64,000 nucleotides of DNA from assembly GCA_029366385.1 (NCBI GenBank), contig GCA_029366385.1_4540.1. The stretch is one strand, 5' to 3'. The stretch comes from a phage. Every line of letters starts with the position of its first letter. Positions within the stretch are counted from its first letter, which is position 1. Below are positions 1 to 64,000 of the stretch, one piece after another. Both the position numbers and the translations under genes were made by a program. The notes under the pieces were generated by a model. The model saw nothing but the letters and a program-made list of their open reading frames with translations, was not told the origin of the DNA and searched no databases.

Positions 1-160
1 AAAAAAACTTTAAATACTGTGGGCGCGCAAAATTTTTAAAATTTTCCTTGACTTTTGAGTTTTGTTTTGTATCTAACATTTTAAGATAATTTTCCTAAAC
101 TTTAAATTTTGGTTTTCAACTTTCACTTTTGTAAATTCTTAAAAAGTTTAAATAATTTGA

Positions 161-199
161 GGGATTTTTGAGATAATAGGTAGTGGGAATTTGAGATAA
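161..199. repeat. Imperfect direct repeat GGGA(T/A)TTTGAGATAA x2 (10-bp core TTTGAGATAA at 167-176 and 190-199) in AT-rich non-coding end region
   Basis: Two copies 23 bp apart; further TTTGAG copies at about 54-59 and 156-161; no ORF of 60 aa or more in 1-377. Confidence 0.4.
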
Positions 200-296
200 C
201 CTTTAATCTTATTGGTAAACCTTCAGGAACCCACCTAGATCGAATCCTAGTGATGCAAACTGAAAAAGACAAGGGTTTGTATAGGACAAAATAACA

Positions 297-330
297 GGCT
301 CTCTACGGTGCTGTAGGAGCCTTATTTCTG
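297..330. terminator. Putative bidirectional rho-independent terminator
   Basis: Stem GGCTC(t)CTAC / GTAGGAGCC with 6-nt loop; followed by TTATTTCT on + strand and by a T-rich run on - strand; lies 50 bp past the stop of the leftward gene 378-920. Confidence 0.4.
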
Positions 331-377
331 TGCTACAAAGTGACGCCTTTGTTCTAAAAATGAAAAAAGTTAAAATA

Positions 378-920
378 TCACAAATATCGTCTTTGCGGTA
401 TTTTGTCTGGGAAAAGTATTTCGATCAGTTTATTATGATATTTGCCTAAAAGATTCTGCCCTTTCCAGGTAGCAGGGTTTAGCACCCCTGGTTCATACAT
501 CCCCATTCCAATTCCGTAAACCTTATCGTAGGGGCTTGCTTCAACAAACGTTTTGTATTGGTAAAGGTGTAAGTCTGCATACAAATCTGGATTCTGTACA
601 TATTTCAAGCATAAACCTCGCATAACAATACGCTCACGGTTCTCTTCCCATACATTGTTATCAAAATCCGACACTGCCCTACCCATACGTTTGTAATAAG
701 CTTGGATCTTCTCATCTTTCCGTATCAAACTATGAGTCAGAATAGCCTGTGCAGTGTTGTGATCATTAAAAAGCAAAGCTTTACGCCACATCATGTATTG
801 TTCGACACAATTAAATGTCTGATTGTAACCTGGTTCGGTTTCTGTAAAGGGTGCAATATACCAATTACTAAACACATCTTTATGTGAAAAGAAGAATACA
901 TATTCATCAGTTATTCGCAT
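378..920 (-). CDS. NADAR-domain protein (YbiA-like N-glycosidase / ADP-ribose-processing fold)
   Basis: 180 aa; motifs FFFSHKDVFSNWY..APF, CVEQYMMWRKALLF, W..NRERIVMRGL..KYVQNP, ASPYDKVYGIG align with E. coli YbiA-type NADAR domain by eye. Confidence 0.75.
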   Translation of the reverse strand: MRITDEYVFFFSHKDVFSNWYIAPFTETEPGYNQTFNCVEQYMMWRKALLFNDHNTAQAILTHSLIRKDEKIQAYYKRMGRAVSDFDNNVWEENRERIVMRGLCLKYVQNPDLYADLHLYQYKTFVEASPYDKVYGIGMGMYEPGVLNPATWKGQNLLGKYHNKLIEILFPDKIPQRRYL

Positions 921-1095
921 TTTTCATACTCTCCAAAATTTCACGTTGCCCTTGCTGATAGGCTTTCATCAGAACTACTTTAAGGTTTGTCTCCAAGAGG
1001 TCTTCATTGTAATTATACCGCTCCACAACATATGTCAATTCATCATAAAGATCAAGAACGGGGTAGAATACAGGGTTATCTGCTAAACGTGCCAT
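907..1095 (-). CDS. Hypothetical protein
   Basis: Track ORF 907-1131; start moved to internal ATG (1095) preceded by AAGGAG at 5 nt spacing; stop overlaps start of 378-920. Confidence 0.45.
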   Translation of the reverse strand: MARLADNPVFYPVLDLYDELTYVVERYNYNEDLLETNLKVVLMKAYQQGQREILESMKNANN

Positions 1096-1108
1096 AGTTT
1101 CTCCTTTG

Positions 1109-1474
1109 TTAATCCATCCACCAGTAGCCATAAACTGCGTCTGCGTCGATGAGTTTGTGTTTGTTGTTCCGCATGTAGTCTAAGATAAGTAGACGTTTAT
1201 TGTATCTGGAGAGATTATGACCCTCTTTTCCGCCATAGTCAAAATATTTTGCAAGATCTTTACACTCAAACAAAATCAGTTCGGGAGTTTCTTCGCACTG
1301 GTCTGTCTGGTACACTTGACGAATGATCATGTATACATCGTCGTCTTCCGCTAAATGCTCTACTGGTCCACATCCAGCAGGAACAAATTCATAGTCCCAT
1401 CGGATCAGATGTTTCTCTACTGCTTCAAAGAAGTCCATTCTTTCGTTGCGCATAATTTGAACGTCAACTAACAT
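1109..1474 (-). CDS. Hypothetical protein
   Basis: 121-aa ORF; start overlaps stop of upstream gene (translational coupling). Confidence 0.5.
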   Translation of the reverse strand: MLVDVQIMRNERMDFFEAVEKHLIRWDYEFVPAGCGPVEHLAEDDDVYMIIRQVYQTDQCEETPELILFECKDLAKYFDYGGKEGHNLSRYNKRLLILDYMRNNKHKLIDADAVYGYWWMD

Positions 1475-2676
1475 GTTTCCTCCTGTAATGTTCCACCATA
1501 AAGTTTATAAATATTTTGTATTGATGCCATGCAAGATAACTCCACTGTCTCTGTGTAGCCATCTGGCATAGAATATTTGCTCACTGCTTCCGTGTGAAGG
1601 ACACGCTTACAACGCTTTTCTGCATCTTTGCATTGCTTCACAGTAGGGAAGTGCCACACTTGGCTCTGTTTCATAGTAAACACATTACGACTATTTTGTT
1701 CTTTGATACGGCGATTACTATTATTAGCAATACCAAACTTCAGTGCACAGATAATATCTTGCTCATCGTAAATATAATTAATGTAGGCTTGTTGTTGATT
1801 CATACCTGCACAACCAGGGCAACCACACCCCTTATTTAACCAATTGTTAGCACTACACACATGTTTCCCATGATCCTTGCAACCATATTCAAAATCCCCA
1901 AGTATAGAAGCTTTCCCGATCCACCCCAACCACACGTACCCTCTACGTTCTACGTCACTTTTTGCTCTAAATGTCATCTCTTCTTCAGAATATTTGTAAC
2001 TGGCAGAACAACGACAAGGGCGCATACCCTGTTTTAATGAACTACCTCTACCGATAAAATATCCCGTTCCTACCCCAGCTTTGGAAAACTCATCTATAGC
2101 ACAGATAGGGCAAAATACACTCCAAAGTATTTCGCTCCTCCCAGCTTTTTCCCCTGTATTAGTGAAGGTAGTGCCTTCGGGAAACACACCCGTACTCATG
2201 AAATCTTGTATGTGCTGATCGTCTGAAAGCTTATTGTGTTTACCTATATCCTCTAAACGACAAACTGGACAACCTTGTTTATTATTCTTAAAGTTGTCTA
2301 TGGTAGATGTGTTAAACTCGTGACCCCTATCACAACGTAAGATTACTCGTGTCTTTTTAGCTTTCAGCCATTCTCCGTAGATACCCAAGAAGCGCCAACC
2401 TCTTTTTAACGCTTCTTCTTCACACTCTTTCTCTTGGTCCTCTCTGCTCTTCGTTCTCTTCTCCCTTTTTGTTAATTCACCACAAGAAGGGCAAGACTTC
2501 CCACTTTTAAAGTTAGATATTTTACAAGTATCCCATACACCGTGCACAGGACATTCTATCAGGAGTTTAGTCTCACACCCTTTCCATTCTTTATGGCCTA
2601 AAATTTTATATCCTTTAGAGAGAGCTATGATCTCGCATTCTGCTTTATATTCTTCCCAACTTTTAGCTTTACTCAT
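1468..2676 (-). CDS. Cysteine-rich protein with three tandem zinc-ribbon-like repeats
   Basis: 402 aa; three copies of a roughly 55-aa module ending C-x2-HG-x5-7-I-x-NF-x3-K-x-GCP-x-C (ECPVHG..NFKSGKSCPSCG; RCDRGHEF..NFKNNKQGCPVC; CKDHGKHV..WLNKGCGCPGC). Confidence 0.6.
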   Translation of the reverse strand: MSKAKSWEEYKAECEIIALSKGYKILGHKEWKGCETKLLIECPVHGVWDTCKISNFKSGKSCPSCGELTKREKRTKSREDQEKECEEEALKRGWRFLGIYGEWLKAKKTRVILRCDRGHEFNTSTIDNFKNNKQGCPVCRLEDIGKHNKLSDDQHIQDFMSTGVFPEGTTFTNTGEKAGRSEILWSVFCPICAIDEFSKAGVGTGYFIGRGSSLKQGMRPCRCSASYKYSEEEMTFRAKSDVERRGYVWLGWIGKASILGDFEYGCKDHGKHVCSANNWLNKGCGCPGCAGMNQQQAYINYIYDEQDIICALKFGIANNSNRRIKEQNSRNVFTMKQSQVWHFPTVKQCKDAEKRCKRVLHTEAVSKYSMPDGYTETVELSCMASIQNIYKLYGGTLQEETC

Positions 2677-2694
2677 GATTTCATCCTATAAGAA

Positions 2695-2712
2695 ATGCCC
2701 CTTGCGGGGCAT
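2695..2712 (-). terminator. Putative terminator/attenuator hairpin
   Basis: Perfect 7-bp stem ATGCCCC / GGGGCAT with loop TTGC; on - strand followed by TTTCTTATAGG; sits between stop of 2718-3857 and RBS of 1468-2676. Confidence 0.45.
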
Positions 2713-2717
2713 CTTTA

Positions 2718-3857
2718 TTAGAACACGCTACCCAGTGTGGTGGAACGTTGTGTTACAGGTTCCAGCACCACTCGCAGAGTGTTTCCTGGTGTAGTGCTCA
2801 TAACCAGAATCTTACCACCTTCAATCAGATCACAAGTTAGACCATCAGCCGTTGCACATAGATCAATATGTGGATCACCATCTTCATCCAGGATAACATA
2901 ACTGTTGGTTTCCATTGCTTCCACTTCATCATCTTTCAAACTTTGTAGATAGATGTTCAGGGAACAAGCACCCGACAAAAACTTAGTAGGGGTGAAGTCG
3001 TGCCAGTTATTGATCCAATTCACCTTCAAGGTTTTGCCATTAGCTACGATAGAAGCCACATTCCATTTAGCATCGTTCCCTAAAGAAATACCCATCATTT
3101 CAAGACATTCTTTAAAAGTCATTTTTGGATAGAAATTCAATTCTTCTACAATGCCTTGAATAACATCGAAAGACAACTCTGTGCTAACATCCCATAAACG
3201 TTGGAAGTTATCTACGTGCTTTTTATTTACCAAGTTCTTATCCAAGTAATCTAACATAGTTTCACTAGACAGTTTATCGTAATTGAAACTGTAGTAGATA
3301 CGACTAGGACGGTTTACAAAATATTCCGAGATATAGCCACTATTTTTAGTAAGGATGTAAAGTTTATTTCCACTTCCTGTTCCATCCAACAAGGTCAACA
3401 GTGCTTCCTGATCTTCTTTCTTAGCGTACACTTTATCAAACTCGTCAAATAAAACAACAGCACGATCTGTAATTTTACTCATAAATTCTAAGAATCCAGC
3501 ATCTGTGTAAGGCTGTGTCACCAAAATGGTTGGAATACCTAAACCTTCTGTGGACATTAGGGACATGCTAATCAGTTTAGCTAACATCGTCTTACCACTG
3601 CCCTTTGTCCCTGTCAGTAACACCCCAGTATTTTTACCTTCTTTACTACGACGAGCAAATGTTTTAATAACATGTGCGGCGCGGTCTTTAGTTTCCCCAT
3701 AAAGAGTGTTCGGAAGAGAGAAACTTTCACCACGCACTAAAGAGTAGTTACCGTGCGGATCGCAGTTGACAACCCAAACTCCAGCAGGAAGTTTATTAGC
3801 TTCAACGCCATATTCCTTATTTACAACAGCTACATCTCCAAAAATAGTGTATTTCAT
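2718..3857 (-). CDS. AAA+ family ATPase
   Basis: 379 aa; Walker A GTKGSGKTMLAK, Walker B VVLFDEFDK. Confidence 0.65.
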   Translation of the reverse strand: MKYTIFGDVAVVNKEYGVEANKLPAGVWVVNCDPHGNYSLVRGESFSLPNTLYGETKDRAAHVIKTFARRSKEGKNTGVLLTGTKGSGKTMLAKLISMSLMSTEGLGIPTILVTQPYTDAGFLEFMSKITDRAVVLFDEFDKVYAKKEDQEALLTLLDGTGSGNKLYILTKNSGYISEYFVNRPSRIYYSFNYDKLSSETMLDYLDKNLVNKKHVDNFQRLWDVSTELSFDVIQGIVEELNFYPKMTFKECLEMMGISLGNDAKWNVASIVANGKTLKVNWINNWHDFTPTKFLSGACSLNIYLQSLKDDEVEAMETNSYVILDEDGDPHIDLCATADGLTCDLIEGGKILVMSTTPGNTLRVVLEPVTQRSTTLGSVF

Positions 3858-4213
3858 TAGAACGTTTCTCCTTTTAAAATAATTACTGTAAACTTTGCAG
3901 TTTTTTCACTCTTAATATTCTTGACTAATAAGTATTCTCCTCCAGGGGCATCTTTGTATTGTTTAATAGCTACTATTTCATTTTTGCAAGTAGCTATAAT
4001 CGAATAAAAAGGACGTTCCGTGTTATCTTCTTTTCCTGTATATGCCTCAATATCTTTACACTCTTCTAGAACACCATTTCCAGGTGTATAGTAAAACTTG
4101 TTGCCTGTGATCACAACATCTTTACCAATATCTGTTTTAACTGCTACAAACTTTTGAGCGTAAGTGGTGAAGCTTACGGTAGCCAGCAATGTGGCTAAGA
4201 TTAGTTTTTTCAT
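3857..4213 (-). CDS. Secreted/periplasmic protein (signal peptide)
   Basis: Track ORF 3857-4243; start moved to ATG at 4213 preceded by AGGAGGG; N-terminus MKKLILATLLATVSFTTYAQ is a typical Sec signal peptide. Confidence 0.5.
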   Translation of the reverse strand: MKKLILATLLATVSFTTYAQKFVAVKTDIGKDVVITGNKFYYTPGNGVLEECKDIEAYTGKEDNTERPFYSIIATCKNEIVAIKQYKDAPGGEYLLVKNIKSEKTAKFTVIILKGETF

Positions 4214-4224
4214 AAACTTCCCTC

Positions 4225-4389
4225 CTATTCCCACAACATACAAATCGCAGCGACAAACATATTAGCAATAGCCGCACCAAGAACTATAAACATCGCCAAT
4301 TCAGAACAATATTCACCAACCAAAGGGGATACTATTGCACAAAGTAGTCCCAATGTCAAACACAAGTTGATGATGAAGTTTAAAATCAT
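4225..4389 (-). CDS. Small hydrophobic protein (54 aa)
   Basis: Unlisted short ORF MILNFIINLCLTLGLLCAIVSPLVGEYCSELAMFIVLGAAIANMFVAAICMLWE; AAGGAG 5 nt upstream; fills the gap between flanking genes. Confidence 0.3.
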   Translation of the reverse strand: MILNFIINLCLTLGLLCAIVSPLVGEYCSELAMFIVLGAAIANMFVAAICMLWE

Positions 4390-4416
4390 ATTCTCTCCTT
4401 ACAACCAACCCTTTGC

Positions 4417-4563
4417 CTAGTAGCCTTTAGAAAATCCATCTTCCCATTCTTCGAATTCCTTTTTGTGTGTCATTGGACAGTATGGATTTACTTTATTAAA
4501 CATACCAAACTTGAACCCTGCGGTATACCCTTTCTTAAAAGCTATTGATTCTAAAGAGATCAT
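4417..4563 (-). CDS. Small protein (48 aa)
   Basis: Unlisted short ORF; GAGGAG 7 nt upstream of ATG; directly follows stop of 4577-4828. Confidence 0.35.
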   Translation of the reverse strand: MISLESIAFKKGYTAGFKFGMFNKVNPYCPMTHKKEFEEWEDGFSKGY

Positions 4564-4576
4564 ATTCTTTCTCCTC

Positions 4577-4828
4577 TTAGAACTCGACAATGATTTTGTC
4601 TAAGTGTTCTGCTTCAACTTGGGATAATGTTAACACCTGCACCAAACCTCTGTCAATACCAATTTTAATGACTTGCAAATAATCACCAAAAAGATCTGAT
4701 AAAGAAATAGCATGTTCCGTAACTACAATAACTTCATTACCTTTAGTGTATTCTTTCCACACCCGACCACATTTATAAATGTAATCTTTTTGATCTTCAG
4801 TAATCATTTTAGGTTTGATACTTAACAT
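4577..4828 (-). CDS. Hypothetical protein
   Basis: 83-aa ORF, start overlaps stop of upstream gene. Confidence 0.5.
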   Translation of the reverse strand: MLSIKPKMITEDQKDYIYKCGRVWKEYTKGNEVIVVTEHAISLSDLFGDYLQVIKIGIDRGLVQVLTLSQVEAEHLDKIIVEF

Positions 4829-5166
4829 TACATACTCCCGTATTCTGGTTCAATATTATGTTTACGACAAATGGTATCCCAACGTTCATTACCAAAACTT
4901 CTTCCATGTAGAGCGTTAAATGCGAAATGCTCTGCCAACCACAATACTACATCATCAGGATCTGTGTCAAGAGGAATTCTAAACTCTCGATCATAACGCA
5001 TACGCAGAATAAAATCCTTATCATCTTCAAGGAGATACATGTGACTTTTAGCCCGTGATGCCAAATCAAAGAAAGGAGGCTCATCTTTCCAAACGTGACG
5101 CTCAACTTCAACACCATGATCTACTACCAGAGTAGCGATCACCTCTCTCATTTCTTTACTAAACAT
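4828..5166 (-). CDS. Hypothetical protein
   Basis: Track ORF 4828-5193; start moved to ATG at 5166 preceded by GGAGGT. Confidence 0.5.
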   Translation of the reverse strand: MFSKEMREVIATLVVDHGVEVERHVWKDEPPFFDLASRAKSHMYLLEDDKDFILRMRYDREFRIPLDTDPDDVVLWLAEHFAFNALHGRSFGNERWDTICRKHNIEPEYGSM

Positions 5167-5176
5167 ATTACCTCCA

Positions 5177-5365
5177 TTAACCAATGAGTTCAACTGCTTT
5201 GCAGATGTAGATCCAAACCGGAGTGAGCATAAGAGCTATACCGAATGCACAATTCCACTTAATTCCCATTTCCTCTATTAGAGACATGATTAAGCCAACA
5301 GCACTAATAATCAGATAGATCCCTAAGAAAGCCATTGTGAAGAATTCAGACATATTTAGCTCCAA
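5177..5365 (-). CDS. Small membrane protein (two hydrophobic segments)
   Basis: 62-aa ORF with FLGIYLIISAVGLIMSLI and FGIALMLTPVWIYIC segments. Confidence 0.45.
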   Translation of the reverse strand: MELNMSEFFTMAFLGIYLIISAVGLIMSLIEEMGIKWNCAFGIALMLTPVWIYICKAVELIG

Positions 5366-5712
5366 AGATTATCAAAATAACTAGCGAATAAAAGACGGCC
5401 CTCTAACCGTGCCTTCCTTTGATCTTCAGCATACACGATTTCTGGATTACCACTATCAATAAAAGCATTCTCCATCTTTTCTAAAATATTTAACCACTCT
5501 CTTCTACCTGTCTCCTCTTCTTCATCTGTATACGGCGCACTTCTATTTGGATACAAAACACGCATCAGTTTAGTGGGGATCATGACAAACGTGCTATTGT
5601 TTGCCTTCTCACGGAAGGCTTTAATTCCTGCATAGATTACCTTCCCCAAAGCTGCATCCAAATCCATCAGGTCACTTTCTTCTATTTGAATTTCATCGTG
5701 TACAATTTTCAT
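5356..5712 (-). CDS. Hypothetical protein
   Basis: 118-aa ORF in co-directional overlapping series. Confidence 0.5.
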   Translation of the reverse strand: MKIVHDEIQIEESDLMDLDAALGKVIYAGIKAFREKANNSTFVMIPTKLMRVLYPNRSAPYTDEEEETGRREWLNILEKMENAFIDSGNPEIVYAEDQRKARLEGRLLFASYFDNLWS

Positions 5713-5996
5713 CGTGCCTTCTCCCGATCTGCGTCCAATTTCAACAAGAAGGTTGCATACTCTTCTGAGCCTTGATGCAAGAACATACGATAAGAACTTA
5801 CCAGTTTCTTGGTCGTTGTATAACGTTCCATTTCCCCAACAACACCTCCACCCAGGGTGTAGAGCACAACACCCTCAAACCCAACATGAGTTACTACTTC
5901 AACCAAGTCTGTGTTATCCCAATGGTAGTTAGGTGACACAATAAGATCGCCAACTGCCAGTTTAATGTTTGCTACTTCATTTTGTGAATAATACAT
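5709..5996 (-). CDS. Hypothetical protein
   Basis: 95-aa ORF; ATGA start/stop overlap with downstream gene. Confidence 0.5.
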   Translation of the reverse strand: MYYSQNEVANIKLAVGDLIVSPNYHWDNTDLVEVVTHVGFEGVVLYTLGGGVVGEMERYTTTKKLVSSYRMFLHQGSEEYATFLLKLDADREKAR

Positions 5997-6008
5997 TTGG
6001 TTCTCCTC

Positions 6009-6302
6009 TCACATTAAGACACGTTTTGTATCGATGGGTGCATTATCAAACATGTTAAGAACATTGTCAAGCAGTTTTACTAATTCATTTGTAATTTGTT
6101 CTTTTGAACGGGAGGAAGTGAGCACTTTGCTTTCACCAACGATATGCATAACTTTTATAGGAGCATCTAAAATAATGTTGTGCTGACGATCCTCTTCAAA
6201 AGAAGCCAACCATTTCTCGTTGTTACCGTGTAAGGCTACAATGACACCAAAACCGTTAATTGTCTCAGAAATATTCTTAGTTGCTAAAGTAATGTTCATC
6301 AT
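6009..6302 (-). CDS. Hypothetical protein
   Basis: 97-aa ORF; first gene of leftward block, RBS-like AGAGAGG upstream. Confidence 0.5.
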   Translation of the reverse strand: MMNITLATKNISETINGFGVIVALHGNNEKWLASFEEDRQHNIILDAPIKVMHIVGESKVLTSSRSKEQITNELVKLLDNVLNMFDNAPIDTKRVLM

Positions 6303-6327
6303 CTACCTCTCTTGTTAATGTTCATAT

Positions 6328-6355
6328 ATGATACCTGAAAATAATTTCAGATCAA
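6328..6355 (-). promoter_or_regulatory. Putative sigma70-like promoter for leftward block (TTGATC-N16-TATCAT on - strand)
   Basis: Reverse complement of 6328-6355 gives TTGATC, 16-nt spacer, TATCAT; located in divergent intergenic region. Confidence 0.3.
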
Positions 6356-6358
6356 GTA

Positions 6359-6386
6359 TTGACATGCTTTTTAGTCCTGTTAAGAT
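6359..6386 (+). promoter_or_regulatory. Putative sigma70-like promoter TTGACA-N16-TAAGAT for rightward block
   Basis: TTGACA 6359-6364, TAAGAT 6381-6386; 30 nt upstream of RBS AAGAGGAGA and ATG 6417. Confidence 0.45.
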
Positions 6387-6416
6387 CAACTCATACAAAA
6401 CAAGAGGAGAAAACAA

Positions 6417-6851
6417 ATGCAAAACATCAAACTGACTTGGACCGAAGCTAAAGAAGCAATGAAGGAAGGTAGACGTGTTGAGCACAGTTATTTTTGCGGT
6501 GGTGAATGGTTTGAGATGCGAGATGGTGTTATTCTCGACGAACAAGGTTATAACATGGAAACTTGGTTCAGAGGGGAAGCTTGGCAGGAAGAGGGTTGGT
6601 CTGTAATTGAAAAAGAAGACAGTAAGGAAGAAGGCGTGTTGTCTAATGTAGAACGCAAGATGAGGGAAACAAAGATACCTGCTTTGGATTTTGTATACCT
6701 GGAAGAACTTGTGGCAGCATCTTTTGTAGCAGGAAATCTTTGGAATACACCTGTTAGCCGACTGGAGAACCAAAATAACCCATCTGCTCGTAATCACAAG
6801 CTTTATAAGGGTAAAGGTCACAACAAATTAAAGAAAGGAAAGAAGAAATGA
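6417..6851 (+). CDS. Hypothetical protein, possible DUF2829-like N-terminal region
   Basis: 144 aa; strong RBS; pattern W-TEAKEAMKEGRRV ... W..EEGWSVIE recalls DUF2829; Lys-rich C-tail; antisense track ORF 6315-6821 judged spurious. Confidence 0.5.
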   Translation: MQNIKLTWTEAKEAMKEGRRVEHSYFCGGEWFEMRDGVILDEQGYNMETWFRGEAWQEEGWSVIEKEDSKEEGVLSNVERKMRETKIPALDFVYLEELVAASFVAGNLWNTPVSRLENQNNPSARNHKLYKGKGHNKLKKGKKK

Positions 6852-6994
6852 TCTACAAAAACAAGTTCACTGGTTGTCTCCGTAAATTTATCGATAAGAA
6901 AGGGTATGTTTCTCTTGACAACGGGGTTACATGGACAGAGAATGGCACTTCAGAACAGCTGATCAAAGCTTTGCCTTACTACGAGGAGGTTTAA
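6848..6994 (+). CDS. Small protein (48 aa)
   Basis: Unlisted ORF MIYKNKFTGCLRKFIDKKGYVSLDNGVTWTENGTSEQLIKALPYYEEV; ATGA overlap with upstream stop, stop abuts next ATG. Confidence 0.35.
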   Translation: MIYKNKFTGCLRKFIDKKGYVSLDNGVTWTENGTSEQLIKALPYYEEV

Positions 6995-7318
6995 ATGTCA
7001 AACAGTTTGTTTAGCGTGTCAATTGCACCACGTGTCAACATCCGTTGTCAGTTTGTTACTTTACCTGGTGTAACGCATATCACATTAGAATACGATCCTC
7101 GCTCACGAGACAACCCAATCACAGGGAAAATTGATTGTGCTTATGGAGACTTTGTTATGGATCACCAAACCCTCTTATGCTGTGTGCAACGCTTACAGGC
7201 AGGATCTTTATACATCTTTAAGAAAACAGTGTTCCAAGAGATTGCTCAAGCAGTTGAAAGCGGTATGGAGACTCTTAACGTTATGATTGAAGCAGCCAAC
7301 CAGAAGGAGGTTTTATGA
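6995..7318 (+). CDS. Hypothetical protein
   Basis: 107-aa ORF, GAGGAGG RBS. Confidence 0.5.
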   Translation: MSNSLFSVSIAPRVNIRCQFVTLPGVTHITLEYDPRSRDNPITGKIDCAYGDFVMDHQTLLCCVQRLQAGSLYIFKKTVFQEIAQAVESGMETLNVMIEAANQKEVL

Positions 7319-7572
7319 CACTTTATCACGTAACCACTGAAGGCGATACCGAAGGTCGTACTACGAAAGATTTAGGGTATGTTGAAGCAGATTCCCCTGA
7401 ACACGCAATTAAGTATTTGCATTCCATCGGTAAATATGCGACTTATGAATATACTATCTACAAGGTTGAAGTTAGCCCTATACAAGTGGCAACTCCTATG
7501 GTAGAGTTGAAACATCTTAAGGCAAAAGTAAGACCTGGTATAGTGTCCGATTACAAAGGGGAAGTAAAGTGA
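7315..7572 (+). CDS. Hypothetical protein
   Basis: 85-aa ORF, overlapping start/stop. Confidence 0.5.
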   Translation: MTLYHVTTEGDTEGRTTKDLGYVEADSPEHAIKYLHSIGKYATYEYTIYKVEVSPIQVATPMVELKHLKAKVRPGIVSDYKGEVK

Positions 7573-7781
7573 GTGGATGGATTAAAGTATCTGGTACCGA
7601 GGATGTTCCTATCGGAGAGTGGCTTGTAATCATGGCAAACGGCAAGAAGGGATTCTGTGAAGTTAACAAAACACGCAATGGCACGATAGCTGTTATCAAT
7701 GGTCATTTTTATTTTGACTTGGCACCTGTGATCGCATACCATGCACTACCAACATATGAAGAGGAGATTAACAATGGCTAA
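7569..7781 (+). CDS. Hypothetical protein
   Basis: 70-aa ORF. Confidence 0.45.
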   Translation: MSGWIKVSGTEDVPIGEWLVIMANGKKGFCEVNKTRNGTIAVINGHFYFDLAPVIAYHALPTYEEEINNG

Positions 7782-8097
7782 CAAAGAACCACATGTATAC
7801 ACTGCACTGGTAAAGCACTTGAACAAAGAACGTAACAAGATCATTGCAGATTATCGTAAATTTAAACGTAGTAGTCTAAATCGTAAATACATGCCACATG
7901 CAGCTTTTGACGCTACACGTGCAGTGTTTCGTGCAAAGATTGCAGAAATGGATAATCTGCTTAAGCTTGCACGATTATCTATTCAGGCATCCAAAGTAAC
8001 AGGAGTCACTCACTTCTTTGACTTCGATACTAAAGCACTATATGCACCAGAAGCAGGTGAACAATTGATTTATCTACTTACCAAAAATAAGTGTTGA
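7774..8097 (+). CDS. Hypothetical protein
   Basis: Track ORF 7741-8097; start moved to ATG 7774 after GAGGAG; overlaps upstream stop (ATGGCTAA). Confidence 0.5.
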   Translation: MANKEPHVYTALVKHLNKERNKIIADYRKFKRSSLNRKYMPHAAFDATRAVFRAKIAEMDNLLKLARLSIQASKVTGVTHFFDFDTKALYAPEAGEQLIYLLTKNKC

Positions 8098-8266
8098 CTT
8101 TTTTCAAAAAATATGCTACCCTAACCCCGAAGGGTCGAGCGATAGCGAGTATAGATTATGTAATAGATTAATCTCTATCGTTAGATGTTCGAAGAACAGA
8201 GAGTTAAGTACTTGTTCTTATCGGTAGATGATCGTAAGATCAAGAACAATAATAGGAGAGTGTGTT

Positions 8267-8464
8267 ATGTTAGTCAGTGAAATACTACCTGACTCTAATG
8301 GTAATCAGATCACTATTGATTGGTTTCCTGGTACTGGTACACTAGATCTAACTGCTGAATGGTCTGGTGATATTTATGGAGAAGGTGTATTATCATTGTC
8401 TACAGAACAAATGATCATCCTTCGTGACTTCTTAATTAGTTTAGATCTAGGAGAAAACAAATGA
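8267..8464 (+). CDS. Hypothetical protein
   Basis: Track ORF 8228-8464; ATG 8267 preceded by AGGAGAG. Confidence 0.45.
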   Translation: MLVSEILPDSNGNQITIDWFPGTGTLDLTAEWSGDIYGEGVLSLSTEQMIILRDFLISLDLGENK

Positions 8465-8730
8465 GTAAAACTTCTGTTGAGTTTATCGAGAAATCCCCTG
8501 TTCCAAAGTTATACCGTTTATCTGAAATTGAACCTATGTCTGTTTTCTATTACTACAACTCAGAAGTAAATGAACAAGAACGGGACTACTACTTAGCTAC
8601 AGATACAGGTGCAGTTTGCTTAACAGGTTCTCGTGCAGGAGAATACATTGCAAATAGTCGTTTTAATGAAGCAGATTCCTGTTGGGCTAAGGTTGAAACT
8701 AAGATCGTCATCAACATCATCAATCATTAA
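8461..8730 (+). CDS. Hypothetical protein
   Basis: 89-aa ORF. Confidence 0.5.
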   Translation: MSKTSVEFIEKSPVPKLYRLSEIEPMSVFYYYNSEVNEQERDYYLATDTGAVCLTGSRAGEYIANSRFNEADSCWAKVETKIVINIINH

Positions 8731-8752
8731 GATTAATCTCACAAAGAGTTAC

Positions 8753-8782
8753 TTGACATGTGCAAAGCTCTTTGTGTAGAAT
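8753..8782 (+). promoter_or_regulatory. Putative promoter TTGACA-N18-TAGAAT bracketed by 9-bp inverted repeat
   Basis: TTGACA 8753-8758, TAGAAT 8777-8782; inverted repeat CACAAAGAG (8740-8748) / CTCTTTGTG (8768-8776) flanks the -35 element. Confidence 0.35.
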
Positions 8783-8812
8783 AAAGATTCACTTACTAAG
8801 GAGACTTTATAA

Positions 8813-9010
8813 ATGGCTACAAAGAAACAGAAAATGAAATGTCTTACTCTTACTGAACTGGGTCAAGCTTCCAACTGCGTTACTGTTGGTAAGATTTATT
8901 CTACAGTTCTTGATAAAGACAACAACAGTTTTACTTTCAAAGATGATAACGGAAACCCTCAAGTTGGAATCTACCCTTCCTGTGCTTTTGGTACTTGGGA
9001 AAAAGTGTAA
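8813..9010 (+). CDS. Hypothetical protein
   Basis: 65-aa ORF, AAGGAG RBS. Confidence 0.45.
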   Translation: MATKKQKMKCLTLTELGQASNCVTVGKIYSTVLDKDNNSFTFKDDNGNPQVGIYPSCAFGTWEKV

Positions 9011-9053
9011 CTAATTAGAGGGTATACTTGTAAACAAGATTAAGGAGGCATTT

Positions 9054-9227
9054 ATGGGAGATAAACAAAGTAACATCCGTTACGCGCTTTATGGAAGAAT
9101 GGGTGCAGATTGTGAATGGATGCTTCTGTCGCAACGTATACCCTCTTACAAAGAGGCTCTTGAAAAAAGAGACTATTATAAACAAACATGGCGTTTTGTC
9201 ATTTGTAAACACTATTTGGAGGCGTGA
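9054..9227 (+). CDS. Small protein (57 aa)
   Basis: Unlisted ORF with AAGGAGG RBS; preferred over antisense track ORF 9015-9242. Confidence 0.35.
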   Translation: MGDKQSNIRYALYGRMGADCEWMLLSQRIPSYKEALEKRDYYKQTWRFVICKHYLEA

Positions 9228-9535
9228 TGAGTACATTATCATTAGCAGTTATGGTACATCAACAGTATGAAGAAGCTGTGAAAGATTCAGAAAACCCTTC
9301 TACATTGGTGTTTGAAGATCGGACTGGTCTTAAATGGGTAGAATCTTGTGGTGAACTTTACTTTTGGTATCCACAAGGTTGCACAAGTAATTCTAATCTG
9401 TATAGTTATGAATTGGAGTATCGTGCGCCTGTAGACGAAGATGATAATTACATCATGTATTATGTTAATAATGGTTGCGGTGAAATGTTTAATGTAGTAT
9501 TCTCTAAAGCCTTGAAGTCCGACGAGGAGATGTGA
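9227..9535 (+). CDS. Hypothetical protein
   Basis: Track ORF 9224-9535 (GTG) taken from the ATG at 9227. Confidence 0.5.
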   Translation: MSTLSLAVMVHQQYEEAVKDSENPSTLVFEDRTGLKWVESCGELYFWYPQGCTSNSNLYSYELEYRAPVDEDDNYIMYYVNNGCGEMFNVVFSKALKSDEEM

Positions 9536-9894
9536 TGAGAAAAGTGCTGTTTGCCTTGCTGTTATTAGCCTCTACTGGTGTTTTTGCTCGTGACGGCTTT
9601 AAGGTTGGGGCAGATCGCACTAAATTCTTCACATGGTTCGGAGGTGAAGCACTTTACCAAGACGGTAAAGATAAAATAAAATGTAAGTATGTAGAAACAT
9701 TAAAAGGTGTGGATGATTGGGGCGATGCTTATCAAGCAACAGGCTTCTCTTGTAAGAAACACCTTTACATTGTAGTAAAAGAGTTTCAAGATATAAATAA
9801 ACAACTTTTTATTTTAGTAGATCCTAGTAAATTTAATGAACGGGCAGCTTATGAAGTTGACATGTTCTTAGAATACAAGAAGGAGGAAAAATGA
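9532..9894 (+). CDS. Secreted protein (signal peptide)
   Basis: N-terminus MMRKVLFALLLLASTGVFA typical Sec signal. Confidence 0.55.
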   Translation: MMRKVLFALLLLASTGVFARDGFKVGADRTKFFTWFGGEALYQDGKDKIKCKYVETLKGVDDWGDAYQATGFSCKKHLYIVVKEFQDINKQLFILVDPSKFNERAAYEVDMFLEYKKEEK

Positions 9895-10253
9895 GAGAAA
9901 CGATTGTAGATGTTGTTATTAATGGTCAACGTTATGTGCCTGTTGTAGATAAAGCTGAACCAGATGCTTTAGATGTTGTTTTTGAAGACGATGATCTTGG
10001 CACTGTTACTGTGCGTGAATATTTCAGACGACTGCTCTCTACACTTTGGGAAGAAGAAGACAGTTTCAGTGGAAAACGTCCTTTCGGTAATTCTTGTTGG
10101 CAGTTCGATTTGATTATTGGTTTGATCGATGCTGGGTACCTGGAAGGTAAAGTTTATCGTGACGAAGATGGTGGTATAGAAGATACCGACTATGATCGAG
10201 AAGAAGCAGATAAACTAATTCAAGGTCTGATCGCACGTATGTGTTTAGGTTAA
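9891..10253 (+). CDS. Hypothetical acidic protein
   Basis: 120-aa ORF. Confidence 0.5.
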   Translation: MRETIVDVVINGQRYVPVVDKAEPDALDVVFEDDDLGTVTVREYFRRLLSTLWEEEDSFSGKRPFGNSCWQFDLIIGLIDAGYLEGKVYRDEDGGIEDTDYDREEADKLIQGLIARMCLG

Positions 10254-10254
10254 T

Positions 10255-10623
10255 ATGAAGGTATTAAACTTTTACCATTTAGGCAAAACAATCCCAGAAG
10301 GTGCTGTTTATATTGGTAGAGCAATGCCACACATGGGACTAAAAGCCTCCAAGTTTGCAAACCCTTTTAAGTTAAAAGATGATGAACCACGAGGATCAAC
10401 TATACAAAGGTATAAAGAGTGGTTGTGGGAGCAAATTCGTTGTGGTAAGATCACTCTTGAAGATTTATTAGAGCTAGAAGGGAAAGATTTAGTTTGCTTC
10501 TGCTCCCCTCAACCTTGTCATGGAGATGTATTGATAGCAGCCGTGGCTTGGGCTAGAAAAGAGTGGGACAAAAGGCATCCTACTTATGTAGACAATTATT
10601 GGATTTGGGAGGAGAATTTTTGA
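10255..10623 (+). CDS. Hypothetical protein with NPF and C-x-C-SPQPCH motifs
   Basis: 122 aa; FANPFKL and LVCFCSPQPCHGDVL; family not resolved. Confidence 0.5.
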   Translation: MKVLNFYHLGKTIPEGAVYIGRAMPHMGLKASKFANPFKLKDDEPRGSTIQRYKEWLWEQIRCGKITLEDLLELEGKDLVCFCSPQPCHGDVLIAAVAWARKEWDKRHPTYVDNYWIWEENF

Positions 10624-10973
10624 AAAATATTATTGATGTAGATGTGTTTGGTATCACAACACTACAAGACAAACAAGCAACACTGTATTATCATAAAAAA
10701 GAGGACCAAGCTTACATCTACATCGGGGCAGAAAAGTTTGGTGTTGGAGATATGGTTTTAAATGTTGAAGGAGATCTTCCTTTAGAACAAAAGTTGAAAG
10801 TTTTTCGTTTCACAGGAGATGTTAAACTAGACGGCGTTATCGCAATCCTACAAGAAGACCATTATTATATGGTAACTTTCGTTACTCCTGCTTTCTCTGG
10901 CCTTAATGGAGAAGAAGCCCTTAACGATGTTATTATCTTAAAGATTGGTAATGCTCTAAACGATGTAAACTAA
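10620..10973 (+). CDS. Hypothetical protein
   Basis: Track ORF 10563-10973; probable TTG start at 10620 after GGGAGGAG, overlapping upstream stop. Confidence 0.4.
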   Translation: MKNIIDVDVFGITTLQDKQATLYYHKKEDQAYIYIGAEKFGVGDMVLNVEGDLPLEQKLKVFRFTGDVKLDGVIAILQEDHYYMVTFVTPAFSGLNGEEALNDVIILKIGNALNDVN

Positions 10974-10983
10974 AGGAGGGAGT

Positions 10984-11493
10984 ATGTTCTTTGATGCAAA
11001 TTCTCTTTTTGTATCTACAGCAGGGCAATCTGCTGTTAATGCAGAATTTGAGGAAAGAGAAGAATGGATTGATAATCACAACTATGATCCAAGTAATTTA
11101 AACTGGTGCAGTTTGGATGTTGGTAATCTTAGTAGAGATAATGCACTTAGAGCATACTACTCTGTATATACTGTTGACAATCTTTATCAATACTATGTGT
11201 TTCGTAGTCTTATTGTTAATCTTAATTTAGCTGGACGTTTAAAGAACAATAAGGCATTCACATTGGGACATTATATTCCCTTCCGTAAAGGTGGTGTGCA
11301 TTTTCCATGTAATTGGATTATTCAAACACGAAAAGAAAACAGTTTAGCAGGAGATACCATGCCAAGATTTAAAGATAAGTGGACATGGGAAAAACAAATG
11401 GGATACATTAATGCACATTTGCCACCTAATCTAAAAGAACCTTATGCCAGCAGAGCTAAGGAAATGATGAGGATTGTCAAGAGTTTTTATTAA
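10984..11493 (+). CDS. Putative HNH-type endonuclease
   Basis: 169 aa; LGHYIPFRKGGVHFPCNWIIQTRKEN resembles HNH core (H-x2-P ... GG ... N ... N). Confidence 0.4.
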   Translation: MFFDANSLFVSTAGQSAVNAEFEEREEWIDNHNYDPSNLNWCSLDVGNLSRDNALRAYYSVYTVDNLYQYYVFRSLIVNLNLAGRLKNNKAFTLGHYIPFRKGGVHFPCNWIIQTRKENSLAGDTMPRFKDKWTWEKQMGYINAHLPPNLKEPYASRAKEMMRIVKSFY

Positions 11494-11507
11494 GAGAGGA
11501 GAAATAC

Positions 11508-13100
11508 GTGTCTACACAATTGAGTTTTACACCTACCGACGAACAATACGCTATTGAAAGTGGGTATCAAGAAAATCGTTTCGTTACAATTCAAGCTAAA
11601 TCTGGATCAGGTAAAACGTCAACGCTGTATATGTTGGCTAATGGCACAAATGATAGTATTCTATACTTGGCGTTTAACAAAAGTATGGCAGAGGAAGCTC
11701 GACGTAAAATGCCGCCTAATGTTATGTGCCGAACGCTACATTCAATCTGTTACCAGCGTCTTCCACAAAACCTTCGACACAAATTGTCTCGTCCAGAAGG
11801 TCAATATGTTAACGTAGCTGGAACTGGTAGTGAGATTGCCAAAAAATTCAAGATTCAGAACTTGATTGATAAGAATGGTAAAGTGCTACTGACTCGTGCA
11901 ATGATCGGGTTAATGGTAAAACAAACTTTAGCTAAATATGAGTTTTCTGACGATGAACATATTGGACATAAACATTTTCCTAAAGTACATATGTCAGATC
12001 TTAAACGTAAGAACATCAACGAACAAAAACTTATTAACGAAGTTGTTAAATATGCGAAGCAACTTTGGCGTGAGCGTATTGATCCTAAATCAGAAACCAT
12101 TATGACTCATGACACCTATGTGAAACTCTTCGAATTGAGTAAAGAAGATTTAGGATACGATATTATTTTTGGAGATGAATTCCAGGATGTTAACCCTGCA
12201 TTCCTGTCTATCCTTCGTAATGCTAAATCGGCTAAACGTATTGTTGTTGTGGGTGATGAATTTCAGAGTATTTATCAGTTCCGTGGAAGCCAGAACATGA
12301 TGAAGCAAACGGCTACATATGGGGTTGAGTTGCCTCTGACAGCTTGTTTTCGCTTTGGTCCTAAAGTTGCGGACATTGCTAATGCGATCCTTTCTGATCG
12401 TTCACCTCTGAAGCATCCGCTGGTAGGCAAAGGTTATGATACTGTCACTGGAAGTTTTCATTCTGATGTGGTAGATTATAGTAAACCTTACACCATTATT
12501 TTCCGTAAGAATTTGACCCTGTTGCTCGAAGCTATGGACCGAATCGCTAACGGAGAAGAGATTATTATTAACGTAGATACCAAAGATTTCATTTCTATGG
12601 TTGATAGTGTTAATGCTTTACGTAGAGGTGATTTGGACAAAGTTAAGCATGAGACAGTTCTACCTTACACTTCTTGGGAAGAATTTGTAGAGTGTGCAGA
12701 ATCAGATCCTGATGCAAAACGACTTTTAAACATTGTTGTTTCTGGTAAAGCTAATAATATTGCATACACTTTACGTATGCACCGTAACTCTCCAACGGCT
12801 AAAGTTACTTTAACTACAGCCCACAAATCAAAAGGTTTGGAATGGGATCAGGTTATTGTTGCAAATGACTTCCCTTCTAATTACGATAAGAAGGGTGAGT
12901 GGGTAGGTCTTGAAGAATCAGAACGAAATCTTCTGTATGTTGCACATACACGTTGTATTAAATGTCTGCAATGGAACCGAACTGTTCAAGAGATTTTAGA
13001 CATGCATCGTTTAGGTAAGAGCACGGCTCCTGTATCTGAAGAAGATAAGCTTATAGCTGCCCTTGCTCGTAAGATTAATCAAATCAGAGAGGATCGTTAA
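11508..13100 (+). CDS. UvrD/Rep-like superfamily 1 DNA helicase
   Basis: 530 aa, GTG start; Walker A AKSGSGKTS, DEFQD, GDEFQSIYQFRGS, TAHKSKGLEWDQV. Confidence 0.75.
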   Translation: MSTQLSFTPTDEQYAIESGYQENRFVTIQAKSGSGKTSTLYMLANGTNDSILYLAFNKSMAEEARRKMPPNVMCRTLHSICYQRLPQNLRHKLSRPEGQYVNVAGTGSEIAKKFKIQNLIDKNGKVLLTRAMIGLMVKQTLAKYEFSDDEHIGHKHFPKVHMSDLKRKNINEQKLINEVVKYAKQLWRERIDPKSETIMTHDTYVKLFELSKEDLGYDIIFGDEFQDVNPAFLSILRNAKSAKRIVVVGDEFQSIYQFRGSQNMMKQTATYGVELPLTACFRFGPKVADIANAILSDRSPLKHPLVGKGYDTVTGSFHSDVVDYSKPYTIIFRKNLTLLLEAMDRIANGEEIIINVDTKDFISMVDSVNALRRGDLDKVKHETVLPYTSWEEFVECAESDPDAKRLLNIVVSGKANNIAYTLRMHRNSPTAKVTLTTAHKSKGLEWDQVIVANDFPSNYDKKGEWVGLEESERNLLYVAHTRCIKCLQWNRTVQEILDMHRLGKSTAPVSEEDKLIAALARKINQIREDR

Positions 13101-13352
13101 ATGGCAGGGTATCACATAACAGACATTAAGAAACAACCTTATGGCAGCATAGAAAAGATTAAAGAGGAAGTAGAAGAACTTTTTGATGCTGTTGAGCAGG
13201 ATTGCAAAATAATGCAACTTGTTGAATTGTCAGATATTATAGGGGCTGTCGAGGGAGTTTTAGAACAACAGTTCCCAGATATGACTTTACAAGATTTAAT
13301 CATTATGTCCAACATTACTAAACGCGCTTTCCGCACAGGAGGAAGGTCATGA
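13101..13352 (+). CDS. Putative MazG-like nucleotide pyrophosphohydrolase
   Basis: 83 aa; EKIKEEVEELFDAVE and ELSDIIGAVEGVLEQ resemble the all-alpha NTP-PPase motifs. Confidence 0.45.
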   Translation: MAGYHITDIKKQPYGSIEKIKEEVEELFDAVEQDCKIMQLVELSDIIGAVEGVLEQQFPDMTLQDLIIMSNITKRAFRTGGRS

Positions 13353-13906
13353 ACACAAGTGTGATTGCCGAAGCCATCCAGAGTTATGGACGCTTTGCTG
13401 AAATGTTAGATGTTCCTTATTTAGTGGATGCAGATATTTTGGCATTCACACTGCCACCTGGCAAAGAAGATGCTCCTTTGGGGCATCCTAATGGGAAGTT
13501 TTATGTTGCCAGTGCCGAGCAATCATTCTTGCAAATGGAAAAGGATGGCTACGAGTTTATCGCTGGTCATCCCTACATGGCCCTGACACCATGTTACCGC
13601 ACAGAGGAAGTGTTGGATGATTCTCACTTCAACATCTTCTTGAAGCTGGAGTTGATTGAGTTCTATCCCAGCTTTGGTGAAGTGAAAGAGTATGCCGAAG
13701 AAATGCGATACTTCTTCTGGACCTACTACAAAGTCCAAACAAGAATTGTAGAAACAGAAATAGGGCTTGACGTGGAAGATATGTATGGGTTAGAATTAGG
13801 TTCGTTTGGGATGAGAACTTCTCCACAAGGTCATCCGTATTTATACGCCACTGGTATCGCAGAGCCTAGGGCATCTATTGCAATAAAACGAGGAGGGTTA
13901 TTATGA
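13349..13906 (+). CDS. Hypothetical protein
   Basis: 185-aa ORF. Confidence 0.5.
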   Translation: MNTSVIAEAIQSYGRFAEMLDVPYLVDADILAFTLPPGKEDAPLGHPNGKFYVASAEQSFLQMEKDGYEFIAGHPYMALTPCYRTEEVLDDSHFNIFLKLELIEFYPSFGEVKEYAEEMRYFFWTYYKVQTRIVETEIGLDVEDMYGLELGSFGMRTSPQGHPYLYATGIAEPRASIAIKRGGLL

Positions 13907-15252
13907 ATGTATATACACATAAGCAAGATTTGGTAACAGCGGCAAACAATCGGGGCTTGTTCGATAGGCTTTGCAAAGCTATTGAAATTGCATATGGTTG
14001 GACTAAAGAGACAGATCCTAAACTTACAGGACAATATGCTCTTTTACACGGTTGCACAAATTTTCCATACGTCTGTCACACAGTCGGGACCAATGAATTT
14101 TCTGGAGAGCCGACAGTAGGAGATAATGAGCTACGTTTTACAGGAGATGCAATGCTAGATTTAATTCTTAAGAAAACTAAAATGTTAAAAATTGAAGATG
14201 TTTACACAGACACTGGTAACCTTTCTGAAGAAGAAATTGGAGAAATGATTACTACTTTCAATAATACAACAGGGAAGAGTTTTTGGACTAAAAGCGATGC
14301 TTCCCGTCTTAAACGAGTAGACCCTGCTATTCCAGAAGACGGTAAGAAGTATCGAAAAGTTATCTTTTACGATAAAATGGCAGGTCTGGATGCGCTGCAT
14401 CTTGAGTGTGGAAGCCTTGTGCCTCCGGCTGTCAGAGAACATGAATTTGCAGTTGAGGTTGAAGCACAGGAGTTTAAAGATATGTTTTATACTAAGCATG
14501 TAAGGAAAGTGGAAGATATGGAACAACAAAAAGAGACTTTTGAACCAGAAGACACAGAGCCTACCTATATTCCTAATACAGGTATTCAACCTTGTGAAGA
14601 CTTTGTTCAAGTCCGTTACAAAAATGGTGTTTTAGAAGTATGCAAAGCCAACCACTTTGAATGGGAGAAATACGATAGTGAATGGCAGATTGAAGAATAT
14701 TTTGTTCTCCCAAGAACAGCAAAATACCAAGCCCACATTGGAGGTAAACGCCCTTGTGATGGTCCTGTTGATGTTCTTTTTCGAAATGGGGACCAAGGAA
14801 AAGGTTTGTCGGCAGAGACGCTTTATTGGAGCCACTCTGGAGATGGATCAGACATTGTAGGTTATATTAAACTTAACCCGTCTCCACGTTACCGCAAGCG
14901 TCGTCAGAAGCCGCCAGTAGGTAAGAAGAGTGTCGTTCGTGTCCTCTACACTACACAACAGACCTACACATTTAAAAATGTGGTAGACGTGCAAGTGACT
15001 GAGGAGCGAGTTTATATCCAATATGATCGTGAAGTTACAGAGGGTATCAAAGAATCGGTTACTACCGAAATTGAAAATAAGCTTGTTATGGCGATCATTG
15101 TGGAAGAAAGTAAAGTAGAGAACGGTAAAGCCTACACTGTTCGTGATAGCTTCTTGCGTAATATCGATGGAACTTGGGATTATAATGGACATGATGGGAC
15201 CGCTGTAAAGAACGGTAAGATTATGGGAAGACAATTCCTCTCCAAACAATAA
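13903..15252 (+). CDS. Hypothetical protein
   Basis: 449-aa ORF; antisense track ORFs inside it judged spurious. Confidence 0.55.
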   Translation: MNVYTHKQDLVTAANNRGLFDRLCKAIEIAYGWTKETDPKLTGQYALLHGCTNFPYVCHTVGTNEFSGEPTVGDNELRFTGDAMLDLILKKTKMLKIEDVYTDTGNLSEEEIGEMITTFNNTTGKSFWTKSDASRLKRVDPAIPEDGKKYRKVIFYDKMAGLDALHLECGSLVPPAVREHEFAVEVEAQEFKDMFYTKHVRKVEDMEQQKETFEPEDTEPTYIPNTGIQPCEDFVQVRYKNGVLEVCKANHFEWEKYDSEWQIEEYFVLPRTAKYQAHIGGKRPCDGPVDVLFRNGDQGKGLSAETLYWSHSGDGSDIVGYIKLNPSPRYRKRRQKPPVGKKSVVRVLYTTQQTYTFKNVVDVQVTEERVYIQYDREVTEGIKESVTTEIENKLVMAIIVEESKVENGKAYTVRDSFLRNIDGTWDYNGHDGTAVKNGKIMGRQFLSKQ

Positions 15253-15257
15253 AACTT

Positions 15258-15287
15258 AAAGGCGCACTTTGCGCCTTTTTTGATTTT
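15258..15287 (+). terminator. Rho-independent terminator
   Basis: 8-bp stem AAAGGCGC / GCGCCTTT, loop ACTTT, then T-run; 6 nt after stop of 13903-15252. Confidence 0.6.
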
Positions 15288-15352
15288 CCTCAAAGCTTTT
15301 TTCGGTTGGAAGAGGTAGAATAATAGTTCTACTCACAAAATAAGGATTAATA

Positions 15353-17167
15353 ATGAAAGATTTGTACCAAGATGTTTTTTCTTTTTTAGATCGCACTTCA
15401 GAAACATACACTAGAGAGAATGCAAACAAACCTTCCCACCTCGTTAACACGCATAGGGATCTCTTGGCGGGGATTTTAAGCAAACATATGGCAATGACAC
15501 AGATACTGCCAAAAAACTTGTCAGAATGGCATACAGAAGGTTTTGGACATATTCACGATTTGGATTATCTACTCTCTCCTCTTACAAACTGTTGTCTTGT
15601 TAATTATCAAGATATGTTAGAGAATGGTTTTAAGATCGGAGCCGCACAAATAGAAAAACCAAAATCTATTGGGGTAGCTACTACAGTGCTAACTCAAATC
15701 ATTCAAGCTGTTGCCTCCAGTCAGTATGGAGGTCAGACGTGTGCGCACATTGATAAAGGTCTTAGTCCTTATGTTGAAGCTAGTTTCCTTAAAAACATGG
15801 AGATAACTAAACGTCGCTACGGTTGTTATGCAAGGAAAGAAGCCCTAGAAATGACCGAACAAGATGTATATGATGCTATGCAAACTCTCTTGTATCAGGT
15901 TAATACTTTAATGAGTGTAAATGGACAATCTCCTTTTATTACAATTAGTATGGGTCTGGATACCTCTGTTTTTGGCAGAATGATCACAGCTAACTATCTT
16001 AAAGTGCATAGTAATGGTCTAGGCAAAGATCATGTAACACCTGTATTTCCTAAAGTTATTTTCTTTTTACAAGAAGGTGTTAACATGAAACCTAGTGATC
16101 CTAATTATGACCTTAAGCAACAAGCTTTGGCATGTTGTGCTGATCGCATTTATCCAGATTTTATTTCTGTTCCTTTGAACAAAGAAGTTACGGGATCAGC
16201 AGATGGTACTGTTACGAGTATGGGTTGTCGTTCCTTTTTGTCGTACTATGCCACCGAACAAGGAGAAAAATATGATGGACGATTCAACCTTGGAGTAGTT
16301 TCTATCAACTTGCCTCTGATTGCTGCGGAAGCGAGAAGTAAAGGAGAATCTTTCACCGACCTCCTTAATAAACATATGGAGATAGCCTACGATGCTCACA
16401 TGTTACGTGTAAACCGTATTAAACATACCAAAGCATCTGAAAACCCTATTCTTTTCATGGAAGGGGCTTTAGCGCGTTTAAATGCCAACGATGAAATTGG
16501 TGTTTTGTTTGAAGATGGTTATGCTTCTATTAGTATTGGTTATGTAGGTCTTGCTGAAGCTTTGGAAATCCTTTATCCAGAAGAAAAAGATAAAAAGGAG
16601 CTAGGTAAAAACATTCTGCAACATATGAAAGATGTGTGTGCTGTGTTTAAAGAGCGATCTAAGCTGGCATTTAGTCTCTATGGAACTCCAGCAGAATCTT
16701 TGTGCTATAAGTTTGCAACAGCTTTAAATGAAAAATATCCAGGTCTGGTAGAAAGAGATTATCTTACTAACTCTTTTCATCAACCTGTATGGTTGGTAAC
16801 AAATCCTTTTGAAAAATGGGATTATGAAGCAGGTTTTGCACAGATTAGTAATGGTGGTAACATAAGTTATGTCGAAACACCAAACTTAAAGAATAACTTA
16901 GAAGCTTTGGAGACTTTAGTAGACTACGCTTATGAACATATTCACTATTTTGGTATTAATCAGCCCGTGGATCAATGCTTTAAGTGTGGTTTTCATGGAG
17001 AATTTAAGGCAACGGCTAAAGGGTTTGAGTGCCCTGATTGTGGCAACCATGAAGAAGAAACTATTTCTGTAGTTAGGCGTGTATCAGGGTATCTTTCTGC
17101 TCCTAATTCACGGCCTTATAACAAAGGTAAAATGCAGGAAGTTTTGCAAAGGGAGAAACATCTTTGA
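15353..17167 (+). CDS. nrdD: Anaerobic ribonucleoside-triphosphate reductase (class III)
   Basis: 604 aa; C-terminal Zn ribbon CFKCG..CPDCG and glycyl-radical motif RRVSGYL. Confidence 0.9.
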   Translation: MKDLYQDVFSFLDRTSETYTRENANKPSHLVNTHRDLLAGILSKHMAMTQILPKNLSEWHTEGFGHIHDLDYLLSPLTNCCLVNYQDMLENGFKIGAAQIEKPKSIGVATTVLTQIIQAVASSQYGGQTCAHIDKGLSPYVEASFLKNMEITKRRYGCYARKEALEMTEQDVYDAMQTLLYQVNTLMSVNGQSPFITISMGLDTSVFGRMITANYLKVHSNGLGKDHVTPVFPKVIFFLQEGVNMKPSDPNYDLKQQALACCADRIYPDFISVPLNKEVTGSADGTVTSMGCRSFLSYYATEQGEKYDGRFNLGVVSINLPLIAAEARSKGESFTDLLNKHMEIAYDAHMLRVNRIKHTKASENPILFMEGALARLNANDEIGVLFEDGYASISIGYVGLAEALEILYPEEKDKKELGKNILQHMKDVCAVFKERSKLAFSLYGTPAESLCYKFATALNEKYPGLVERDYLTNSFHQPVWLVTNPFEKWDYEAGFAQISNGGNISYVETPNLKNNLEALETLVDYAYEHIHYFGINQPVDQCFKCGFHGEFKATAKGFECPDCGNHEEETISVVRRVSGYLSAPNSRPYNKGKMQEVLQREKHL

Positions 17168-17634
17168 ATTTTGCAGGATATGAACCTGTAGATCTTATTA
17201 ATGGTGAGGGAGTTAGGTGCTCCCTCTGGGTTAGTGGTTGTAGCCACGGTTGTCGTGGCTGTTTTAACCAAAAAGCCTGGTCTTATTCTTATGGGAAACC
17301 GTTTACTGACGAAAATGTAGAGCAAGTTTTAAAAGATTTGTCAAGACCATTTGTAAAAGGTTTAACAGTTTTAGGAGGAGAACCATTAGATCCGCAGAAT
17401 ATTCACAATGTTAAAAGCCTTATAGAAAAGGTTAGAGACGTTTATGGGTCAAGCAAAGATATAATGGTGTATACAGGATATACTTTTGAGGAAGTGCCTT
17501 TGTATATTAAAAATCTTGTTGACATTATTGTAGACGGAAAGTACGAAATAAACAATCCAACTACAAAACCTTTCAGAGGGTCAGATAATCAAAGATTATG
17601 GACCAAAACGGCAAGTGGTTGGCAATCAGATTAA
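17164..17634 (+). CDS. nrdG: Anaerobic RNR activating protein (radical SAM)
   Basis: 156 aa, TTG start overlapping nrdD stop; CSHGCRGC (Cx3Cx2C) cluster. Confidence 0.85.
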   Translation: MNFAGYEPVDLINGEGVRCSLWVSGCSHGCRGCFNQKAWSYSYGKPFTDENVEQVLKDLSRPFVKGLTVLGGEPLDPQNIHNVKSLIEKVRDVYGSSKDIMVYTGYTFEEVPLYIKNLVDIIVDGKYEINNPTTKPFRGSDNQRLWTKTASGWQSD

Positions 17635-17647
17635 CTTAGGAGGTTTC

Positions 17648-17839
17648 ATGGTTACATATTTTGCTGTAGGAGATAGAGTAGGGACGGCAGGAGAACTGTT
17701 GAAGAACAGTGATCGGGACGTTAAGGAGATTCTTGCAACCCTTGTGGATATTTTACAAAGAAAAGAGTTGCTTTCTGATCGAGATGTTGCTAAATTACTT
17801 GATATCGGAGGAGATGAACTTCAAAGACTTCCATTTTAA
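17648..17839 (+). CDS. Hypothetical protein
   Basis: Track ORF 17615-17839; ATG 17648 after TAGGAGG. Confidence 0.4.
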   Translation: MVTYFAVGDRVGTAGELLKNSDRDVKEILATLVDILQRKELLSDRDVAKLLDIGGDELQRLPF

Positions 17840-17854
17840 GTGAGGAGATAAGTA

Positions 17855-18460
17855 ATGCAACATAGTGTAGTAGTCAACATGCCGAACAGCGGAGATAAAT
17901 CTTTTGGTGTCCCTGCTAAAAAAGTGTGGAAAGCCCATTTTCATCTTACTTTATCTAACGTTAGTTCTGAAGAGTTGATGAAAGCAGCTAAGATTATTGG
18001 TGCCAAATGCACAACAATTGATTTACATCGGGATACAAAGTCTCAACGTGATCGTATGTTAACAAAGTATCAAAGCGATCTCGACACTACTTTAATGTTG
18101 CAATGTGTAGAAAAACTTGAGAATGCAGGTTTCAATGTTGTTCGTTACAAACTGGAACGAATGTTTAAACATGTTGCCTGTGTTCTTTTCATGGATCTAA
18201 GTAAAGAAAATTATGGAGAAGTTCACATTAAGACTTCAGCAAGTGATCCCGAAGTAGAAACAAACTTCTTCCGTATTTCTTCTAATGCTGAAGAAATTGA
18301 TTACCGATTTTATAATGCTCGCTTATATTCCGCAGAAGATAAGTTGCGTTTCAATGAAGCGTATGATATGCTCTTGAACAGTGGGATACAGATAAAAGGC
18401 TACCACATAGAACAAGTTGTGGTAGACAGTAACTTAAATCTTGATGCGTGGTGGGCCTAA
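17855..18460 (+). CDS. Hypothetical protein
   Basis: 201-aa ORF with RBS; contains HFHLTL but no second H-x-T/S motif. Confidence 0.5.
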   Translation: MQHSVVVNMPNSGDKSFGVPAKKVWKAHFHLTLSNVSSEELMKAAKIIGAKCTTIDLHRDTKSQRDRMLTKYQSDLDTTLMLQCVEKLENAGFNVVRYKLERMFKHVACVLFMDLSKENYGEVHIKTSASDPEVETNFFRISSNAEEIDYRFYNARLYSAEDKLRFNEAYDMLLNSGIQIKGYHIEQVVVDSNLNLDAWWA

Positions 18461-18461
18461 T

Positions 18462-19118
18462 ATGACAATAAAACATATCTCTTTTGATGTATGGAACACT
18501 CTTATTTCTGCCAATCAAAACTATGCAGATGCACGTACGCACACTATTGCGACATATGGTAGAATGTCTGAACGTGCCGCAAAAGAAGCATATAAAGATG
18601 CCAAAGAAATTATGGATAATGCTGCACTAAATGGGTGTGCAGAAGGTGTAGCATATGCATGGAATATGTTGGGAAGAAAAATAGGTTTAACCCCTGTAGA
18701 ATCTGCACAAATGCGTTTTGAGTGTGAACAATGGTTTCTTAAATTTCCTCCACATATTGCTTTAGATTTGCCAGTTTGTTTGCTATACTTGTCTGGTAAA
18801 TATGATCTTAGTATTAAAAGCAATACTAATTTTATATCTGGAGATATTTTGCGTCGTGCTTGCATGTTTGATAGTTGGAATTGTTTTGAATTTATGCATT
18901 TTTCAGACGAACATCTGTTGTGTAAACCAGATCCTAGATTCTTTGTTAGGACCGCCACATATTCAAGCATTCCTTTGAAGGCTGAAGAGATCTTACATGT
19001 TGGGGACAGCGAAGAATTTGATGGTAAATGTGTTGACATAGGGATTAACTTCTGTCATATTAAGAACCCTAACGATTTACTAGAGAAACTTAAAAGAGGA
19101 GAAATTGTAAATGCGTAA
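18462..19118 (+). CDS. HAD-superfamily-like hydrolase
   Basis: Track ORF 18441-19118 taken from ATG 18462; motif I-like ISFDVWNTL and motif IV-like LHVGDSEEFD. Confidence 0.45.
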   Translation: MTIKHISFDVWNTLISANQNYADARTHTIATYGRMSERAAKEAYKDAKEIMDNAALNGCAEGVAYAWNMLGRKIGLTPVESAQMRFECEQWFLKFPPHIALDLPVCLLYLSGKYDLSIKSNTNFISGDILRRACMFDSWNCFEFMHFSDEHLLCKPDPRFFVRTATYSSIPLKAEEILHVGDSEEFDGKCVDIGINFCHIKNPNDLLEKLKRGEIVNA

Positions 19119-19938
19119 TCAAACTCAAATTTTTGCAAATAAATTTGATGCCCTGGAAACTGCTACTTTTGATATCAAAGATTATTCAAAATTGAAATTT
19201 GGTAGTAACCAAGCTGCGCGTCGTATGGGTAAAGAATTGGCACTTCAGTTTTTTGCTCAAGTAGCAATGAAACATATTGGGGAACAATTTGTTATCATTC
19301 CTTCTCCTTATAACCATGTGCATAATGCTGCAACAATGATGACAGATCATTTTATTAATTACTTTAATATGTTACAAGCACAATATGATCAAGGTCGTTC
19401 AGCAGAACTGGATATTATTCATCGTAAAGTTAGCTATATCAACGATTATGGTTTCTTGGATAAAGCTAGTCGTAAGAAACTTATTGATGGGGATACATTC
19501 TACTGCAACAAAGAATTCTGGGGTGATAAGAAGCTTGTGTTCATTGATGATGTAAATATCACTGGAACTCATGAAGACAAACTGATTGAGATTCTTGATG
19601 AAAATCAAGTTAAAAATGATGTTTACTTCTTGTATTTTGCAAAATATGAAGGTAATCAAGCAGATACCGAAGCTAAGCTGAATTTTAACTATATTAATAC
19701 ACCAGAAGCGTTTGTTAAAATGATTAATGAAGAATGTGATGCACAGTGTCTTGTTCGTCCTATTAAGTATCTTATGGGCCAAAATCATGAAGACTTCAAA
19801 ATCATTCTTAGCCAATTGCCACACTACTATGTGGAACAACTTTTCTTCGGCTGTTTAGCTGAAGGCTACAATCGAATTGCAAAGTATGCTGAAAACTTTG
19901 AGTTCTTGGATCGTTACACAAAACAACATATTCTGTAA
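19111..19938 (+). CDS. Phosphoribosyltransferase (type I PRTase fold)
   Basis: 275 aa; PRPP-binding signature KKLVFIDDVNITGTHED. Confidence 0.55.
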   Translation: MRNQTQIFANKFDALETATFDIKDYSKLKFGSNQAARRMGKELALQFFAQVAMKHIGEQFVIIPSPYNHVHNAATMMTDHFINYFNMLQAQYDQGRSAELDIIHRKVSYINDYGFLDKASRKKLIDGDTFYCNKEFWGDKKLVFIDDVNITGTHEDKLIEILDENQVKNDVYFLYFAKYEGNQADTEAKLNFNYINTPEAFVKMINEECDAQCLVRPIKYLMGQNHEDFKIILSQLPHYYVEQLFFGCLAEGYNRIAKYAENFEFLDRYTKQHIL

Positions 19939-19947
19939 GGAGGAAAA

Positions 19948-20421
19948 ATGTTGAAGGTTGTTACTGGGAATCTGATCGATGCAGCGAAGAATGGGGAAGT
20001 GAACGTTATTGCTCATTGTTGCAATTGTATGTGTAATATGGGGGCAGGAATTGCTCCGCAAATTAAACGAGCATTCCCTTATGCATATGCGGCAGATTTA
20101 GACACAATGGCTGGTGATCAAAGTAAGTTAGGTTCTTTTAGTTTAGGGGTGCCAGACGAACAATCAGACCCTTTGGTATATAATCTATACGGGCAATACC
20201 GTTACGGATATAATGCTAAAGGTCGTCAGTTGGACTATGATGCCCTATACGATGCACTAATAGCTATGGCTAACGATTTGCTTCTCCGTGACCAAAAATG
20301 TAAGATCGGTTTACCTATGATTGGAGCGGGACATGCCGGAGGTAATTGGGCTATCATCCAAGTGATGATTGAAGAAACTTTAGTAAAAACAGGTCACGAT
20401 GTGACTATTTATAAACTTTAA
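19948..20421 (+). CDS. Macro-domain protein, TARG1/OARD1-like
   Basis: 157 aa; VIAHCCNCMCNMGAGIAPQIKRAFP aligns with human TARG1 [24 protein letters not shown], and IGLPMIGAG..VTIYKL with MPRIGCG..ITVYTL (recalled sequence). Confidence 0.75.
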   Translation: MLKVVTGNLIDAAKNGEVNVIAHCCNCMCNMGAGIAPQIKRAFPYAYAADLDTMAGDQSKLGSFSLGVPDEQSDPLVYNLYGQYRYGYNAKGRQLDYDALYDALIAMANDLLLRDQKCKIGLPMIGAGHAGGNWAIIQVMIEETLVKTGHDVTIYKL

Positions 20422-20433
20422 GAGGAGATTAGT

Positions 20434-20655
20434 ATGGGTGTTTTTGCAGGTATTGTTGCAGTGGTAAGCTTTTTTGTTATTGCTTTTATGCTTAGTTTGA
20501 TTCCAGCTTGGTTACTGTTGCTGGCTTACAACTATGTTGCTGAAGTTATGGGTCATGCAGATATCACTGTCCCAGTAACCTTCTGGACCGTGGTTTGTGT
20601 TTCGTTTATTCTGGCGGTATTACGAGGAATCTTTTCCTCTCATTCAACAAAATAA
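20434..20655 (+). CDS. Small membrane protein
   Basis: 73 aa, two hydrophobic segments. Confidence 0.45.
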   Translation: MGVFAGIVAVVSFFVIAFMLSLIPAWLLLLAYNYVAEVMGHADITVPVTFWTVVCVSFILAVLRGIFSSHSTK

Positions 20656-20658
20656 GTG

Positions 20659-20686
20659 TTGACATAGTTCTTAAAAAGAGTAAGAT
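20659..20686 (+). promoter_or_regulatory. Putative promoter TTGACA-N16-TAAGAT upstream of terC
   Basis: Same -35/-10 hexamers and spacing as the 6359 promoter. Confidence 0.45.
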
Positions 20687-20698
20687 ATATCACATGAA

Positions 20699-20717
20699 GC
20701 GGGGAATAGTTCCCCGC
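20699..20717 (+). promoter_or_regulatory. Leader stem-loop upstream of terC
   Basis: Perfect 8-bp stem GCGGGGAA / TTCCCCGC with loop TAG, between the -10 and the RBS GAGAGGAG. Confidence 0.35.
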
Positions 20718-20734
20718 AAAGAGAGGAGAAAAGA

Positions 20735-21709
20735 ATGCAACTCGGTTTCCCAATTATTGATGTAGTTGTTTTAGTTGGTATTTTAGCATTGTCTATTGGT
20801 ATCGATTTCTTTGGTCATAAAGAGAATAAAGAAATTGGAATTAAATCTGCTTTGCTTTGGTCTGTTTTTTGGATTGCTTTAGCTTTAGGATATTACGCAT
20901 TCATTTGGGTAGAACATGGTAAAGAGTTTGCCGCGCTTTTCCTAAGTGGCTATGTGTTGGAAAAGAGTCTTTCTGTAGATAACCTAATGGTGTTCATGGC
21001 AATTTTTGCAAGCTTTGGAATTAAGAGCACACATCTCCAACATAAGATTTTACTTTGGGGGATTGCAGGAGCCATTGTCTTCCGAGGTATTTTTGTTGCA
21101 GCAGGAACAGCTTTATTTAACCTGCATTGGTCGGTCCAAGTGCTGTTCGGTCTGATTGTAGCTTGGTCTGCCGTTGCTATTATCAAAGGTGGTGACGAAG
21201 AAGAGGATATCGATTACTCTAAACATTGGGCTGTTCGTTTAGTAGGTAAAATCCTGCCTGTGCACAATGCACTGGATGGTGAAAAGTTCATTACCATTAA
21301 GAATGGTATTAAATATGCAACTCCTGCTCTTCTTTGTGTGTTTGTTATTGAGCTTACAGATATTGTCTTCTCTTTTGATTCAGTTCCGGCTGTGATCGGT
21401 GTGACACAAGAACCTCTGCTAGTTTATTCTGCAATGCTGATGGCTGTTCTTGGTTTACGTGCACTTTTCTTTGTGTTAAGTGTAGCTGTGAAATATTTGG
21501 TTCACTTAGAGAAAGCTGTTGCTGTGGTTCTGGTGTTTGTTGGTGCTAAACTTATGTATCATCCGTTCGGTGAAACACTTCATGCCAAGTGGTCATTCCT
21601 CCCGCATGATATTTCCCCTAACGTAAGTCTGATGATTGTTCTAGGCACATTAGCTCTTGGTGTTATTGCAAGCTTTATCTTCCCTGAAAAAGAAGAAGCT
21701 ACTGTTTAA
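20735..21709 (+). CDS. terC: TerC-family integral membrane protein
   Basis: 324 aa, multiple TM helices; motifs EKSLSVDNLMVF and TDIVFSFDSVPAV. Confidence 0.8.
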   Translation: MQLGFPIIDVVVLVGILALSIGIDFFGHKENKEIGIKSALLWSVFWIALALGYYAFIWVEHGKEFAALFLSGYVLEKSLSVDNLMVFMAIFASFGIKSTHLQHKILLWGIAGAIVFRGIFVAAGTALFNLHWSVQVLFGLIVAWSAVAIIKGGDEEEDIDYSKHWAVRLVGKILPVHNALDGEKFITIKNGIKYATPALLCVFVIELTDIVFSFDSVPAVIGVTQEPLLVYSAMLMAVLGLRALFFVLSVAVKYLVHLEKAVAVVLVFVGAKLMYHPFGETLHAKWSFLPHDISPNVSLMIVLGTLALGVIASFIFPEKEEATV

Positions 21710-21715
21710 TAGATG

Positions 21716-21740
21716 AGCCTCCTTCGGGAGGCTATTTTAT
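21716..21740 (+). terminator. Rho-independent terminator (UUCG loop)
   Basis: Stem AGCCTCC / GGAGGCT, loop TTCG, then ATTTTAT. Confidence 0.55.
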
Positions 21741-21751
21741 AGGAGAGACTT

Positions 21752-22102
21752 ATGAGTAATTTTGATGAAATTCAAAAACTTGTTTGGGATTTACCTGGGG
21801 ATGTTGATTACGTTTCAGATTATCTTTCAAAAGTTTACCCTGGGGTAAGCGTTATGATTGTGACCAAAGATCCAATTAACCTTCCTCCTAACGTAGTAGC
21901 TTGTTGTGGAAGTGGTTCAGGAGAGGTAGAACCTGTATCTCGTTGGGAATTAACCAAAGCTGTTTCAAAACGAAACGGCGAAGTTTTGAATATTGATATC
22001 GAACAAATCTGGACTTCTCCAGCCGCCAAGTGGAATGATCCTAATGGTTGGGATTTGTTCTTCTGGGATAATGAAACTGATGATGAGGTATTTTTAAAAT
22101 GA
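21752..22102 (+). CDS. Hypothetical protein
   Basis: 116-aa ORF with AGGAGAG RBS. Confidence 0.5.
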   Translation: MSNFDEIQKLVWDLPGDVDYVSDYLSKVYPGVSVMIVTKDPINLPPNVVACCGSGSGEVEPVSRWELTKAVSKRNGEVLNIDIEQIWTSPAAKWNDPNGWDLFFWDNETDDEVFLK

Positions 22103-22344
22103 AATACTTGTTGGTTGTGTTTGAAAATATTTGTTTTGCAATAGGGTTGTTTGTTGTAATTTTTGTATTGACAAGCGTAATCAACGGCAGTAAAGTGAGT
22201 TTATACCGAGATGGAGAGCAACTTTATTGCTTCTCTGGAGATTTCAAACACAGATGTATTAATAGCCAAAACGAGGAAAGCAAATATGAAAAAACTAGCC
22301 CTGATTTTAATTGGTTGTATCTTTTTAACAGCTTGCGAGGATGA
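22099..22344 (+). CDS. Possible small membrane protein
   Basis: 81-aa ORF with ATGA overlap, but its 3' end overlaps the lipoprotein gene by about 59 nt. Confidence 0.3.
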   Translation: MKYLLVVFENICFAIGLFVVIFVLTSVINGSKVSLYRDGEQLYCFSGDFKHRCINSQNEESKYEKTSPDFNWLYLFNSLRG

Positions 22345-22723
22345 AACAAATCCCGCACAATACCAACAACCTCCTCAACAATACGCTCAACAAGGATCTG
22401 ACGGAGATACAACTATTATCAACAATGGTGGCGGTTCTAGTAGTAGCGGTGTTGGTGAGTTTGCTACAGGTATGTTGTTAGGGCATATGATGAGTGGCGG
22501 TAGTAATCGTAGCAGTGGGGATTATAACGATAACAGAACGATTATTAATAAGCATTATAATACACCTAAACCGAAAACTAATTTTTATGGTAAGCCTAAA
22601 CAAGAGATAAAAACTTATGAAAAGCCGAGACAAACTTTTAAAACAAATAGTAGCTATACAACTCGTAAATCTTACAATAGCCCTTTAAGTAAAAAGAGTT
22701 CATCTCGTAGCAAGCGACGTTAA
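22286..22723 (+). CDS. Putative lipoprotein (Gly/Ser-rich, basic C-terminus)
   Basis: Track ORF 22211-22723 taken from ATG 22286 after GAGGAAAG; lipobox-like LILIGCIFLTAC. Confidence 0.55.
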   Translation: MKKLALILIGCIFLTACEDETNPAQYQQPPQQYAQQGSDGDTTIINNGGGSSSSGVGEFATGMLLGHMMSGGSNRSSGDYNDNRTIINKHYNTPKPKTNFYGKPKQEIKTYEKPRQTFKTNSSYTTRKSYNSPLSKKSSSRSKRR

Positions 22724-22737
22724 TAAGGAGAAAAACA

Positions 22738-23331
22738 ATGACAATTTCTATTCGTACTTCCATCGTAGGTGTTAAAAGGTTGCCTAATGCTTTGCAAATC
22801 ACACGCGCTTTGAGGGATACATTCTCTGCTGTGGACGAGCATAAGATGCTTGATAATCTTTCAAATTGGCCCTATTTCCATTATTTTAAAAATGAAGATG
22901 ACGAGTTTATAGACGCTGTTTCTTATGGTTATGATTTCGGTAAGGAGGTTTCTGCTGAAGAATTTGTAGCTATGGTGTTCCCAAACGGTTTGCCTACTCG
23001 CAGTAAACGTAAAAAAGGACCAAAAAACAAGAAACGTGCTACTAATAAAGCTACCATTTTCTTTACTGATGGCACACAATATACTATTAAAGATTTTGAA
23101 GAGGTATCTTATACAGCAGGTGGGAATCTTTCTTTCTACACCATCAAAAAACAAAACTCTACGTTCAGCCATGTTTCTAACATGATTGAAATGTTAGTAG
23201 AAGATATTGAAAGCGTGGCTGTGTTAGGTATGCATAAAAGCTTTTTAATTACAAATATTTCAGATTTCAGTGCAAGTTTATCTGGCCCTGATTTTGAAGC
23301 CACGACCACGCATTTCGCTTTTAAGGTGTAA
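22738..23331 (+). CDS. Hypothetical protein
   Basis: 197-aa ORF. Confidence 0.5.
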   Translation: MTISIRTSIVGVKRLPNALQITRALRDTFSAVDEHKMLDNLSNWPYFHYFKNEDDEFIDAVSYGYDFGKEVSAEEFVAMVFPNGLPTRSKRKKGPKNKKRATNKATIFFTDGTQYTIKDFEEVSYTAGGNLSFYTIKKQNSTFSHVSNMIEMLVEDIESVAVLGMHKSFLITNISDFSASLSGPDFEATTTHFAFKV

Positions 23332-23334
23332 GTT

Positions 23335-23925
23335 ATGCATACCGAGAGAGACTTGCAACTCTTGTGGTGGGAAGTGATGCAGGAAATAAAAGAAGATTTT
23401 CCTGTTTACTACAACATGTTACATGAAGCAGGATATAAAGCTTGTGTTAGAAACAAAGTGAATAACTCTTTCGGTTGGTGCAACTACCGAGATAAAATTG
23501 TTGTTGTAAATTGGCACTTGCATAAGAACTCCACAAGAGATATGATCGTGGATACAATGAAGCACGAAATTGCTCATGCTATTGATGGTTGTATGGGTAA
23601 GTTTAGTAGACACGGTGCTCATTGGCAAAAACTGGCAGCAGAGTTAGGGGCTAATCCTAAAGCCACTTCCAAAGAGCCGTTGAACCACGAATATAAATAT
23701 GTTCTTGTTCTGGTAGATAGGTTTGCGACAAGATGTGTTAGAGGTTATAATCGTAAACCTAATCGCATGTACCCAGGTAAGCAACCTAATATGTGGTTGA
23801 AATCAGATAAAGAAGGGACCGAAGGAAAATTATGGTTGTATAAATGGGACGATTGGGTTAAAGTAGCTAAAGAGTACGGTGTTTCACCATATATAAGAGA
23901 TGCAGAAGAGGAGAATGAAGAATGA
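23335..23925 (+). CDS. SprT-like zinc metallopeptidase domain protein
   Basis: 196 aa; HEIAHAI (HExxH) followed by HGAHWQ. Confidence 0.6.
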   Translation: MHTERDLQLLWWEVMQEIKEDFPVYYNMLHEAGYKACVRNKVNNSFGWCNYRDKIVVVNWHLHKNSTRDMIVDTMKHEIAHAIDGCMGKFSRHGAHWQKLAAELGANPKATSKEPLNHEYKYVLVLVDRFATRCVRGYNRKPNRMYPGKQPNMWLKSDKEGTEGKLWLYKWDDWVKVAKEYGVSPYIRDAEEENEE

Positions 23926-25034
23926 CAAGTCCATTTTTAAAAGCAGCTACTGGCGGTCAGAAGAAACCTGAAATGAGCGTATTTGCTGCAACAACAGATG
24001 CAAGTAAATCTGTATTCGCTCCAAGCGTGTTAGATGCCAGTCCTGTTTATGCACCAGCGGCACCGCAAGAAGTTCCAGTTTTGCCTTCTATGACCCGACA
24101 AGAGATCGAAGAGATTGGGGCAGAGGCAGGAACAACCTTGCGTTCCTTGAATGCCGAGGTATTAAAACATCAACGTAGTAATCAAGGCGATCAGATGAGT
24201 GAACGACTCACAGCTTTGATTAAACAGGCAAAACAACTTGATCCAAACTCTATTAAACAAAGCAAGGGTATTACTAAACTCATTAAAAAAGTTATGGGTA
24301 TGAAAGAAGATCTGTTTGGGGAGTTTGATAATGTTAATAACCGTATTGAAGAGTTGGTAAAAAACCTTCAAATGGATATTCGCAAAGAAGAAGATTCCTT
24401 GGTATATCTTGAAAAGCTACATCAAGCTATTGGACAATATGCTGCAAGTTTGAACCGAGATATGCAGCTTCTAACAGCAACCTATGAAAAAGAAGAACAA
24501 GCTTTGGCTGCTCTTCCAGAAGATGCAGTAGAACAGCGACAAGTGATCCGAGACACTTTGGATCTTCTGGAGATTCGTATTGCAGATTTAAAAGCATTGC
24601 GCCTACTGTGTGTCCAAATGGGACCGCGTGTACAAGGTATGCAAAAAGTTTCTGCAAGCTTAATGCGATCTGCGCGTAACATAGTAAATAATGTTATTCC
24701 TGCTTACTCTGCTAACTTCTCAATGTATATCGAGAGCTTACGTCAAATGAAAGCAGCAGAGACGCAGAATAACGTTCTTGATGAATTTAACCTAGCAATT
24801 AAACTGGGTAGCGATCTTGCCACACAGAATCAGATCGAAGCAGCAGCACTGGCTAACCGTCAAGTGTTGGATATTGAAACTCTGCGTCACGATCAGGAAA
24901 ACTTGGTTAAGATGTTGGAAGAAACTAACCGCATCAATACGGAAGCCCGTGCTGCTCGTGTTGATTATATTAATGAAGTTCAATCTCTGGAAGACGGGAT
25001 GGTAGCTGCTGTGAAACGAGGGCTTGGTAAATGA
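23922..25034 (+). CDS. Putative TelA-like (toxic anion resistance family) protein
   Basis: 370 aa, long helical protein; resemblance to TelA is from recalled pattern only. Confidence 0.4.
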   Translation: MTSPFLKAATGGQKKPEMSVFAATTDASKSVFAPSVLDASPVYAPAAPQEVPVLPSMTRQEIEEIGAEAGTTLRSLNAEVLKHQRSNQGDQMSERLTALIKQAKQLDPNSIKQSKGITKLIKKVMGMKEDLFGEFDNVNNRIEELVKNLQMDIRKEEDSLVYLEKLHQAIGQYAASLNRDMQLLTATYEKEEQALAALPEDAVEQRQVIRDTLDLLEIRIADLKALRLLCVQMGPRVQGMQKVSASLMRSARNIVNNVIPAYSANFSMYIESLRQMKAAETQNNVLDEFNLAIKLGSDLATQNQIEAAALANRQVLDIETLRHDQENLVKMLEETNRINTEARAARVDYINEVQSLEDGMVAAVKRGLGK

Positions 25035-25228
25035 GAATCCGTATCTATATAATTGATGAGGACATTGGTGTCCGTTATGATGACGAAAAACGATTCGCGC
25101 CGATGGGAGGCATATATCCCCCAAGTGTTCTAGCAGTTTGTCGTGATTGTTATATTTATGAAGGTTGTCGTAACTTCCGTAAATTCGAACTCCTTGCAGA
25201 TATTGACTTCAATGAGGAGGAGGAGTAA
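25031..25228 (+). CDS. Hypothetical protein
   Basis: 65-aa ORF. Confidence 0.4.
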   Translation: MRIRIYIIDEDIGVRYDDEKRFAPMGGIYPPSVLAVCRDCYIYEGCRNFRKFELLADIDFNEEEE

Positions 25229-25401
25229 TGAAAATATTACGAGTGAATATTGAAACTGCTTGGTGTGGATGCAATGAGGTTGTGGATATCGAAATTGAAG
25301 ATGATATGTCTCAAGAGGATATAGAAGATCTTGCACACGAAACCTTTCAGGACTATTGTAATTACGGGTTCCATATTTTAGAGGAGGAAGAGGATGTTTA
25401 A
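25228..25401 (+). CDS. Small acidic protein (57 aa)
   Basis: Unlisted ORF; TAATG overlap upstream, overlaps next start. Confidence 0.4.
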   Translation: MKILRVNIETAWCGCNEVVDIEIEDDMSQEDIEDLAHETFQDYCNYGFHILEEEEDV

Positions 25402-25597
25402 CTACGATAACGACCCTAATATTATCCAGTTAACCCGACAAGAACTGATCACAATCATTGAAGATGCTTTTATTGATGGCTGGAATACACAAGACAATGA
25501 TTGGGGTGGACCCGAAGCTTTTCTGGAACATCATAAAGCTTATGGAGAATTTTGTGAAACCACTGTAGCTCTTGATAATCTGAAGGAGGGTTTGTAA
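25394..25597 (+). CDS. Hypothetical protein
   Basis: 67-aa ORF. Confidence 0.45.
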   Translation: MFNYDNDPNIIQLTRQELITIIEDAFIDGWNTQDNDWGGPEAFLEHHKAYGEFCETTVALDNLKEGL

Positions 25598-26160
25598 TGG
25601 GTTGTTTTAGCTTTTTGTGCAAAGAATCGGGCAAAGCTGCCCTTTCTACTTCTTTCGACGGATCACCTTGTTATCTCTTTCTTTTGAAGGACGGTGTTGT
25701 TATTGAAGAGATGTATGGCAACTATGATAGTTATGGTTGTGTTTTCTCTGGAAAGGAGGATGAAAATGGCGTTCGTGAAAGGTTCGAATGGGCTATGGAT
25801 TGGGGTAAGGTTTGTGATTTAATGCATTCCTCAAATCCAAGGGACGGTATTGCTATGGTGCTGGAAGAGTACTTTACAGGTGAAATCCCTACAGAACAAT
25901 CTGACGGAGATCCTAACCAAGGTTGGGGTGATGGTGAAGAAGATCCAGATTGTTTTTTCAGCACAGAAAAGAATAAGTTTAAACGTGTTGACAACCCTTA
26001 TCACAAAGTGCATAATACTCTCATTGAAACAGAAGATGACAAGATGGAAATTGAAGAAGATGATCCTCTTGTAACACTTCCTATAAGTGAGTTACAAAAG
26101 ATCACTAAGGAAGCTTACGATTTGGGCTTCAAAATTGGTAGAGGAGGTATGCGTGTTTAG
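25597..26160 (+). CDS. Hypothetical acidic protein
   Basis: 187-aa ORF. Confidence 0.5.
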   Translation: MGCFSFLCKESGKAALSTSFDGSPCYLFLLKDGVVIEEMYGNYDSYGCVFSGKEDENGVRERFEWAMDWGKVCDLMHSSNPRDGIAMVLEEYFTGEIPTEQSDGDPNQGWGDGEEDPDCFFSTEKNKFKRVDNPYHKVHNTLIETEDDKMEIEEDDPLVTLPISELQKITKEAYDLGFKIGRGGMRV

Positions 26161-26431
26161 ATTCAATATTCAAGAAGAAAAGTATCAAGATTTACCTATT
26201 GCTTTCGAAGATCTTGGCATAGGGGCCACATTCATGTATTATGATGCCTATGAAGACGCAGGGTTGGATACCTACCGTAACTTGGTGTTCATTAAAAATT
26301 CCACAAACAGTGCGATCTGTATTAATGGATCACTAGCACAACGAGGCTATACTCATTGCATCCCGCCAGATACAAATATGGTGGAAGTAGATTTAGAAGT
26401 TACCAATATTACACTTAAGAAGGAGAAATAA
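26153..26431 (+). CDS. Small protein, paralog A of 27453-27722
   Basis: Track ORF 26087-26431 taken from GTG 26153 after GAGGAGG; shares F-I-E.K...I.DL..G.TF.Y..A.....LD ... EV.L.VT.ITLK with 27453-27722. Confidence 0.5.
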   Translation: MFRFNIQEEKYQDLPIAFEDLGIGATFMYYDAYEDAGLDTYRNLVFIKNSTNSAICINGSLAQRGYTHCIPPDTNMVEVDLEVTNITLKKEK

Positions 26432-26432
26432 T

Positions 26433-27227
26433 ATGTCCGAGAAAATCAGCCTGAAAAAACGTCAAGAAAACCTTGCTTTCTCTCTGAAAAAGAATAAGAA
26501 CCTGAATGAAGGTAAGATTGTTCTTCGTGTAGCATGTGCTCTAGATATTTCTGGTAGTATGCATGGTCTATATTCTAGTGGGGTAGTAAGTGATTTTGTA
26601 GGTAAACTGCTTCCTTTTGGTATGTTGTTCGACGATAATGAACAAATTGACATGTGGGCCTTCAATACGAGTTCTCAAGAGCTTACTCCAGCAACAGCAG
26701 ACGTTTACGATGACTATGTTGGTAAATGTATGCGTAATATTCGTATTGGAGGTGGAACAAATTACGCCCCTGTAATGGCAGATATCTACGATGAGTATTT
26801 TGGCACTGTTACCAAATATGTTACCACTAAACAAGTGGTACAAGAGGAGGCTCCAAAGAAAGGCTTCTTTAATCGTCTGCTTGGTAAAACTGAAACAGTA
26901 TCTGTAGAGCGTGAAAAGGTTGTAGCTGTATCTGAACCAGGTGCTGACGTTACCCCTGGTGTTGTATTCTTCCAGACGGATGGTGAGAATGGTGATCCTA
27001 GTGCTGTTCGTCGTCTTATTGAAGAGAATAAGAATAAGCCTATCTATTGGTTCATGGTTGGCGTTGGTAATGAGAAGTTCAGCTTCCTGAAAGAACTGGC
27101 AAATGCTTATGATAATGTTGGTTTTATTGGCATTAAAGATTTAGACTTGACAGATTCAGAGCTTTATGACAAACTCTTATCTGAAGAGTTCGGAGAGTGG
27201 GTTGTTAAAGTAGGTGCTAAAAAATGA
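26433..27227 (+). CDS. von Willebrand factor A (vWA) domain protein, TerY-like, with TerD-like N-terminal segment
   Basis: 264 aa; MIDAS-type ALDISGSM; N-terminus MSEKISLKK resembles the TerD N-terminus. Confidence 0.65.
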   Translation: MSEKISLKKRQENLAFSLKKNKNLNEGKIVLRVACALDISGSMHGLYSSGVVSDFVGKLLPFGMLFDDNEQIDMWAFNTSSQELTPATADVYDDYVGKCMRNIRIGGGTNYAPVMADIYDEYFGTVTKYVTTKQVVQEEAPKKGFFNRLLGKTETVSVEREKVVAVSEPGADVTPGVVFFQTDGENGDPSAVRRLIEENKNKPIYWFMVGVGNEKFSFLKELANAYDNVGFIGIKDLDLTDSELYDKLLSEEFGEWVVKVGAKK

Positions 27228-27472
27228 TCGACGAGCTTGCCTCTCAAGTCGTAGAAAATTATTGGCGCGAGAGAGAAGCTTTCATTATGCGCAGTCTCAA
27301 AGAATATTTCATTGGGACTGTGCGGATGGAAGATATTGTAAGTAGAGTAGAGATTCATGTATGGCCTGATTATGAAGAATGGGTTGACAAAGAAAATGAA
27401 AATGCTATAATTCTTCGTATATACAAACCGGAGATAACATTAGGAGGAAGAAGTGTTAAACTTCGAAATTGA
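27224..27472 (+). CDS. Hypothetical protein
   Basis: 82-aa ORF. Confidence 0.45.
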   Translation: MIDELASQVVENYWREREAFIMRSLKEYFIGTVRMEDIVSRVEIHVWPDYEEWVDKENENAIILRIYKPEITLGGRSVKLRN

Positions 27473-27722
27473 TGAGCAAAAAATAAATAAACGATGCCTT
27501 ACCATTAAAGATTTGGATGTAGGAGATACTTTCGTCTATGAAAATGCATTTGACGAAAATGGTTTAGACCTTAGTGAAGTCATTGTTTATTTAAAAGTAG
27601 ATGATGGGGAAAATGATTATTCTGCTGTAGAACTAAACCATCATGCACAATTAGTAGCAATCCAAAACACATCTAAGCTTTTGGAAGTAGAATTGACTGT
27701 AACTGGTATTACACTTAAATAA
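27453..27722 (+). CDS. Small protein, paralog B of 26153-26431
   Basis: 89 aa, GTG start after AGGAGG. Confidence 0.5.
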   Translation: MLNFEIDEQKINKRCLTIKDLDVGDTFVYENAFDENGLDLSEVIVYLKVDDGENDYSAVELNHHAQLVAIQNTSKLLEVELTVTGITLK

Positions 27723-27737
27723 TAGAGGAGACAAAAG

Positions 27738-28340
27738 ATGACTGATAAAATTTCCCTGAAAAAAGGCTCTAGCGAAAAAATTTCCCTGAAGAAAGTTGCT
27801 CCGGCTCTGAAAGAACTGCGCCTGGAATTCTCTTGGAAATCTGATTCTAAACTGGATCTGGATGTAAGTGCACTGGTTTGTCGTCACAATGCCGCTGGCA
27901 ATCCGGAAATGCTGTCTGCACGTCATCTGGTTTGCTATGCTAACAAGTTTGATCCTGAACGTTCTACCTTCGCTGGTGACGATGTTCGTGATGGAACTGG
28001 CAGCATGGAGCAGATTGATATTACTCTGGCTAAAATCTCTCCTGATGCACAAGAGATTGCCTTTGTTCTGACCATTGATGATGATACAGGTCTGAAACGT
28101 TTTGGTCATGCTTCTGAAGGTATGCTTAAAATCTTCGACTCCGAGCGCAATGTGGAAATTCTGGATTTTGACTTCCTGGCTCCTGAAGTAGCTGGCAACA
28201 CAATCTGCCACGTGGCTTCCTTGGTTCGTGAAGATGGGGAATGGAAACTGAAAGCATATGGTGTAGGTAAAGCTGGTCTGGATATTTGCGATGTGGTGAT
28301 GGCCTTCGGTGGTAAAAAAGAATGGTATGAATGTCCATAA
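27738..28340 (+). CDS. terD: TerD-domain stress protein
   Basis: 200 aa; aligns by eye with enterobacterial TerD (ISLKKG..ISLKK, FVLTIDD, DGEWKLKAYGVGKAGL); CTG/CGT/GGT-rich codon usage. Confidence 0.85.
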   Translation: MTDKISLKKGSSEKISLKKVAPALKELRLEFSWKSDSKLDLDVSALVCRHNAAGNPEMLSARHLVCYANKFDPERSTFAGDDVRDGTGSMEQIDITLAKISPDAQEIAFVLTIDDDTGLKRFGHASEGMLKIFDSERNVEILDFDFLAPEVAGNTICHVASLVREDGEWKLKAYGVGKAGLDICDVVMAFGGKKEWYECP

Positions 28341-28355
28341 TTAACAAATGATTTT

Positions 28356-28375
28356 GAGGGGGAGAAATCCCCCTC
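28356..28375 (+). terminator. Stem-loop with GAAA tetraloop (terminator-like or RNA processing site)
   Basis: 8-bp stem GAGGGGGA / TCCCCCTC; 16 nt after terD stop; no long T-run. Confidence 0.4.
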
Positions 28376-28404
28376 TTGCAATAAAGCCTCTATCGTGTTA
28401 TACT
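28376..28404 (+). promoter_or_regulatory. Putative promoter TTGCAA-N17-TATACT with extended -10 (TGt)
   Basis: TTGCAA 28376-28381, TG 28396-28397, TATACT 28399-28404. Confidence 0.4.
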
Positions 28405-28436
28405 AGAAATTCGTTAACTTAAAAAGGAGGCAAAAT

Positions 28437-28958
28437 TTGCTGATAAAAAACTTTGTAACAGTTGCGTTACTATCCTTAACTGCTTTTACATTTACACCTG
28501 TTGTGGCGAAAGCCGAAGCTGCAAACGTAAAAACCGCTAAAGTAGTTCACAAATGTACAAAGCAATATAATGATAAAATTCTATTAGCTTGTGCAATTTA
28601 CGCAGAAGGTCGCGGTCTGGGTAAAAAAGGAATGAATGCCGTTGGGAATGTGGTAATCAACAGAAGAAATGATGCCTACTTCCCTAACACAGTCAAGGGA
28701 GTCTTGTTCCAGAAAGGGCAATTCTCATATGCGAAAACTTTTAACGTGACAGAGAAAGATAAATGGCAGGAAGCAAAAGCAATAGCGGAGCGTTTACTTT
28801 ATTTAGAGAAACATTTTCCTGAATTGCGGTCTGTTTTAGATGTTACTAAAGGTGCTCTATACTTCAAGAAACGGAATATAAGGACACACTGGGAGCGTGA
28901 TATGCGTCTTGTTTATCGAGATAAAGTGCATGGTTTCTATCTACCAAAGGGGAGTTAA
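28437..28958 (+). CDS. Secreted SleB/CwlJ-type cell-wall hydrolase
   Basis: 173 aa, TTG start after AAGGAGG; signal peptide; CAIYAEGRG..GMNAVGNVVINRR..FPNTVKGVLFQKGQFS matches the SleB-type hydrolase pattern. Confidence 0.6.
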   Translation: MLIKNFVTVALLSLTAFTFTPVVAKAEAANVKTAKVVHKCTKQYNDKILLACAIYAEGRGLGKKGMNAVGNVVINRRNDAYFPNTVKGVLFQKGQFSYAKTFNVTEKDKWQEAKAIAERLLYLEKHFPELRSVLDVTKGALYFKKRNIRTHWERDMRLVYRDKVHGFYLPKGS

Positions 28959-28959
28959 A

Positions 28960-29244
28960 ATGCAAGAAGATAATACTGTTGTTGTAGCAAGTTACCTGGT
29001 TGTCGGTCTTACCGAAGAGGACGTATACTACACCCGTAAACATTTGGAAGCATACGCTACTTTGTTTATGGAAGATGAAAAGGATGTAGATAAATATAGC
29101 ATTGATATGATCAACGACAGTATTTATCCTTGTGTGGTTCTTAAAGTAGATGCTGTGCTGTGGGAGCGTTTTGCAAGGACTCATGATGCTGTAGAATGCT
29201 CCACAGTAATGTCTCAAAACAACATTTTAGGGGAGATTCACTGA
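28960..29244 (+). CDS. Hypothetical protein
   Basis: Track ORF 28897-29244 taken from ATG 28960. Confidence 0.45.
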   Translation: MQEDNTVVVASYLVVGLTEEDVYYTRKHLEAYATLFMEDEKDVDKYSIDMINDSIYPCVVLKVDAVLWERFARTHDAVECSTVMSQNNILGEIH

Positions 29245-29474
29245 TGGGAGAAGTCATTGAAGTAAATTTTCGCACTAAACAAAAAGTGCAAAAATATGTT
29301 GTTATTAAAAACATTTGCGTTGTCTGCTTCAATACTGTAATATACGATTCACGACGCGGAGAAAACGAAAATGAACCTTACATTGAAATTTCTAAGAACA
29401 AAGGTCAATGTATTTGTAAGAACTGTGCAGTAGCTATTAAGGAGGTTGTAAATGAAAACGCTTGGGACCAATGA
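29244..29474 (+). CDS. Hypothetical Cys4 zinc-ribbon protein
   Basis: Track ORF 29196-29474 taken from ATG 29244; CVVC ... CICKNC. Confidence 0.45.
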   Translation: MGEVIEVNFRTKQKVQKYVVIKNICVVCFNTVIYDSRRGENENEPYIEISKNKGQCICKNCAVAIKEVVNENAWDQ

Positions 29475-29643
29475 AACTGGCGAGATCTCTCTTCAAGAAG
29501 TGACAAACGACAAGCTGATTAAACTACGGGATGTAGCTCGTGACCATCTCCAAGAATCTTTTAAAGAATATATGGAAGCACGAGATCGTGTCATCCAAAT
29601 CCAACAAGAAATGATTAAACGTGGGATTGTAGCTGACAGTTAA
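29452..29643 (+). CDS. Hypothetical protein
   Basis: 63-aa ORF. Confidence 0.4.
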   Translation: MKTLGTNETGEISLQEVTNDKLIKLRDVARDHLQESFKEYMEARDRVIQIQQEMIKRGIVADS

Positions 29644-29659
29644 TATAACGGAGGGGAGA

Positions 29660-30223
29660 ATGATTTATTATATTACTCCCTATCTGACAGGAAATATCGG
29701 CAAGGCTATCAATGAAGCTATTGCCGTTCTTCCAGATGATAGTTGGGTGTGCTTAAGAGATACCGATACAATGTTCCTCCTGCCTGATCAACCATCTATG
29801 CTTGAAGAGCTTGTTATGTCAAACCCGCCTTTTGATGTAATAGGTGCAACTTGTAACAGGTTAGGTAGTGGTTATCAGCTTTTCTCTAACCAAATTAACG
29901 ATGATCCAGATATTCTAAACCATATAGAATATGCTAAGATTGCAAGAGAATATCATAAAGTGAGTGTTGAAGAAGTTCCTTTCGGAACACCTCTGGCAGG
30001 TTTCTTTTTGCTTTTTAGAAAATCATTGTGGAATGAAATTCCTTTCGAAGAAAAATCTATCCAATTCGACTTAATTTTCTCTCGCACTTTACATGAAAAA
30101 GGAAAGAGGTTAGGATTGATGCGGGGAATGTATCTGTTTCACATTTACAGATTAGGTCAAACAAATCCTCAACGGTCTATACATCATTTATTACACTGTC
30201 ACGATCACAGTAAAACTATTTAG
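29660..30223 (+). CDS. Putative glycosyltransferase (GT-A-like)
   Basis: 187 aa; N-terminal ITPYLTGNIGKAINEAIAVL ... CLRDTDTMF resembles GT-A nucleotide-sugar binding region. Confidence 0.4.
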   Translation: MIYYITPYLTGNIGKAINEAIAVLPDDSWVCLRDTDTMFLLPDQPSMLEELVMSNPPFDVIGATCNRLGSGYQLFSNQINDDPDILNHIEYAKIAREYHKVSVEEVPFGTPLAGFFLLFRKSLWNEIPFEEKSIQFDLIFSRTLHEKGKRLGLMRGMYLFHIYRLGQTNPQRSIHHLLHCHDHSKTI

Positions 30224-30231
30224 GAGAGAAA

Positions 30232-30915
30232 ATGGAAAATATTAAAATCGGAGTGGGTGTTATCACTGTAGGTGTCCGTCCACTTAAAGACTACCTTGTA
30301 ACAGATCCACATGCAGATTTTCGAGTATTCAACGATCCAGATCGTAAAGGTGTAGCTTACGCCAGGAATGAACTTATGCACCAGTTTTATGAAGAAGGTT
30401 ATGATTATTGGTTTATTTTTGACGACGATTGCTACCCAATCATGGAGGGATGGGAAACATATTTTGTAGATCAAGCTGTCTCTGGAGGATGGGATTTCTT
30501 TGGTATGCCGGAGTATTTCAAAGATAAAGTTGTTGGGAGTAAAGGAGAAGTTATTCTCTGGGAACTTGCAATGTGTCAATTTGCAATGTATTCTCGTGCC
30601 GTTGTTGAGAAGATGGGTTATTTCCGCCCTTACACTCACGGCTATGGTTTTGAAGATGCTGAATGGGTACACCGTTTGAAAGCTGCTGGTTTGAATCAGG
30701 GCATTCAGGCAATACCTTGTCCACTTCGTATCATGGCTTATATCCACCCAGACGATGTTTTTGGAAACAATCTTATGCCTTTTGCTAATCTGACAAAAGA
30801 AGAGAAAGAAGTTGCTATTGGCATTAACTGGGAAGAATATAAAGCGTCTTTAGAAGATATTAAAAATGGGAAAATCCGAATTTCTTATGAGGAGGCACTG
30901 GCACATGTCAAATAA
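30232..30915 (+). CDS. Glycosyltransferase family 2-like
   Basis: 227 aa; GVGVITVG ... GVAYARN ... YWFIFDDDCYP (DxD). Confidence 0.55.
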   Translation: MENIKIGVGVITVGVRPLKDYLVTDPHADFRVFNDPDRKGVAYARNELMHQFYEEGYDYWFIFDDDCYPIMEGWETYFVDQAVSGGWDFFGMPEYFKDKVVGSKGEVILWELAMCQFAMYSRAVVEKMGYFRPYTHGYGFEDAEWVHRLKAAGLNQGIQAIPCPLRIMAYIHPDDVFGNNLMPFANLTKEEKEVAIGINWEEYKASLEDIKNGKIRISYEEALAHVK

Positions 30916-31852
30916 AAAATGGACTAAACTGAAAATTGATGCAAAACCTCACAGTGGTTGTGATTATCATCGTATTGTTATACCATTTAACAACAATAAT
31001 TTTCAGCCTAAGAAAGATGTTGTCGTGTTTAACCGTATTCATTCTAAAGGGGCAGAATATGTTCTGTCCCTGAAACGTCAAGGTGTTAAGATTGTTGTAG
31101 ATTTAGATGATTTCTACCAACTTAATCCAGAACATTATTTAGCAAGTTTATATGAGTCAAACACTCATGCTATTGTAGCTATGGTTAAGCTTGCCGATGT
31201 GGTCATTGTGACTACGGAATATTTGGCATATAAGATCCGTCACTTAAATAGGAATGTTGTTGTGATCCGAAATGCACTTCCTTTTGATAGCGGACAATTC
31301 ACTTTGTCAAATGATCGTTCATCCGGTACCCCTGTTGTATGGGCTGGCGGTGCTAGTCACGAACCCGATTTACGACTAGTCTCTAATACTTTCGATGATG
31401 AACTTCTTACTATTGCAGGATATGAAGCATCGCAGAGTATCACAGGGCAAGAGTGGATTAAGATCCGTAGAAATTTACCAAACGCCAAATATAAAGCTGC
31501 TGTAAAAGATTTAGATAATTACATGAGTGTTTACGAAAGTCATGCTATTGCTATAGCTCCTTTGGTAGACAATGATTTTAATAATTGTAAAAGTAATCTC
31601 AAAATCCTTGAAGCTGGGGCAAAAGGTATTCCGATTGTTTGTTCTAAGGTATTACCTTATTTTAACCCTGTAGATGCTCGCGCTGTTGCTTACGCAGAGA
31701 ATAAAGCTGAATGGCATTACGAAATTGTTAAGCTTCTTCGCAATCCGAACTATCGGGAAGATCGCGGCTTGTTCTTAGCGGAACATGTTCGAACACATTA
31801 TAATCTGGCAGATGCAAACGAATTGCGACGCCAGGTTATTGAAAGTTTGTAG
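30905..31852 (+). CDS. Putative glycosyltransferase (GT-B-like), paralog of 31860-32804
   Basis: Track ORF 30866-31852 taken from ATG 30905 after GAGGAGG; KSNLKILEAGAKGIPIV. Confidence 0.5.
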   Translation: MSNKKWTKLKIDAKPHSGCDYHRIVIPFNNNNFQPKKDVVVFNRIHSKGAEYVLSLKRQGVKIVVDLDDFYQLNPEHYLASLYESNTHAIVAMVKLADVVIVTTEYLAYKIRHLNRNVVVIRNALPFDSGQFTLSNDRSSGTPVVWAGGASHEPDLRLVSNTFDDELLTIAGYEASQSITGQEWIKIRRNLPNAKYKAAVKDLDNYMSVYESHAIAIAPLVDNDFNNCKSNLKILEAGAKGIPIVCSKVLPYFNPVDARAVAYAENKAEWHYEIVKLLRNPNYREDRGLFLAEHVRTHYNLADANELRRQVIESL

Positions 31853-31859
31853 GTGAAGT

Positions 31860-32804
31860 ATGGGACAAATAATTCTTGACAATCGTAACGGAATCAATTA
31901 TAGTGTCTGCGATTTCCATAGGGTAGTGCTGCCTTACTCAAGGCAGTTCTCTTCACAACCTAAACACAACGTTTTCGTTTTTAACGGAGTGCCAACAAAA
32001 GGTAAAGAGGGCTTTTTAGCCCTTAAAAACCTGGGCTTTAAAATGGTTATGGATTTGGATGACTCTTTAGTTATTCCAAAAGGACACATGTTAGAAGGTA
32101 TTTTTGAATCAGGTATTCGTGAACATTTAAAATGGTTTTTAGAGCACAGTGATCTTGTTACAACTACGACACCTGCCTTGCAAGTTGAACTTTCACAATA
32201 CAATGATAATGTGCACATAATCCCTAATGGACTTCCTTACGATGAAGGTCAATTTGTGTTGACCCGTGATCGCTACTCCAAAACTCCATTAGTCTGGGCT
32301 GGAAGTGAAACACATAAACAAGATTTGGCTATCTTGCCCGATTTTGGTAAAGATCTTACAATATGTGGTTTTCGTAGGGATTCTGAAGTTTTAAGTAGTC
32401 GTGAATGGTCTTTAATCAGGGAAAATGTAGCACCAACTTGTGTTTATGAAGGTGTAAGACCATATGCCTACTACATGGAATCTTACGATGGTCATCAAAT
32501 CAGTCTTGCACCATTGATCGATAACGTGTTTAATAATGCAAAAAGCAATCTTAAAATTCTTGAGGCAGGTGCTAAGGGTTTACCTTTAATCTGCTCTCCT
32601 CGTGAGAATTATCATACACAAGAGTTTAAAGATTTGTTATTCTTTGCTGAAACACCTTCCGAGTGGAAAGATATTACGGAATACTTATTAAGTGCTCCCG
32701 ATGTTTGCATGGAGAAAGGATTAGCATTAGCTAAGTATGTCAGGACTCATTATCACATTGATGTGTTGAATGAGCGTCGTAGACTTTTATTTGAGGAGCT
32801 ATAA
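31860..32804 (+). CDS. Putative glycosyltransferase (GT-B-like), paralog of 30905-31852
   Basis: 314 aa; CDFHRVVLPY ... MDLDD ... KSNLKILEAGAKGLPLI collinear with upstream paralog. Confidence 0.5.
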   Translation: MGQIILDNRNGINYSVCDFHRVVLPYSRQFSSQPKHNVFVFNGVPTKGKEGFLALKNLGFKMVMDLDDSLVIPKGHMLEGIFESGIREHLKWFLEHSDLVTTTTPALQVELSQYNDNVHIIPNGLPYDEGQFVLTRDRYSKTPLVWAGSETHKQDLAILPDFGKDLTICGFRRDSEVLSSREWSLIRENVAPTCVYEGVRPYAYYMESYDGHQISLAPLIDNVFNNAKSNLKILEAGAKGLPLICSPRENYHTQEFKDLLFFAETPSEWKDITEYLLSAPDVCMEKGLALAKYVRTHYHIDVLNERRRLLFEEL

Positions 32805-33082
32805 TGATTAACACTTTTGATTTTGAATACACCACTCGTAACGGGAAAGCCTTGGTCGTGGAGGTGGATTACTATTATGAAGAACCTAATCCACTTTCTC
32901 GTGAAAGCGATTGGGATTACCACGGAGGGCTTTTAATTGACGGTATTCGTTTTTATGAAGGATCTACAGAAGTTTTTGAAAAAGATTTAAATATAACTGT
33001 AGCAGAAATTGCTTTCCAATTTAGAAAGCACATGGAAGAACTAGAAGCAGAATATATGATGGAGACTAACGAACCATTTTAA
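32804..33082 (+). CDS. Hypothetical protein
   Basis: 92-aa ORF. Confidence 0.5.
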   Translation: MINTFDFEYTTRNGKALVVEVDYYYEEPNPLSRESDWDYHGGLLIDGIRFYEGSTEVFEKDLNITVAEIAFQFRKHMEELEAEYMMETNEPF

Positions 33083-33094
33083 CAGGAGAACAAA

Positions 33095-34873
33095 GTGTCG
33101 CACATTATAACTAAATATGGATTTGATGTTGATCTTAGCAAGGAAGGACATACAGGTTGTCCGCGCTGCATGAAAAATGGCAAGGATCGCTCTCGTAATA
33201 ACCTGATGGTTTATGGATTAGATTCTAATGGAGAGCATAAAGGTGCTAAGTGCTTTGCGTGTGAATACACTATTCCTAGCGTAGAATGGTTACGAGAAAA
33301 TGGTGAAGTTTTAGAAGAAGAGGAGGAGATTGTGGGTTCGGAATTTAATAAACAGATTCATCGTAAAATTGTTCAAGAAACATCAACCAACCCACGTGGT
33401 TATCGAGGCATTAAAGAAAAAGTTTCATCTTTCTATGGTGTTCGTTATGAATACCGTCAGGAAGGGGATCAGATGGTAGTAGAAAGTTGTTTATATCCAA
33501 CTACCATCGGTAAAGAATTGGTTGGTTTTAAGCGTCGTATTCATCCTAAAGATTTCAGTAAACCTATTGGTCAAGTAGGTAAAGATGTAGATCTTTTTGG
33601 ACAAATTCGTTTTGCAGATCGTTCTCATACTGTTGTAATTACAGGTGGTGAACACGATGCTCTGGCAGCTTATCAAATGCTATCTGAAAACTTGGACAGT
33701 AAATATGAGCTTCCAGCCGTAGTAAGTGGCACAACTGGTGAAACCAGTATGTATAAACAAGTTCAGGCACAATATCCTTTCTTTGAAAAATTTAAGAAGA
33801 TTATTGTTTGCATGGATAACGACAAAGCAGGTAACGAGGCATTTGAAAATATTGTTAAGGTGCTGCCTCGTAACAAAGTCTACCGTATGCAGATGGATCT
33901 TAAGGATGCCAATCAGTATCTGGAAGAAGGCCGTGCAAAAGATTTCGTAAAAGCTTTTTGGAGTGCTCGTCTATACACCCCAGCAGGTGTTTATGCTTCT
34001 AATGTCTTGTATGAAGCTGCATTGGAATGCTTGGAATCCAAGATGATTACCTTGCCTCCTTTTATGCGTGTTGCTGCAAACATGTTGGGTGGTGGTTTAG
34101 TAGAGGAAGAGATTACAGTCATCCTGGCAAAGACCAGTATCGGTAAAACTTTGATGGTGAACGAGATCACCAAACATATTATTGTTGCACACCCAGAACA
34201 TACCCTAGGTATTCTGTCCTTGGAAGCGACTTATAAAAAGTATTCTCGTAACCTGTTATCCTCTTTCCTACACATTCCTCTACACAGGAAAACACCGGAA
34301 GAGAAATTTCAAATCTTGGAAGAGAATAAAGAAAAAATCCTAGATTTTTACGAAAGAGAAGATGGATCACCACGTTTTTACGTGTGTGATGATCGTGGAG
34401 CAGATGTGGAGTCTATCAAAGAAAAAGTTTTGGAGATGATCATCTATTTTGGAGTAACAATTCTTGTTATCGACCCTTATTCTGATTTGCTTTCTGGTAT
34501 GGATGTTCAAGCCCAGGAAGAGTTAGCAACATGGTTGAAGCGAATCATGAAAGAGTATGCTATAACTATTATCGTCATCTCACACGTTAAGAAGTCAGCT
34601 AATGGTGGCAATGAGCACTTAACAGAGGACGATGCAATGGGTAGTAGTTTCTTGGCTAAAGGTGCTGGTATTACCTTGGCTTTGGAACGAGATAAGGCTG
34701 CTGAAGATCCTGTAGAACGTAATACAACTCATTGCTTTATCCTAAAAAACCGTGAGTTCTCGGAGACTGGTCCAGCAGGGCAGTTTTACTATGACATTAG
34801 AACTGCAACTCTTCACGACAAAGAGCAGTATTTTAACAACCCTGCTAACTTACCTACGGATAGCAACTACTAA
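33095..34873 (+). CDS. Bifunctional DNA primase/helicase (T7 gp4-like)
   Basis: 592 aa, GTG start; N-terminal Cys4 zinc finger, TOPRIM-like region, DnaB-type Walker A AKTSIGKT. Confidence 0.85.
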   Translation: MSHIITKYGFDVDLSKEGHTGCPRCMKNGKDRSRNNLMVYGLDSNGEHKGAKCFACEYTIPSVEWLRENGEVLEEEEEIVGSEFNKQIHRKIVQETSTNPRGYRGIKEKVSSFYGVRYEYRQEGDQMVVESCLYPTTIGKELVGFKRRIHPKDFSKPIGQVGKDVDLFGQIRFADRSHTVVITGGEHDALAAYQMLSENLDSKYELPAVVSGTTGETSMYKQVQAQYPFFEKFKKIIVCMDNDKAGNEAFENIVKVLPRNKVYRMQMDLKDANQYLEEGRAKDFVKAFWSARLYTPAGVYASNVLYEAALECLESKMITLPPFMRVAANMLGGGLVEEEITVILAKTSIGKTLMVNEITKHIIVAHPEHTLGILSLEATYKKYSRNLLSSFLHIPLHRKTPEEKFQILEENKEKILDFYEREDGSPRFYVCDDRGADVESIKEKVLEMIIYFGVTILVIDPYSDLLSGMDVQAQEELATWLKRIMKEYAITIIVISHVKKSANGGNEHLTEDDAMGSSFLAKGAGITLALERDKAAEDPVERNTTHCFILKNREFSETGPAGQFYYDIRTATLHDKEQYFNNPANLPTDSNY

Positions 34874-34892
34874 GGGCTTCGGCCCTTTTATT
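34872..34892 (+). terminator. Rho-independent terminator (UUCG loop)
   Basis: Stem AAGGGC / GCCCTT, loop TTCG, then TTTTATT. Confidence 0.6.
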
Positions 34893-34903
34893 AAAAATAC
34901 CTG

Positions 34904-34932
34904 TTGACAACTTTGCGGAAGGGACTTATACT
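34904..34932 (+). promoter_or_regulatory. Putative strong promoter TTGACA-N17-TATACT
   Basis: Consensus -35, 17-nt spacer, near-consensus -10; about 35 nt upstream of ATG 34966. Confidence 0.5.
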
Positions 34933-34965
34933 TGTCTCATCAACCAAACAAGAGGAGAAGTAAAA

Positions 34966-35397
34966 ATGCGTATGACAATCGATCTGAATGCAAAAGTTAA
35001 AGCTGCTGGTGCTCTGGGTGCTGGTGTTATTAAACACAAACAAGCGTTGGCATTTGCCATCCCACACATGATTGTTGAGGATCATCCTGAAGAGTTTGCT
35101 GTAAAAGTTGTTGAGAACAATGTCTCTGTTATTGAACATCTTCCAACTGGACGTTCTTACCGTGTTGTTTCTTCTAAAGGTTTTCGTTTCGATGTAAGCC
35201 CTTCTTTCACAAAAGGTGCTGGTCGTAGTAAAGTGGGTATTCTTTCTTACAAATATTATATCGATAAAGTTGCAGATGGTGTTGCATTCTGTCGTGTAAG
35301 TGAAGGTAAAGTAGATATCATCTTTAAAAATACCAAAAACATGGTTATTTCTGATGATGGTAAAGTTGACCTCACTATTGAGTTCGCTAACAACTAA
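34966..35397 (+). CDS. Hypothetical protein, probably abundant
   Basis: 143 aa; own promoter; codon usage visibly skewed to GGT/CGT/GCT/GTT. Confidence 0.55.
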   Translation: MRMTIDLNAKVKAAGALGAGVIKHKQALAFAIPHMIVEDHPEEFAVKVVENNVSVIEHLPTGRSYRVVSSKGFRFDVSPSFTKGAGRSKVGILSYKYYIDKVADGVAFCRVSEGKVDIIFKNTKNMVISDDGKVDLTIEFANN

Positions 35398-35406
35398 GGA
35401 GGACTA

Positions 35407-36201
35407 TTGAGCAAGTTGAACACACTTGATCAATATTACACTAACCCCGCTTATGCGGGGTTCTTATGTGATAAGATCAAAGAAATTTTTGGAGAGGAAG
35501 CTAACTACGTAGAACCATCTGCGGGAGAAGGAGCTTTCTCTTCTTGTTTTAAAAACATAACTTCTTTTGATATTGACCCTAAGTTTGAAGATTGTATTGA
35601 GGCAGATTTTTTAGCTCAATCTGTTGAGTCTGTTGGTAGTGTAACGGCTTTTGTTGGTAATCCTCCATTCGGAAAAAACGCTAGTCTTGCCATTAAGTTC
35701 TTTAACCATTGTGCTGAAATGCTGGATAACGAAGGTGGTATTTGTTTTATCTTACCTCGCACATTTCAAAAAATCTTTTTTGCACACAAACTAAATCCTT
35801 ATATGCATCTTCTTCACGAAGAAGAGTGTCCCAAAGGATCTTTTATTCTTCATGGAGAACCTTGGGATGTTCCTTGTGTATTCCAAATATGGATTAAACG
35901 CAGCCAGAAGCGTTCTCCCGTTGTTTTAGGAGAGAATCGACTGTTCGTATTAGGTAACAGCAAAGACTACGACATAGCTGTTAGGAGAGCCGGAGCAAGC
36001 GCAGGTAAAGTGCTAACAGAAGAAGATTCTTTATCTGAAGCATCTACCTATTTTTTAAAAGCCTTGACTTCTGATCTTAAAACACGTATCATTGAGGCTT
36101 ACCCGTTACTTAAAACTGAAGCTAGTAAAACTGCGGGAGTAAGAAGTTTAAGTTTAAAAGAACTTCAGTGGGTTCTGGAGAACATTAGAAAGGAGGAATA
36201 G
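35407..36201 (+). CDS. N6-adenine DNA methyltransferase
   Basis: 264 aa, TTG start after TAAGGAGG; LDQYYTNP, VEPSAGEGAF (AdoMet motif I), GNPPF (motif IV). Confidence 0.7.
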   Translation: MSKLNTLDQYYTNPAYAGFLCDKIKEIFGEEANYVEPSAGEGAFSSCFKNITSFDIDPKFEDCIEADFLAQSVESVGSVTAFVGNPPFGKNASLAIKFFNHCAEMLDNEGGICFILPRTFQKIFFAHKLNPYMHLLHEEECPKGSFILHGEPWDVPCVFQIWIKRSQKRSPVVLGENRLFVLGNSKDYDIAVRRAGASAGKVLTEEDSLSEASTYFLKALTSDLKTRIIEAYPLLKTEASKTAGVRSLSLKELQWVLENIRKEE

Positions 36202-38798
36202 TGAGTAAGTTTACATGGGATATTGAAGCAAATGGATTGTTGAATAATGATACTATTGATTATTTAGCTAGTCCTTATCGTCTCAAAGACACATTTCAAA
36301 TGCACTGTATTGTCTTAGAGAACCATGAAACAGGAGAAATAGTAGCTTTCCACGATGGCCCTAAATACATTTTTGATGGTCGTCCTTATGAAGAGTCAGA
36401 TGATAAATATACATATGTTCTTAAAGAATATGTGGCGCAAGATTACACACATTTTCAACTAAAAGATTTCCCAGATTTTATTAATCATGAAGGTTATTTT
36501 AAAGACAAGCCTGAATATTTGGTTGAAATGGCTGTGGCACACAACGGTATCAACTATGACTGGTTGGCTACAAAACTGTTTTATGGATTAGATTACAGTG
36601 TTAAATATAACACGTGGGGTAAAAGCAAGGTAAAACTTATTGACTCCTTAATTTTGAGTAAAGTGTTAAACCCAGATCGAAAGATTGAGGGCAAATCAGG
36701 ACATAGCTTGGCAGCACTTTCTCGAAAGGCAGGCGGGGATGTAAAAATAGATTTCCGTAAAGAGATTCCAGAAGAAGATCGATTTAAGACTTTTGCTGCG
36801 GATATGCTTTATTACTGTATCTATGATAACAAAGCCAACACAAGTGTATATAATTACCTCATGGAAGAATGGGGTGATTATGATAAATGGGAAGGTCCAT
36901 TTGAACTTGAACAACGTGTAGCAGACATTATTACACGCCAGGAACACCGTGGGTTTGCTTTTAACATGAAACAAGCAGAAGAGAACCTTGCTTTTTTGGA
37001 TGCAGAAATGGAGCGTCTTCGTTTACTCGTTGAGCCTATTTTGCCACCTAAACCAGCAACAAAAGGTTATCTTAAAGCTTTTATTCCACCTAAGTTGCAA
37101 ATTAAAAAGAACTTAGAGCCAACTAACCATATGATCAATTTTGCTAAAAAACATGATGGTCATTTGGAAGAGAAGGATGGAGATTGGTGGTTAGTTATGC
37201 TTGGGAAAGAGTGGAAACTGCCAGTTGCAGCAGATGAACCTCTATGTGATCCTAACATCCCTGCAACATTGAACGATACAACCCATATTAAAAACTGGCT
37301 TGTAGGATTAGGTTGGGTACCGTCTGAATATAAAGATAAAGACTTGACTCTTAAATCTGGCACCAAAATTAAAAAGAGCGAGGAAGAACTTCAGAAAGGT
37401 ATTCGAGCTTACGTTGAGCAAACTCTATCTTCTAATTTTTGTCAGGATCGTTGTGATCATCTGGAGTGCACACCGGAAACCTTGGAAAGGAAGATTCAAG
37501 AGCGTATAGCAAAAGGTAAAGGTCGCGGTCTTAAAGTATTGACTAACCCATGTTTTACCAAAGGTCAGGAAAAAGAAATTTGTCCTAACCTGCAAGCTTT
37601 GGGTGAGAAGTTTCCTTATGCTACACAGATTGTAGAATACTTAACGTATAAGCATCGTAGGAACTCTATTTTAGGTGGCGGTGCTGATTGGGAAGAAGAT
37701 GAAGAAGATCAAGAATACGATAAAGGTTTCTTAGCCGCAGTAAGGGCGGATGGTCGTATTCCTACCCCAGCAGCTACATGTGATGCTGCAACCTCTCGTA
37801 TGAAGCATAGGTCTGTAGCTAATATTCCTCGTGTCACATCTTTGTTTGGATGGGAGATGCGTAACTTGTTTGGTGTAGAGGTTCCTAAATACTTCCAGAT
37901 CGGTTATGACTTCGACTCTTTGGAAGCAAAGATTGAGTCGCATTATTGTTGGCGCTACGAACCGGAGCCTCATGAATACTGTAACGCTCTCTTGTTAGAG
38001 AAGCCTAACGATGTTCATACCATGATGGCAAAACGTATTACAGATACTATTGGGCGTAAATTTGAACGTAGTCCGGCGAAATCTGTTAAATACGGGATCA
38101 CTTATGGTGCACAAGCAGACAAGGTTGCTAAAACAATTGGTAGCGATAAATACACAGGGCAACTGGTGTTCGATGCTTTCTGGGAAGCTGCATTCCCACT
38201 GGCGCGTCTTAAAGAACGTTTAAACGATTTCTGGGTTAAGACTGGTAAACAGTATGTTTTGGGTATTGACGGTCGTAAGGTTCCTACTCGTTCTGCTCAC
38301 GCGATTCTTAACTCTCTGTTCCAAAGTGGTGGGGTTATCTGTGCTAAACGTGCAATGGTTATTTATGACGACATGATCGAAGAAGAAGGGCTAAGTGTTG
38401 ACTTCTTTAAAGATGACTGGAAGAATAAAGACTTCGTGCAACAAATGATTGCATACCACGATGAAGCCCAGCTTGAAGTTTCTCGTAACCTTGTAGAATT
38501 CAAATGGTTTTCACCTGAATCATTAGGTTGGAAGAAAGTAGACGATCCTGAAGAACAAAAGAAAATTGATAAAGAATGTCTTGCTAAAGTCGAAGAATGG
38601 AAGCATAATAAGGAAAAAGAGACAGGGCAAATTTGGGCTAACATTCATGAATCTCCCAAAGGTGGATGGTTTACAGCCTATAGTCGGGCAGGTGAACTTG
38701 CTGCTTTAGCTGTTACTAAGGCTGGAGAATTTTACAATCTTAACGTTCAGCTTACTGCCGGATATGATGTGGGTAATTCCTGGGCATCCTGTCATTGA
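36201..38798 (+). CDS. Family A DNA polymerase with 3'-5' exonuclease domain
   Basis: 865 aa, GTG start; Exo I WDIEANGL, motif A DFDSLEAKI, motif B RSPAKSVKYGITYG, motif C YHDE. Confidence 0.9.
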   Translation: MSKFTWDIEANGLLNNDTIDYLASPYRLKDTFQMHCIVLENHETGEIVAFHDGPKYIFDGRPYEESDDKYTYVLKEYVAQDYTHFQLKDFPDFINHEGYFKDKPEYLVEMAVAHNGINYDWLATKLFYGLDYSVKYNTWGKSKVKLIDSLILSKVLNPDRKIEGKSGHSLAALSRKAGGDVKIDFRKEIPEEDRFKTFAADMLYYCIYDNKANTSVYNYLMEEWGDYDKWEGPFELEQRVADIITRQEHRGFAFNMKQAEENLAFLDAEMERLRLLVEPILPPKPATKGYLKAFIPPKLQIKKNLEPTNHMINFAKKHDGHLEEKDGDWWLVMLGKEWKLPVAADEPLCDPNIPATLNDTTHIKNWLVGLGWVPSEYKDKDLTLKSGTKIKKSEEELQKGIRAYVEQTLSSNFCQDRCDHLECTPETLERKIQERIAKGKGRGLKVLTNPCFTKGQEKEICPNLQALGEKFPYATQIVEYLTYKHRRNSILGGGADWEEDEEDQEYDKGFLAAVRADGRIPTPAATCDAATSRMKHRSVANIPRVTSLFGWEMRNLFGVEVPKYFQIGYDFDSLEAKIESHYCWRYEPEPHEYCNALLLEKPNDVHTMMAKRITDTIGRKFERSPAKSVKYGITYGAQADKVAKTIGSDKYTGQLVFDAFWEAAFPLARLKERLNDFWVKTGKQYVLGIDGRKVPTRSAHAILNSLFQSGGVICAKRAMVIYDDMIEEEGLSVDFFKDDWKNKDFVQQMIAYHDEAQLEVSRNLVEFKWFSPESLGWKKVDDPEEQKKIDKECLAKVEEWKHNKEKETGQIWANIHESPKGGWFTAYSRAGELAALAVTKAGEFYNLNVQLTAGYDVGNSWASCH

Positions 38799-38847
38799 TC
38801 TAACATATTGTTTTATAAGGGGCTTCTGCCCCTTTATAGGAGGAGAT

Positions 38848-39039
38848 ATGCATTACGATTTAGATTGTCTTGGTATGCCTTACCTACCAGATGCATTTGA
38901 AGGCGAAGAAGAACGTGAATGGGACGATGGTGATATTCGTTGTTGGTCTTGTGGTAAAGATATGTCTTATGAACAGCATATGCACAACGATGGCTACTGC
39001 ATACATTGCTATAATGAAATTGATCTGGAGGAAGATTAA
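38848..39039 (+). CDS. Hypothetical Cys-containing small protein
   Basis: Track ORF 38764-39039 taken from ATG 38848 after AGGAGGAG. Confidence 0.4.
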   Translation: MHYDLDCLGMPYLPDAFEGEEEREWDDGDIRCWSCGKDMSYEQHMHNDGYCIHCYNEIDLEED

Positions 39040-39206
39040 TGGGAAATGGTATCATGATTTGCTATAAAATTGTGCGTATTGTGGGAGACGAAGTTACCAC
39101 TCGGTATTTTATGATAGAGTCTCAAGCCGATGAGGTTTACAACGACTGGCTTGAAAAAGGTGGATACGATTTTGTATCTAAAGAAACTTTCCGTTTAGAG
39201 GTATAA
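39039..39206 (+). CDS. Small protein (55 aa)
   Basis: Unlisted ORF with ATG overlapping upstream stop; fills the gap before 39217. Confidence 0.35.
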   Translation: MGNGIMICYKIVRIVGDEVTTRYFMIESQADEVYNDWLEKGGYDFVSKETFRLEV

Positions 39207-39216
39207 GGAGAAAACA

Positions 39217-39435
39217 ATGCGTAAACTAGTGAGCTTTAATGTTTCAATTCTTATTGATGAACAAAATGAAGATGTTATTAAAGGTCTTGCAAATAAGATT
39301 GAAGGTGGAATGACGGAAGCAGAAGTATGGGAAGAATGTGCTCGACTTTATGAGGAAGGTGTTATTGAAGTCTTGGGAGATGAGATTAATATGGACGATA
39401 TTGTTAAAGTAACTGTGGAGCGTATCAATGACTAA
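39217..39435 (+). CDS. Hypothetical acidic protein
   Basis: 72-aa ORF. Confidence 0.45.
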   Translation: MRKLVSFNVSILIDEQNEDVIKGLANKIEGGMTEAEVWEECARLYEEGVIEVLGDEINMDDIVKVTVERIND

Positions 39436-40024
39436 ATCAAAACAAATCAATATTGCCAAAGAAATTCTTACCGTATTAAAGATCGCTGATCCTAATTCTG
39501 TCTTGGCTGGCGGTGCTGTTCGTGATTGGCGTATTCTTGATATTGCTGGACGTGATCTGGATTTTTACACGTCTCTTCCTGCACATCGATCAGAAGAGCA
39601 AATACAAGACTTGATTGCATCTGCTTTGATGGGAACTAATATTCGTAAACTAGGAAACAAAGAGGCTTCTGATAACTACGAGGGTGTTACTGGTCTTAAA
39701 CACGTTTTTGAATTTGAACGTGATGGTCAGCTTTGCAACCTTATGATTATGGACCCAAATGTAATGACAACCTTTCTGAATGAGTTTGATCTGTCCATCT
39801 GCCAGGCTGCATTTGATGGAAAGGATTGTTATTACTCTAAAGATTTTGAAACAACTTTGGAAACAGGGATCTGCTTCTTGCACAAAGATGTTAGAGAAGA
39901 TGCCAAACATGTTATTAAAATCGCTACACGTTTTCCATATCTTCGTTTTGTTAAAGAGGTTAAGGTTCCACGTCCACCTCAAGTAGATACCAAATCGGAA
40001 GAAGAAGATGATATTCCTTGGTAA
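39428..40024 (+). CDS. Nucleotidyltransferase (Pol-beta superfamily, CCA-adding/poly(A) polymerase head-like) with SSB-tip-like C-terminus
   Basis: 198 aa; LAGGAVRDWRILDIAGRDLDFY resembles GGAVRD..DxD of tRNA nucleotidyltransferase heads; ends SEEEDDIPW. Confidence 0.5.
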   Translation: MTKSKQINIAKEILTVLKIADPNSVLAGGAVRDWRILDIAGRDLDFYTSLPAHRSEEQIQDLIASALMGTNIRKLGNKEASDNYEGVTGLKHVFEFERDGQLCNLMIMDPNVMTTFLNEFDLSICQAAFDGKDCYYSKDFETTLETGICFLHKDVREDAKHVIKIATRFPYLRFVKEVKVPRPPQVDTKSEEEDDIPW

Positions 40025-40031
40025 TTAAAGC

Positions 40032-40061
40032 TTGACAATATTAAACATTTTATGATAGGAT
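40032..40061 (+). promoter_or_regulatory. Putative promoter (TTGACA, extended -10 TGaTAGGAT)
   Basis: TTGACA 40032-40037, 18-nt spacer, TAGGAT 40056-40061; ATG at 40070 leaves almost no leader. Confidence 0.3.
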
Positions 40062-40069
40062 AGCATTCA

Positions 40070-40462
40070 ATGACTGAACGTTCTAAGATAGCTGTTGAAA
40101 CTGTTTATGGAAACTATACCAGTTTGACACTAGTTGAGAAAAATGTTGTAGGTCTTGACAACTCTTTTTATTTTCAAATTTTGGTTATTCAAGGTGGAAA
40201 CAAGAAGCTAACTGCTCGTGTTGAAACATCTGAAATAATTGAAACCACTGTTACAAACAAAGAATTCATTTCACTGCAAGATACAATCCGAAACGTTATA
40301 GACGAAGAAGGCAAAGCTGCCACAATTAAACTCGGAGGTTTCCCAGTGCAAATAGTTCATTTTCCTAATGGTGAAATTGGAGTTGGAATAGGTAAAGGTA
40401 AATACCTGTTAGAGCAAGATGATATGGAAAGACTCCGCTCTTTCTGTGCAAAATTAATGTAA
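40070..40462 (+). CDS. Hypothetical protein
   Basis: 130-aa ORF, no obvious SD. Confidence 0.5.
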   Translation: MTERSKIAVETVYGNYTSLTLVEKNVVGLDNSFYFQILVIQGGNKKLTARVETSEIIETTVTNKEFISLQDTIRNVIDEEGKAATIKLGGFPVQIVHFPNGEIGVGIGKGKYLLEQDDMERLRSFCAKLM

Positions 40463-40478
40463 TGTAGAGGAGATAATA

Positions 40479-41366
40479 ATGTCCGTAATTAATACTGAAA
40501 CTGATCGTAAAGGCAAAACCGTAACTTATGCAACTGGTATCGTAGACTACGTTAAACTGGATAAATTCGCTGAACCTAAAACTTTTCATTGGGAAGGAAA
40601 AACGATTGTTTCAACTCACCGAGCTTCTCTTGTTCTGAAAGAGAAAGGTGCTAAACCAGATGAGAAAGGTGTTTGGATTTCTCTTGGTGACATTGAACTG
40701 AAAGAAGGTTATGAAAACCTGCAAGTCAAAGAAGGTGATAATTGGATCACTATTGAAAAAGGTGTAGAAGTAAGTATTGATATTGATCGCGTTGATAATA
40801 AAGGCGGTAAGACTTACTACAATACTAAAAAATCTCGTATTACAGTATTGTCTACCGATGGTGTTCAGAAGTCTAACAAATCTTCTGGCAATAAAGGTTC
40901 CAACGATGCTGCTCCTAAGCAGTCCTATAAAAAACGTGATACTGTAGGTCTGGAAACTGGTCACGCAGTAAATGGTGCACTGGAACTGATTCGTAATGGT
41001 GTTAAAGGCGATGCTTTCGATATCGCTGGGGTTGTTCAATCTGCAACTGTCACGCTGAAATCTGAAATTGCTGAATCTCGTGGCGTTGATATTAATGATT
41101 ATGATCTTGGGGCATCTGTTGGTCACGCTATTCTCAATGCTTGTAAAGACCATACCATTAAGACTGTATCTGTAGAAGATCTGATTGACTCTGCTCGTAA
41201 AGTTCTGGCTCTGTCTGATAAAGTTGCTGCTGCCATTCGTGGTTCCGCAGAACAACCTAAGAAAGAAGAGAAGAAAGAAGAGAAGAAACCTGAACCACAA
41301 CCAGAACCAACTCCAAGTAATCAAGAAGAACCTCCAATGGACTTCGACGATGATATCCCATTCTGA
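40479..41366 (+). CDS. SSB-like protein with enterobacterial SSB C-terminal tip
   Basis: 295 aa; last 12 residues EPPMDFDDDIPF match my recollection of the E. coli SSB C-terminus; Lys/Glu-rich linker; biased codon usage. Confidence 0.5.
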   Translation: MSVINTETDRKGKTVTYATGIVDYVKLDKFAEPKTFHWEGKTIVSTHRASLVLKEKGAKPDEKGVWISLGDIELKEGYENLQVKEGDNWITIEKGVEVSIDIDRVDNKGGKTYYNTKKSRITVLSTDGVQKSNKSSGNKGSNDAAPKQSYKKRDTVGLETGHAVNGALELIRNGVKGDAFDIAGVVQSATVTLKSEIAESRGVDINDYDLGASVGHAILNACKDHTIKTVSVEDLIDSARKVLALSDKVAAAIRGSAEQPKKEEKKEEKKPEPQPEPTPSNQEEPPMDFDDDIPF

Positions 41367-41398
41367 TCTTATTGATTTATAAAGAGTCTTTATAAAAG

Positions 41399-41430
41399 AA
41401 AAGGGAACCTTTGCGGGTTCCCTTTTTTAT
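41399..41430. terminator. Strong bidirectional rho-independent terminator between convergent blocks
   Basis: Stem AAAGGGAACC / GGTTCCCTTT, then TTTTTT on + strand and A-run (T-run on - strand) on the other side. Confidence 0.6.
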
Positions 41431-44105
41431 TAGTCGTAATATTTCAAACCTGTAATGAACTTCGATCCCCAATCCGCACTTGCGGCGGTGAACGTCAACA
41501 TCCAAGTTGTAGCTGTACCAGTGAAGACCTCTCGTTGCACAGTACCATCAGTGTGGTAAATGTCCACGCCAGTATGTCCATTCTTAGGAATAGTGAAGGT
41601 AACAGCACTGGTAGTGTCTCGTGCATAAGAACAAACAAATGGTGTCCCCGCCCAAACTGGATTTGTCATATCACCCATCTCAAGCTGTGGAACCCAAGCA
41701 ATAAGACCTGCCGTACCATCTCCTGCAAAAGTGTCTGATCCACTTGCATTCAAAGCTATAATCTCATAGGTTATAGATGCTTGTTTGGCAACTGTCACTT
41801 TGTGTAGAATTACACGATACCAACCATTCCCCATATTGATTATGTTTGCATCTGCACCTGTAAATGTTCCAGCTACAAGATCATAAGTCCCTTCGTTAAT
41901 CTCATCTCCTGAAGTCAATTTGAGTTTCACTTTAGTGATCCCATCTGGCTTCAAGAATACGGATGCCGCCCAGTGCTTACCTGCTGTAATATCAGAAGCT
42001 GTATTCACTGCTGATAAAATATGTTGTCCTGAAGTTGTAGAAGGTGTTAACTTGTAAGTGTTAGCTGTAGTTCCAACCGGAGAGTTGATTGTTGATGCTG
42101 TGACTGTCAAGTTCGTCTTCAACCACGGGGAAGCTGTTGTCAAGTTATTGTTGATAAAGATATGTGTACGGTTGGCTGCTACAACACGTCTACCTTGTGG
42201 AGTTGTACCAACATATTCTAAAGGTGCTACGGGAGCAGAACTCTCTGTAGGTACAAGGATATCTCCAGAAGCCCTGGCATAACGGTTACTCCTGTTGACC
42301 TTTACATCCGCCGGAATAGTTTCTTGCGTCAAATCATAGTCCATCACAATCACCACAGCATTCACTGTGAGATAAGAACTATCTTCGGCAGTTACCACAC
42401 CTTGATAAGTTGCTCTACAACCGATACGACAACCTCCATCAGCAACCGCTGTAATAACGCCTGTAACGGGGTCAACTGTTGCTACCGTAGGGTCATTAGA
42501 GAAATACTCAACAACCATACCAGGTAAGCTTGCTGCTCCTGTTGGCGTTATTTCTGCTACCATTGTTTGTGTTGTTCCTACATCCATCGCAGATAAGCTA
42601 GGGGTGTAAACACTCAATGTTGAAGCATATCCTCCAGAGGTATCTGATAAAGTTGTTCCTTCAGCATTTAAGGCTGTCATACCTGCATCAAAACCACCTT
42701 CTGCATGGAAAGTCATTAAACCAGTAGATGATATTGTCATGTTTGCAGGGGCAGAAGAAGTGTATTTAATATTGAAAAGTTTACCTCCTTCTGGGCTAAC
42801 AGAATGTGTCAACTGTTTAGTTCCACCTACAATACAAATTCCTAAAGAATCTGTAGTTAAACCAGTTGCCAGAATATCACCCGTAATCACGGAGCTTGCT
42901 ATTGGTGTGAATTTATTATAGTTTAGACCACTATTGAACAGATACGAGGCTTTCCCATCTTTCCAAATACCGGAATAATACATATCTCCATTATAAACGA
43001 AAAAGGTTCCTTGATAACCTAATTGGTTAGTAACATCCATATTCAGCGTATGAACGCTTGTGAGCTTGTTTATATCCCAAGAACCCACTCCTTCAGGTTT
43101 AACTGGTTTTCCCACTTGAAGTGGATCTCCGCTCGCAGAATCATACCCCAAACCTAAGTTTGCAGTGTAGTTCTTACCAATAGCCCACAAGGAATTATTG
43201 ATCCCAACGAAAAAAGAGTGGCGGCTTGGTGGAAACTTCCATGTTGAGAAACCTGCTGCAAAGGTATCCAGTTTAGTGTAGGTTGTTTCTGTATTAGACC
43301 TAACATATAAGTAGTTTACTGTACCCGTGCCACCGGAGGTATCTCCTACAACTATTGTCTGGGAAACTGTATTGATGTAATCTTTGACATACACTGTTTC
43401 AGTAGCTGATATCTTGGCATTGACAAAAGCTGTTGTTGTGTTATTATTACCTGCTAAACCTTTACTGGCTCCACAAACACGCAAGGTTCCCGCATTATTG
43501 ACATAAGAGCATTGGTTGTAACCTGCATCAAAAGCAACTGCTGAACTTGTTATCTGACGAGGAGTAGAAACTTCGTTAGTAGTACTTGCACCTAAACTGC
43601 CTACTGTGTTTTGACCAGATCCGTAAAGAACACCACTATTCATTAACCAGAGAGTGTTGTTATATCCTCCCTTAACTTCTTTAAGATTGGCTAAAGAGAT
43701 AGTTCCCGTTATTACAGATGGAAAGCTGGTCCAAGTGGTTACACATGCATCCGTACCACCTGCTGCTATAGATCCTACTAATCCTGCTGTCAATCCTGAA
43801 TATTGCCATCCCCCACTGTTAGTTTTAATAACAAAACAACGATCTGCGGTAAACACATCCGCTACTACAGTAGAAGCCAAGTGGAAATTATTGAATCGTG
43901 CACTACGAGTTCCATCTGCAATCTCACCAAAAAGGTTTGCGCCTTGAGTAAACAATCTACCATCATTAAGCAAAATTGCTAAACTGCTGTTAGAATTACC
44001 AGCATTATCTGGGTAATCTAAAGTGATTACTTTTTTAACAATACCCGCTGGCAGAGGAACGACACCAGTGCTGGTCATAATAGTAAATATTGGAATTGGA
44101 AACAT
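41430..44105 (-). CDS. Tail fibre / receptor-binding protein with Ig-like (Big_2-type) segment
   Basis: 891 aa; Ser/Thr/Gly/Asn-rich; TTQTMVAEITPTGAAS..VEYFSNDPTVATVDPVTGVITAVADG resembles a bacterial Ig-like domain. Confidence 0.55.
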   Translation of the reverse strand: MFPIPIFTIMTSTGVVPLPAGIVKKVITLDYPDNAGNSNSSLAILLNDGRLFTQGANLFGEIADGTRSARFNNFHLASTVVADVFTADRCFVIKTNSGGWQYSGLTAGLVGSIAAGGTDACVTTWTSFPSVITGTISLANLKEVKGGYNNTLWLMNSGVLYGSGQNTVGSLGASTTNEVSTPRQITSSAVAFDAGYNQCSYVNNAGTLRVCGASKGLAGNNNTTTAFVNAKISATETVYVKDYINTVSQTIVVGDTSGGTGTVNYLYVRSNTETTYTKLDTFAAGFSTWKFPPSRHSFFVGINNSLWAIGKNYTANLGLGYDSASGDPLQVGKPVKPEGVGSWDINKLTSVHTLNMDVTNQLGYQGTFFVYNGDMYYSGIWKDGKASYLFNSGLNYNKFTPIASSVITGDILATGLTTDSLGICIVGGTKQLTHSVSPEGGKLFNIKYTSSAPANMTISSTGLMTFHAEGGFDAGMTALNAEGTTLSDTSGGYASTLSVYTPSLSAMDVGTTQTMVAEITPTGAASLPGMVVEYFSNDPTVATVDPVTGVITAVADGGCRIGCRATYQGVVTAEDSSYLTVNAVVIVMDYDLTQETIPADVKVNRSNRYARASGDILVPTESSAPVAPLEYVGTTPQGRRVVAANRTHIFINNNLTTASPWLKTNLTVTASTINSPVGTTANTYKLTPSTTSGQHILSAVNTASDITAGKHWAASVFLKPDGITKVKLKLTSGDEINEGTYDLVAGTFTGADANIINMGNGWYRVILHKVTVAKQASITYEIIALNASGSDTFAGDGTAGLIAWVPQLEMGDMTNPVWAGTPFVCSYARDTTSAVTFTIPKNGHTGVDIYHTDGTVQREVFTGTATTWMLTFTAASADWGSKFITGLKYYD

Positions 44106-44118
44106 TTAAACCCTCCAT

Positions 44119-44143
44119 AAAAAGAAAGCCCCTTTCGGGGCTT
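44119..44143 (-). terminator. Rho-independent terminator (GAAA loop on - strand)
   Basis: On - strand: stem AAGCCCC / GGGGCTT, loop GAAA, then TCTTTTT; follows stop of 44147-46171. Confidence 0.5.
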
Positions 44144-44146
44144 CTG

Positions 44147-46171
44147 TTATCGTGTTACAACAACCATGTCCACGATATCACCCACACCAGGATACGTTAA
44201 TTGCAAAATTGTTACTGCGTTAGCAGTAGTTGCTATTTCTGTATCATTTAGTGCTCCATAAGACGCATCTAGTGTAACCGTGTGTCCCGTTGTATCTTGA
44301 ATCAAATAAATCATTGCTGAAAACGCTTTAGGTTTTGTAGAGCCAGTGACACCAGGCCATGCTCCAACTGTCAGAGCGTCAGTTACTGTAACAACATACA
44401 TATTGGAAGTTCCAGAAGGAGTCCAAGATGCTCCAGAGTTGGCAGTAGTTGTTTCAAGTTCCATGAAACCTGCTGTAACTCTAGTTGGTGTTATAGCTTC
44501 CGTAGGATCTGATCCTGATATTTCGATCCAGTTTCCATCAGAACGACCATACGTCAAGCCGTCTTGAGGGGCTTCTGGTATACTAGGAAGAGTTCCTATA
44601 AGTGTCCACGTAGAAGAATCTGTTTTCTTAAACACTGCTCCAGTGGTAGTATTGAAGGCGTAATCATTGATAACACCGTCTCCTGCGACTGGATTAGTTG
44701 TTGCTACAAACCACTGTGCGCCGTCCTTACCGTTGGTCCCATCAGTACCGTTGGTTCCATTTGTTCCAGGATCACCCTTATCTCCTTTATCCCCTTTATC
44801 CCCTTTTTCACCTTTAATACTTCCCATGTCAACAAAAGATGCGGAATTGGTGTCCTGATCGTAAGTATAGATGTAAAGATTACTAGTGTCTTCAGTTAAG
44901 TAAGCATCACCATAGTTATTGTAAACAGGGAGAGCTTCACTGTTCGGAACATGACCTTTAGCTGTAATTGATGTTCCTCCAAGACTGCCAACATTCATCC
45001 ATTCCGTAGCATCTTGAACCCAAACATACAAATCATTATTAATTTTATATGCATCACCTACTTCTCCAGTAGGAGGAAGTTCAGCTTCACTGTTCAGAAC
45101 CCCGATAATCTCTAAGCCTGATCCTGTTGCACCCACTGGTCCTTGTGGACCTAGTTCACCTTGTGGACCTCGTTCTCCTTGATCACCCTTGTCTCCTTTT
45201 GGACCTTTAAGTGAGGCAATAAAATCTACCTCTGTCCCTTCATTACCAGCATCCAGCCAACTTTGATATGCAGATTTCCCTTCATCTCCATCTGTTCCAT
45301 CAAGACCGTCTTTACCTGCCTCACCTTGTGGACCTTGAGGACCAACAATATTACCCATGTTGACCCAAGCTGTCCCGTTAGAGACATAAAGATTACCATT
45401 GATAGAATAAGCTTGGCTTACGTTTTCAGAGTTAGGTTGTGGTAAGTTACTTGTAGAAGGCAAATCCCCACGATAATCAAAACCGTTGGCGTTAACACCA
45501 GGTGCTCCCTGTGGCCCTGTAGGACCAACATCGCCTTTATCACCTTTTATAGAGGTAAGAAAATCATAAACAGATCCTGTATTACCATCTGCCAACCATA
45601 CCTCGTAAGCTGATTTACCTTCTGGCCCAAGAGAAGAAATAAGTTTCCAAACAGAACCATCCCAAGCGTAGATTACATCACCTACGATATAACCATCCCC
45701 TGCAACGTTACCTGTAGATGGTAGTTCACTAGTGCTTGCTAATGATCCTTTAATATTAAGTTGAGCACCAGTATCCCCTTTCAAAGAAGCAAGCCATTGT
45801 GCTTCTGTTCCAACAAAACCATTATCAAGTGCGATCTGATAAGCCGATTTACCAGCTTCAGGTATTGTTTCCGACAGATCATCAATCTGTTGCTGCATTG
45901 CCGTAAATTTGGCATTGATAATTGCTATATCATCAGCGGTCCCAACACTTTGCCATGCAAGGGAAGAAATACCACCTGTGGTGGCTGGCGTAGAGTTTGC
46001 TGGAACTACTTTAGGAAAAGTTCCTTTCCATTGGTAATAATTCCCTTCTGCTGCTAACAGCAAAACTTCACGGGAATTACGTAATGTAAAACCTGCCTCA
46101 AAGCTGCGACGTTTTCGATAAGTAGCTTCTACCAGATCGGCTATCGCACTATTAGGTCTTGTTAAATTCAT
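44147..46171 (-). CDS. Tail fibre protein with collagen-like Gly-X-Y repeats
   Basis: 674 aa; runs such as GEKGDKGDKGDKGDPGTNGTNGTDGTNGKDG, KGPKGDKGDQGERGPQGELGPQGPVGATG, GPTGPQGAPG. Confidence 0.65.
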   Translation of the reverse strand: MNLTRPNSAIADLVEATYRKRRSFEAGFTLRNSREVLLLAAEGNYYQWKGTFPKVVPANSTPATTGGISSLAWQSVGTADDIAIINAKFTAMQQQIDDLSETIPEAGKSAYQIALDNGFVGTEAQWLASLKGDTGAQLNIKGSLASTSELPSTGNVAGDGYIVGDVIYAWDGSVWKLISSLGPEGKSAYEVWLADGNTGSVYDFLTSIKGDKGDVGPTGPQGAPGVNANGFDYRGDLPSTSNLPQPNSENVSQAYSINGNLYVSNGTAWVNMGNIVGPQGPQGEAGKDGLDGTDGDEGKSAYQSWLDAGNEGTEVDFIASLKGPKGDKGDQGERGPQGELGPQGPVGATGSGLEIIGVLNSEAELPPTGEVGDAYKINNDLYVWVQDATEWMNVGSLGGTSITAKGHVPNSEALPVYNNYGDAYLTEDTSNLYIYTYDQDTNSASFVDMGSIKGEKGDKGDKGDKGDPGTNGTNGTDGTNGKDGAQWFVATTNPVAGDGVINDYAFNTTTGAVFKKTDSSTWTLIGTLPSIPEAPQDGLTYGRSDGNWIEISGSDPTEAITPTRVTAGFMELETTTANSGASWTPSGTSNMYVVTVTDALTVGAWPGVTGSTKPKAFSAMIYLIQDTTGHTVTLDASYGALNDTEIATTANAVTILQLTYPGVGDIVDMVVVTR
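44777..44812. repeat. Short tandem DNA repeat (CCTTTATCC units) encoding KGDKGDKGD
   Basis: Visible on + strand as TATCTCCTTTATCCCCTTTATCCCCTTTTTCACC inside the collagen-like gene. Confidence 0.5.
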
Positions 46172-46207
46172 TTATCTCTCCTATCATTAGACCATTCTAT
46201 TGGAAGA

Positions 46208-46226
46208 AGAGGGGGAATCCCCCTCT
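46208..46226 (-). terminator. Stem-loop between tail genes (terminator-like)
   Basis: 8-bp stem AGAGGGGG / CCCCCTCT, 3-nt loop; shares the GAGGGGG/CCCCCTC core with hairpin 28356-28375. Confidence 0.35.
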
Positions 46227-46232
46227 ATTCCA

Positions 46233-49200
46233 TTAGGTTGTTGGCACATCTACTACTGGCGTTGGGCGAATAACCGCAGTATTACCTACAGAAACATTAC
46301 TGGAATCATTAGGTATGGTTTTAATTCTAACTCCAGCACTTGTAGGCGTTACAATTGGATCTGCAATGTCTATTTTAACTGGGTTAGTCCACGTATCATT
46401 ATCTTGATAAGGTGCACGAGTAATAACTGTGTCCAAATCTGCTCCACCTACGCCAGCACCAGGAATACGGATACGTGTCCCTGCTGACAGAGGGTAATGA
46501 TACAACCAAGAAGCATTTGTTGCTGTCCCGTTAGGAGTCAAGTTCTGTGTCAGGAAGGTATCTCCTGCCTGTGTAGCTCGAATACCGAAAGCTGGGATAT
46601 CTGGAATATATGCCCCACTTGTTGTTACAAGGAAGAACGTATTATCCGCCTTGACTATCATATCACCTTTGTCAAACTCTTTCCCTGTTGGGAAATGCAT
46701 TCCATCAATGTTTCGACTAGGATTAGGCTCTAAGTAATAAACTTTGCCCGTTGTCCCTACAATAGCTCCAATACCACCTGCGATATTGGTATACATATTA
46801 GCTTCAACATTACAGTTGACACGATGAATATCCGAGTAACGGCAACGGCTCCACTGTGGACGACCAGTAACCATCGTCTTGCCATCTGGGTAACAGTTTA
46901 CGTTAACCATTTCAAGAACAGATTTTTCTCTACGGAAGAATCCATCATAAAATGTTCCTGGACCAGATTCAGGTTGACCAACACAATCGAAGATATTACA
47001 GGTGATGTTAGACATTGAAAGCCAAGAAGCTATACCGAACAACTGCAATGCAGCGCAACGAATATTTTCAAAGCTAACTCTGTTTTCATAACCTGGCCCA
47101 GCGGAAACTCCCGCAAAAACACGCCCAGTTTTGGTGTGAATGTTACGAACAGAATAGTTAAAACATGGGTTTGAAGGTCTACCCTGTGCCGGAACTACCG
47201 GATTACCCTCTTCGTCCAGAACTGCGTTAGTTCCCCACTCCAAATAAATCATACGGATATTACTTGCAAGTGTGCTACCGTCTGTTTTAGGCTCTCCATA
47301 AACACCGTCAATCGTAAAATCTTTACTTCCATACATTACAACTGCGCCAGTTGCCAAACCTGTCCCAACAGATACGGTTTGATCTGGATCGCCATGAATG
47401 TTTTCGATAGAAATATTACGACCAACTTCTACGTGGACAATCTGACGGCAACGTTTTGCAAAAACGTTACGAATTGTAATATTCTTGCAATATTGATCAT
47501 CAGGGATTCCGTAACCATATGGTCCTTTACCAGCTACACCGATACCGATACCCCAGTTGGACAGAGGAATAGGAGCGTTAGTCCCATCGATATTAGACAG
47601 GTAAATATTCTCAATCACACAACCATCATCATAATGTTTATTGATGACGTTCAGTTCTATCGCATCACCTTGCATGTCCATGAAGGTAAGGTTACGGAAG
47701 ACACCGCGTGTTACTGGTTCTCCTGTCCCTTGTTGAAGGATGCCATATAACCCGTTTTTAAAAGTACAATTATCAATTTCAAAAGTACCTGATATTGGGT
47801 TGCCTTGGAATACCAAGCTACCAACTTGACCTGCGCGAGGAGCACCGTCCCACAAACAATCGAACATGCGCACAGCACCACCCCAATACATAACACGAGA
47901 GTTACGGAAAGTTGTGCCTTCTACTGTAGCATTTTGCACACGATAGTCGCGTTGACCACGGAACACACCCCCACGCAAAGTGATACCTTGAATATCAAAA
48001 GAGCTTGTCGTGAAAGTCATATCGCAACCGTAAGCATCGAGAATCTTGCTTTTCGAAGCTTTTGCTGCTAACAGTGCCGCTTGGAAAGCTGCTTCTGGTG
48101 TGGTATATGTTGTTGTGTTGTTAGCAAATTCTGATAAGTAGACAACATCGAATAAATCGTTGTATGTTCCACCACGAGGGGTTAACAGTCCTTCTGTATT
48201 GGTCAGAACCCATGCATTTGGACCTAATCCACCGCTTGTCTCCAATGTATCGGAGGCCAAAATACTTTTTGGTAAACTTCCAGCCCAACGATAACGACCA
48301 GCGCCACGTCCAATCGTCTGATTTTTAGCTGTCAGAGTTACATTATTACCAAAGCTTGTAGGCAAATGAACAAACTGTCCACGCTCAACAGCCAGTGCAG
48401 AAAGGTCTACAGATCCTCCAGAATAAGTCATTACTCCAGAAACAGACAAGGATGTTAAAGTTCCTGTGATGTTAGGAGGTAATGTGTAGGAAGACTGTGC
48501 TACCGGATCATACAGAGCTTTAATCCCTGTTAACGATTGACCTGCTGTTGCGTAAGCCACCTCATCATCTAACAAACCATACTTACGAGCAATAGTTTGC
48601 AGAGGGACTTTATCCATGCTTTCTGTTAGTTCTTCCGTTTTTGTTTCTAAACTAACAAGACGGTTCTCTAGATTAGGATCTGTATCTGCTGAAGCTACGA
48701 TTTTACCAATATAAGCAAAAAGCTTGTTTGGCAGTCCTGTTGCAGGATCGTGTCCCAAAGGTTCAGATAAGATGATCTTACTATCTTCTATACGGAAAGC
48801 TTCCCCCAGAACCTGAATAACACCATTGATCGTAACAATAGCACTATCAAAGATGTAAGGAGGACTAATTACTGTTTCATAACCAGTTGCACCAGAGTAT
48901 ACCCACGGGGTGACTTCTGTTGCTAATTGTTCTGTTTTCAGTCCCCACAATACCCAGTTGTTATCTCCTACTGGAGTCCCTTGCATAGGGATTGGGTTAA
49001 CCAATGTAGCGTTAGGAGCATAGTAATAACCGCTCAATACTCCATTCTGGAAATAACGAAGTTGGTTAAAAACTGTTTCGTTTGTGCCTTGCGCCCAATC
49101 CAATGGGCTTTTAAAGAAAAAGTTGTCAACAAGGGCTTTTCTCAGGGTTGGTATCAACCCTGATTCTGTTTCAATACTCTCTGTAGCACTTCCATTAATA

Positions 49201-49286
49201 ACATCATGGAGTTGGTTAGATGAGAAAATAACCAGATCTACGCCCTGTTCGAGAGACGTTGCTGGATATGTTGGGAATGTTGCCAT
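46233..49286 (-). CDS. Tailspike protein with parallel beta-helix (pectin-lyase-like) repeats
   Basis: 1017 aa; repetitive N-I-x-I/V-x-N coils (NITIRNVFAKRC, NISIENIHGD, NYSVRNIHTKTG, FENIRCAAL). Confidence 0.6.
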   Translation of the reverse strand: MATFPTYPATSLEQGVDLVIFSSNQLHDVINGSATESIETESGLIPTLRKALVDNFFFKSPLDWAQGTNETVFNQLRYFQNGVLSGYYYAPNATLVNPIPMQGTPVGDNNWVLWGLKTEQLATEVTPWVYSGATGYETVISPPYIFDSAIVTINGVIQVLGEAFRIEDSKIILSEPLGHDPATGLPNKLFAYIGKIVASADTDPNLENRLVSLETKTEELTESMDKVPLQTIARKYGLLDDEVAYATAGQSLTGIKALYDPVAQSSYTLPPNITGTLTSLSVSGVMTYSGGSVDLSALAVERGQFVHLPTSFGNNVTLTAKNQTIGRGAGRYRWAGSLPKSILASDTLETSGGLGPNAWVLTNTEGLLTPRGGTYNDLFDVVYLSEFANNTTTYTTPEAAFQAALLAAKASKSKILDAYGCDMTFTTSSFDIQGITLRGGVFRGQRDYRVQNATVEGTTFRNSRVMYWGGAVRMFDCLWDGAPRAGQVGSLVFQGNPISGTFEIDNCTFKNGLYGILQQGTGEPVTRGVFRNLTFMDMQGDAIELNVINKHYDDGCVIENIYLSNIDGTNAPIPLSNWGIGIGVAGKGPYGYGIPDDQYCKNITIRNVFAKRCRQIVHVEVGRNISIENIHGDPDQTVSVGTGLATGAVVMYGSKDFTIDGVYGEPKTDGSTLASNIRMIYLEWGTNAVLDEEGNPVVPAQGRPSNPCFNYSVRNIHTKTGRVFAGVSAGPGYENRVSFENIRCAALQLFGIASWLSMSNITCNIFDCVGQPESGPGTFYDGFFRREKSVLEMVNVNCYPDGKTMVTGRPQWSRCRYSDIHRVNCNVEANMYTNIAGGIGAIVGTTGKVYYLEPNPSRNIDGMHFPTGKEFDKGDMIVKADNTFFLVTTSGAYIPDIPAFGIRATQAGDTFLTQNLTPNGTATNASWLYHYPLSAGTRIRIPGAGVGGADLDTVITRAPYQDNDTWTNPVKIDIADPIVTPTSAGVRIKTIPNDSSNVSVGNTAVIRPTPVVDVPTT

Positions 49287-49289
49287 TAA

Positions 49290-49625
49290 TTACCCCTTAT
49301 TCTGTGTACGTTTAACTATGTCATCTAGCATCATTTGGATAGTCGCATTCTTGAGGTCCATAATCTTTTCAATTTTTTGCTCAAGGGTGTTATTATTTGC
49401 CATTAATGTAGAGTTAATTTGATTTAGCATCTGGGTAAGTTCTGCTTTAGTTGCATAAGTTGATTCAACAAAGACCAACTTCTTCTCTAGCTCTCGACTT
49501 TTCTCCTCCATTTCCTCAAGATCAGAGCCGAATTTATCCATTTTTTGTTTGAAAAAGAACCAGATGACTCCGATTAAAGGGATTATTGCATCCTTTGCAA
49601 GTCCCCATGCTTCTTGAAATTCCAT
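49290..49625 (-). CDS. Small protein with N-terminal TM segment and coiled-coil
   Basis: 111 aa; IIPLIGVIWFFF hydrophobic segment. Confidence 0.45.
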   Translation of the reverse strand: MEFQEAWGLAKDAIIPLIGVIWFFFKQKMDKFGSDLEEMEEKSRELEKKLVFVESTYATKAELTQMLNQINSTLMANNNTLEQKIEKIMDLKNATIQMMLDDIVKRTQNKG

Positions 49626-49634
49626 AGTGATCCC

Positions 49635-50180
49635 TTATTCCGTCGGTAATGTAGGCCAATCTATAGTGTAAGGATAATCTTTTTGAAGCGGAACACGATT
49701 TAGTTTAACCACATAAACTTGAAGATTTTTAAGATAAGCTAATTCTTCTTCAGTAGCCATTTCTAAATCTTTAGCATACTGTAAAGGTGTTATAAGTGCT
49801 ACCGCTGTTTCTTGTAAAGAGCGAATTTTTGCACTAGCTTGTGTCATCAACTCTTCACGGGAATACTCTTTATCCTTAAGAGTTAAGGTTTCTAAATCCA
49901 GAACCTTGTTTCTAATATCCTCAAAAGTATCTATATTAAAGTCTACTTGTGCTATAGAAAGATCTTCAGGGCAAAGTAGGGTAGGATCAGTATTCCAAAA
50001 CACAATACGATTTTGATCATCAAAAACGACTTTCATTTTATCGTTATTGAATTCTGTGCTACGTAAATCATACCAATCGTAACCTTGATCGCAACGAAGA
50101 AAAAGAATGTTCTCTGCTTCTACCAATTCTTTTAGTTCAGGATCTTCAGGAATATATTTTTTAAAGTTTGTAAATATCAT
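49635..50180 (-). CDS. Tail fibre assembly chaperone (Tfa-like)
   Basis: 181 aa; C-terminal ITPLQYAKDLEMATEEELAYLKNLQVYVVKLNRV ... DWPTLP matches the Tfa-family pattern; sits directly downstream of fibre gene. Confidence 0.6.
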   Translation of the reverse strand: MIFTNFKKYIPEDPELKELVEAENILFLRCDQGYDWYDLRSTEFNNDKMKVVFDDQNRIVFWNTDPTLLCPEDLSIAQVDFNIDTFEDIRNKVLDLETLTLKDKEYSREELMTQASAKIRSLQETAVALITPLQYAKDLEMATEEELAYLKNLQVYVVKLNRVPLQKDYPYTIDWPTLPTE

Positions 50181-51242
50181 TTAGCCTCCAATATCGTACC
50201 AGTTTCCGTTAACGTTGCGCTGGAGGCGTTTGAAGTAAACCCCACCGATGTTATCCGCAGAGCTACGTCCTGTTTCCTGTACGATAATACCAGAAAGAAC
50301 ATAACCAGAAGAACAGATATAAGTCCAAGAAACCTCGTTCCCTGGTGGATAATACACACCTTGGCTAGTATAACGAATATCTCTTACAAAGGTTCCGTTA
50401 GCATAGTTGTAGTTATTTGTAATCTGACTTTGATGATTACTTTCTACATTGTTTATACGAGAAGAGAGGTTGTTGTTAACATTATTCAAGTTGTTTTGAA
50501 CAGTGTTAATATTCGTCTGCAATGTGTTCTGAAGGGAAGTCAAACGAGAGTTCAGATAATCTAAACGAACTAAAGCATTTCCGTTAGAAGTATCTTGTCC
50601 ACTGTTTGATCTTGGATTATCTATTAGAACATAACCTGCATCATATAAACGAACACCTGCCGATACACTACCTGTGCTAGGATTTCTACGATAAATATAA
50701 AGCTGACCTCCGCTTTGATACTCGGCAGAAATCTCACCATTTGTTTGTCCTGCAAAGTTTTTGAAGAACAGTGTTGCAGGATCTGTTGTGGAAGTACCGT
50801 TAACATAAACATCGCCACCATAAATAGCACCACCCGCATCACGTTTTACCAACACGTTTGGTGTTACTGTTGAACTAGTGGCATCTGTAATGTTTGCCGA
50901 CAAGTGATTATGACTGTTATCTTGAACCTGGATAGATAAAGTAACTTCTTTGTTACCGTTCCAAGTAGCCTCACCAGTAGCATCACCTGCCATTGTAATC
51001 TTAGTTCCCACTAAAGGCAAGTAGGTATTAGGTAAAGTTGGAAGAAAGTCATCCACCAAATAGCGAATCCATAAACCGATATTATTAAGAATCCAGTTCA
51101 TTTCTTCGCAAGTCATGATTTGACCATAATCCATACCAATTGTGCGGATGGTTTCTTTAGGTCTAATTTTGTTTGTGTTTAAAGTTCCTGGGAGCGTTAC
51201 AGTTTGTGTAGCCCAGTCAGGATAATATATTGGCTTCGCCAT
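50181..51242 (-). CDS. Tail fibre protein (distal/tip)
   Basis: 353 aa; Asn/Ser/Thr-rich with NNLNNVNNNLSSRINNVESN; followed by Tfa-like gene. Confidence 0.55.
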   Translation of the reverse strand: MAKPIYYPDWATQTVTLPGTLNTNKIRPKETIRTIGMDYGQIMTCEEMNWILNNIGLWIRYLVDDFLPTLPNTYLPLVGTKITMAGDATGEATWNGNKEVTLSIQVQDNSHNHLSANITDATSSTVTPNVLVKRDAGGAIYGGDVYVNGTSTTDPATLFFKNFAGQTNGEISAEYQSGGQLYIYRRNPSTGSVSAGVRLYDAGYVLIDNPRSNSGQDTSNGNALVRLDYLNSRLTSLQNTLQTNINTVQNNLNNVNNNLSSRINNVESNHQSQITNNYNYANGTFVRDIRYTSQGVYYPPGNEVSWTYICSSGYVLSGIIVQETGRSSADNIGGVYFKRLQRNVNGNWYDIGG

Positions 51243-51251
51243 TTAAACTCC

Positions 51252-51881
51252 TTAATCTATTTGCTTGAGAAGCGTACACATGCGTCCTGTTTCATCCCCA
51301 GTAGATTCCATGTACAGGGAACCTAAACCACCAATACCATGAGGCGGTTTGGTAGCATAATAAGAACTAAAACCAAAAGCTGATCCTGCTTTTGCTCCAA
51401 GACGGTAGCTACTGATAATAGGGAAAACACTTAGCAACTGCTCTAAAGCTTGATCAGATTGAAGACACAGGTTGTAGAAAAACACATCAAAGGTTTTATT
51501 CAAACCTACGTAAGTATTAAGCGTTTCACGCTCTGTTCCTGTGAAACGGGCGAAGATATCAATTATGTCACCACGAGTCCCCGATGAGGCTACGCGGTAA
51601 GCCCTGATTTTTAATATTGTTCTATACTCTTCATCATCAGAGCCATTACGTTCGATCCCCATTTCTTCCCCTAGAATATCTAGGTATTTGCCTGTGGCTG
51701 TAGAGATCAAGCGGTGTTTAGCAAGATAGATCATTGCCTGATCTATCTTTTGCTTTTCACTGGATACGATGTAGAGGAGCTTGACAATGTTAGGAGAAGA
51801 TTTAAAATCTTCAATCAGAAGGTTTTTAACATCTTCATTGATACTGGCCCAAGTTGTTACATGGTCAACACTCACTGCCAT
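51252..51881 (-). CDS. Structural protein, baseplate-associated (unassigned)
   Basis: 209-aa ORF in baseplate gene string. Confidence 0.45.
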   Translation of the reverse strand: MAVSVDHVTTWASINEDVKNLLIEDFKSSPNIVKLLYIVSSEKQKIDQAMIYLAKHRLISTATGKYLDILGEEMGIERNGSDDEEYRTILKIRAYRVASSGTRGDIIDIFARFTGTERETLNTYVGLNKTFDVFFYNLCLQSDQALEQLLSVFPIISSYRLGAKAGSAFGFSSYYATKPPHGIGGLGSLYMESTGDETGRMCTLLKQID

Positions 51882-51883
51882 TT

Positions 51884-53371
51884 TTACACTCCATACTCGT
51901 AAGAAATGTTATCAAGGTCAAAAGAAGGGACAACATTATAAGCAGGAACTATATTATTCTCTGTATATTTACTGTCATCCTCAGTATTAAGTTTAACATA
52001 AACACGAAGAGAAGTCAAGCGTCCAAAAGCAAGTGCTGCATAAATAACACCTTTGATTTGATCGTTCGTTACTGAAGAACCTAACTCAAAGTAAGCTTGC
52101 AGGTTTTGTAAAGCTTCTACGATGTTTTGTTTTTCTGTTCCACTTAAAGTTGTTCCGTTGACAGTTTGATAAACAAGTTTTACGGAATACATAGCAGAAG
52201 CACCAGGGGAGAAGCGAATAATTTCCTGTCTTCCATCTTCTGTTGTAACTGTTATGTTAGTTGTTCCGTGTGTCAAAGTGTTGATTGGTTTGGTTTTATA
52301 GATAACATTTGCAATTTCTTCTGCACTGCCACCATAAACTATAGTCTGGAAAGTCATAGCTGGAGCATGTTCTTGATCATGTAATGTAGGGTTATCATAA
52401 ATCTTCACCTTAGTAACACCATCTGTAAGCAACAGAGCTTTTACAATAGCTGCTCGTGTCCCTGCGTTAGCTTCATCAACGTTGTCATTAAAACGAGAGC
52501 GGAATTCTGCGTCTGTCTCAACATCTCGACCAGGAGAAAATGAATAGAAGTTACCACTGTCAAGATAACCTGTAAAGGTAGAAGATATCCCTGTAATAGA
52601 CTCGACACCAACAGGATTGTATCCTTTCTCTGCTGCAACTACCGGAATCTCACTCCACTTGGTTCCAACCGGAACACTAGCATAAAATTTAATAGGAGTT
52701 ACCAGCCCCACTGGAGTATCACTGGTTAAAGAAGTAAAACCAATTGATAAGTTACCTGAATCAGAAAATACAAGACTACGATCAGCTTCTGTTAAATTCG
52801 CCTTGATAAAAGTTTCAAGATCGGCTATAAATGTAGAAGAACCAGGTGCAAGTGTTTTACTGTTTAATCCTCCGTCTACCGCACTTTGTGCATAAAAAGT
52901 AATATTTGGAACACCTGTAGCAGTTGCATTAGCACGAGAGATTTGATAAGCTGCAATCTTAGCATTCAACATAGTTGGTGTGCTAACATAGTAGTTCATA
53001 TCACTGTCAGAGTTGAAGTAAATATCCGTGCCTAGCTCGTAAGTCCAAGCTGCTTTGTTATTACTTTTAACATATGCATAACCTGTACTTGCTGCCGCCC
53101 CTGCTCGATAGAAACCACGTTTAGAAAAGATTTCATCAAGATAAATACCTTCTGCACCATCCAGTGTTTGAGTATTATAAACCCCTTGCATACCTTCCCA
53201 CAATGTGTAATCTGTGTATGCAATTATTCTAAACAGTTGTCCGATCACAGTATCTTCCGAAGTGGCTGCATCTGCACCAAATGTGTTTTTTACTGCTGTC
53301 ATGTAGTTGTTTAAAACATCGTCAAAAGTCGGGATTACAAATCCCGCATCTGTCAAACCATATTCGTCCAT
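51884..53371 (-). CDS. Baseplate J-like (wedge) protein
   Basis: 495 aa; N-terminal region TLDGAEGIYLDEIFSKRGFYRAGAAASTGYAYV resembles Baseplate_J family. Confidence 0.5.
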   Translation of the reverse strand: MDEYGLTDAGFVIPTFDDVLNNYMTAVKNTFGADAATSEDTVIGQLFRIIAYTDYTLWEGMQGVYNTQTLDGAEGIYLDEIFSKRGFYRAGAAASTGYAYVKSNNKAAWTYELGTDIYFNSDSDMNYYVSTPTMLNAKIAAYQISRANATATGVPNITFYAQSAVDGGLNSKTLAPGSSTFIADLETFIKANLTEADRSLVFSDSGNLSIGFTSLTSDTPVGLVTPIKFYASVPVGTKWSEIPVVAAEKGYNPVGVESITGISSTFTGYLDSGNFYSFSPGRDVETDAEFRSRFNDNVDEANAGTRAAIVKALLLTDGVTKVKIYDNPTLHDQEHAPAMTFQTIVYGGSAEEIANVIYKTKPINTLTHGTTNITVTTEDGRQEIIRFSPGASAMYSVKLVYQTVNGTTLSGTEKQNIVEALQNLQAYFELGSSVTNDQIKGVIYAALAFGRLTSLRVYVKLNTEDDSKYTENNIVPAYNVVPSFDLDNISYEYGV

Positions 53372-53613
53372 TAGTCATCCTCTTTGGTAGATTGTGATCT
53401 GCCCCAGCGTAAATCAATAAGATTTTTCATGAGGCGAGAAGGAGTTATCATGAAAACAAAAGCCCAACCCATCCATTCAGGAATTTCTTTTTCTATTCCT
53501 AAAAAGATAAACATGCCTGTCATGGTTAGCATTCCCAGTGCGTTCCACACTTTAGTAGAACTGATTTTGTTGTTTGGATAAGTACAAAACATTCCGATTA
53601 AAAACTTTCTCAT
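53371..53613 (-). CDS. Small membrane protein
   Basis: 80 aa, two hydrophobic segments. Confidence 0.35.
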   Translation of the reverse strand: MRKFLIGMFCTYPNNKISSTKVWNALGMLTMTGMFIFLGIEKEIPEWMGWAFVFMITPSRLMKNLIDLRWGRSQSTKEDD

Positions 53614-53918
53614 GGTGCGTTCTCATTACTTTTTAAATCACGATATACAGCTAATTCCCCAAGGTCTACAGAACCCGCTGAATGCACAAGTACATCAGCA
53701 CTAAGACTAATGGCAGTAATACCTGGGGCAATATCAGCAGGTAGGGAATACGCCCTTTGCGTCTCCTTATCATAGATAACCTTATACCCACCCAAATCCA
53801 CACCAACTGAGAAGTAAACAACCTCAGATTGTTTAACTCCAAAGTAACGGGCTACTGCTTGTTTATTGGTTAAGATTCCGGTTGAACCTTTACCACCTTG
53901 GGAGAACATTTCGTTCAT
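53610..53918 (-). CDS. Hypothetical structural protein
   Basis: 102-aa ORF. Confidence 0.45.
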   Translation of the reverse strand: MNEMFSQGGKGSTGILTNKQAVARYFGVKQSEVVYFSVGVDLGGYKVIYDKETQRAYSLPADIAPGITAISLSADVLVHSAGSVDLGELAVYRDLKSNENAP

Positions 53919-53970
53919 AACAACCTCTTTGTTTTTCTAAGTAATGCCCCCTACAAAGAGGGGCTAAGTA

Positions 53971-55647
53971 TTATGAATGTAACCTAACATCAGCCGATAC
54001 AATGGAAGAAGCAAGGGGAACTAACGTACCATTACTATTGTAGAAACGTAAAACTAAGTTACGACCAACAACCTCTGGTAGACACACAAACCCTGCCGTT
54101 GATGCTGGGGTTACAGTACAGTTCCGGACCGCATTAGTAGTAACGTGATTTTTGAATACAACAGTAATCTCACCAGTACCGGTATCAGTAACAGAACTGA
54201 ATAGTGAGTTGCTATCTGTTATGGTGATATTTCCGTTGTTGTTCACAATACGACCGAATCGTTCCCAGTTAACGGTAAGGTTAGTTACATTATCCAGCCC
54301 AAAGAACATAGTATCTCTAGGGGTATCTATGTTCAGCACTGATATATCAGAGCAAGTTCCCTGAAATCGCAAGAATGGTTGGGTAACACTACCAGCGTTT
54401 ATCGTATCAGTGACCCCATCAATGGTTAATTGTGAGCAGGAGCCTAGCAATATTGGTGTAGACGCACCGTTACCTGCTATTTTAATGTTCTCGATACGTG
54501 AACGCTGACAACTCAGGGATATCGGGATTAAGCCATTGGTCGTAGCCGTAACTCCTGATTTAGTTTGCATATCAAAGGAGACACCACTAATCAGGAGGTT
54601 GTTAAGAAGAGAACTATCAGCAGGTGTACCACTAATACCATAGACAGTGTCGCTTCCATACTGGAGAACTTGCAAATGCCCATTCTTTATTTGAGTATCT
54701 CTAACTTCTCCGTCATCAGTGTTTAGTGCTACACCACCGTTACCACCTTGCAGCAGGAACCCATCTACCAATACTCGCTTACTATGGCGAATATTAATAA
54801 ACCACATATTACGGTCATCGACGCCTGAATAGCGACCTATAATATTTTTTGCAATAATATCCTCACAGTACGAACCATCTGACTGTACTACGGACACATA
54901 CAGAGCATGGCGACCTAAGTCTCCCTTTGCCTGGTCAGCCTCAAAATTAATACCGTCAATGAGAACTCTCTTACACCCGCCAAGAAGAACTCCATACCCG
55001 CCAGCAACAACATCAGAATGGTATCTATTACCTCTAGAATGCACATCCCTAACAACTGAGTCTGCAACTCTTGTTAGCTGCACGGAGCCTGTATAGCCAA
55101 ATGTATTAATACCAATCATTGAAATATCTGAGCAGTCATTAGCATTAACAGCATACGCCACATTACCCCCAGTTGTAGGGGCATTCACAATTAAACCAGA
55201 AACACGTATATCTCTTACTTTAACTCCGTTCTTTCCATTAATATTCACAGCTTGCGTTTTTGTAGTATTGGAGACTAAACCGCCTACCCCTTGAATTACT
55301 TGGTAGTCAGCCACAGGCGATATTACTGTTGCGATATTAATATCTTTTGCAATCTGCACATCCTGACCATTCGATAGAACTGTTTGGATATTATTGGAAT
55401 ACCCATCAGGACGACGGTCGATAGCATCTAAATCTTCCTGTAAAGTCCCCCGGTGGTTAGTGCCGATAATGGATAAACCTGAATCTGCTCCATCTGTATC
55501 TTTCAACTGGGTGGCTAAAACCACCCCAGTGTCAGTAAGAAAGTTGGAAACTGTGCTTTTAACAGTCTTATCAGGTTGGTCTAAAACCAGGTAATCAGAA
55601 CCATTAACTTTTGATGTTTCGGGTAAATTAGTAATTGTAGTTGACAT
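53971..55647 (-). CDS. Tailspike protein (beta-helix)
   Basis: 558 aa; beta-helix-like repeats (VKVRDIRVSGLIVNAP, ISMIGINTFGYTG, LIDGINFEAD, FINIRHSKRVLVDGFLLQGG). Confidence 0.5.
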   Translation of the reverse strand: MSTTITNLPETSKVNGSDYLVLDQPDKTVKSTVSNFLTDTGVVLATQLKDTDGADSGLSIIGTNHRGTLQEDLDAIDRRPDGYSNNIQTVLSNGQDVQIAKDINIATVISPVADYQVIQGVGGLVSNTTKTQAVNINGKNGVKVRDIRVSGLIVNAPTTGGNVAYAVNANDCSDISMIGINTFGYTGSVQLTRVADSVVRDVHSRGNRYHSDVVAGGYGVLLGGCKRVLIDGINFEADQAKGDLGRHALYVSVVQSDGSYCEDIIAKNIIGRYSGVDDRNMWFINIRHSKRVLVDGFLLQGGNGGVALNTDDGEVRDTQIKNGHLQVLQYGSDTVYGISGTPADSSLLNNLLISGVSFDMQTKSGVTATTNGLIPISLSCQRSRIENIKIAGNGASTPILLGSCSQLTIDGVTDTINAGSVTQPFLRFQGTCSDISVLNIDTPRDTMFFGLDNVTNLTVNWERFGRIVNNNGNITITDSNSLFSSVTDTGTGEITVVFKNHVTTNAVRNCTVTPASTAGFVCLPEVVGRNLVLRFYNSNGTLVPLASSIVSADVRLHS

Positions 55648-55655
55648 TTTTACTC

Positions 55656-57809
55656 CTATATATAAAATTTTTGTGTTGTTACTAAATCTTCTCCAGATTT
55701 AGTAGCTAATGTAATTCCACTTATGGTGGCAATCTCAACATTTACCTGTTTAAGAGTGATATCCTGTAAATAAGCGTTCAAAGGCACGTTACCCATATAG
55801 AAAACTTGGGATTGAGAATTAACTACCGTGATAGAATCGTGCATTATTTGAGGATAGGCCCATATATATTGTGTAAGTCCATTGAACTTATTGGCGTTCA
55901 ACACTATGTTACCTATAATCATTTTCCAAAGATACGTGCGGTAGTTTGATTCAGGATCAAAACCATACAAAGGTGCAAGAGTAGCATCTGGAACAAAACC
56001 TGCAAGATAGTGAATATCAGAATATTCAAAACCTAATTTTTCATGTGGTATGGTAATTGCATCAAATGCTTTCATCATTTTACCTTCCAGAAGCCAGTCG
56101 TAACACTCTGAACAATAAAAATCAAAAGCTTCAGGAATGTAGTAATCAGACGGAAAGTTAACTTTCTCCATCAAACCGTTGCCGATAATTGATGGTAAGA
56201 ACGGAAGCAATGTTACCTTGGCTCCTGGGTAAGTTGCTCTAGTATCTGTTGCAAACTTTGTAACTCTTAATCCTAGTTTACGAGACAAAAATGCATAGTA
56301 TTCGTCAAACGGCGTTCCTGTTTTATAATTATCTATTGTTCCTGCATCTTGTGCAAATAAACCTGTTTCTGTGTTGAATGCCAGTTTGGTAGTGTAATCA
56401 TATATGCAAGGCATTTTACTTGCTGTATTATACCACCACCAAGGCTCACCAATTTGAATGACAACTGGAATATTATTAGCTTGCGAAATAGATGCTATTT
56501 TATTAATAACATTTTGCAAATATTCCATACCTTCGTCAATAGTTGGAGACAACACATAACTAGGAGGTTCATACCCTGTTGCTGCAAGAGCATCGTTCCA
56601 ATCATGCTGGACCCATTCTACAGGACAAACTGTGCTCATCAATTCAAAACTTAAAGAGTTCATTATTGTGTAGCCCTTCTCGTTTGCTATAGAATGGAAG
56701 CTGTTAAGCCAAGCTTCTGTAGCCGGATTCAGGAAAACAGATTTATTTAAAGCCCAAGATGTTCCATTCCATGAGAACTCATAATAGTGAGACATTCCGT
56801 TATAATGGTTAATCATCCCACGATAACCTAGTGCATATGTATTATAAATAACTCTCTCTGGAGTCAGGTTATACATATCATCATAAGATGTGCACATGCG
56901 AATATCATGTTCAGGCTGGACAAGGTTGCTGACTTTCATCATACTGTAACCAGAAGTAGGTTCAAGAAGAATGAAAGTAAACCAAGCCTCTTGACTGGCA
57001 ATAGGTACAATCTCTTCTATTTCTTCATACCTTGCTGTAATCAAAGAGAAGAAAATATTATCTACAGCACTCATATCCAAAGGAATATCATTATTAGGGC
57101 CAGAAAAGATATTACCAAAATCTAACTTGATTGTGGCTGTTTTACCATCTTCTGAAATATCTGAAGCGTAGAATCCTAAACTGACATAATGAACACTTTT
57201 ATCCAGGAGAGTTACAGTCAAAGTCGGCACCAAAGGTTCTTCTTTAAAACCTGGCATGTTTTGACTAATTTCCATTTTAAACCAAAGTTTCTCTGAACTT
57301 AAATCTGTGTGAGGCAAATACCCAACACCTTTATGGTCATATTTGTCAACTGTGCTCCAGATAACCCCTGCCAAACCTGCTGTTGTTCTGTTTACAAATC
57401 TTGCAGTAAAAGAGTCTCCATGAGATACAATAGAACAACTTTCCGTTGCTTGAGAATCTATTGTCCAATACATAGGAGAGAACATTTTAACGTCTTTTGT
57501 AGTCCAAGTTATTGGAGTAGTATTTTCTTGGATAGTAGTTATAATACAATTGATGGTTGTTTCAACCATCATGTTATTTTGACTAATCCCTGAAACTTGG
57601 AGGGAGAAGTTAAGATCTATTGAGTTCTTTGGTCGTTCAAATACTTCAACCACAATAGTAGCAGAATCAGCATCATCAGGGAACACAAGTGTTCCCGATT
57701 TTGCAATATAATCTCTACCAGCGACTGCTGTTCCGTCAACAGTCGTGTAGTTAAATGAACTCGCATTTACTCTCTTGTCTCGCGTGACAGTAAATATAGC
57801 TTGTTTCAT
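55656..57809 (-). CDS. Large tail-associated protein, aromatic-rich (possible carbohydrate-active domain)
   Basis: 717 aa; no motif assigned. Confidence 0.45.
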   Translation of the reverse strand: MKQAIFTVTRDKRVNASSFNYTTVDGTAVAGRDYIAKSGTLVFPDDADSATIVVEVFERPKNSIDLNFSLQVSGISQNNMMVETTINCIITTIQENTTPITWTTKDVKMFSPMYWTIDSQATESCSIVSHGDSFTARFVNRTTAGLAGVIWSTVDKYDHKGVGYLPHTDLSSEKLWFKMEISQNMPGFKEEPLVPTLTVTLLDKSVHYVSLGFYASDISEDGKTATIKLDFGNIFSGPNNDIPLDMSAVDNIFFSLITARYEEIEEIVPIASQEAWFTFILLEPTSGYSMMKVSNLVQPEHDIRMCTSYDDMYNLTPERVIYNTYALGYRGMINHYNGMSHYYEFSWNGTSWALNKSVFLNPATEAWLNSFHSIANEKGYTIMNSLSFELMSTVCPVEWVQHDWNDALAATGYEPPSYVLSPTIDEGMEYLQNVINKIASISQANNIPVVIQIGEPWWWYNTASKMPCIYDYTTKLAFNTETGLFAQDAGTIDNYKTGTPFDEYYAFLSRKLGLRVTKFATDTRATYPGAKVTLLPFLPSIIGNGLMEKVNFPSDYYIPEAFDFYCSECYDWLLEGKMMKAFDAITIPHEKLGFEYSDIHYLAGFVPDATLAPLYGFDPESNYRTYLWKMIIGNIVLNANKFNGLTQYIWAYPQIMHDSITVVNSQSQVFYMGNVPLNAYLQDITLKQVNVEIATISGITLATKSGEDLVTTQKFYI

Positions 57810-57817
57810 TTTACCCC

Positions 57818-60694
57818 TTACTCGGTAACGTCCACACTAATGTTTGCCATTGTCAAAACAGTAAGTGCAGGAATATTGCTCGAATCCAAAACAGGTAATG
57901 CATTTTGGGGATTAAGTTTTTTGTATAAAGCATACAACCCAAAACCACGTAACAACTCTCCAGCGTGGAAGCCAAAGAAGACTCCGTTATCACTATCTGG
58001 TCTAGGAGCAGCACTCCAACAACCATTCATAACGTGATTAGGACCAAGAACAATATAGTTTTCCTGAATAAGTTCAAAACAGCGGTCTGCTACTATTTTA
58101 ATGTTAGGAATTTCTGAATCATATCCAGCCATCCCCATTATAGCACATCCCGCCATAAAGAGCGCAGACATGTGACTTGTAAAGTCATCTACAGGCGCAG
58201 CCACTTCTCCATTGGGATAAAATATTGTTGGTGTTCTTCCTTCGTTGTTATCTTGGAACCACTTCAGGTAGTTGATCCAGTTTTTACAAACTGTTAAAAG
58301 TTTTTCAGGAACTTCGGCTCCTCGTCGCTTTAGTTCGTATACCGTATGACACGCACAGAAGAATGCTCGTGCTTCATAACCATCCCAAGCTTTATCGTTC
58401 CAATGATACATTGTGAACTCATTTTTGTTTCCATATTTATGAGCATCCCAACGATCCCAAACATAAGCTTGTGCCATTGGCCCAGGCATTACAGGGGCAA
58501 ACTTATTATAAAACCACATTTGTGAATCATATAAAAAGTCTATACTGTTGTTCATACGAACCCAGTCAATATCTCTCCCTTTAAAACAATATAAGGATGG
58601 GTATTGATAACCTGGGTAAGGAATACCACGCCAACCGTCATATAATGCTGTGTTAGGATCACTAATATTGGAAAATGGAATGATTCCTGGAGTATAATTC
58701 AAACTGTCAAGTTTGTAGTCCAGTATTGTACAATCTCCAAGTTTTGCTGTATAAGGATTTTCAGATGAAACTGTAACCCTGAAATACATTGTGTAATCAT
58801 CACCAGCGGCTGAAGAATACAAAGATGGGATATCGTTAACGCAATAAAAGTCGATTGCCCCTGTCAAGCCATTTGCAGGTTCAGAATCCAATGCAATGTT
58901 CATCTGATCAACAGCAGTCAAGTTTATTGACGAAGGTTTTGTCTCTGTGTCATTGTGATTAGGTTGCCAAGTACTTAATTTGAAATCAGCAGGACTTAAA
59001 GCTTTAGTAACCCATGCAGAATTTGTTTTTTCTAACATGGCCCACCATCTCCAACCTGCGGAATCCGTAATAGTGATGTTAAAATCATCTGCGTATGAAC
59101 GATACGTAATAGATTTTAAATTGGTTGTTTTAGTTGGTGTTAACCAAAACCCAATAGTAAAACCACCATCTGAATCCATATTAGCAGAAACTATCTGATC
59201 ACTATTTGTCCCAGCAATACCAGTTGCATATTTATATTGTATCACAGTATTGCTTCCCCAGTCAACAATGATTCTAGGTTCAGCAATAATATATACACCA
59301 CCTCCAGGAGGTTCAGTGCGCATAAAACTGGATAAAGGTATATCCATCTTAGTCATATTAGCTGCACCAAGAGGTAAGCCACAACGATATGTCACTGTGT
59401 CTGTTTCACTCTTAGTCTTGCTTAATTCTAACTCTGGACGGAAAAGAACACCTTCCCCTGCATCATCTACGCCTTGAAACTCAATACGCAGTTTTGAATT
59501 CTGATCCACTCTGAACCAAACTGCCTGTTGTTCTAGAGTTGTTTGTGCTGAAACATCTTGGCGAATTACTGTGTATCCTAATTCGTCACGAGAATATTTA
59601 GGTGTTGCTGTAGATGGGTATGAGTAATCATACGAGATACCATCTGTAAAAGGAATTATTGCTGTCGTAGATCTACGGAAGAATTTATCAAACATATCAA
59701 TGTTTGAGTAGTCTTGACACAACAATAAAGAAGATTGCCAGCAAAGCCAGTATTTTCTCTCTCCTGTGATCTGATACATCAAGTAGTTTGCATCACACCA
59801 CCACGTTTCAGCATCGGAAGCATTATCTTGATAGCCTAACTCTACCGGAACGTTTACAGGACGGTTATGCCACATCTCATTACGCTTAAGCAGATATCCA
59901 CCGTGTTCTACAGGATTGCATGTAGCGTAGTTGAATTTATAGTCCCCGTTCACAGAAGCATTTTTAAGTTGCACTGTTCCATATTCTGCAAAGCTATGAC
60001 CAGTAGATAAAATGTTACCATCCCAATCAACTTTACGTCCTAGACGGTCTATAATCCATTCAACGTCCCACTGATCTCCATATTCTTTCCAGTTGGTTGA
60101 ACCATCTGGGTTAGTTGCATAAACTGTTGCGTTAACGGAGTTCCAACCAAGATTGCCATTGAAAGCAAACCAAGCTTTATCTAAGTATTCCCCCCAATGC
60201 GGTGCACCTTTAGGAATAACAGTCCTTCCGTTAATCCAAGTCATCATGCTACCTTTGAACCCGCCGTGCGTAGGATACCCATCATCTGTGAGAGGGTAAT
60301 GTGCTAAACGTGGTTCTTTACCATTGATGATCCAGTTGGGACGATATTTAGCTGGAGGATCAGGAATAGGTTGGCCCCCGAAGAAGTGATCTATGTAGGC
60401 TTGCCAATACTTCTCGGCAGATTCAAGATATTTTTTATCCCCTGTAGCCAAATATGCATAAGCAAAACCAGTGATAAGCACAGATTGACCTTCGGTAGTA
60501 GCGTCACCGTTTGGTTGCCCTTCCTGCGCTGTCCAGTTAATAAAGTGTCTGTTGTTCGCCAATACGTTTTGTGGGTTGATAATGTAATGCTGAACCGTAG
60601 GATCTATGGTAAGCCCAGTATTTCTTTCCAAAAACTGAACCAACCCTTCAATCAACTGAAACGTGTTGTCAATATTGTGCTTAACTTTTGACAT
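57818..60694 (-). CDS. Large tail-associated protein, possible glycoside-hydrolase-like receptor-binding protein
   Basis: 958 aa; Trp/Tyr-rich; function inferred from context only. Confidence 0.45.
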   Translation of the reverse strand: MSKVKHNIDNTFQLIEGLVQFLERNTGLTIDPTVQHYIINPQNVLANNRHFINWTAQEGQPNGDATTEGQSVLITGFAYAYLATGDKKYLESAEKYWQAYIDHFFGGQPIPDPPAKYRPNWIINGKEPRLAHYPLTDDGYPTHGGFKGSMMTWINGRTVIPKGAPHWGEYLDKAWFAFNGNLGWNSVNATVYATNPDGSTNWKEYGDQWDVEWIIDRLGRKVDWDGNILSTGHSFAEYGTVQLKNASVNGDYKFNYATCNPVEHGGYLLKRNEMWHNRPVNVPVELGYQDNASDAETWWCDANYLMYQITGERKYWLCWQSSLLLCQDYSNIDMFDKFFRRSTTAIIPFTDGISYDYSYPSTATPKYSRDELGYTVIRQDVSAQTTLEQQAVWFRVDQNSKLRIEFQGVDDAGEGVLFRPELELSKTKSETDTVTYRCGLPLGAANMTKMDIPLSSFMRTEPPGGGVYIIAEPRIIVDWGSNTVIQYKYATGIAGTNSDQIVSANMDSDGGFTIGFWLTPTKTTNLKSITYRSYADDFNITITDSAGWRWWAMLEKTNSAWVTKALSPADFKLSTWQPNHNDTETKPSSINLTAVDQMNIALDSEPANGLTGAIDFYCVNDIPSLYSSAAGDDYTMYFRVTVSSENPYTAKLGDCTILDYKLDSLNYTPGIIPFSNISDPNTALYDGWRGIPYPGYQYPSLYCFKGRDIDWVRMNNSIDFLYDSQMWFYNKFAPVMPGPMAQAYVWDRWDAHKYGNKNEFTMYHWNDKAWDGYEARAFFCACHTVYELKRRGAEVPEKLLTVCKNWINYLKWFQDNNEGRTPTIFYPNGEVAAPVDDFTSHMSALFMAGCAIMGMAGYDSEIPNIKIVADRCFELIQENYIVLGPNHVMNGCWSAAPRPDSDNGVFFGFHAGELLRGFGLYALYKKLNPQNALPVLDSSNIPALTVLTMANISVDVTE

Positions 60695-61167
60695 TAAATA
60701 ACTCCTGCTAAAACTAAGCTACCTGTCCAAGTTGCTCCATTATCATAACTGATAAACTCAAAAGTGTCTGTTGCACCTTGACGATAACTCAAAACTGGGG
60801 AACGACCAAAACTCCATTTTACAGAAGAAGGCCATACGACTTTATTTGCACCACTTCCTTGACGCAAAGCTAAAGTAAAGTTTAAAACTGCATTTGTTGC
60901 TACTGGAATATTAGTAAAACTAATTGTGCACGTTGCAGAAGATAAAGTTGCTGAAAAATATTCTGCCGAACTAATATCTAATGCCAAGGTGCTAGTTACT
61001 GTTCCCCGTGCATTCAGACGGTTTCTAGTTACCCCTGCACCACTCAACAACACTTTCAAAGAAGTTTTCTTTGTTATTCCAGCCTGATCTGTTACAAAGA
61101 AATCTGTATCAGACACAGAGGTTGTTTGTGTAAGATCAGAAATTTTGATCGTAGTTAAATCTGCCAT
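60694..61167 (-). CDS. Hypothetical structural protein
   Basis: 157-aa ORF, start/stop overlap with neighbours. Confidence 0.5.
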   Translation of the reverse strand: MADLTTIKISDLTQTTSVSDTDFFVTDQAGITKKTSLKVLLSGAGVTRNRLNARGTVTSTLALDISSAEYFSATLSSATCTISFTNIPVATNAVLNFTLALRQGSGANKVVWPSSVKWSFGRSPVLSYRQGATDTFEFISYDNGATWTGSLVLAGVI

Positions 61168-61793
61168 TACTCTTCTACTCCTGTCATAGCTGTTATACCG
61201 AAATTATTGTTTGTAGCTAATGCATCACCTTTTTCGTTAACCATGATTCTTTCCACTGCTGACTCTGTAGACCATTCATTCCACCAAGTAGAGTAGGTAT
61301 CACGTGGCAAACCAACAAAGTTGATAAAGCGATAAAGTCTATTCGAATTCTCAACAATACTGTAAGCTTCACAAATGATCGCTGCATTGTCTTCACCAGC
61401 TTCAGGGTAAATAAACTCTTCAGAAGGTTGAGTATTGAATATAGATGTTACTGTATCTGCTCCAACTGTGACCATAACTGTCATTGAGTAATAACGTTGA
61501 TCCATGTCATAAGCAGATTTATAACTGTTTATTGTATCTATGTAAACGTTTTTGGCAATCTCTGCTAAAAATATTCTGTCTACAATATCTTTCTTTCTAG
61601 CAACACCAATAATCTCTTGTAAGTAAGGAACACCGAAGTTAGTATTTAAAAACCACTCCCCACGATACGTGTTCAGAGTTATCCCAAGAGTTTGTGCTGC
61701 AATTTCTGTTCTGGTTGTAGTGAGGACCAAATCCCCATCATCCATGATGAGGTCGTTGTTTGGTCCAAGTTTTAAGTCAAAAGGGATTCCCAT
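61167..61793 (-). CDS. Baseplate protein (gp25/gpW-like or DUF2634-type)
   Basis: 208 aa; N-terminal GIPFDLKLGPNNDLIMDDGDLVL..EIAAQTLGITLNTYRGEWFLNTNFGVPYLQEIIG. Confidence 0.5.
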   Translation of the reverse strand: MGIPFDLKLGPNNDLIMDDGDLVLTTTRTEIAAQTLGITLNTYRGEWFLNTNFGVPYLQEIIGVARKKDIVDRIFLAEIAKNVYIDTINSYKSAYDMDQRYYSMTVMVTVGADTVTSIFNTQPSEEFIYPEAGEDNAAIICEAYSIVENSNRLYRFINFVGLPRDTYSTWWNEWSTESAVERIMVNEKGDALATNNNFGITAMTGVEE

Positions 61794-61794
61794 G

Positions 61795-62529
61795 TTAGGC
61801 TCCTGTTGGTTTTAAGGACTCGGCACTTGAGCTACCGCTCTGAATGTTACGAACCGTGTGCGTGTGAGTATGGAATCCGATGCCATTACCATCTGTCATC
61901 AAACCGTTCTGATCTATTTTAAGACCATTGATATCTGCTACTCCGCCTTTGAAAGTTAAATTACCACCTTTTAGATCCAAAGTCCCTGTGCCATCTGTAA
62001 TAGTAATACCGGAGGTAGTAATATCTATTTTCATCCCTTGACTATTCCATATTGAAATATTACCTGTAGGGTCGAAAGAAGCGTACGTGTTTTTGTTATT
62101 AGAAATAACTACCTTTTCAGAATCTACAGCTTCTGTTGAATCTGTTCCTGTAGCTATTTTAGGAATAAAACAAATAGGGTATAATCCACAAGGCTGCATA
62201 AAAGTGGATGATGAAGAAGTTTCCCCACTAGTTTGCAGTGCATTAGAAGGATCTCGTTCAGAAAATATAACGGTCCCTAAATCTCCTGATTTAATAGGGA
62301 ATGAGATTCTTCCTGTCCCACCACCATTAACCATGAAAGGAACATCTTCGAAAGTTGGATAATCTATTTCATCTTCACTAGATCGTGTGTTTTTAACAAT
62401 AGATTCTAAGGTGACAGTCTTAGCACCATAATTAACGCCAGTCACACGGACTGGCAGGGCTGTGTGGACTTCTGCTAATTGTTCTGTCATTAAGCCACGC
62501 ATTGCTGTGACAAAATTTAATGCGTCCAT
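61795..62529 (-). CDS. Baseplate central spike protein (gpV/gp45-like)
   Basis: 244 aa; PVRVTGVNYGAKTVTL..VPFMVNGGGTGRISFPIKSGDLGTVIFSERD resembles the gpV OB-fold; C-terminal repetitive region ending FHTHTHT. Confidence 0.5.
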   Translation of the reverse strand: MDALNFVTAMRGLMTEQLAEVHTALPVRVTGVNYGAKTVTLESIVKNTRSSEDEIDYPTFEDVPFMVNGGGTGRISFPIKSGDLGTVIFSERDPSNALQTSGETSSSSTFMQPCGLYPICFIPKIATGTDSTEAVDSEKVVISNNKNTYASFDPTGNISIWNSQGMKIDITTSGITITDGTGTLDLKGGNLTFKGGVADINGLKIDQNGLMTDGNGIGFHTHTHTVRNIQSGSSSAESLKPTGA

Positions 62530-63539
62530 TATTTCTCCTTAGTCATTATTTCAGACACGGATACACATTCCACTTCAGTAACCCACTCTTTACCTTCTTT
62601 ATCCCCATTGTGGGAAACAGAGACTACTTTAAATGGACCATCATAATCTCGGCTTTTTAACCAGATTGTTTTTTCTGGTAAGATTGCACCATTCATTTGG
62701 CATTTAAATTTAACACCGTCTGTAGGTTTCTTTGCCTTCTTAGAGGATTTGGTAACTTTTTTAGTAGGTTTAATATCATTGTGGAATGGTTCTGGGCTTC
62801 CTATTAAACCAGTTTCAGGACTAATGTAGGCGCTACGTGCACTAGACATTTGTGAACGAGGAGTGACATAAACAGATCCATCTTGTATTGACACATTGTG
62901 ATCAATACTCTTACAAATATGTTCTAGGTAATGTGAAGTGTTCCCACACATAGCTGTTGCTGAAGACAGGGTTTGGTCATTGTCTACATGTATATTACCT
63001 TCTGTAGTCCCTAAATCCTTTACCAAATCTGTCACAACACGTTTGATTTTAGTTCCTTTTGGATAACTGCGGCTTGTTCTTGCTTCTGCAATGTTAATAC
63101 CACCATCCAAACAGTGTAAAGTAGTTTTCCTGTCTACAGAGTCAAAGGTATCACTAACCCACTGGATAGTTCCTTTGAAGATCATAACCAACTCTTCACC
63201 TTCGTATCCTACCGCTAAAGCAACAGCCAAGTTATTTCGGATACCACGGTTTATATAGTTAACAGTATCATCCGAAAGGTTATAAACTACAATCTCTGCT
63301 TGGTTAGGATCTTTGTTATTATCTTTCTTAATACTGAAGGTTATTTGATGGTCTTGCAACAAATACAAATTAGAAGAGGATTTTTCTGTTGTCCCTAACT
63401 TGGTATCCAAATCTACTGTAGATTTAAATGCCGAGTTCTTAGTTCTCTTCTGTATTGTGTTTGTGGCAGAACCAATTAATAATTTGTATGCCCTGTTTAA
63501 ATTAGGGGCAGGAGCTTTTGTATACTCTCTTTCTGCCAT
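62529..63539 (-). CDS. Hypothetical baseplate/tail structural protein
   Basis: 336-aa ORF. Confidence 0.5.
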   Translation of the reverse strand: MAEREYTKAPAPNLNRAYKLLIGSATNTIQKRTKNSAFKSTVDLDTKLGTTEKSSSNLYLLQDHQITFSIKKDNNKDPNQAEIVVYNLSDDTVNYINRGIRNNLAVALAVGYEGEELVMIFKGTIQWVSDTFDSVDRKTTLHCLDGGINIAEARTSRSYPKGTKIKRVVTDLVKDLGTTEGNIHVDNDQTLSSATAMCGNTSHYLEHICKSIDHNVSIQDGSVYVTPRSQMSSARSAYISPETGLIGSPEPFHNDIKPTKKVTKSSKKAKKPTDGVKFKCQMNGAILPEKTIWLKSRDYDGPFKVVSVSHNGDKEGKEWVTEVECVSVSEIMTKEK

Positions 63540-63548
63540 ATTACCTCC

Positions 63549-63962
63549 TTACGCCTGATTAGGTTTGTTATCAATATAAACCAATACAAAACGTTTATCT
63601 CGACCTGTAGTCGTATACCCAGGACGACCATTAATCTTGACTGTATCTACTATATATAATTGACCATCTGGCACACTTTCAAGATATTTGTAAGGTTTAA
63701 GAAGATCTAAACCATTTGTAACTTTAAAAGTAATACTTGGATCGTCTCCAGATAGCCCTATTTGACATTGCCAAGACTCGTCCCTAGTGTTCCACCTTAA
63801 ACGAATGTCATAATCAACTCCATCTAAAGTTACCGTATAAGTTTGATCTGGATATTCATCTGTTTTCAAATACCACGCAAAGTATGTTGAATGATCTTGT
63901 AAATATACTGCACTATAACCAGAATTGCTTGTAGATCGGGTTGTCTTAGAATATGTCGCCAT
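63549..63962 (-). CDS. Hypothetical structural protein
   Basis: 137-aa ORF. Confidence 0.5.
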   Translation of the reverse strand: MATYSKTTRSTSNSGYSAVYLQDHSTYFAWYLKTDEYPDQTYTVTLDGVDYDIRLRWNTRDESWQCQIGLSGDDPSITFKVTNGLDLLKPYKYLESVPDGQLYIVDTVKINGRPGYTTTGRDKRFVLVYIDNKPNQA

Positions 63963-64000
63963 TATTAATTCCCCGTATTAGTTGGTGTTCCAGTGGATGA

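Follow-up and report, generated by a model that had tools for sequence, protein, structure and literature searches.

The stretch of phage DNA analysed here, referred to as the window (64,000 nt in full), carries a terD gene that stands out in two ways, since its codons lean toward those preferred by an enterobacterial host and its 5' end holds a direct repeat. A sequence-only reading had taken the codon usage as the mark of either very high expression or recent acquisition from an enterobacterial host, and the repeat as an internal tandem duplication. The question raised by this locus is therefore whether terD is a newcomer with a freshly duplicated 5' end or a resident phage gene whose composition answers to the demand for its product.

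The terD gene and its module in a phAPEC8-like phage

A 2-kb query around terD was about 99% identical at the nucleotide level, over its full length, to phAPEC8-like phages, and the source of the window is a Phapecoctavirus (subfamily Stephanstirmvirinae), a phAPEC8-like E. coli myovirus. Because of this match, E. coli was taken as the host and an E. coli codon reference as suitable. With a genome of about 150 kb, this phage is not a jumbo phage. The following genes form the module or lie next to it:

19111-19938, + strand: ComF-like phosphoribosyltransferase (PRTase_3; PF15610, E = 4e-41)
19948-20421: macro-domain protein
20735-21709, + strand: TerC-family integral membrane protein (PF03741, E = 4e-40)
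23335-23925: SprT-like protein
23922-25034, + strand: TelA-family protein (PF05816, E = 3e-33)
26433-27227, + strand: vWA-TerF-like protein (PF10138, E = 5e-37), starting with the same doubled motif as TerD (MSEKISLKKRQENLAFSLKK)
27453-27722, + strand: small ORF of 89 aa, no Pfam match, preceding terD
27738-28340, + strand: terD, encoding a 200-aa single-domain β-sandwich protein of the TerD family that starts MTDKISLKKGSSEKISLKK

TerD matched the Pfam family PF02342 with 98.9 bits (cut-off 25.3; E = 3e-28), its residues 5-179 aligning with profile positions 3-177 of 187, and phmmer connected it with the solved structures 2KXT (E = 1.5e-15) and 3IBZ (E = 2.9e-14). An AlphaFold2 model of the protein (pLDDT 87.3, pTM 0.86) was matched by Foldseek to 3IBZ, 2KXT, 2QNG and 2QZ7 at a probability of 1.00 (TMt 0.74-0.78), the best match being 9a6r_B (TM 0.84). 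This gene of the 'tellurite-resistance' type, like its family, is no new entry, being already catalogued and carrying an annotation in many phages. TerD binds Ca2+ according to the summary given in PMC8123226, and the acidic loop of the phage protein, GDDVRDGTGSME, aligns with GDNRTGEGDGDDE of 2KXT (canonical type GDN-x-TG-x-G-x-GDDE). Compared with that of Klebsiella pneumoniae TerD, the phage loop is shortened by two residues and partly neutralised, two or three acidic positions having been lost, while D82, D85, G88 and E91 are invariant across the phage clade. Since the canonical Ca2+-binding loop is shorter and less acidic here, the ligand of the phage TerD is uncertain.

The genes for TerC, TelA, the vWA-TerF-like protein and TerD are co-located on the same strand within 7.6 kb, an arrangement kept in phi92 and in L007, a metagenomic contig with a distant TerD. 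The 89-aa ORF is probably co-transcribed with terD; it is a paralogue of the ORF at 26087-26431 that precedes the vWA gene (BLASTP, 30% identity, E = 2e-12), and L007 has its equivalent, of 88 aa, in the interval from vWA to TerD. Further upstream, a HAD profile reached 19.5 bits on the ORF at 18441-19118, for a threshold of 26.4. PADLOC models gave no meaningful match to TerD, vWA, TelA, TerC, the three proteins of the TerC-TelA interval or ORF 25597-26160, the only signal among these eight scanned proteins being a weak one for SspF in the SprT-like protein (E = 0.0064).

Phi92_gp172 ('putative stress protein') and the TerDs of phAPEC8, ESCO13 and DE16 are orthologues with 81-100% protein identity. 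In phages of the phi92/phAPEC8 type, as in the window, terD comes after a vWA-TerF-like gene and before a SleB-like hydrolase region, and the phi92 gene resembles that of the window also in its high codon adaptation index (CAI, 0.52), its σ70-like promoter and its 3' hairpin. Unlike the window, phi92 is missing the two small ORFs that separate vWA from terD, its terD is followed by an additional 200-aa gene (gp171), and its hairpin is formed from a different sequence with a UUCG loop. Expression-level codon bias of terD is not noted in the records of phi92, phAPEC8, ESCO13 and DE16.

Bacterial relatives are more distant. The TerDs of Klebsiella pneumoniae (2KXT/2KXV) and Streptomyces coelicolor (3IBZ), as well as the TerD/TerE proteins of terZABCDEF from E. 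coli and plasmids, have the same Pfam domain as the phage protein, and 2KXT and 3IBZ also share its doubled motif and, by Foldseek (probability 1.0, TMt 0.75-0.78), its β-sandwich architecture. However, the bacterial proteins (2KXT, 3IBZ, plasmid ter) are 24-31% identical to the phage TerD, whose inter-motif linker is two residues longer, and bacterial ter genes reside on a plasmid or genomic island, whereas the gene described here is carried by a virulent phage. The abbreviated Ter operons of other phages (those of Caulobacter and other jumbo phages, and φKp34) share TerC, TelA, a TerF-type vWA protein and TerD with the window, which differs from them in having in addition a ComF-like PRTase next to the module. 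In Klebsiella phage φKp34 the set consists of terC, terF-vWA, terD in two copies and telA, while the window phage has a single TerD. In jumbo phages of Brevundimonas and Xanthomonas, TerD shares only about 28% identity with the present one. PRTases have been described as Ter-linked enzymes of signal biosynthesis (PMC7824862).

Codon usage, expression signals and predicted abundance

The CAI was calculated for the 86 non-overlapping ORFs of the window using the weights of Sharp & Li 1987 for highly expressed E. coli genes. With a value of 0.552, terD ranked first, the other 85 ORFs having a mean of 0.265 (sd 0.062), and it was a true outlier both in the whole set (z = 4.6) and in comparison with the 45 ORFs that reach 150 codons (z = 5.4). 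When the protein was recoded 20,000 times with the window-average synonymous frequencies, the CAI was 0.283 ± 0.025 with a maximum of 0.419, and none of the 20,000 recodings reached the value of the actual gene (z = 10.7). The sequence-only reading had described a uniform use of host-preferred codons, and this description stood for the gene as a whole and for CTG, which supplies 17 of the 19 Leu codons against 14% in the background (Fisher p = 4e-13). It did not stand singly for CGT, GGT, GAA and AAA, which show the same lean without individual significance (p = 0.16-0.58) because they are common throughout the phage and their counts are small. At the other end of the scale, AGA, ACA, GGA, CAA, CCA, ATA, AGG and TTA make up 2.5% of the TerD codons versus 12.8% of the background. 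The phage encodes the tRNAs Arg-TCT, Thr-TGT, Gly-TCC, Gln-TTG and Pro-TGG, and several of the codons avoided in terD (AGA, ACA, GGA) are read by these tRNAs of its own.

The company that terD keeps was seen in a whole-genome ranking, for which the 196 ORFs of at least 80 aa in the 150 kb of the annotated relative DE16 were ordered by CAI (median 0.264). The first rank was held by a 131-aa gene directly upstream of the major capsid gene, the second by the major capsid gene itself (0.577) and the third by TerD (0.537), followed in ranks 4 and 5 by the phrog_9938 gene and an SSB-like gene, which come second and third by CAI in the window. The gene that precedes the capsid-adjacent 131-aa gene took rank 6 and the tail sheath gene rank 9. 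In a principal component analysis (PCA) of RSCU values, which needs no reference set, TerD scored +2.7 sd on the first axis, which accounts for 17% of variance and is headed by the capsid, SSB-like, TerD, sheath, phrog_9938, vWA-TerF-like and capsid-adjacent 131-aa genes; CGT, CTG, GCT, GGT and TCT were enriched along this axis and AGA, TTA, ATA, AGG, ACA and GGA depleted. The vWA gene ranked sixth of 86 in the window by CAI (0.365). The grouping obtained by PCA, free of any external reference, agrees with that obtained by CAI from the Sharp & Li weights.

The bias has also been maintained across the relatives. The orthologue of phiWec181 has a CAI of 0.577 despite 68 synonymous codon differences from the window gene, that of Klebsiella phage phi1_175008 a CAI of 0.486 with 79 such differences and that of phi92 a CAI of 0.520 with 63, and in the distant contig L007 TerD is the highest-CAI gene of its 20-kb locus. 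Since the CAI of the orthologues stays at 0.49-0.58 despite 63-79 synonymous changes, the codon bias is held in place by selection. These observations support long-standing translational selection as the source of the codon bias of terD, which is as host-optimised as the major capsid gene.

Genes predicted to be highly expressed (PHX) by their codon usage include, for example, the T4-type capsid and gp32 genes. Their codons are shifted toward the major tRNAs of the host, as are those of terD and of the capsid and SSB-like genes of the same phage; unlike the usual PHX cases, terD is an accessory gene in a lytic phage, with an abundance that is predicted from codons. A terD of Deinococcus was flagged as predicted highly expressed by codon usage in the work of Karlin & Mrazek 2001, as cited in PMC8123226. 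A literature search on the TerD of Phapecoctavirus and Stephanstirmvirinae found no transcript or protein abundance data.

The signals around the gene are the following:

27384-27411, + strand: candidate σ70 consensus promoter, TTGACA-16 nt-TGcTATAAT (extended -10), from a sequence match
27726-27730, + strand: Shine-Dalgarno sequence AGGAG, 7 nt before the terD ATG, from direct reading of the sequence
28356-28375, + strand: hairpin GAGGGGGA-GAAA-TCCCCCTC, an 8-bp GC-rich stem with a GAAA tetraloop, 16 nt past the terD stop
28376-28404, + strand: promoter-like site TTGCAA-17-TATACT, adjoining the hairpin, for the SleB-like cell-wall hydrolase gene that follows

The candidate promoter at 27384-27411 is the sole 12/12 match to the consensus in the 64-kb window and precedes the 89-aa ORF by about 40 nt and terD by about 330 nt. 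The perfect consensus is also kept in phiWec181. In phi92 and Klebsiella phage phi1_175008, from which the intervening ORFs are absent, TTGACT-16-TAAAAT / TAGAAT is found instead, in the gap immediately ahead of terD. The same AGGAG ribosome-binding site is annotated for phi92 gp172. Other high-CAI genes of the window also stand behind 11/12 promoters, at 34904 and 8753. The mRNA of terD is moderately unstructured between -20 and +40 (-3.9 kcal/mol, rank 18 of 86), a value that was not counted as evidence. With a perfect match to the σ70 promoter consensus and a strong ribosome-binding site added to its clustering with the capsid, 131-aa, SSB-like and sheath genes in both CAI and PCA, the reading of terD as a very highly expressed gene gains support, and TerD is probably among the most abundant proteins of the phage, as far as can be judged from such signals.

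The stem-loop with a GAAA tetraloop said to end the gene does exist, with a predicted free energy of -16.9 kcal/mol, but it lacks the U-tract of a canonical terminator: its tail is TTGCAATAAA, without a T-run, so that the rho-independent pattern of a stem-loop followed directly by a U-tract is absent, and a scan for the terminator consensus does not call it. About nine GC-rich hairpins occur in intergenic stretches of the window, this one included. Among the four relatives examined, three have a GC-rich hairpin after terD, near-identical in phiWec181 (GGGGGA-GAAA-TCCCCC) and built on different stems in phi92 (GCGCCC-TTCG-GGGCGC) and in the Klebsiella phage (GGAGGGT-GAAA-ACCCTCC), and none is obvious in L007; the tails of the relatives are somewhat better (CTTTCT, ATATTTT). 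The persistence of a hairpin at this place in spite of the differing stems of phi92 and the Klebsiella phage argues for a conserved role at the RNA level, and because it is without a U-tract, the hairpin is regarded less as a proven terminator than as a likely boundary or stabiliser of the transcript at its 3' end. All four relatives (phiWec181, phi92, the Klebsiella phage and L007) retain the promoter-like site next to the hairpin position, in the form TTGCAA-17-TAnAnT.

Origin of the gene and of its N-terminal repeat

Homologues of TerD were found in 149 phage records, 65 of them at 99% identity or more, 6 at 90-95% and 61, phi92 gp172 included, at 80-90%; in about 65 records the protein is 100% identical. 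The gene order around it is kept across Phapecoctavirus, Justusliebigvirus and the contig L007, whose TerD is 53% identical and in which the succession is TerC...TelA...vWA, the small ORF, TerD and Hydrolase_2...primase-helicase, DNA polymerase. Could the codon usage nevertheless reflect a recent horizontal acquisition from an enterobacterial ter operon, which has not yet drifted toward the composition of the phage? The GC content of terD (0.446) is indeed above that of its neighbours (about 0.32-0.40), and ter operons are common on enterobacterial plasmids, as seen from the 2,317 TerD-bearing records that tblastn retrieved from 72,556 plasmids. However, all of these matches were below 60% identity at the protein level, the best plasmid TerD of any kind being 36% identical and the best enterobacterial one about 31%, and a nucleotide search of terD for signs of transfer (blastn with 11-nt words) against 5,426 complete E. 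coli genomes and their plasmids returned no match. In a library of 1.84 billion proteins clustered at 50%, three clusters only were found at E <= 1e-30, the next relative being 38% identical. The GC3 of the gene (0.37) likewise reflects the T-ending plus CTG pattern typical of translational selection, shared by the major capsid gene, and not the bulk composition of E. coli. Recent acquisition from an enterobacterial host, which the sequence-only reading had offered as one of two explanations, is thus effectively refuted. As there is no near match in the E. coli genomes and plasmids searched, and as the phage subfamily and more distant phages carry the gene in a syntenic position, terD is, by these sequence comparisons, an old, vertically inherited core gene of the phages.

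A constraint of another kind, from a gene on the opposite strand or from an element acting at the RNA level, could also impose a codon pattern. A long stop-free frame overlaps terD in antisense (ORF 27651-28211, - strand, 186 aa) and is open in phi92 too, but it does not stay open in phiWec181, the Klebsiella phage or L007, and stop-poor antisense frames arise naturally from CTG-rich sense strands; with its frame not conserved across orthologues, this ORF was rejected as a gene. No Rfam family was found within 25500-29500 in a scan at E <= 1. Moreover, the same codon preferences occur in the unlinked capsid, SSB-like and tail sheath genes, which makes an antisense or RNA-level origin of the pattern extremely improbable, and translational selection is the reading retained here.

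The direct repeat at the 5' end of terD is real. It was recovered by a repeat finder as GATAAAATTTCCCTGAAAAAAG (27744-27765) and GAAAAAATTTCCCTGAAGAAAG (27774-27795), identical in 20 of 22 nt and with an exact core of 14 nt, the copies being 30 nt (10 codons) apart and each encoding KISLKK:

27747-27764, + strand: KISLKK copy 1, residues 4-9, with predicted β-strand 1 (AlphaFold2) at residues 5-7
27777-27794, + strand: KISLKK copy 2, residues 14-19, with predicted β-strand 2 (AlphaFold2) at residues 14-16

A weaker third copy was found by the same program at the start of the vWA gene (26439-26460), whose N-terminal motif is conserved in five lineages. The A-runs of the repeat were also considered as a slippery or frameshift site, a reading that was rejected for runs of only 6 A that are not in the canonical X XXY YYZ frame.

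A HMMER scan of the 1.84 billion representatives yielded 715 relatives of TerD, and 112 of the 127 single-domain proteins among those retrieved (88%) have two h-x-[LIVMF]-x-[KR] motifs in their first 32 residues. The spacing between the motifs is 8 residues in 84 of these 112 proteins and 10 in 23; the longer spacing, as in the present TerD, is typical of the phage clade, and most bacterial TerDs have 8. The doubled motif is also found, by phmmer alignment, in the solved structures 2KXT, which starts VSLSKGGNVSLSK, and 3IBZ, which starts VSLSKGGNVSLTK. Carried by such a proportion of the single-domain relatives and by solved bacterial TerDs, the motif pair long predates the phage, and the doubled h-x-L-x-K is an ancient N-terminal pair of short β-strands of the TerD family.

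The internal tandem duplication proposed from the sequence did not survive these comparisons. In that explanation the repeat would be the product of a recent duplication within the gene, by replication slippage, or of gene conversion between the 18-nt copies, and it can draw on the exact 14-nt core at a distance of 30 nt, on the minority Ser codon TCC that is present in both copies in all four phage lineages compared, and on the first residue of the motif, on which the two copies agree in 79 of 111 relatives where marginal frequencies would predict 47, phylogeny being ignored. Besides the wide distribution of the motif, the codon use of the gene itself stands against it, since at least five of the six codons are expected to be identical between the KISLKK copies with P = 0.45 under the preferences of terD (5% with window-average codon use). 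In addition, the copies differ in phi92, with I in one and V in the other, and are unlike in other lineages too, and the covariation of the first residue is also explicable by the packing of both strands in one hydrophobic core. That covariation and the presence of TCC in both copies were therefore attributed to shared packing constraints rather than to gene conversion, and recent duplication or conversion is very unlikely. An ancient protein motif, written twice with the same preferred codons for identical residues, is sufficient to explain the near-identical DNA copies.

Proposed role of TerD in the Ter module

Taken together, it is highly probable that terD is a vertically inherited core gene of the phage Ter module, built for very high expression and carrying an ancient motif. 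The gene stands at the 3' end of a module composed of the PRTase, the macro-domain protein, TerC, the SprT-like protein, TelA, vWA(TerF-C) and TerD. Its design for high expression consists of a candidate consensus σ70 promoter, an AGGAG ribosome-binding site and translationally selected codons, with selection favouring CTG, CGT, GCT, GGT and TCT and avoiding AGA, TTA, ATA, ACA and GGA, and the GC-rich tetraloop hairpin may close the unit at its 3' end. In such a scheme the infected cell would produce TerD in near-stoichiometric quantities like those of the capsid protein, probably at an early stage. The protein may then be an abundant soluble partner of TelA, vWA and TerC at the inner membrane, binding Ca2+ or another ligand without catalytic activity.

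The biological role of the protein is drawn entirely by analogy with other Ter systems. Phage Ter clusters have been proposed to act against superinfecting phages or to give stress tolerance (PMC7824862; PMC8386662), and the present module may similarly serve to shield the infected cell or shut it off, by superinfection exclusion or by tolerance of envelope stress. A more specific and rather doubtful idea is that TerD, produced at capsid-like levels from an early consensus promoter, acts stoichiometrically and not as a catalyst, soaking up or buffering Ca2+ or a nucleoside-like Ter signal that the PRTase may make. It could thereby either blunt a Ter-type anti-phage response of the host or drive the sealing of the cell by the phage Ter system against superinfection, with the N-terminal β-hairpin, which the vWA protein shares, possibly docking TerD, vWA and TelA under the membrane.

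An accessory Ter protein with the expression signature of the major capsid and SSB-like genes is a modestly interesting and testable point, in a group of phAPEC8/phi92-like phages that is widely isolated for therapy. The capsid-like signature implies that the Ter module is of importance to infection and that large amounts of TerD would be needed, which makes this protein a good first target for studying the Ter system and phage-encoded Ter clusters.

Two parallel modules around vWA and TerD

Two modules of the window, at 25988-27227 and 27384-28340, present a like architecture, in which a near-consensus σ70 promoter is followed by a small ORF and then by a protein starting with KISLKK, namely the vWA protein in the former and TerD in the latter. 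The small ORFs (26087-26431 and 27453-27722) are paralogous, with 30% identity (E = 2e-12). Phage phi92 has this small ORF in single copy only (gp174), and the distant metagenomic contig L007 has one copy, located between vWA and TerD. The vWA-TerF-like protein carries the following element:

26433-26492, N-terminus: doubled TerD-type motif MSEKISLKKRQENLAFSLKK

The MIDAS sequence DISGSM comes directly after MSEKISLKKRQENLAFSLKK, and the TerD domain is otherwise absent from this protein. The doubled motif is kept in phi92 gp173, in Klebsiella phage phi1_175008, in phiWec181 and in L007, and it appears to be a TerD β1-β2 hairpin that has been retained. Such a hairpin could serve as a docking element common to vWA and TerD.

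Genes bordering terD and the extent of the Ter module

An overlapping frame lies opposite terD, and two relatives have an additional gene 3' of it:

27651-28211, - strand: antisense ORF overlapping terD, 186 aa
L004 (phi92 locus) 6650-7252: extra gene gp171, ~200 aa
L005 (Klebsiella phage locus) 3165-3779: extra gene, ~200 aa

The antisense frame is open in phi92 too, but not in L007, phiWec181 or the Klebsiella phage, where it is interrupted; most likely it is therefore a side effect of a sense strand rich in CTG. The extra gene stands between terD and the SleB-like hydrolase in phi92 and the Klebsiella phage, where it has its own hairpins at its borders and no obvious similarity to TerD, whereas it is missing in the window's lineage. 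The Ter module of the window exceeds the usual component list, also including, within 17855-23925, several genes without annotation in the TerC-TelA interval and the following:

18441-19118: HAD-like protein (sub-threshold match)
19111-19938: ComF-like PRTase (E = 4e-41)
19948-20421: macro-domain protein
23335-23925: SprT-like metallopeptidase

Other codon-bias outliers and phage tRNAs

Two further genes of the window are strong codon-bias outliers. The former is preceded by an 11/12 σ70 promoter at 34904, and behind the latter, at 41399-41426, lies an 11-bp hairpin that has a T-run:

34966-35397: phrog_9938 protein, 143 aa, function unassigned, CAI 0.506
40479-41366: 295-aa protein with a C-terminal tail resembling SSB proteins, CAI 0.493

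The phage family encodes 10 tRNAs, as seen in the cluster of the related phage DE16, which lies outside the window:

L002 7066-9177: tRNAs Arg-TCT, Thr-TGT, Gly-TCC, Gln-TTG, Pro-TGG, Ser-GCT, Asn, Ile and two with anticodon CAT

AGA, ACA and GGA, cognate to phage tRNAs, are among the most depleted codons in the high-expression class, terD included.

TerD relatives and a structural match

In 79 of 111 TerD relatives, the two N-terminal motif copies agreed in their first hydrophobic residue (I/I, V/V, L/L or F/F), against 47 expected from marginal frequencies in a statistic that ignores phylogeny (P0001-P0172, first 32 residues). Three records labelled as Campylobacter or Acinetobacter phages (MG065650.1, MG065639.1 and OP562383.1) encode TerD proteins that match those of the coliphages at 100% or 81% identity, and their genomes are as large as those of Phapecoctavirus/Justusliebigvirus; this points to wrong host labels or to contaminating phages in these submissions.

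The best Foldseek match of the TerD model was 9a6r_B (TM 0.84), which is chain B in an integrative model named 'GLPD-SCP2' and based on crosslinking mass spectrometry. SCP2 is presumably YceC, a TerD-family protein of B. subtilis, with glycerol-3-phosphate dehydrogenase as its partner; if both assignments hold, this match would be a possible lead to the partners of TerD.

Follow-up and report, generated by a model that had tools for sequence, protein, structure and literature searches.

A conserved array of four predicted soluble glycosyltransferases in Stephanstirmvirinae phages, with a possible role in virion glycosylation

The window analysed here, a 64,000-nucleotide stretch of phage DNA, belongs to Phapecoctavirus and shows 99.8% identity to Escherichia phage ESCO5 across positions 29000-34000; the ESCO5 genome record is that of a virulent myovirus of the Stephanstirmvirinae. 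Four consecutive, co-directional and tightly packed ORFs, all on the + strand, occupy positions 29660-32804, as the initial annotation had reported. These are GT1 (29660..30223; 187 aa, GT-A fold, with a DxD motif formed by D34 and D36), GT2 (30232..30915; 227 aa, GT-A, with a DDD motif at residues 64-66 and a YGFED motif), GT3 (30905..31852; 315 aa, GT-B of the GT4-like type, a paralogue of GT4) and GT4 (31860..32804; 314 aa, also GT-B and GT4-like). Intergenic gaps do not exceed 8 nt, or the neighbouring genes overlap, the start of GT3 at 30905 lying 11 nt within the end of GT2. The longest ORF for GT3 spans 30866-31852; the ribosome-binding site GAGGAGG belongs to the start at 30905, which agrees with the RefSeq start and is probably the true one. 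No terminator-like sites were found on the + strand between approximately 28400 and 33975.

The array is placed, as first described, between a lysis-like hydrolase region (a Hydrolase_2 cell-wall hydrolase gene at 28437-28958) and a primase/helicase gene (33095-34873), inside a replication gene block that also contains an N6-adenine methyltransferase-like gene and a DNA polymerase gene. Immediately upstream lies a Ter-type cluster (PRTase_3, Macro, TerC, SprT-like, TelA, vWA-TerF and TerD), and the synteny of this cluster with the array is also present in one divergent relative. All four genes are already labelled "glycosyltransferase" in RefSeq, and their products match PHROG glycosyltransferase families over the full length (E-values of 1e-78 to 1e-149). 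None of the four proteins matched a membrane-protein family, all being soluble GT-A or GT-B enzymes, and the array itself contains no methyltransferase gene. The same gene order and position recur in Phapecoctavirus, in Justusliebigvirus and in relatives further afield, which by sequence comparison identifies the array as a module conserved in Stephanstirmvirinae phages.

Profile searches, predicted structures and fold searches confirmed the division into two GT-A enzymes and two paralogous GT-B enzymes that had been suggested earlier from the letters of the sequence. GT1 matches phrog_14179 (E=8.5e-113) and had no match in Pfam. Its AlphaFold2 model (pLDDT 90) retrieved exclusively GT-A glycosyltransferases as top Foldseek matches in the PDB, including LH3, WrtF, LARGE1, ColGalT1, AvpGT, TarP and RmlT (probability 1.0, TM-scores of about 0.5), and residues D34 and D36 are invariant in an alignment of 25 sequences (A1). 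The model thus predicts GT1 to be a GT-A-fold glycosyltransferase with a DxD motif. GT2 matches phrog_2456 (E=4e-78), and the clear DDD motif noted in one of the GT-A enzymes proved to be invariant (D64, D65 and D66), together with E141 and D142 of the YGFED motif (alignment A3). Its scores for Pfam TAGT, GT2 and Glyco_transf_7C are low, at 14-19 bits where the cut-offs lie at 23-27.5, and neither GT1 nor GT2 matched in NCBIfam. As both proteins fall below the curated Pfam and NCBIfam cut-offs, their superfamily membership rests on fold, motifs and transitive homology. For GT2, distant relatives (E of about 1e-17 to 1e-23 with the GT2 profile) exceed the Pfam thresholds for Glycos_transf_2 and Glyco_transf_7C, which, with the invariant motifs, assigns it by homology to the GT-A glycosyltransferases. 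Both families are small and phage-restricted; for GT2, a search of 1.84 billion proteins yielded 958 representatives at E<=1e-3.

GT3 and GT4 share 41% identity, both contain KSNLKILEAGAKG, and both match phrog_7162 (E=7e-149 and E=8.5e-145, respectively). Pfam matches are weak and fall short of the thresholds (GT3: Glyco_trans_1_4, 22.6 bits against a cut-off of 27, and Glyco_trans_1_2; GT4: Glyco_trans_1_2, 24.7 bits against 25), and many close homologues carry precomputed PF13524 matches. The AlphaFold2 model of GT4 (pLDDT 94) has a GT-B, GT4-like fold and aligns over about 300 residues to GlgM, PglA, MshA, BshA and others (E=1e-9 to 1e-7). Foldseek matches in the PDB comprise GlgM, PglA, MshA, BshA, GtfC/Gtf3, SdgB, TarM and WaaG; PimA/PimB' are further structural neighbours, and giant-virus glycosyltransferases were found among those in BFVD. 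A profile search of PDB sequences matched the C-terminal domains of TreT, PglA and BshA. GT4 is therefore modelled as a two-Rossmann-domain GT-B enzyme with a C-terminal nucleotide-sugar-binding domain, and GT3 is assigned to GT-B because of its identity to GT4. GT4-like and GT2-like folds do not separate enzymes acting on protein, lipid-linked, small-molecule or DNA acceptors; the DNA arabinosyltransferases of RB69/DLP3, for instance, match the same PDB entries as this array (PMC13326640).

Outside the region of the window, ESCO5 carries a complete set of genes for dTDP-L-rhamnose synthesis, all above Pfam thresholds: RmlD (gp083; RmlD_sub_bind, 247 bits), RmlC (gp084; dTDP_sugar_isom, 225 bits), RmlA (gp085; NTP_transferase, 245 bits) and RmlB (gp086; 4,6-dehydratase, 268 bits). 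The rml operon and the array occur together throughout the subfamily. RmlA/B have been lost in some members that keep RmlC/D (see also PMC10269720), which points to dTDP-L-rhamnose as the product that the phage needs. Very likely, this nucleotide sugar would be one of the donors used by the glycosyltransferases described above.

What is new here is that the GT-A/GT-B pair, sometimes accompanied by a third enzyme, can be recognised from sequence as a mobile cassette, of which GT2 is the hallmark member. The cassette is present in temperate enterobacterial phages and in many viral contigs, usually beside additional GT2 enzymes and FkbM sugar methyltransferases and often just upstream of the terminase, and phages with widely differing hosts carry related cassettes. 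In a Serratia prophage-like contig, GT1-like, GT2-like and GT-B genes follow one another as they do here, with the lysis genes on one side and the terminase on the other. GT2-like and GT-B genes lie between the Q antiterminator and the lysis genes (a late position) in lambdoid contigs, and between the terminase and the portal in a further contig. A GT2-like gene directly abuts a GT-B gene of the family found here in 64 of the 80 IMG/VR loci. The commonest neighbours within three genes of the cassettes are genes for further GT2 enzymes (11), for FkbM sugar methyltransferases (8) and for terminase small subunits; in many lineages terminase and portal genes follow one to five genes after the cassette, a proximity that in small phage genomes is a modest excess over chance placement. 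The only GT1 homologue outside the clade is found in Cellulophaga phage phi12:1, inside a head-gene module and adjoining a methyltransferase, and a weak GT-B relative in Streptomyces phage Zuko adjoins a sugar epimerase and the terminase. In temperate phages and IMG/VR contigs the cassette travels without Ter genes. No base-hydroxylating enzymes were found among the 136 neighbours of homologous cassettes.

The last result bears on one of the substrates considered in the initial annotation, namely modified DNA bases; DNA glycosylation was also proposed for these phages by Olsen et al. 2020 (PMC7552041). According to this explanation, rhamnose or hexoses would be added to a hydroxylated base as an anti-restriction measure, like the glucosyl-hmC of T4 or the arabinosyl-5hoC of RB69. 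It is consistent with the position of the array beside the primase/helicase, the N6-adenine methyltransferase-like gene and the DNA polymerase, with the ability of the phage to make its own nucleotide sugar, with a weak local match of GT2 to Pfam TAGT (E=0.0013 over 36 residues, below the cut-off) and with a match of GT2, over 40 residues only, to phrog_842, which is named after T-even DNA glucosyltransferase. GT-B and GT-A genes among DNA-metabolism genes are likewise seen in T4, in RB69/DLP3 and in TET-associated systems (bioRxiv 10.1101/2023.12.21.572611), and with RB69/DLP3 the array further shares an own nucleotide-sugar pathway and the same generic GT4 templates, i.e. BshA, MshA and sucrose-phosphate synthase (PMC13326640).

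However, no annotated ThyA- or TET-type hydroxylase accompanies the array, which differs in this from the DNA glycosylation systems. The absence of a base hydroxymethylase from the window, remarked on earlier, was found again, and extending the search to the 149-kb genome of ESCO5, the closest relative, revealed no annotated TET/JBP enzyme, ThyA-family hydroxymethylase or hydroxylase; the sole thymidylate-synthase-like gene (gp097) is of the ThyX/Thy1 type and not of the ThyA family. Homologous cassettes are present in lambdoid phages and are never located beside base-hydroxylating enzymes. GT1, GT2 and GT4 are acidic (pI 4.9-6.0). None of the array proteins is significantly similar in sequence to a known DNA glycosyltransferase: tblastn gave no matches in T-even phages or RB69, and T4 alpha- and beta-glucosyltransferases were absent among the best 50 BFVD structural matches. 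Moreover, the virion DNA of this group is sensitive to restriction, to BREX and to HincII, and not to BrxU. HincII cut every phage of the ESCO collection except three T-even ones (PMC10269720), from which it follows that ESCO5 DNA was cut. The sister-genus, phi92-like phages Bas60-62, which carry an orthologous array, are "exceptionally susceptible" to restriction-modification systems (PMC8594841). BREX restricts phages Paula and PATM, which carry rml genes as well as the array, about 10^7-fold; neither falls in the class sensitive to BrxU, a modification-dependent enzyme (PMC8565348). Glycosylation of DNA bases is thus a very improbable role for these enzymes; genome-wide modification by the array is disfavoured, and sparse, motif-specific DNA rhamnosylation that has so far escaped restriction tests seems more remote still. 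Restriction sensitivity of virion DNA had been named in the initial annotation as an outcome that would speak against its proposal; that the relatives' DNA is restriction-sensitive affects the DNA branch only and not the identity of the genes as glycosyltransferases, for which the predicted GT-A fold of GT1 and GT-B fold of GT4 speak.

The make-up of the cassette neighbourhoods also brings to mind the host envelope. The four enzymes might remodel an envelope glycan at the inner face of the membrane, acting on undecaprenyl-linked intermediates or on the LPS core. The substrate would be Und-PP-GlcNAc supplied by host WecA, with RmlC/D diverting the ECA precursor dTDP-4-keto-6-deoxyglucose to rhamnose; altered or depleted ECA, LPS or O-antigen receptors would then block superinfection or prevent progeny from being trapped on debris. 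Host RffG/RffH act in the ECA pathway and supply this precursor, and the retention of RmlC/D where RmlA/B are lost fits the use of their product. Bacterial O-antigen/ECA sets combine RmlABCD with WbbL-type GT2 rhamnosyltransferases and GT4 transferases, so that the array has enzyme superfamilies and a donor pathway in common with them (the ESCO5 RmlA-D are clear orthologue-level matches); clusters of GT2, GT4 and FkbM genes are the standard composition of O-antigen and glycolipid loci, and PglA, PimA/PimB', WaaG and TarM are among the structural neighbours of GT4. In relatives of the phage, the primary receptor is ECA and the secondary one is a glucose of the LPS core (PMC8594841).

Unlike the bacterial sets, however, the cassette comes without an initiating phosphoglycosyl transferase, flippase, polymerase, ligase or any membrane protein. 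In temperate phages it occupies late-transcribed positions rather than lysogeny-expressed ones, its hosts are very different and differ in their envelope glycans, and newly made LPS and ECA would replace the existing surface only slowly during a short lytic cycle. Envelope remodelling is therefore a plausible but unlikely function. We see a slim chance that a virulent coliphage uses portable glycosyltransferases and RmlC/D to hijack dTDP-4-keto-6-deoxyglucose and undecaprenyl-linked intermediates, rewriting or starving its own ECA/LPS receptors during lytic growth; this would amount to receptor remodelling or superinfection exclusion through glycan biosynthesis instead of a membrane Gtr system. 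Seroconversion systems (GtrABC, Oac, epsilon15, D3) consist of integral membrane proteins that prophages express and that act in the periplasm. They resemble the array in being phage-borne glycan-modifying genes, and they change the host receptor, whereas the four proteins described here are soluble and belong to a virulent phage, and the temperate homologues lie in late-transcribed positions. A Gtr-type seroconversion identity was ruled out, there being no GtrA, GtrB or Gtr(type) membrane proteins and the phage being virulent.

The synteny with the upstream Ter-type cluster, both here and in the divergent relative, suggests another target within the infected cell: a small molecule, e.g. a nucleoside-like metabolite of that cluster, or a non-structural host or phage protein, modified to take over the cell, to counter its defences, or in the way that EarP rhamnosylates EF-P. 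The early/middle gene position of the array fits a takeover function, and the structural neighbours include AvpGT, a nucleoside-analogue glycosyltransferase (for GT1), and the small-molecule enzymes MshA and BshA (for GT4). Against this stand the movement of the cassette without Ter genes, and the number of enzymes, since four transferases (with sugar methyltransferases in relatives) point to an oligosaccharide and not to a lone regulatory sugar. We regard such a target as improbable.

Taking together the directly observed folds, catalytic motifs, conservation, cassette mobility and presence of a rhamnose pathway, we tentatively prefer the cytoplasmic assembly of a rhamnose-containing glycan on an acceptor other than DNA, most likely virion proteins, an explanation that may be correct but of which we are far from certain. 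The four soluble, cytoplasmic, nucleotide-sugar-dependent glycosyltransferases would act in sequence to form a short oligosaccharide, drawing dTDP-L-rhamnose from the phage RmlABCD and the remaining donors from host UDP-sugars. The acceptor would be one or more phage virion proteins, modified in the cytoplasm before or during assembly, much as mycobacteriophages glycosylate their virions with enzymes of their own and chloroviruses carry rhamnose-containing glycans on their capsids. Among possible acceptors, only the virion would be shared by virulent myoviruses and temperate siphoviruses that infect different hosts. Counting against a virion acceptor, the array is located in the replication/nucleotide-metabolism block and not among late genes, it lacks a methyltransferase, and terminase proximity exceeds chance only modestly in small genomes. 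The capsid, decoration, sheath and tube proteins of ESCO5 have no Ser/Thr-rich terminal tails, an observation that is uninformative on glycosylation, and we found no published test for glycoproteins in Stephanstirmvirinae virions.

In mycobacteriophages, the O-linked glycans of capsid and tail proteins are made in the cytoplasm by phage-encoded soluble glycosyltransferases, which a sugar methyltransferase often accompanies. Freeman et al. 2023 (Cell Host Microbe) reportedly described such self-encoded virion glycosylation in the mycobacteriophages Che8, Corndog and Myrna. Distant homologues of the GT pair, occurring in clusters of several glycosyltransferases with FkbM near head and packaging genes, are reminiscent of these systems, whereas the array described here belongs to a phage of a Gram-negative host, lies in the replication block and has no methyltransferase; FkbM methyltransferases accompany the homologous pair in many other viral contigs, but not this array. 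Chlorovirus PBCV-1 and giant viruses glycosylate their capsids or fibrils by means of their own rhamnose synthesis and soluble transferases (the A064R rhamnosyltransferases), to which sugar methyltransferases are sometimes added. Here too, a nucleotide-rhamnose pathway and soluble GT-A/GT-B transferases are both virus-encoded, although PBCV-1 and the giant viruses are eukaryotic viruses and A064R is absent from the top PDB matches of GT1.

Phapecoctavirus and Justusliebigvirus phages rank among the broad-host-range coliphages that are isolated most often, and therapeutic cocktails make use of them. All of these phages invest about 3 kb in four glycosyltransferases and about 3 kb more in rhamnose synthesis, and the popular idea that the genes serve DNA rhamnosylation is poorly supported. 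As the cassette circulates among many unrelated phages, it offers tractable small systems for testing the substrate. Were a host envelope glycan the target, a lytic phage would be managing its own receptor in a new way. If the virion carries a glycan coat, this would be the first such case for phages of Gram-negative bacteria, with direct consequences for how antibodies recognise therapeutic phages, how these are cleared and how stable they are.

Four consecutive plus-strand genes of the window (29660-32804) had been read as glycosyltransferases in the initial annotation, and this was confirmed by their coordinates and by PHROG searches, in which each product matched glycosyltransferase families end to end. 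The genes, referred to here as the array, are GT1 (29660-30223, +, 187 aa), GT2 (30232-30915, +, 227 aa), GT3 (30866/30905-31852, +) and GT4 (31860-32804, +, 314 aa). GT3 most likely starts at 30905, the preferred position, since this start is preceded by a ribosome-binding site sequence (GAGGAGG) and agrees with that in RefSeq. Neighbouring array genes overlap or are separated by gaps of 8 nt at most, and all lie within a long co-directional unit. A promoter and terminator scan, with no more hits than in shuffled sequence, placed no terminator-like site on the plus strand from ~28400 to 33975 and delimited no separate transcription unit.

Since the Pfam scores of the array proteins were weak or marginal and an NCBIfam search gave zero matches, the folds were checked directly. 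Comparison with PDB sequences gave only chance matches (phmmer; GT1, GT2 and GT4) or no matches (profile searches; GT1 and GT2). For the AlphaFold2 model of GT1 (pLDDT 90), all significant PDB structure matches were GT-A glycosyltransferases (LH3, WrtF, LARGE1, ColGalT1, AvpGT, TarP, RmlT), and residues D34 and D36 were invariant in an alignment of 25 homologues. The DDD (64-66) and YGFED motifs of GT2 are also invariant. An exhaustive HMM search of 1.84 billion proteins assigned just 958 cluster representatives to the GT2 family, whose distant members exceed the Pfam cut-offs for Glycos_transf_2 and Glyco_transf_7C. The GT4 model (pLDDT 94) has a GT-B fold of the GT4-like type, matching GlgM, PglA, MshA, BshA, GtfC/Gtf3, SdgB, TarM and WaaG, and GT3 is 41% identical to GT4, both proteins having the KSNLKILEAGAKG motif in common. 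Thus, the early assignment of two GT-A-like enzymes, one with a DDD motif, and two mutually paralogous GT-B-like enzymes was upheld. The net charge and pI of the array proteins carry little weight as evidence.

The array has already been annotated publicly and is of a known kind, the phage-encoded glycosyltransferase clusters. Over the 5-kb segment 29000-34000, the window shares 99.8% identity with Escherichia phage ESCO5 (NC_047776.2; Stephanstirmvirinae, Phapecoctavirus), and dozens of further phAPEC8-like phages are at least 98% identical to this segment. RefSeq labels all four ESCO5 genes (gp211-gp214) "glycosyltransferase"; in the BASEL annotation of the phi92-like phage EmilieFrey two of the orthologues are termed "putative glycosyltransferase" and two "putative disaccharide synthase". 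The window and ESCO5 represent different isolates, because the DNA polymerase ORF encodes 865 aa in the window (36201-38798) and is annotated as 1110 aa in the ESCO5 record (100672-104004). Position-matched stretches of the two ORFs fail to align, which points to an indel of ~0.7 kb, located inside the gene or at its end; ESCO5 might have an intein or mobile insertion here. It is also worth mentioning that several GenBank records of "Campylobacter phages" with C. jejuni as host (B15, C3, A145 and A150; MG065650, MG065656, MG065645 and MG065639) match window or ESCO5 queries at identities equal to those of Phapecoctavirus or Justusliebigvirus genomes from E. coli (for B15, 99.7% with window 29000-34000 and 99.5% with the ESCO5 rml operon), and their host label looks doubtful.

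The order and position of the array are kept in Phapecoctavirus, Justusliebigvirus (phi92 gp163-166), Citrobacter and Klebsiella relatives, and in a metagenomic relative at ~50-60% protein identity. Every such relative has the gene order Ter-type genes, Hydrolase_2, small ORFs, array, small ORF, primase/helicase, DNA polymerase. In the window, the Ter-type cluster (19111-28340, +) lies immediately upstream of the array and includes, all on the plus strand, genes for PRTase_3 (19111-19938), a Macro domain protein (19948-20421), TerC (20735-21709), SprT-like (23335-23925), TelA (23922-25034), vWA-TerF-like (26433-27227) and TerD (27738-28340) proteins; its order is retained in a divergent relative, with the addition of a Band_7 gene. 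The putative lysis-like hydrolase (28437-28958, +) belongs to the SleB-type Hydrolase_2 proteins and apparently begins with a signal peptide at its N terminus (MLIKNFVTVALLSLTAFTFTPVVAKAEA); it may not be the main endolysin, since a lysozyme of its own (gp080) and spanins are encoded elsewhere in the ESCO5 genome, adjoining the terminase. Overlapping the GT4 stop codon (ATGA) is a gene (32804-33082, +) for a very acidic 92-aa protein (pI 4.2; phrog_4240, function unassigned in PHROG), and an ORF of ~89-92 aa between GT4 and the primase/helicase is also present in phi92-like and more distant relatives.

A probable sugar donor is indicated by the dTDP-L-rhamnose synthesis genes of the subfamily. 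RmlB, RmlA, RmlC and RmlD of ESCO5 (30493-33771 of that genome, outside the window) all score well above Pfam thresholds, and the rml operon was found across the subfamily. The phapecoctaviruses Mt1B1_P17, WPEC2, SF1-1, ECO340P1 and dw-ec have lost RmlA and RmlB and retained RmlD and RmlC, as has ESCO37 (PMC10269720). This gene content suggests that such phages depend on host RffH/RffG, of the ECA (envelope glycan) pathway, to supply the 4-keto-6-deoxyglucose intermediate. Since dTDP-4-keto-6-deoxyglucose is a constant product of enterobacterial hosts, which need it for ECA synthesis, RmlC and RmlD alone are enough to give dTDP-L-rhamnose, the likely key donor for the array.

Olsen et al. proposed that the array rhamnosylates hydroxymethylated bases (PMC7552041), an idea that several observations speak against. 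The bases hmC, hmU and 5hoC are made by enzymes of the ThyA family (PMC13326640), whereas ESCO5 has a single thymidylate-synthase-like protein, which is ThyX/Thy1, and no TET/JBP enzyme is annotated in its genome. An ORF of the window (35407-36201, +) with an NPPF motif (VGNPPFGKN), annotated in ESCO5 as a putative N6-adenine DNA methyltransferase, sits between the primase/helicase and DNA polymerase genes; at least four other DNA methyltransferases are annotated in ESCO5. HincII RFLP typing worked on the whole ESCO collection except three T-even phages (PMC10269720), so the enzyme cuts DNA of ESCO5, ESCO13, ESCO25 and ESCO37 as well as of the phi92-like ESCO8, ESCO9 and ESCO32. The array is present in Bas60-62, described as "exceptionally susceptible" to restriction-modification systems (PMC8594841), and, together with rml genes, in the Durham phages PATM and Paula (confirmed to be identical with Pau). 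The latter two are restricted ~10^7-fold by BREX and fall outside the class hit by BrxU, the substrates of which are 5mC, 5hmC and glucosyl-5hmC DNA (PMC8565348). Glycosylation of a base throughout the genome is very unlikely, while a sparse modification confined to certain motifs may occur, at low probability. DNA, one of the acceptors first considered, is disfavoured to the point of being highly improbable.

Distant homologues identified in this analysis show that the array genes form a mobile cassette, a GT2-like gene with a GT-B gene and sometimes a GT1-like one. A prophage-like contig of Serratia sp. M24T3 (AJHJ01000054; positions 5484-7670 of the examined stretch) encodes GT1-like (40% identity), GT2-like (37%) and GT-B (39%) proteins in array order, flanked by lysis genes and HNH/terminase. 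In temperate-type enterobacterial contigs the cassette occupies late-gene positions: GT2-like and GT-B genes lie between the Q antiterminator region and lysis genes in lambdoid contigs, and between terminase and portal in one further contig. No acidic ORF of ~92 aa was found beside the temperate-phage cassettes. The prophage distribution was deduced from metagenome and IMG/VR contigs; a GT1 profile search of genome contigs, with over-strict patterns, returned solely one near-identical MAG contig. An IMG/VR profile scan detected 341 GT2 relatives. Of the 80 loci retained, 64 have the GT2-like gene immediately beside a GT-B gene from the GT3/4 family, whichever of the two comes first, and 17 loci also have a GT1-like gene. 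Among 33 dereplicated lineages outside Stephanstirmvirinae, the top Pfam families within three genes were Glycos_transf_2 (11), FkbM methyltransferase (8), Glyco_tranf_2_5 (3) and terminase small subunit (3), and the 25 commonest included no thymidylate-synthase, TET or DNA-methylase families. Larger neighbours up to 8 kb away were most often terminase large subunits, with DnaB helicases and portals next, and in many lineages the cassette lies 1-5 genes upstream of terS/terL. The sole relatives of GT1 outside the clade, in Cellulophaga phages, correspond to the C-terminal half of a 407-aa glycosyltransferase, whose gene adjoins a methyltransferase between portal/minor capsid and protease/major capsid genes. 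Streptomyces phage Zuko has a weak GT-B relative, flanked by a sugar epimerase on one side and terminase on the other.

The soluble nature of the enzymes, their mobility between virulent and temperate phages across hosts, and the clusters of several glycosyltransferases and sugar methyltransferases by head and packaging genes, in late positions, suggest that the array and the cassette would build an oligosaccharide on an acceptor shared by these phages. The virion would be the obvious candidate, and an oligosaccharide on it is the leading reading, though a tentative one, somewhat short of an even chance. Glycosylated mycobacteriophage virions and the rhamnose-containing capsid glycans of chloroviruses are precedents. 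However, the array of the window phage lies in the replication block and contains no methyltransferase, and glycosyltransferase folds cannot tell acceptor classes apart. A search of ESCO5 head and tail proteins for Ser/Thr-rich terminal extensions, a hint of O-glycosylation, gave nothing distinctive. In one paper, ten phages, among them coliphage JEP7, were reported to lack virion glycoproteins; no link between that paper and Stephanstirmvirinae was found.

ECA and LPS core are receptors of these phages, which makes remodelling of host ECA/LPS or of a lipid-linked glycan attractive, but membrane components are missing from the cassette and such a role seems unlikely. Less probable still is another acceptor within the cell, for instance a metabolite from the adjacent Ter-type cluster. 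Membership of the array in that cluster was likewise rated low; elsewhere the cassette travels without Ter genes. The balance shifts away from DNA, towards a protein or glycan-coat function, and the temperate-phage cassettes provide small, convenient systems for testing the acceptor.

Follow-up and report, generated by a model that had tools for sequence, protein, structure and literature searches.

The window, the whole stretch of 64,000 nucleotides that was analysed, is from a Phapecoctavirus (phAPEC8/ESCO13-like, Stephanstirmvirinae); over 5.8 kb surrounding the locus described here, phage ESCO25 matches with 99.3% identity and about 64 further records with 97–98%. The locus lies in a T7-like replication module with the order primase/helicase, 143-aa ORF, 264-aa methyltransferase-like ORF and DNA polymerase I. 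The counterpart of the 143-aa ORF in ESCO13 is HOR21_gp236, annotated as "hypothetical protein". The features of the region are as follows:

33095–34873, primase/helicase, upstream neighbour of the 143-aa ORF
34872–34893, + strand, hairpin AAGGGC-UUCG-GCCCUU with a U-rich tail (stem-loop 34872–34887, then UUUAUU; −9.3 kcal/mol)
34904–34932, + strand, sigma-70-type promoter TTGACA-N17-TATACT, 11 of 12 consensus positions
34952–34957, + strand, Shine–Dalgarno sequence GAGGAG, 8 nt 5' of the ATG of the 143-aa ORF
34966–35397, + strand, 143-aa ORF (15.6 kDa, pI 9.2), ATG start, 143 codons
35407–36201, + strand, methyltransferase ORF, 264 aa, TTG start, gamma-class N6-adenine type with motifs EPSAGEGAF ... 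GNPPFG
35443–35462, + strand, hairpin AACCCCGC-UUAU-GCGGGGUU, 45 nt past the stop of the 143-aa ORF and within the 5' end of the methyltransferase ORF
36201–38798, DNA polymerase I, downstream of the methyltransferase ORF

The initial annotation had described the 143-aa ORF as following a terminator and a near-consensus promoter, and this arrangement was confirmed, with an upstream hairpin of the C(UUCG)G type and a promoter that departs from consensus at a single position. The hairpin is a probable intrinsic terminator ending the primase/helicase transcript, although it falls narrowly below the T-run criterion of the consensus terminator scan and, by folding energy alone, does not stand out significantly (z = −1.2). 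Promoter-like sites with at least 11 of 12 matches number ten in the whole window, compared with 2.9 ± 1.4 in shuffled sequences, and two of the ten, including that at 34904–34932, are both intergenic and about 30 nt before a gene start. The 91-nt region at the second hairpin folds with −25.7 kcal/mol (z = −3.55), and this hairpin is a possible attenuator or terminator of the transcript of the 143-aa gene; together with the TTG start of the methyltransferase it suggests that far less methyltransferase is made than of the nuclease-like product of the 143-aa ORF.

The biased codon usage reported for this gene was borne out. Codons of the GGT, CGT, GCT and GTT types account for 35 of its 48 Gly, Arg, Ala and Val codons, as against a fraction of 0.454 when all other ORFs are pooled (P = 1e-4, binomial), with individual counts of GGT 10/11, CGT 6/6, GCT 7/13 and GTT 12/18, and AAA is used at 14 of 14 positions. 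The codon adaptation comparison proposed at the time places the gene second among 88 ORFs, with a CAI of 0.506 against a window mean of 0.269 (sd 0.069); the weights approximate those of Sharp & Li 1987, of which the codon counts are independent. The homologs in two relatives have the highest CAI of their own loci, 0.531 in L003 (first of 16) and 0.395 in L006 (first of 9). The gap equivalent to that before the 143-aa ORF holds a promoter-like TTGACT-18-TATGCT with an extended −10 TG in L006 and, by eye, a weaker promoter-like site in L003, where a clean terminator lies directly 3' of the homolog. The promoter, Shine–Dalgarno and CAI signals of the gene are conserved in both. The CAI is unremarkable in the environmental phage L009 (rank 11 of 19) and in the Vequintavirus LL12 (rank 14 of 15), and neither the Vequintavirus homologs nor that of L009 have codon bias or a promoter of their own. 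With its own promoter, a strong Shine–Dalgarno sequence, a top-ranked CAI and a first-ranked CAI in two relatives whose proteins are 50–57% identical, the earlier proposal of a highly expressed product is supported, as a prediction from sequence.

The same annotation had found no recognisable motif in the protein, a statement which holds for sequence searches and fails for the fold. The 143-aa protein had no match in Pfam, NCBIfam, PADLOC, or sequence and profile searches of the PDB, and its PHROGs match, phrog_9938, is a family of unknown function. A word-indexed search of 5.8 billion proteins returned five clusters, and when 1.84 billion representatives were searched exhaustively with a profile, about 20 proved to be true members, each 119–153 aa long; a 690-aa repeat protein from the profile search (P0014) was excluded as a spurious low-complexity match. 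As far as such searches reach, the family is a narrow one found in phages only. Across 21 sequences the invariant columns are P33, S80, K83, G84 and R87, which belong to a signature loop, F-D-x-x-P-S-x-T-K-G-x-G-R, or lie close to it. With these 21 sequences AlphaFold2 produced a model with pLDDT 93.3 and pTM 0.87 and an alpha-beta-beta-beta-alpha-beta core; with only six close sequences the pLDDT was 45.6, the 15 more distant members being needed for the confident model. The predicted structure is of the PD-(D/E)xK restriction-endonuclease fold. A Foldseek search of predicted viral structures (BFVD) returned the protein's own family first, with the Vequintavirus homolog at TM 0.77, and the first annotated outsider was an "R.RsaI endonuclease" of Synechococcus phage Syn19 (E = 2.2e-3, prob 1.00, TM 0.66). 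A Foldseek search of the PDB gave no significant match for the model (best E 0.18).

The active-site region is atypical for this fold. A catalytic D...(D/E)xK on beta2/beta3 could not be recognised, and no acidic column is invariant in the 21 sequences; the best-conserved acids are E38 (76%), D/E50 (71%) and D76 (67%, plus 29% N), all three of which are carried by the window protein itself. The other conserved charges are basic, namely K/R64 (71%), K/R66 (95%), K83 (100%) and R87 (100%), and beta3 of the family reads (K/R)-R-(Y/W)-K-V, or S-Y-R-V in the window protein. Nuclease activity is therefore not supported by the motif as it appears in these sequences. However, relocation of the catalytic residues is a familiar occurrence among PD-(D/E)xK enzymes.

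The 264-aa ORF, which starts 9 nt after the 143-aa ORF in the window, encodes a protein that matches the PADLOC model MTase_II (PDLC03255) over its full length (E = 8e-35) and Eco57I weakly. Orthologs of this methyltransferase adjoin members of the 143-aa family in very different phages. In Vequintavirus the ortholog is 54% identical and adjoins the family member in 121 of 121 records, with the gene order swapped; in three environmental phages (L009, L013 and L014) it is 41–43% identical and overlaps the family member by 8 nt, and in the IMG/VR loci L018–L022 it is adjacent and 37–44% identical. The pair of L009 sits among nucleotide-metabolism genes, outside a replication module. Two lineages, L003–L005 (protein P0005, 50% identical) and L006–L008 (P0004, 57% identical), have kept the small gene after primase/helicase and beside DNA polymerase with no such methyltransferase nearby. 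Among bacterial homologs of the methyltransferase, the one in Poseidonibacter precedes an unrelated ORF of 199 aa (hhalign E = 0.18), and a second context was uninformative.

A published quantification of GATC and GTAC m6A in a Vequintavirus (PMC12548924) prompted an analysis of the word GTAC in the genomes that carry the family. Palindromic 4-mers were compared with their maximal-order Markov expectation and ranked over all 136 strand-symmetric 4-mers. In the window (1–64000) GTAC is the most depleted 4-mer, with 62 occurrences observed and 215 expected (z = −18.8), and it is likewise the most depleted in ESCO13 (z = −10.1) and in L009 (4 observed, 40 expected, z = −10.3). In the lineages with no adjoining methyltransferase the word is absent altogether and is the top outlier: none were found where 48, 50 and 39 were expected in L003–L005 (z = −13.0), and none where 22 and 22 were expected in L006–L007 (z = −8.3), these zeros coming from stretches of 4–12 kb. 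The depletion is mild in Vequintavirus LL12 (20 against 32 expected). In L018–L022 GTAC ranks second to fourth (z −3.9 to −8.9) and GATC is more depleted, which shows that other forces also shape those genomes. Two controls lack such a purge. Phage PHB05, a phi92-like member of the same subfamily on the same host species, has GTAC at 3.52/kb (O/E 0.78), and in 50 kb of E. coli K-12 sequence the word occurs at 2.78/kb (O/E 0.90). PHB05 has no homolog of the 143-aa gene or of the methyltransferase; its small ORFs between primase/helicase and polymerase and beside an adenine methyltransferase were considered as homologs and both are unrelated. Within the window the remaining sites are uneven, as tail genes at 41430–44105 and 53971–55647 have 3.4 GTAC/kb compared with 0.79/kb elsewhere, which is consistent with their recent acquisition by recombination.

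The Vequintavirus data bear on the specificity of the methyltransferase. Nanopore m6A calls for wild-type Bas51 were 1405 at GATC, 509 at GTAC and 576 at other sites, and those for a T83P methyltransferase mutant were 35, 511 and 349, respectively (PMC12548924, Figure 4f, S4 Table). In the related phage JeffSchatz (Bas55) a 177-aa methyltransferase, bas55_0173, has D69, D79 and T83 (IIT-NPPY), and R87 is found in the glycosidase nearby; these residues match the reported escape mutations exactly, whereas the gamma-type enzyme has Q69, A79 and I83. It follows that the 177-aa enzyme makes Gm6ATC and that GTm6AC comes from another enzyme. The 45 kb of JeffSchatz inspected hold one further gene annotated as an adenine methyltransferase, the gamma-type gene, which adjoins the family member bas55_0192. 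By elimination, in another genus and over the 45 kb of genome covered, the gamma-type enzyme would be the one that makes GTm6AC. Extrapolated site numbers, about 235 GTAC × 2 against 509–511 calls and about 710 GATC × 2 against 1405, agree with near-complete methylation at both words. We know of no GTAC methyltransferase in E. coli K-12. We propose, from this assignment, that the 264-aa methyltransferase of the window is the cognate GTm6AC "M" component.

Four independent observations lead to the same word: the purge of GTAC, the way in which this purge tracks gene content, the structural neighbour of RsaI type, and the presence of GTm6AC in a phage bearing the family. On balance we think it probable that the 143-aa gene encodes the nuclease-like partner in a type II restriction–modification-like module which is carried by the phage and directed at GTAC. 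The gene would be transcribed early by the host RNA polymerase from its own strong promoter and translated efficiently, yielding an abundant, basic 15.6-kDa protein that would recognise unmethylated GTAC and most likely cut there. Its targets would be E. coli DNA, which at about 2.8 sites/kb offers roughly 13,000 per chromosome, and the DNA of co-infecting phages, and their destruction would free nucleotides for the flanking T7-like replication machinery. The phage's own DNA would escape in two ways, through selection of GTAC out of the genome and through N6-methylation of the leftover sites by the downstream gamma-class enzyme; lineages that had rid themselves of every GTAC could then lose the methyltransferase. 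Total site loss in phages with no methyltransferase implies that an unprotected site is very costly, and this favours cleavage or some other form of DNA damage.

A difficulty for cleavage is the active site, and it is possible, though we doubt it, that the family combines a restriction-enzyme fold lacking the canonical metal-binding triad with a lethal cost for each unmethylated GTAC, either as a clamp that does not cleave or through non-canonical chemistry of the S80/K83/R87 loop such as base excision or a lyase reaction. R.PabI, an unrelated GTAC enzyme, uses non-canonical chemistry of this kind. As a clamp, which we hold to be a tentative alternative at best, the protein would be a catalytically dead derivative of a restriction enzyme, an abundant stoichiometric roadblock at GTAC that shuts off host transcription or replication or excludes competitors, with phage DNA spared through site loss and methylation. 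The lack of an invariant acid and of a recognisable D...(D/E)xK, the invariant S80, K83, G84 and R87 in a basic loop and the pI of 9.2 would all suit such a protein, the very strong expression signals fit a stoichiometric binder better than an enzyme, and all the GTAC evidence for the restriction–modification-like module applies to it equally. However, zero GTAC against about 50 expected per 12 kb speaks of a very high cost per site, which is more easily imposed by a double-strand break than by a displaceable roadblock, and the window protein retains E38, E50 and D76 in a class of enzymes known for relocated catalytic residues. Rather less probable is that GTAC avoidance and the methyltransferase are together a defence against host restriction at GTAC, with the small protein having some other DNA role in the replication module, such as junction resolution of the T7 endonuclease I/Hjc type or that of a replisome accessory. 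Host enzymes could in principle impose site avoidance, but PHB05 infects the same host species and shows none; the small gene and the methyltransferase are found together in phages that are very distant from each other, also outside replication modules as in L009, and this tight and ancient linkage disfavours an avoidance driven purely by the host. Moreover, retention of the gene with its strongest expression at zero GTAC would be left unexplained. As to a resolvase, the conserved E / D / E-x-K tetrad that holds the catalytic residues of Hjc and T7 endonuclease I is absent, and among annotated viral proteins the closest in structure is one named after a GTAC enzyme; on these grounds that identity was rejected. 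An anti-restriction protein that shields sites was likewise rejected, as lineages with no site left to protect have kept the gene and, by its sequence signals, express it most strongly.

The remaining alternatives can be given little weight. The initial annotation had suggested either a DNA-binding architectural protein or an abundant early effector. "DNA-binding" and "effector" point in the right direction, given the restriction-endonuclease fold, the link to a methyltransferase and the GTAC purge, with the abundance being a prediction, whereas "architectural" finds no support. A nucleoid-associated protein, or another effector with no sequence specificity, would be expected to be small, basic and, by its sequence signals, highly expressed, as this protein is, but a restriction-endonuclease fold, a linked methyltransferase and the purge of one 4-bp word would be unexpected for a non-specific binder; the purge in carriers of the gene argues instead for sequence-specific action on non-self DNA rather than general chromatin-like binding, and we consider this reading very unlikely. 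Hardly any credence can be given to a free-standing homing endonuclease of the I-Ssp6803I type, in spite of the position between two conserved replication genes. The sporadic distribution of such elements is not seen here, for the gene is present with at least 95% protein identity in 65 Phapecoctavirus records, the same number as have primase/helicase at 99% or above, that is, in every record, and it is syntenic in relatives at 50–57% identity and linked to a methyltransferase; purifying selection on it is strong, and no gene of its region surpasses it in codon adaptation; homing endonucleases also target long sites, for which avoidance of a 4-mer is not expected. A homing role was discarded accordingly. 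Just as improbable is a modification-dependent nuclease (DpnI/BisI-like) that cuts GTm6AC: it would be suicidal in Bas51, the virion DNA of which is methylated at essentially all GTAC, and would have no substrate in the lineages without the methyltransferase, yet these show the strongest GTAC avoidance and expression. This reading was discarded too.

Phages of the phAPEC8-like and rV5-like groups belong to the E. coli phages that are isolated most often, and they serve in therapy cocktails; the gene is "hypothetical" in every record examined. If the restriction–modification-like reading is true, the gene is an offensive, restriction-like weapon that provides a mechanism for the destruction or shut-off of host DNA and for the exclusion of co-infecting phages, and the purge of GTAC, to zero in some lineages, is explained. 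A GTm6AC specificity would be assigned to a widespread family of phage methyltransferases, which counts more than 2,400 relatives, the enzyme repertoire would be extended by a very small GTAC-recognising protein (about 140 aa) whose active site is unusual, and GTAC-containing payloads could harm engineered phages of the methyltransferase-less lineages. Should the protein instead prove to be a clamp or to use non-canonical chemistry, it would represent a new viral way of discriminating self from non-self DNA, with the genome-wide loss of one 4-bp word as its footprint. In a literature search we found no paper that links GTAC or RsaI with phAPEC8-like or rV5-like phages. Virus-borne restriction–modification against host DNA, including a GTAC/GTm6AC pair in chloroviruses, is already known, as is the annotation of an "RsaI-like" gene in a cyanophage; what appears to be new, with no report of it among the papers searched, is the assignment of a "hypothetical" family in common coliphages, the atypical active-site region of that family, and the series which runs from methyltransferase and partial purge to total purge and loss of the methyltransferase.

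The closest parallel is found in the cyanophage. RsaI cuts GTAC, and Syn19_153, to which an annotator gave the label "R.RsaI endonuclease", is a protein of 171 aa with a small PD-(D/E)xK fold similar to that of the 143-aa protein. It is followed by an overlapping methyltransferase, Syn19_154, in the same R-before-M order as in the window and with an overlap as in relatives of the window phage. Syn19 is likewise a virulent phage with a GTAC-depleted genome (O/E 0.47, z = −21.7 in the first 150 kb of 175 kb). However, Syn19_154 is a beta-class N6_N4 enzyme (PF01555, E = 4e-48) and the partner here is gamma-class, and the strong promoter and extreme codon adaptation of the 143-aa R gene set it apart from the Syn19 system. 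A profile–profile comparison (hhalign) of the two small families showed a weak similarity, with E = 1e-3 and a probability of about 20% over 61 columns (130 in a permissive run) at 11% identity, the shared parts being the PSxxxGxGR loop, alpha2, beta4 and beta5, with P33 aligned to P64. The Syn19 family (alignment A5) has a canonical E60 / D74, D79 / E89-G-K91, whereas the 143-aa family has no recognisable equivalents of D79, E89 and K91 and has the invariant loop residue K83 instead; in the N-terminal half, the positions of the cyanophage catalytic residues could not be assigned with confidence by either global or permissive hhalign alignments. Other small PD-(D/E)xK nucleases, I-Ssp6803I (2OST), NhoI (8Q5N), Hjc (2WCW) and PvuII (1NI0), are 7–11% identical to the 143-aa protein; their catalytic motif is not conserved in the family and their biology differs (homing, 5mC-dependent restriction, junction resolution).

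In concept, the proposed module resembles those of the chloroviruses PBCV-1 and NY-2A, which encode restriction–modification systems such as R.CviQI/M.CviQI (G^TAC / GTm6AC) and degrade host DNA early. There, too, a lytic virus directs an endonuclease against the host and protects itself by adenine methylation, and the word is the GTAC/GTm6AC proposed here. The chlorovirus host is eukaryotic, however, and the host here bacterial, and the coliphages rely heavily on the purging of sites, to the point that the methyltransferase is lost in some lineages. Phage T4 follows a similar logic, in that early functions act against host DNA by means of a mark that distinguishes it from the phage's own: Alc and EndoII/EndoIV act on cytosine-containing DNA, and phage DNA carries hmC. 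The T4 mark is a wholesale substitution of a base and the proteins are unrelated, whereas in the phages described here the distinction would be made by a single 4-bp word and the methylation of its adenine.

Two tail or tail-fibre genes of the window are richer in GTAC than the rest of it:

41430-44105, minus strand, tail or tail-fibre gene
53971-55647, minus strand, tail or tail-fibre gene

Together they hold 15 of the window's 62 GTAC sites, at a density of 3.4/kb versus 0.79/kb in the rest of the window, thus suggesting that they were acquired recently and horizontally, from donor phages which do not avoid GTAC.

A strong GC hairpin, AACCCCGC-UUAU-GCGGGGUU, lies at 35443-35462, 45 nt 3' of the stop codon of the small gene (the 143-aa ORF for the proposed GTAC-directed restriction-like protein) and within the coding region of the gamma-class methyltransferase that follows; folding of the 91-nt region around it gave z = -3.55. 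Read-through into the methyltransferase gene, which has in addition a TTG start codon, could be attenuated by this hairpin.

Among relatives, the P0005 lineage (L003) and some environmental phages (L018 and L022) carry the following ORFs:

L003 6475-6813, 112-aa ORF in place of the methyltransferase
L018 19688-20161, second, paralogous gamma-type methyltransferase copy
L022 9787-10533, second, paralogous gamma-type methyltransferase copy

The 112-aa ORF had no match when scanned against NCBIfam. The paralogous copies are 30-39% identical, and GATC depletion is even stronger in the environmental phages which carry a second copy (z about -8 to -10). In the phage collection, some 20 entries named as 'Campylobacter phage' (MG0656xx) share 97-98% identity with Phapecoctavirus or Vequintavirus sequences from E. 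coli over the genes considered here, and these entries are probably mislabelled or contaminated.

Apart from the small gene, the ORFs with top codon adaptation in the window are the three given with their CAI below, listed together with two promoter sequences:

8753-8782, promoter (11/12) belonging to the 65-aa ORF
8813-9010, 65-aa ORF, CAI 0.444
27384-27411, perfect sigma-70 consensus (TTGACA-16-TATAAT, 12/12) inside ORF 27224-27472
27738-28340, TerD/TerE-like gene, CAI 0.552
40479-41366, 295-aa ORF, CAI 0.493

The perfect sigma-70 site is 42 nt 5' of ORF 27453-27722 and is also upstream of the TerD-like gene. Four consecutive ORFs at 29660-32804, 5' of the replication genes, correspond to genes annotated as glycosyltransferases in the close relative ESCO13, with DNA and surface glycans as possible substrates; putative dTDP-glycosylation machinery is mentioned for phi92-like relatives in the BASEL paper.

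Palindrome avoidance is not confined to GTAC. In the cyanophage Syn19, which carries an annotated 'R.RsaI endonuclease', CCGG is absent (0 versus 250 expected, both strands, 150 kb) and the strongest depletion of any 4-mer is that of AGCT (z = -26); several 4-bp palindromes are therefore avoided there, GTAC not alone. In PHB05, the phi92-like control, the most depleted 4-mer is CATG rather than GTAC (118 observed versus 298 expected, both strands, z = -13.1). CATG depletion extends to the window (z = -8.1) and L003 (z = -5.9). PHB05 carries the following locus:

L016 (PHB05) 27542-28661, 'adenine-specific methyltransferase' (243 aa) and, overlapping it, an ORF of 143 aa

This methyltransferase differs from that of the window and the overlapping ORF is unrelated to the window's small-gene family; the pair could constitute an analogous module, directed at CATG.
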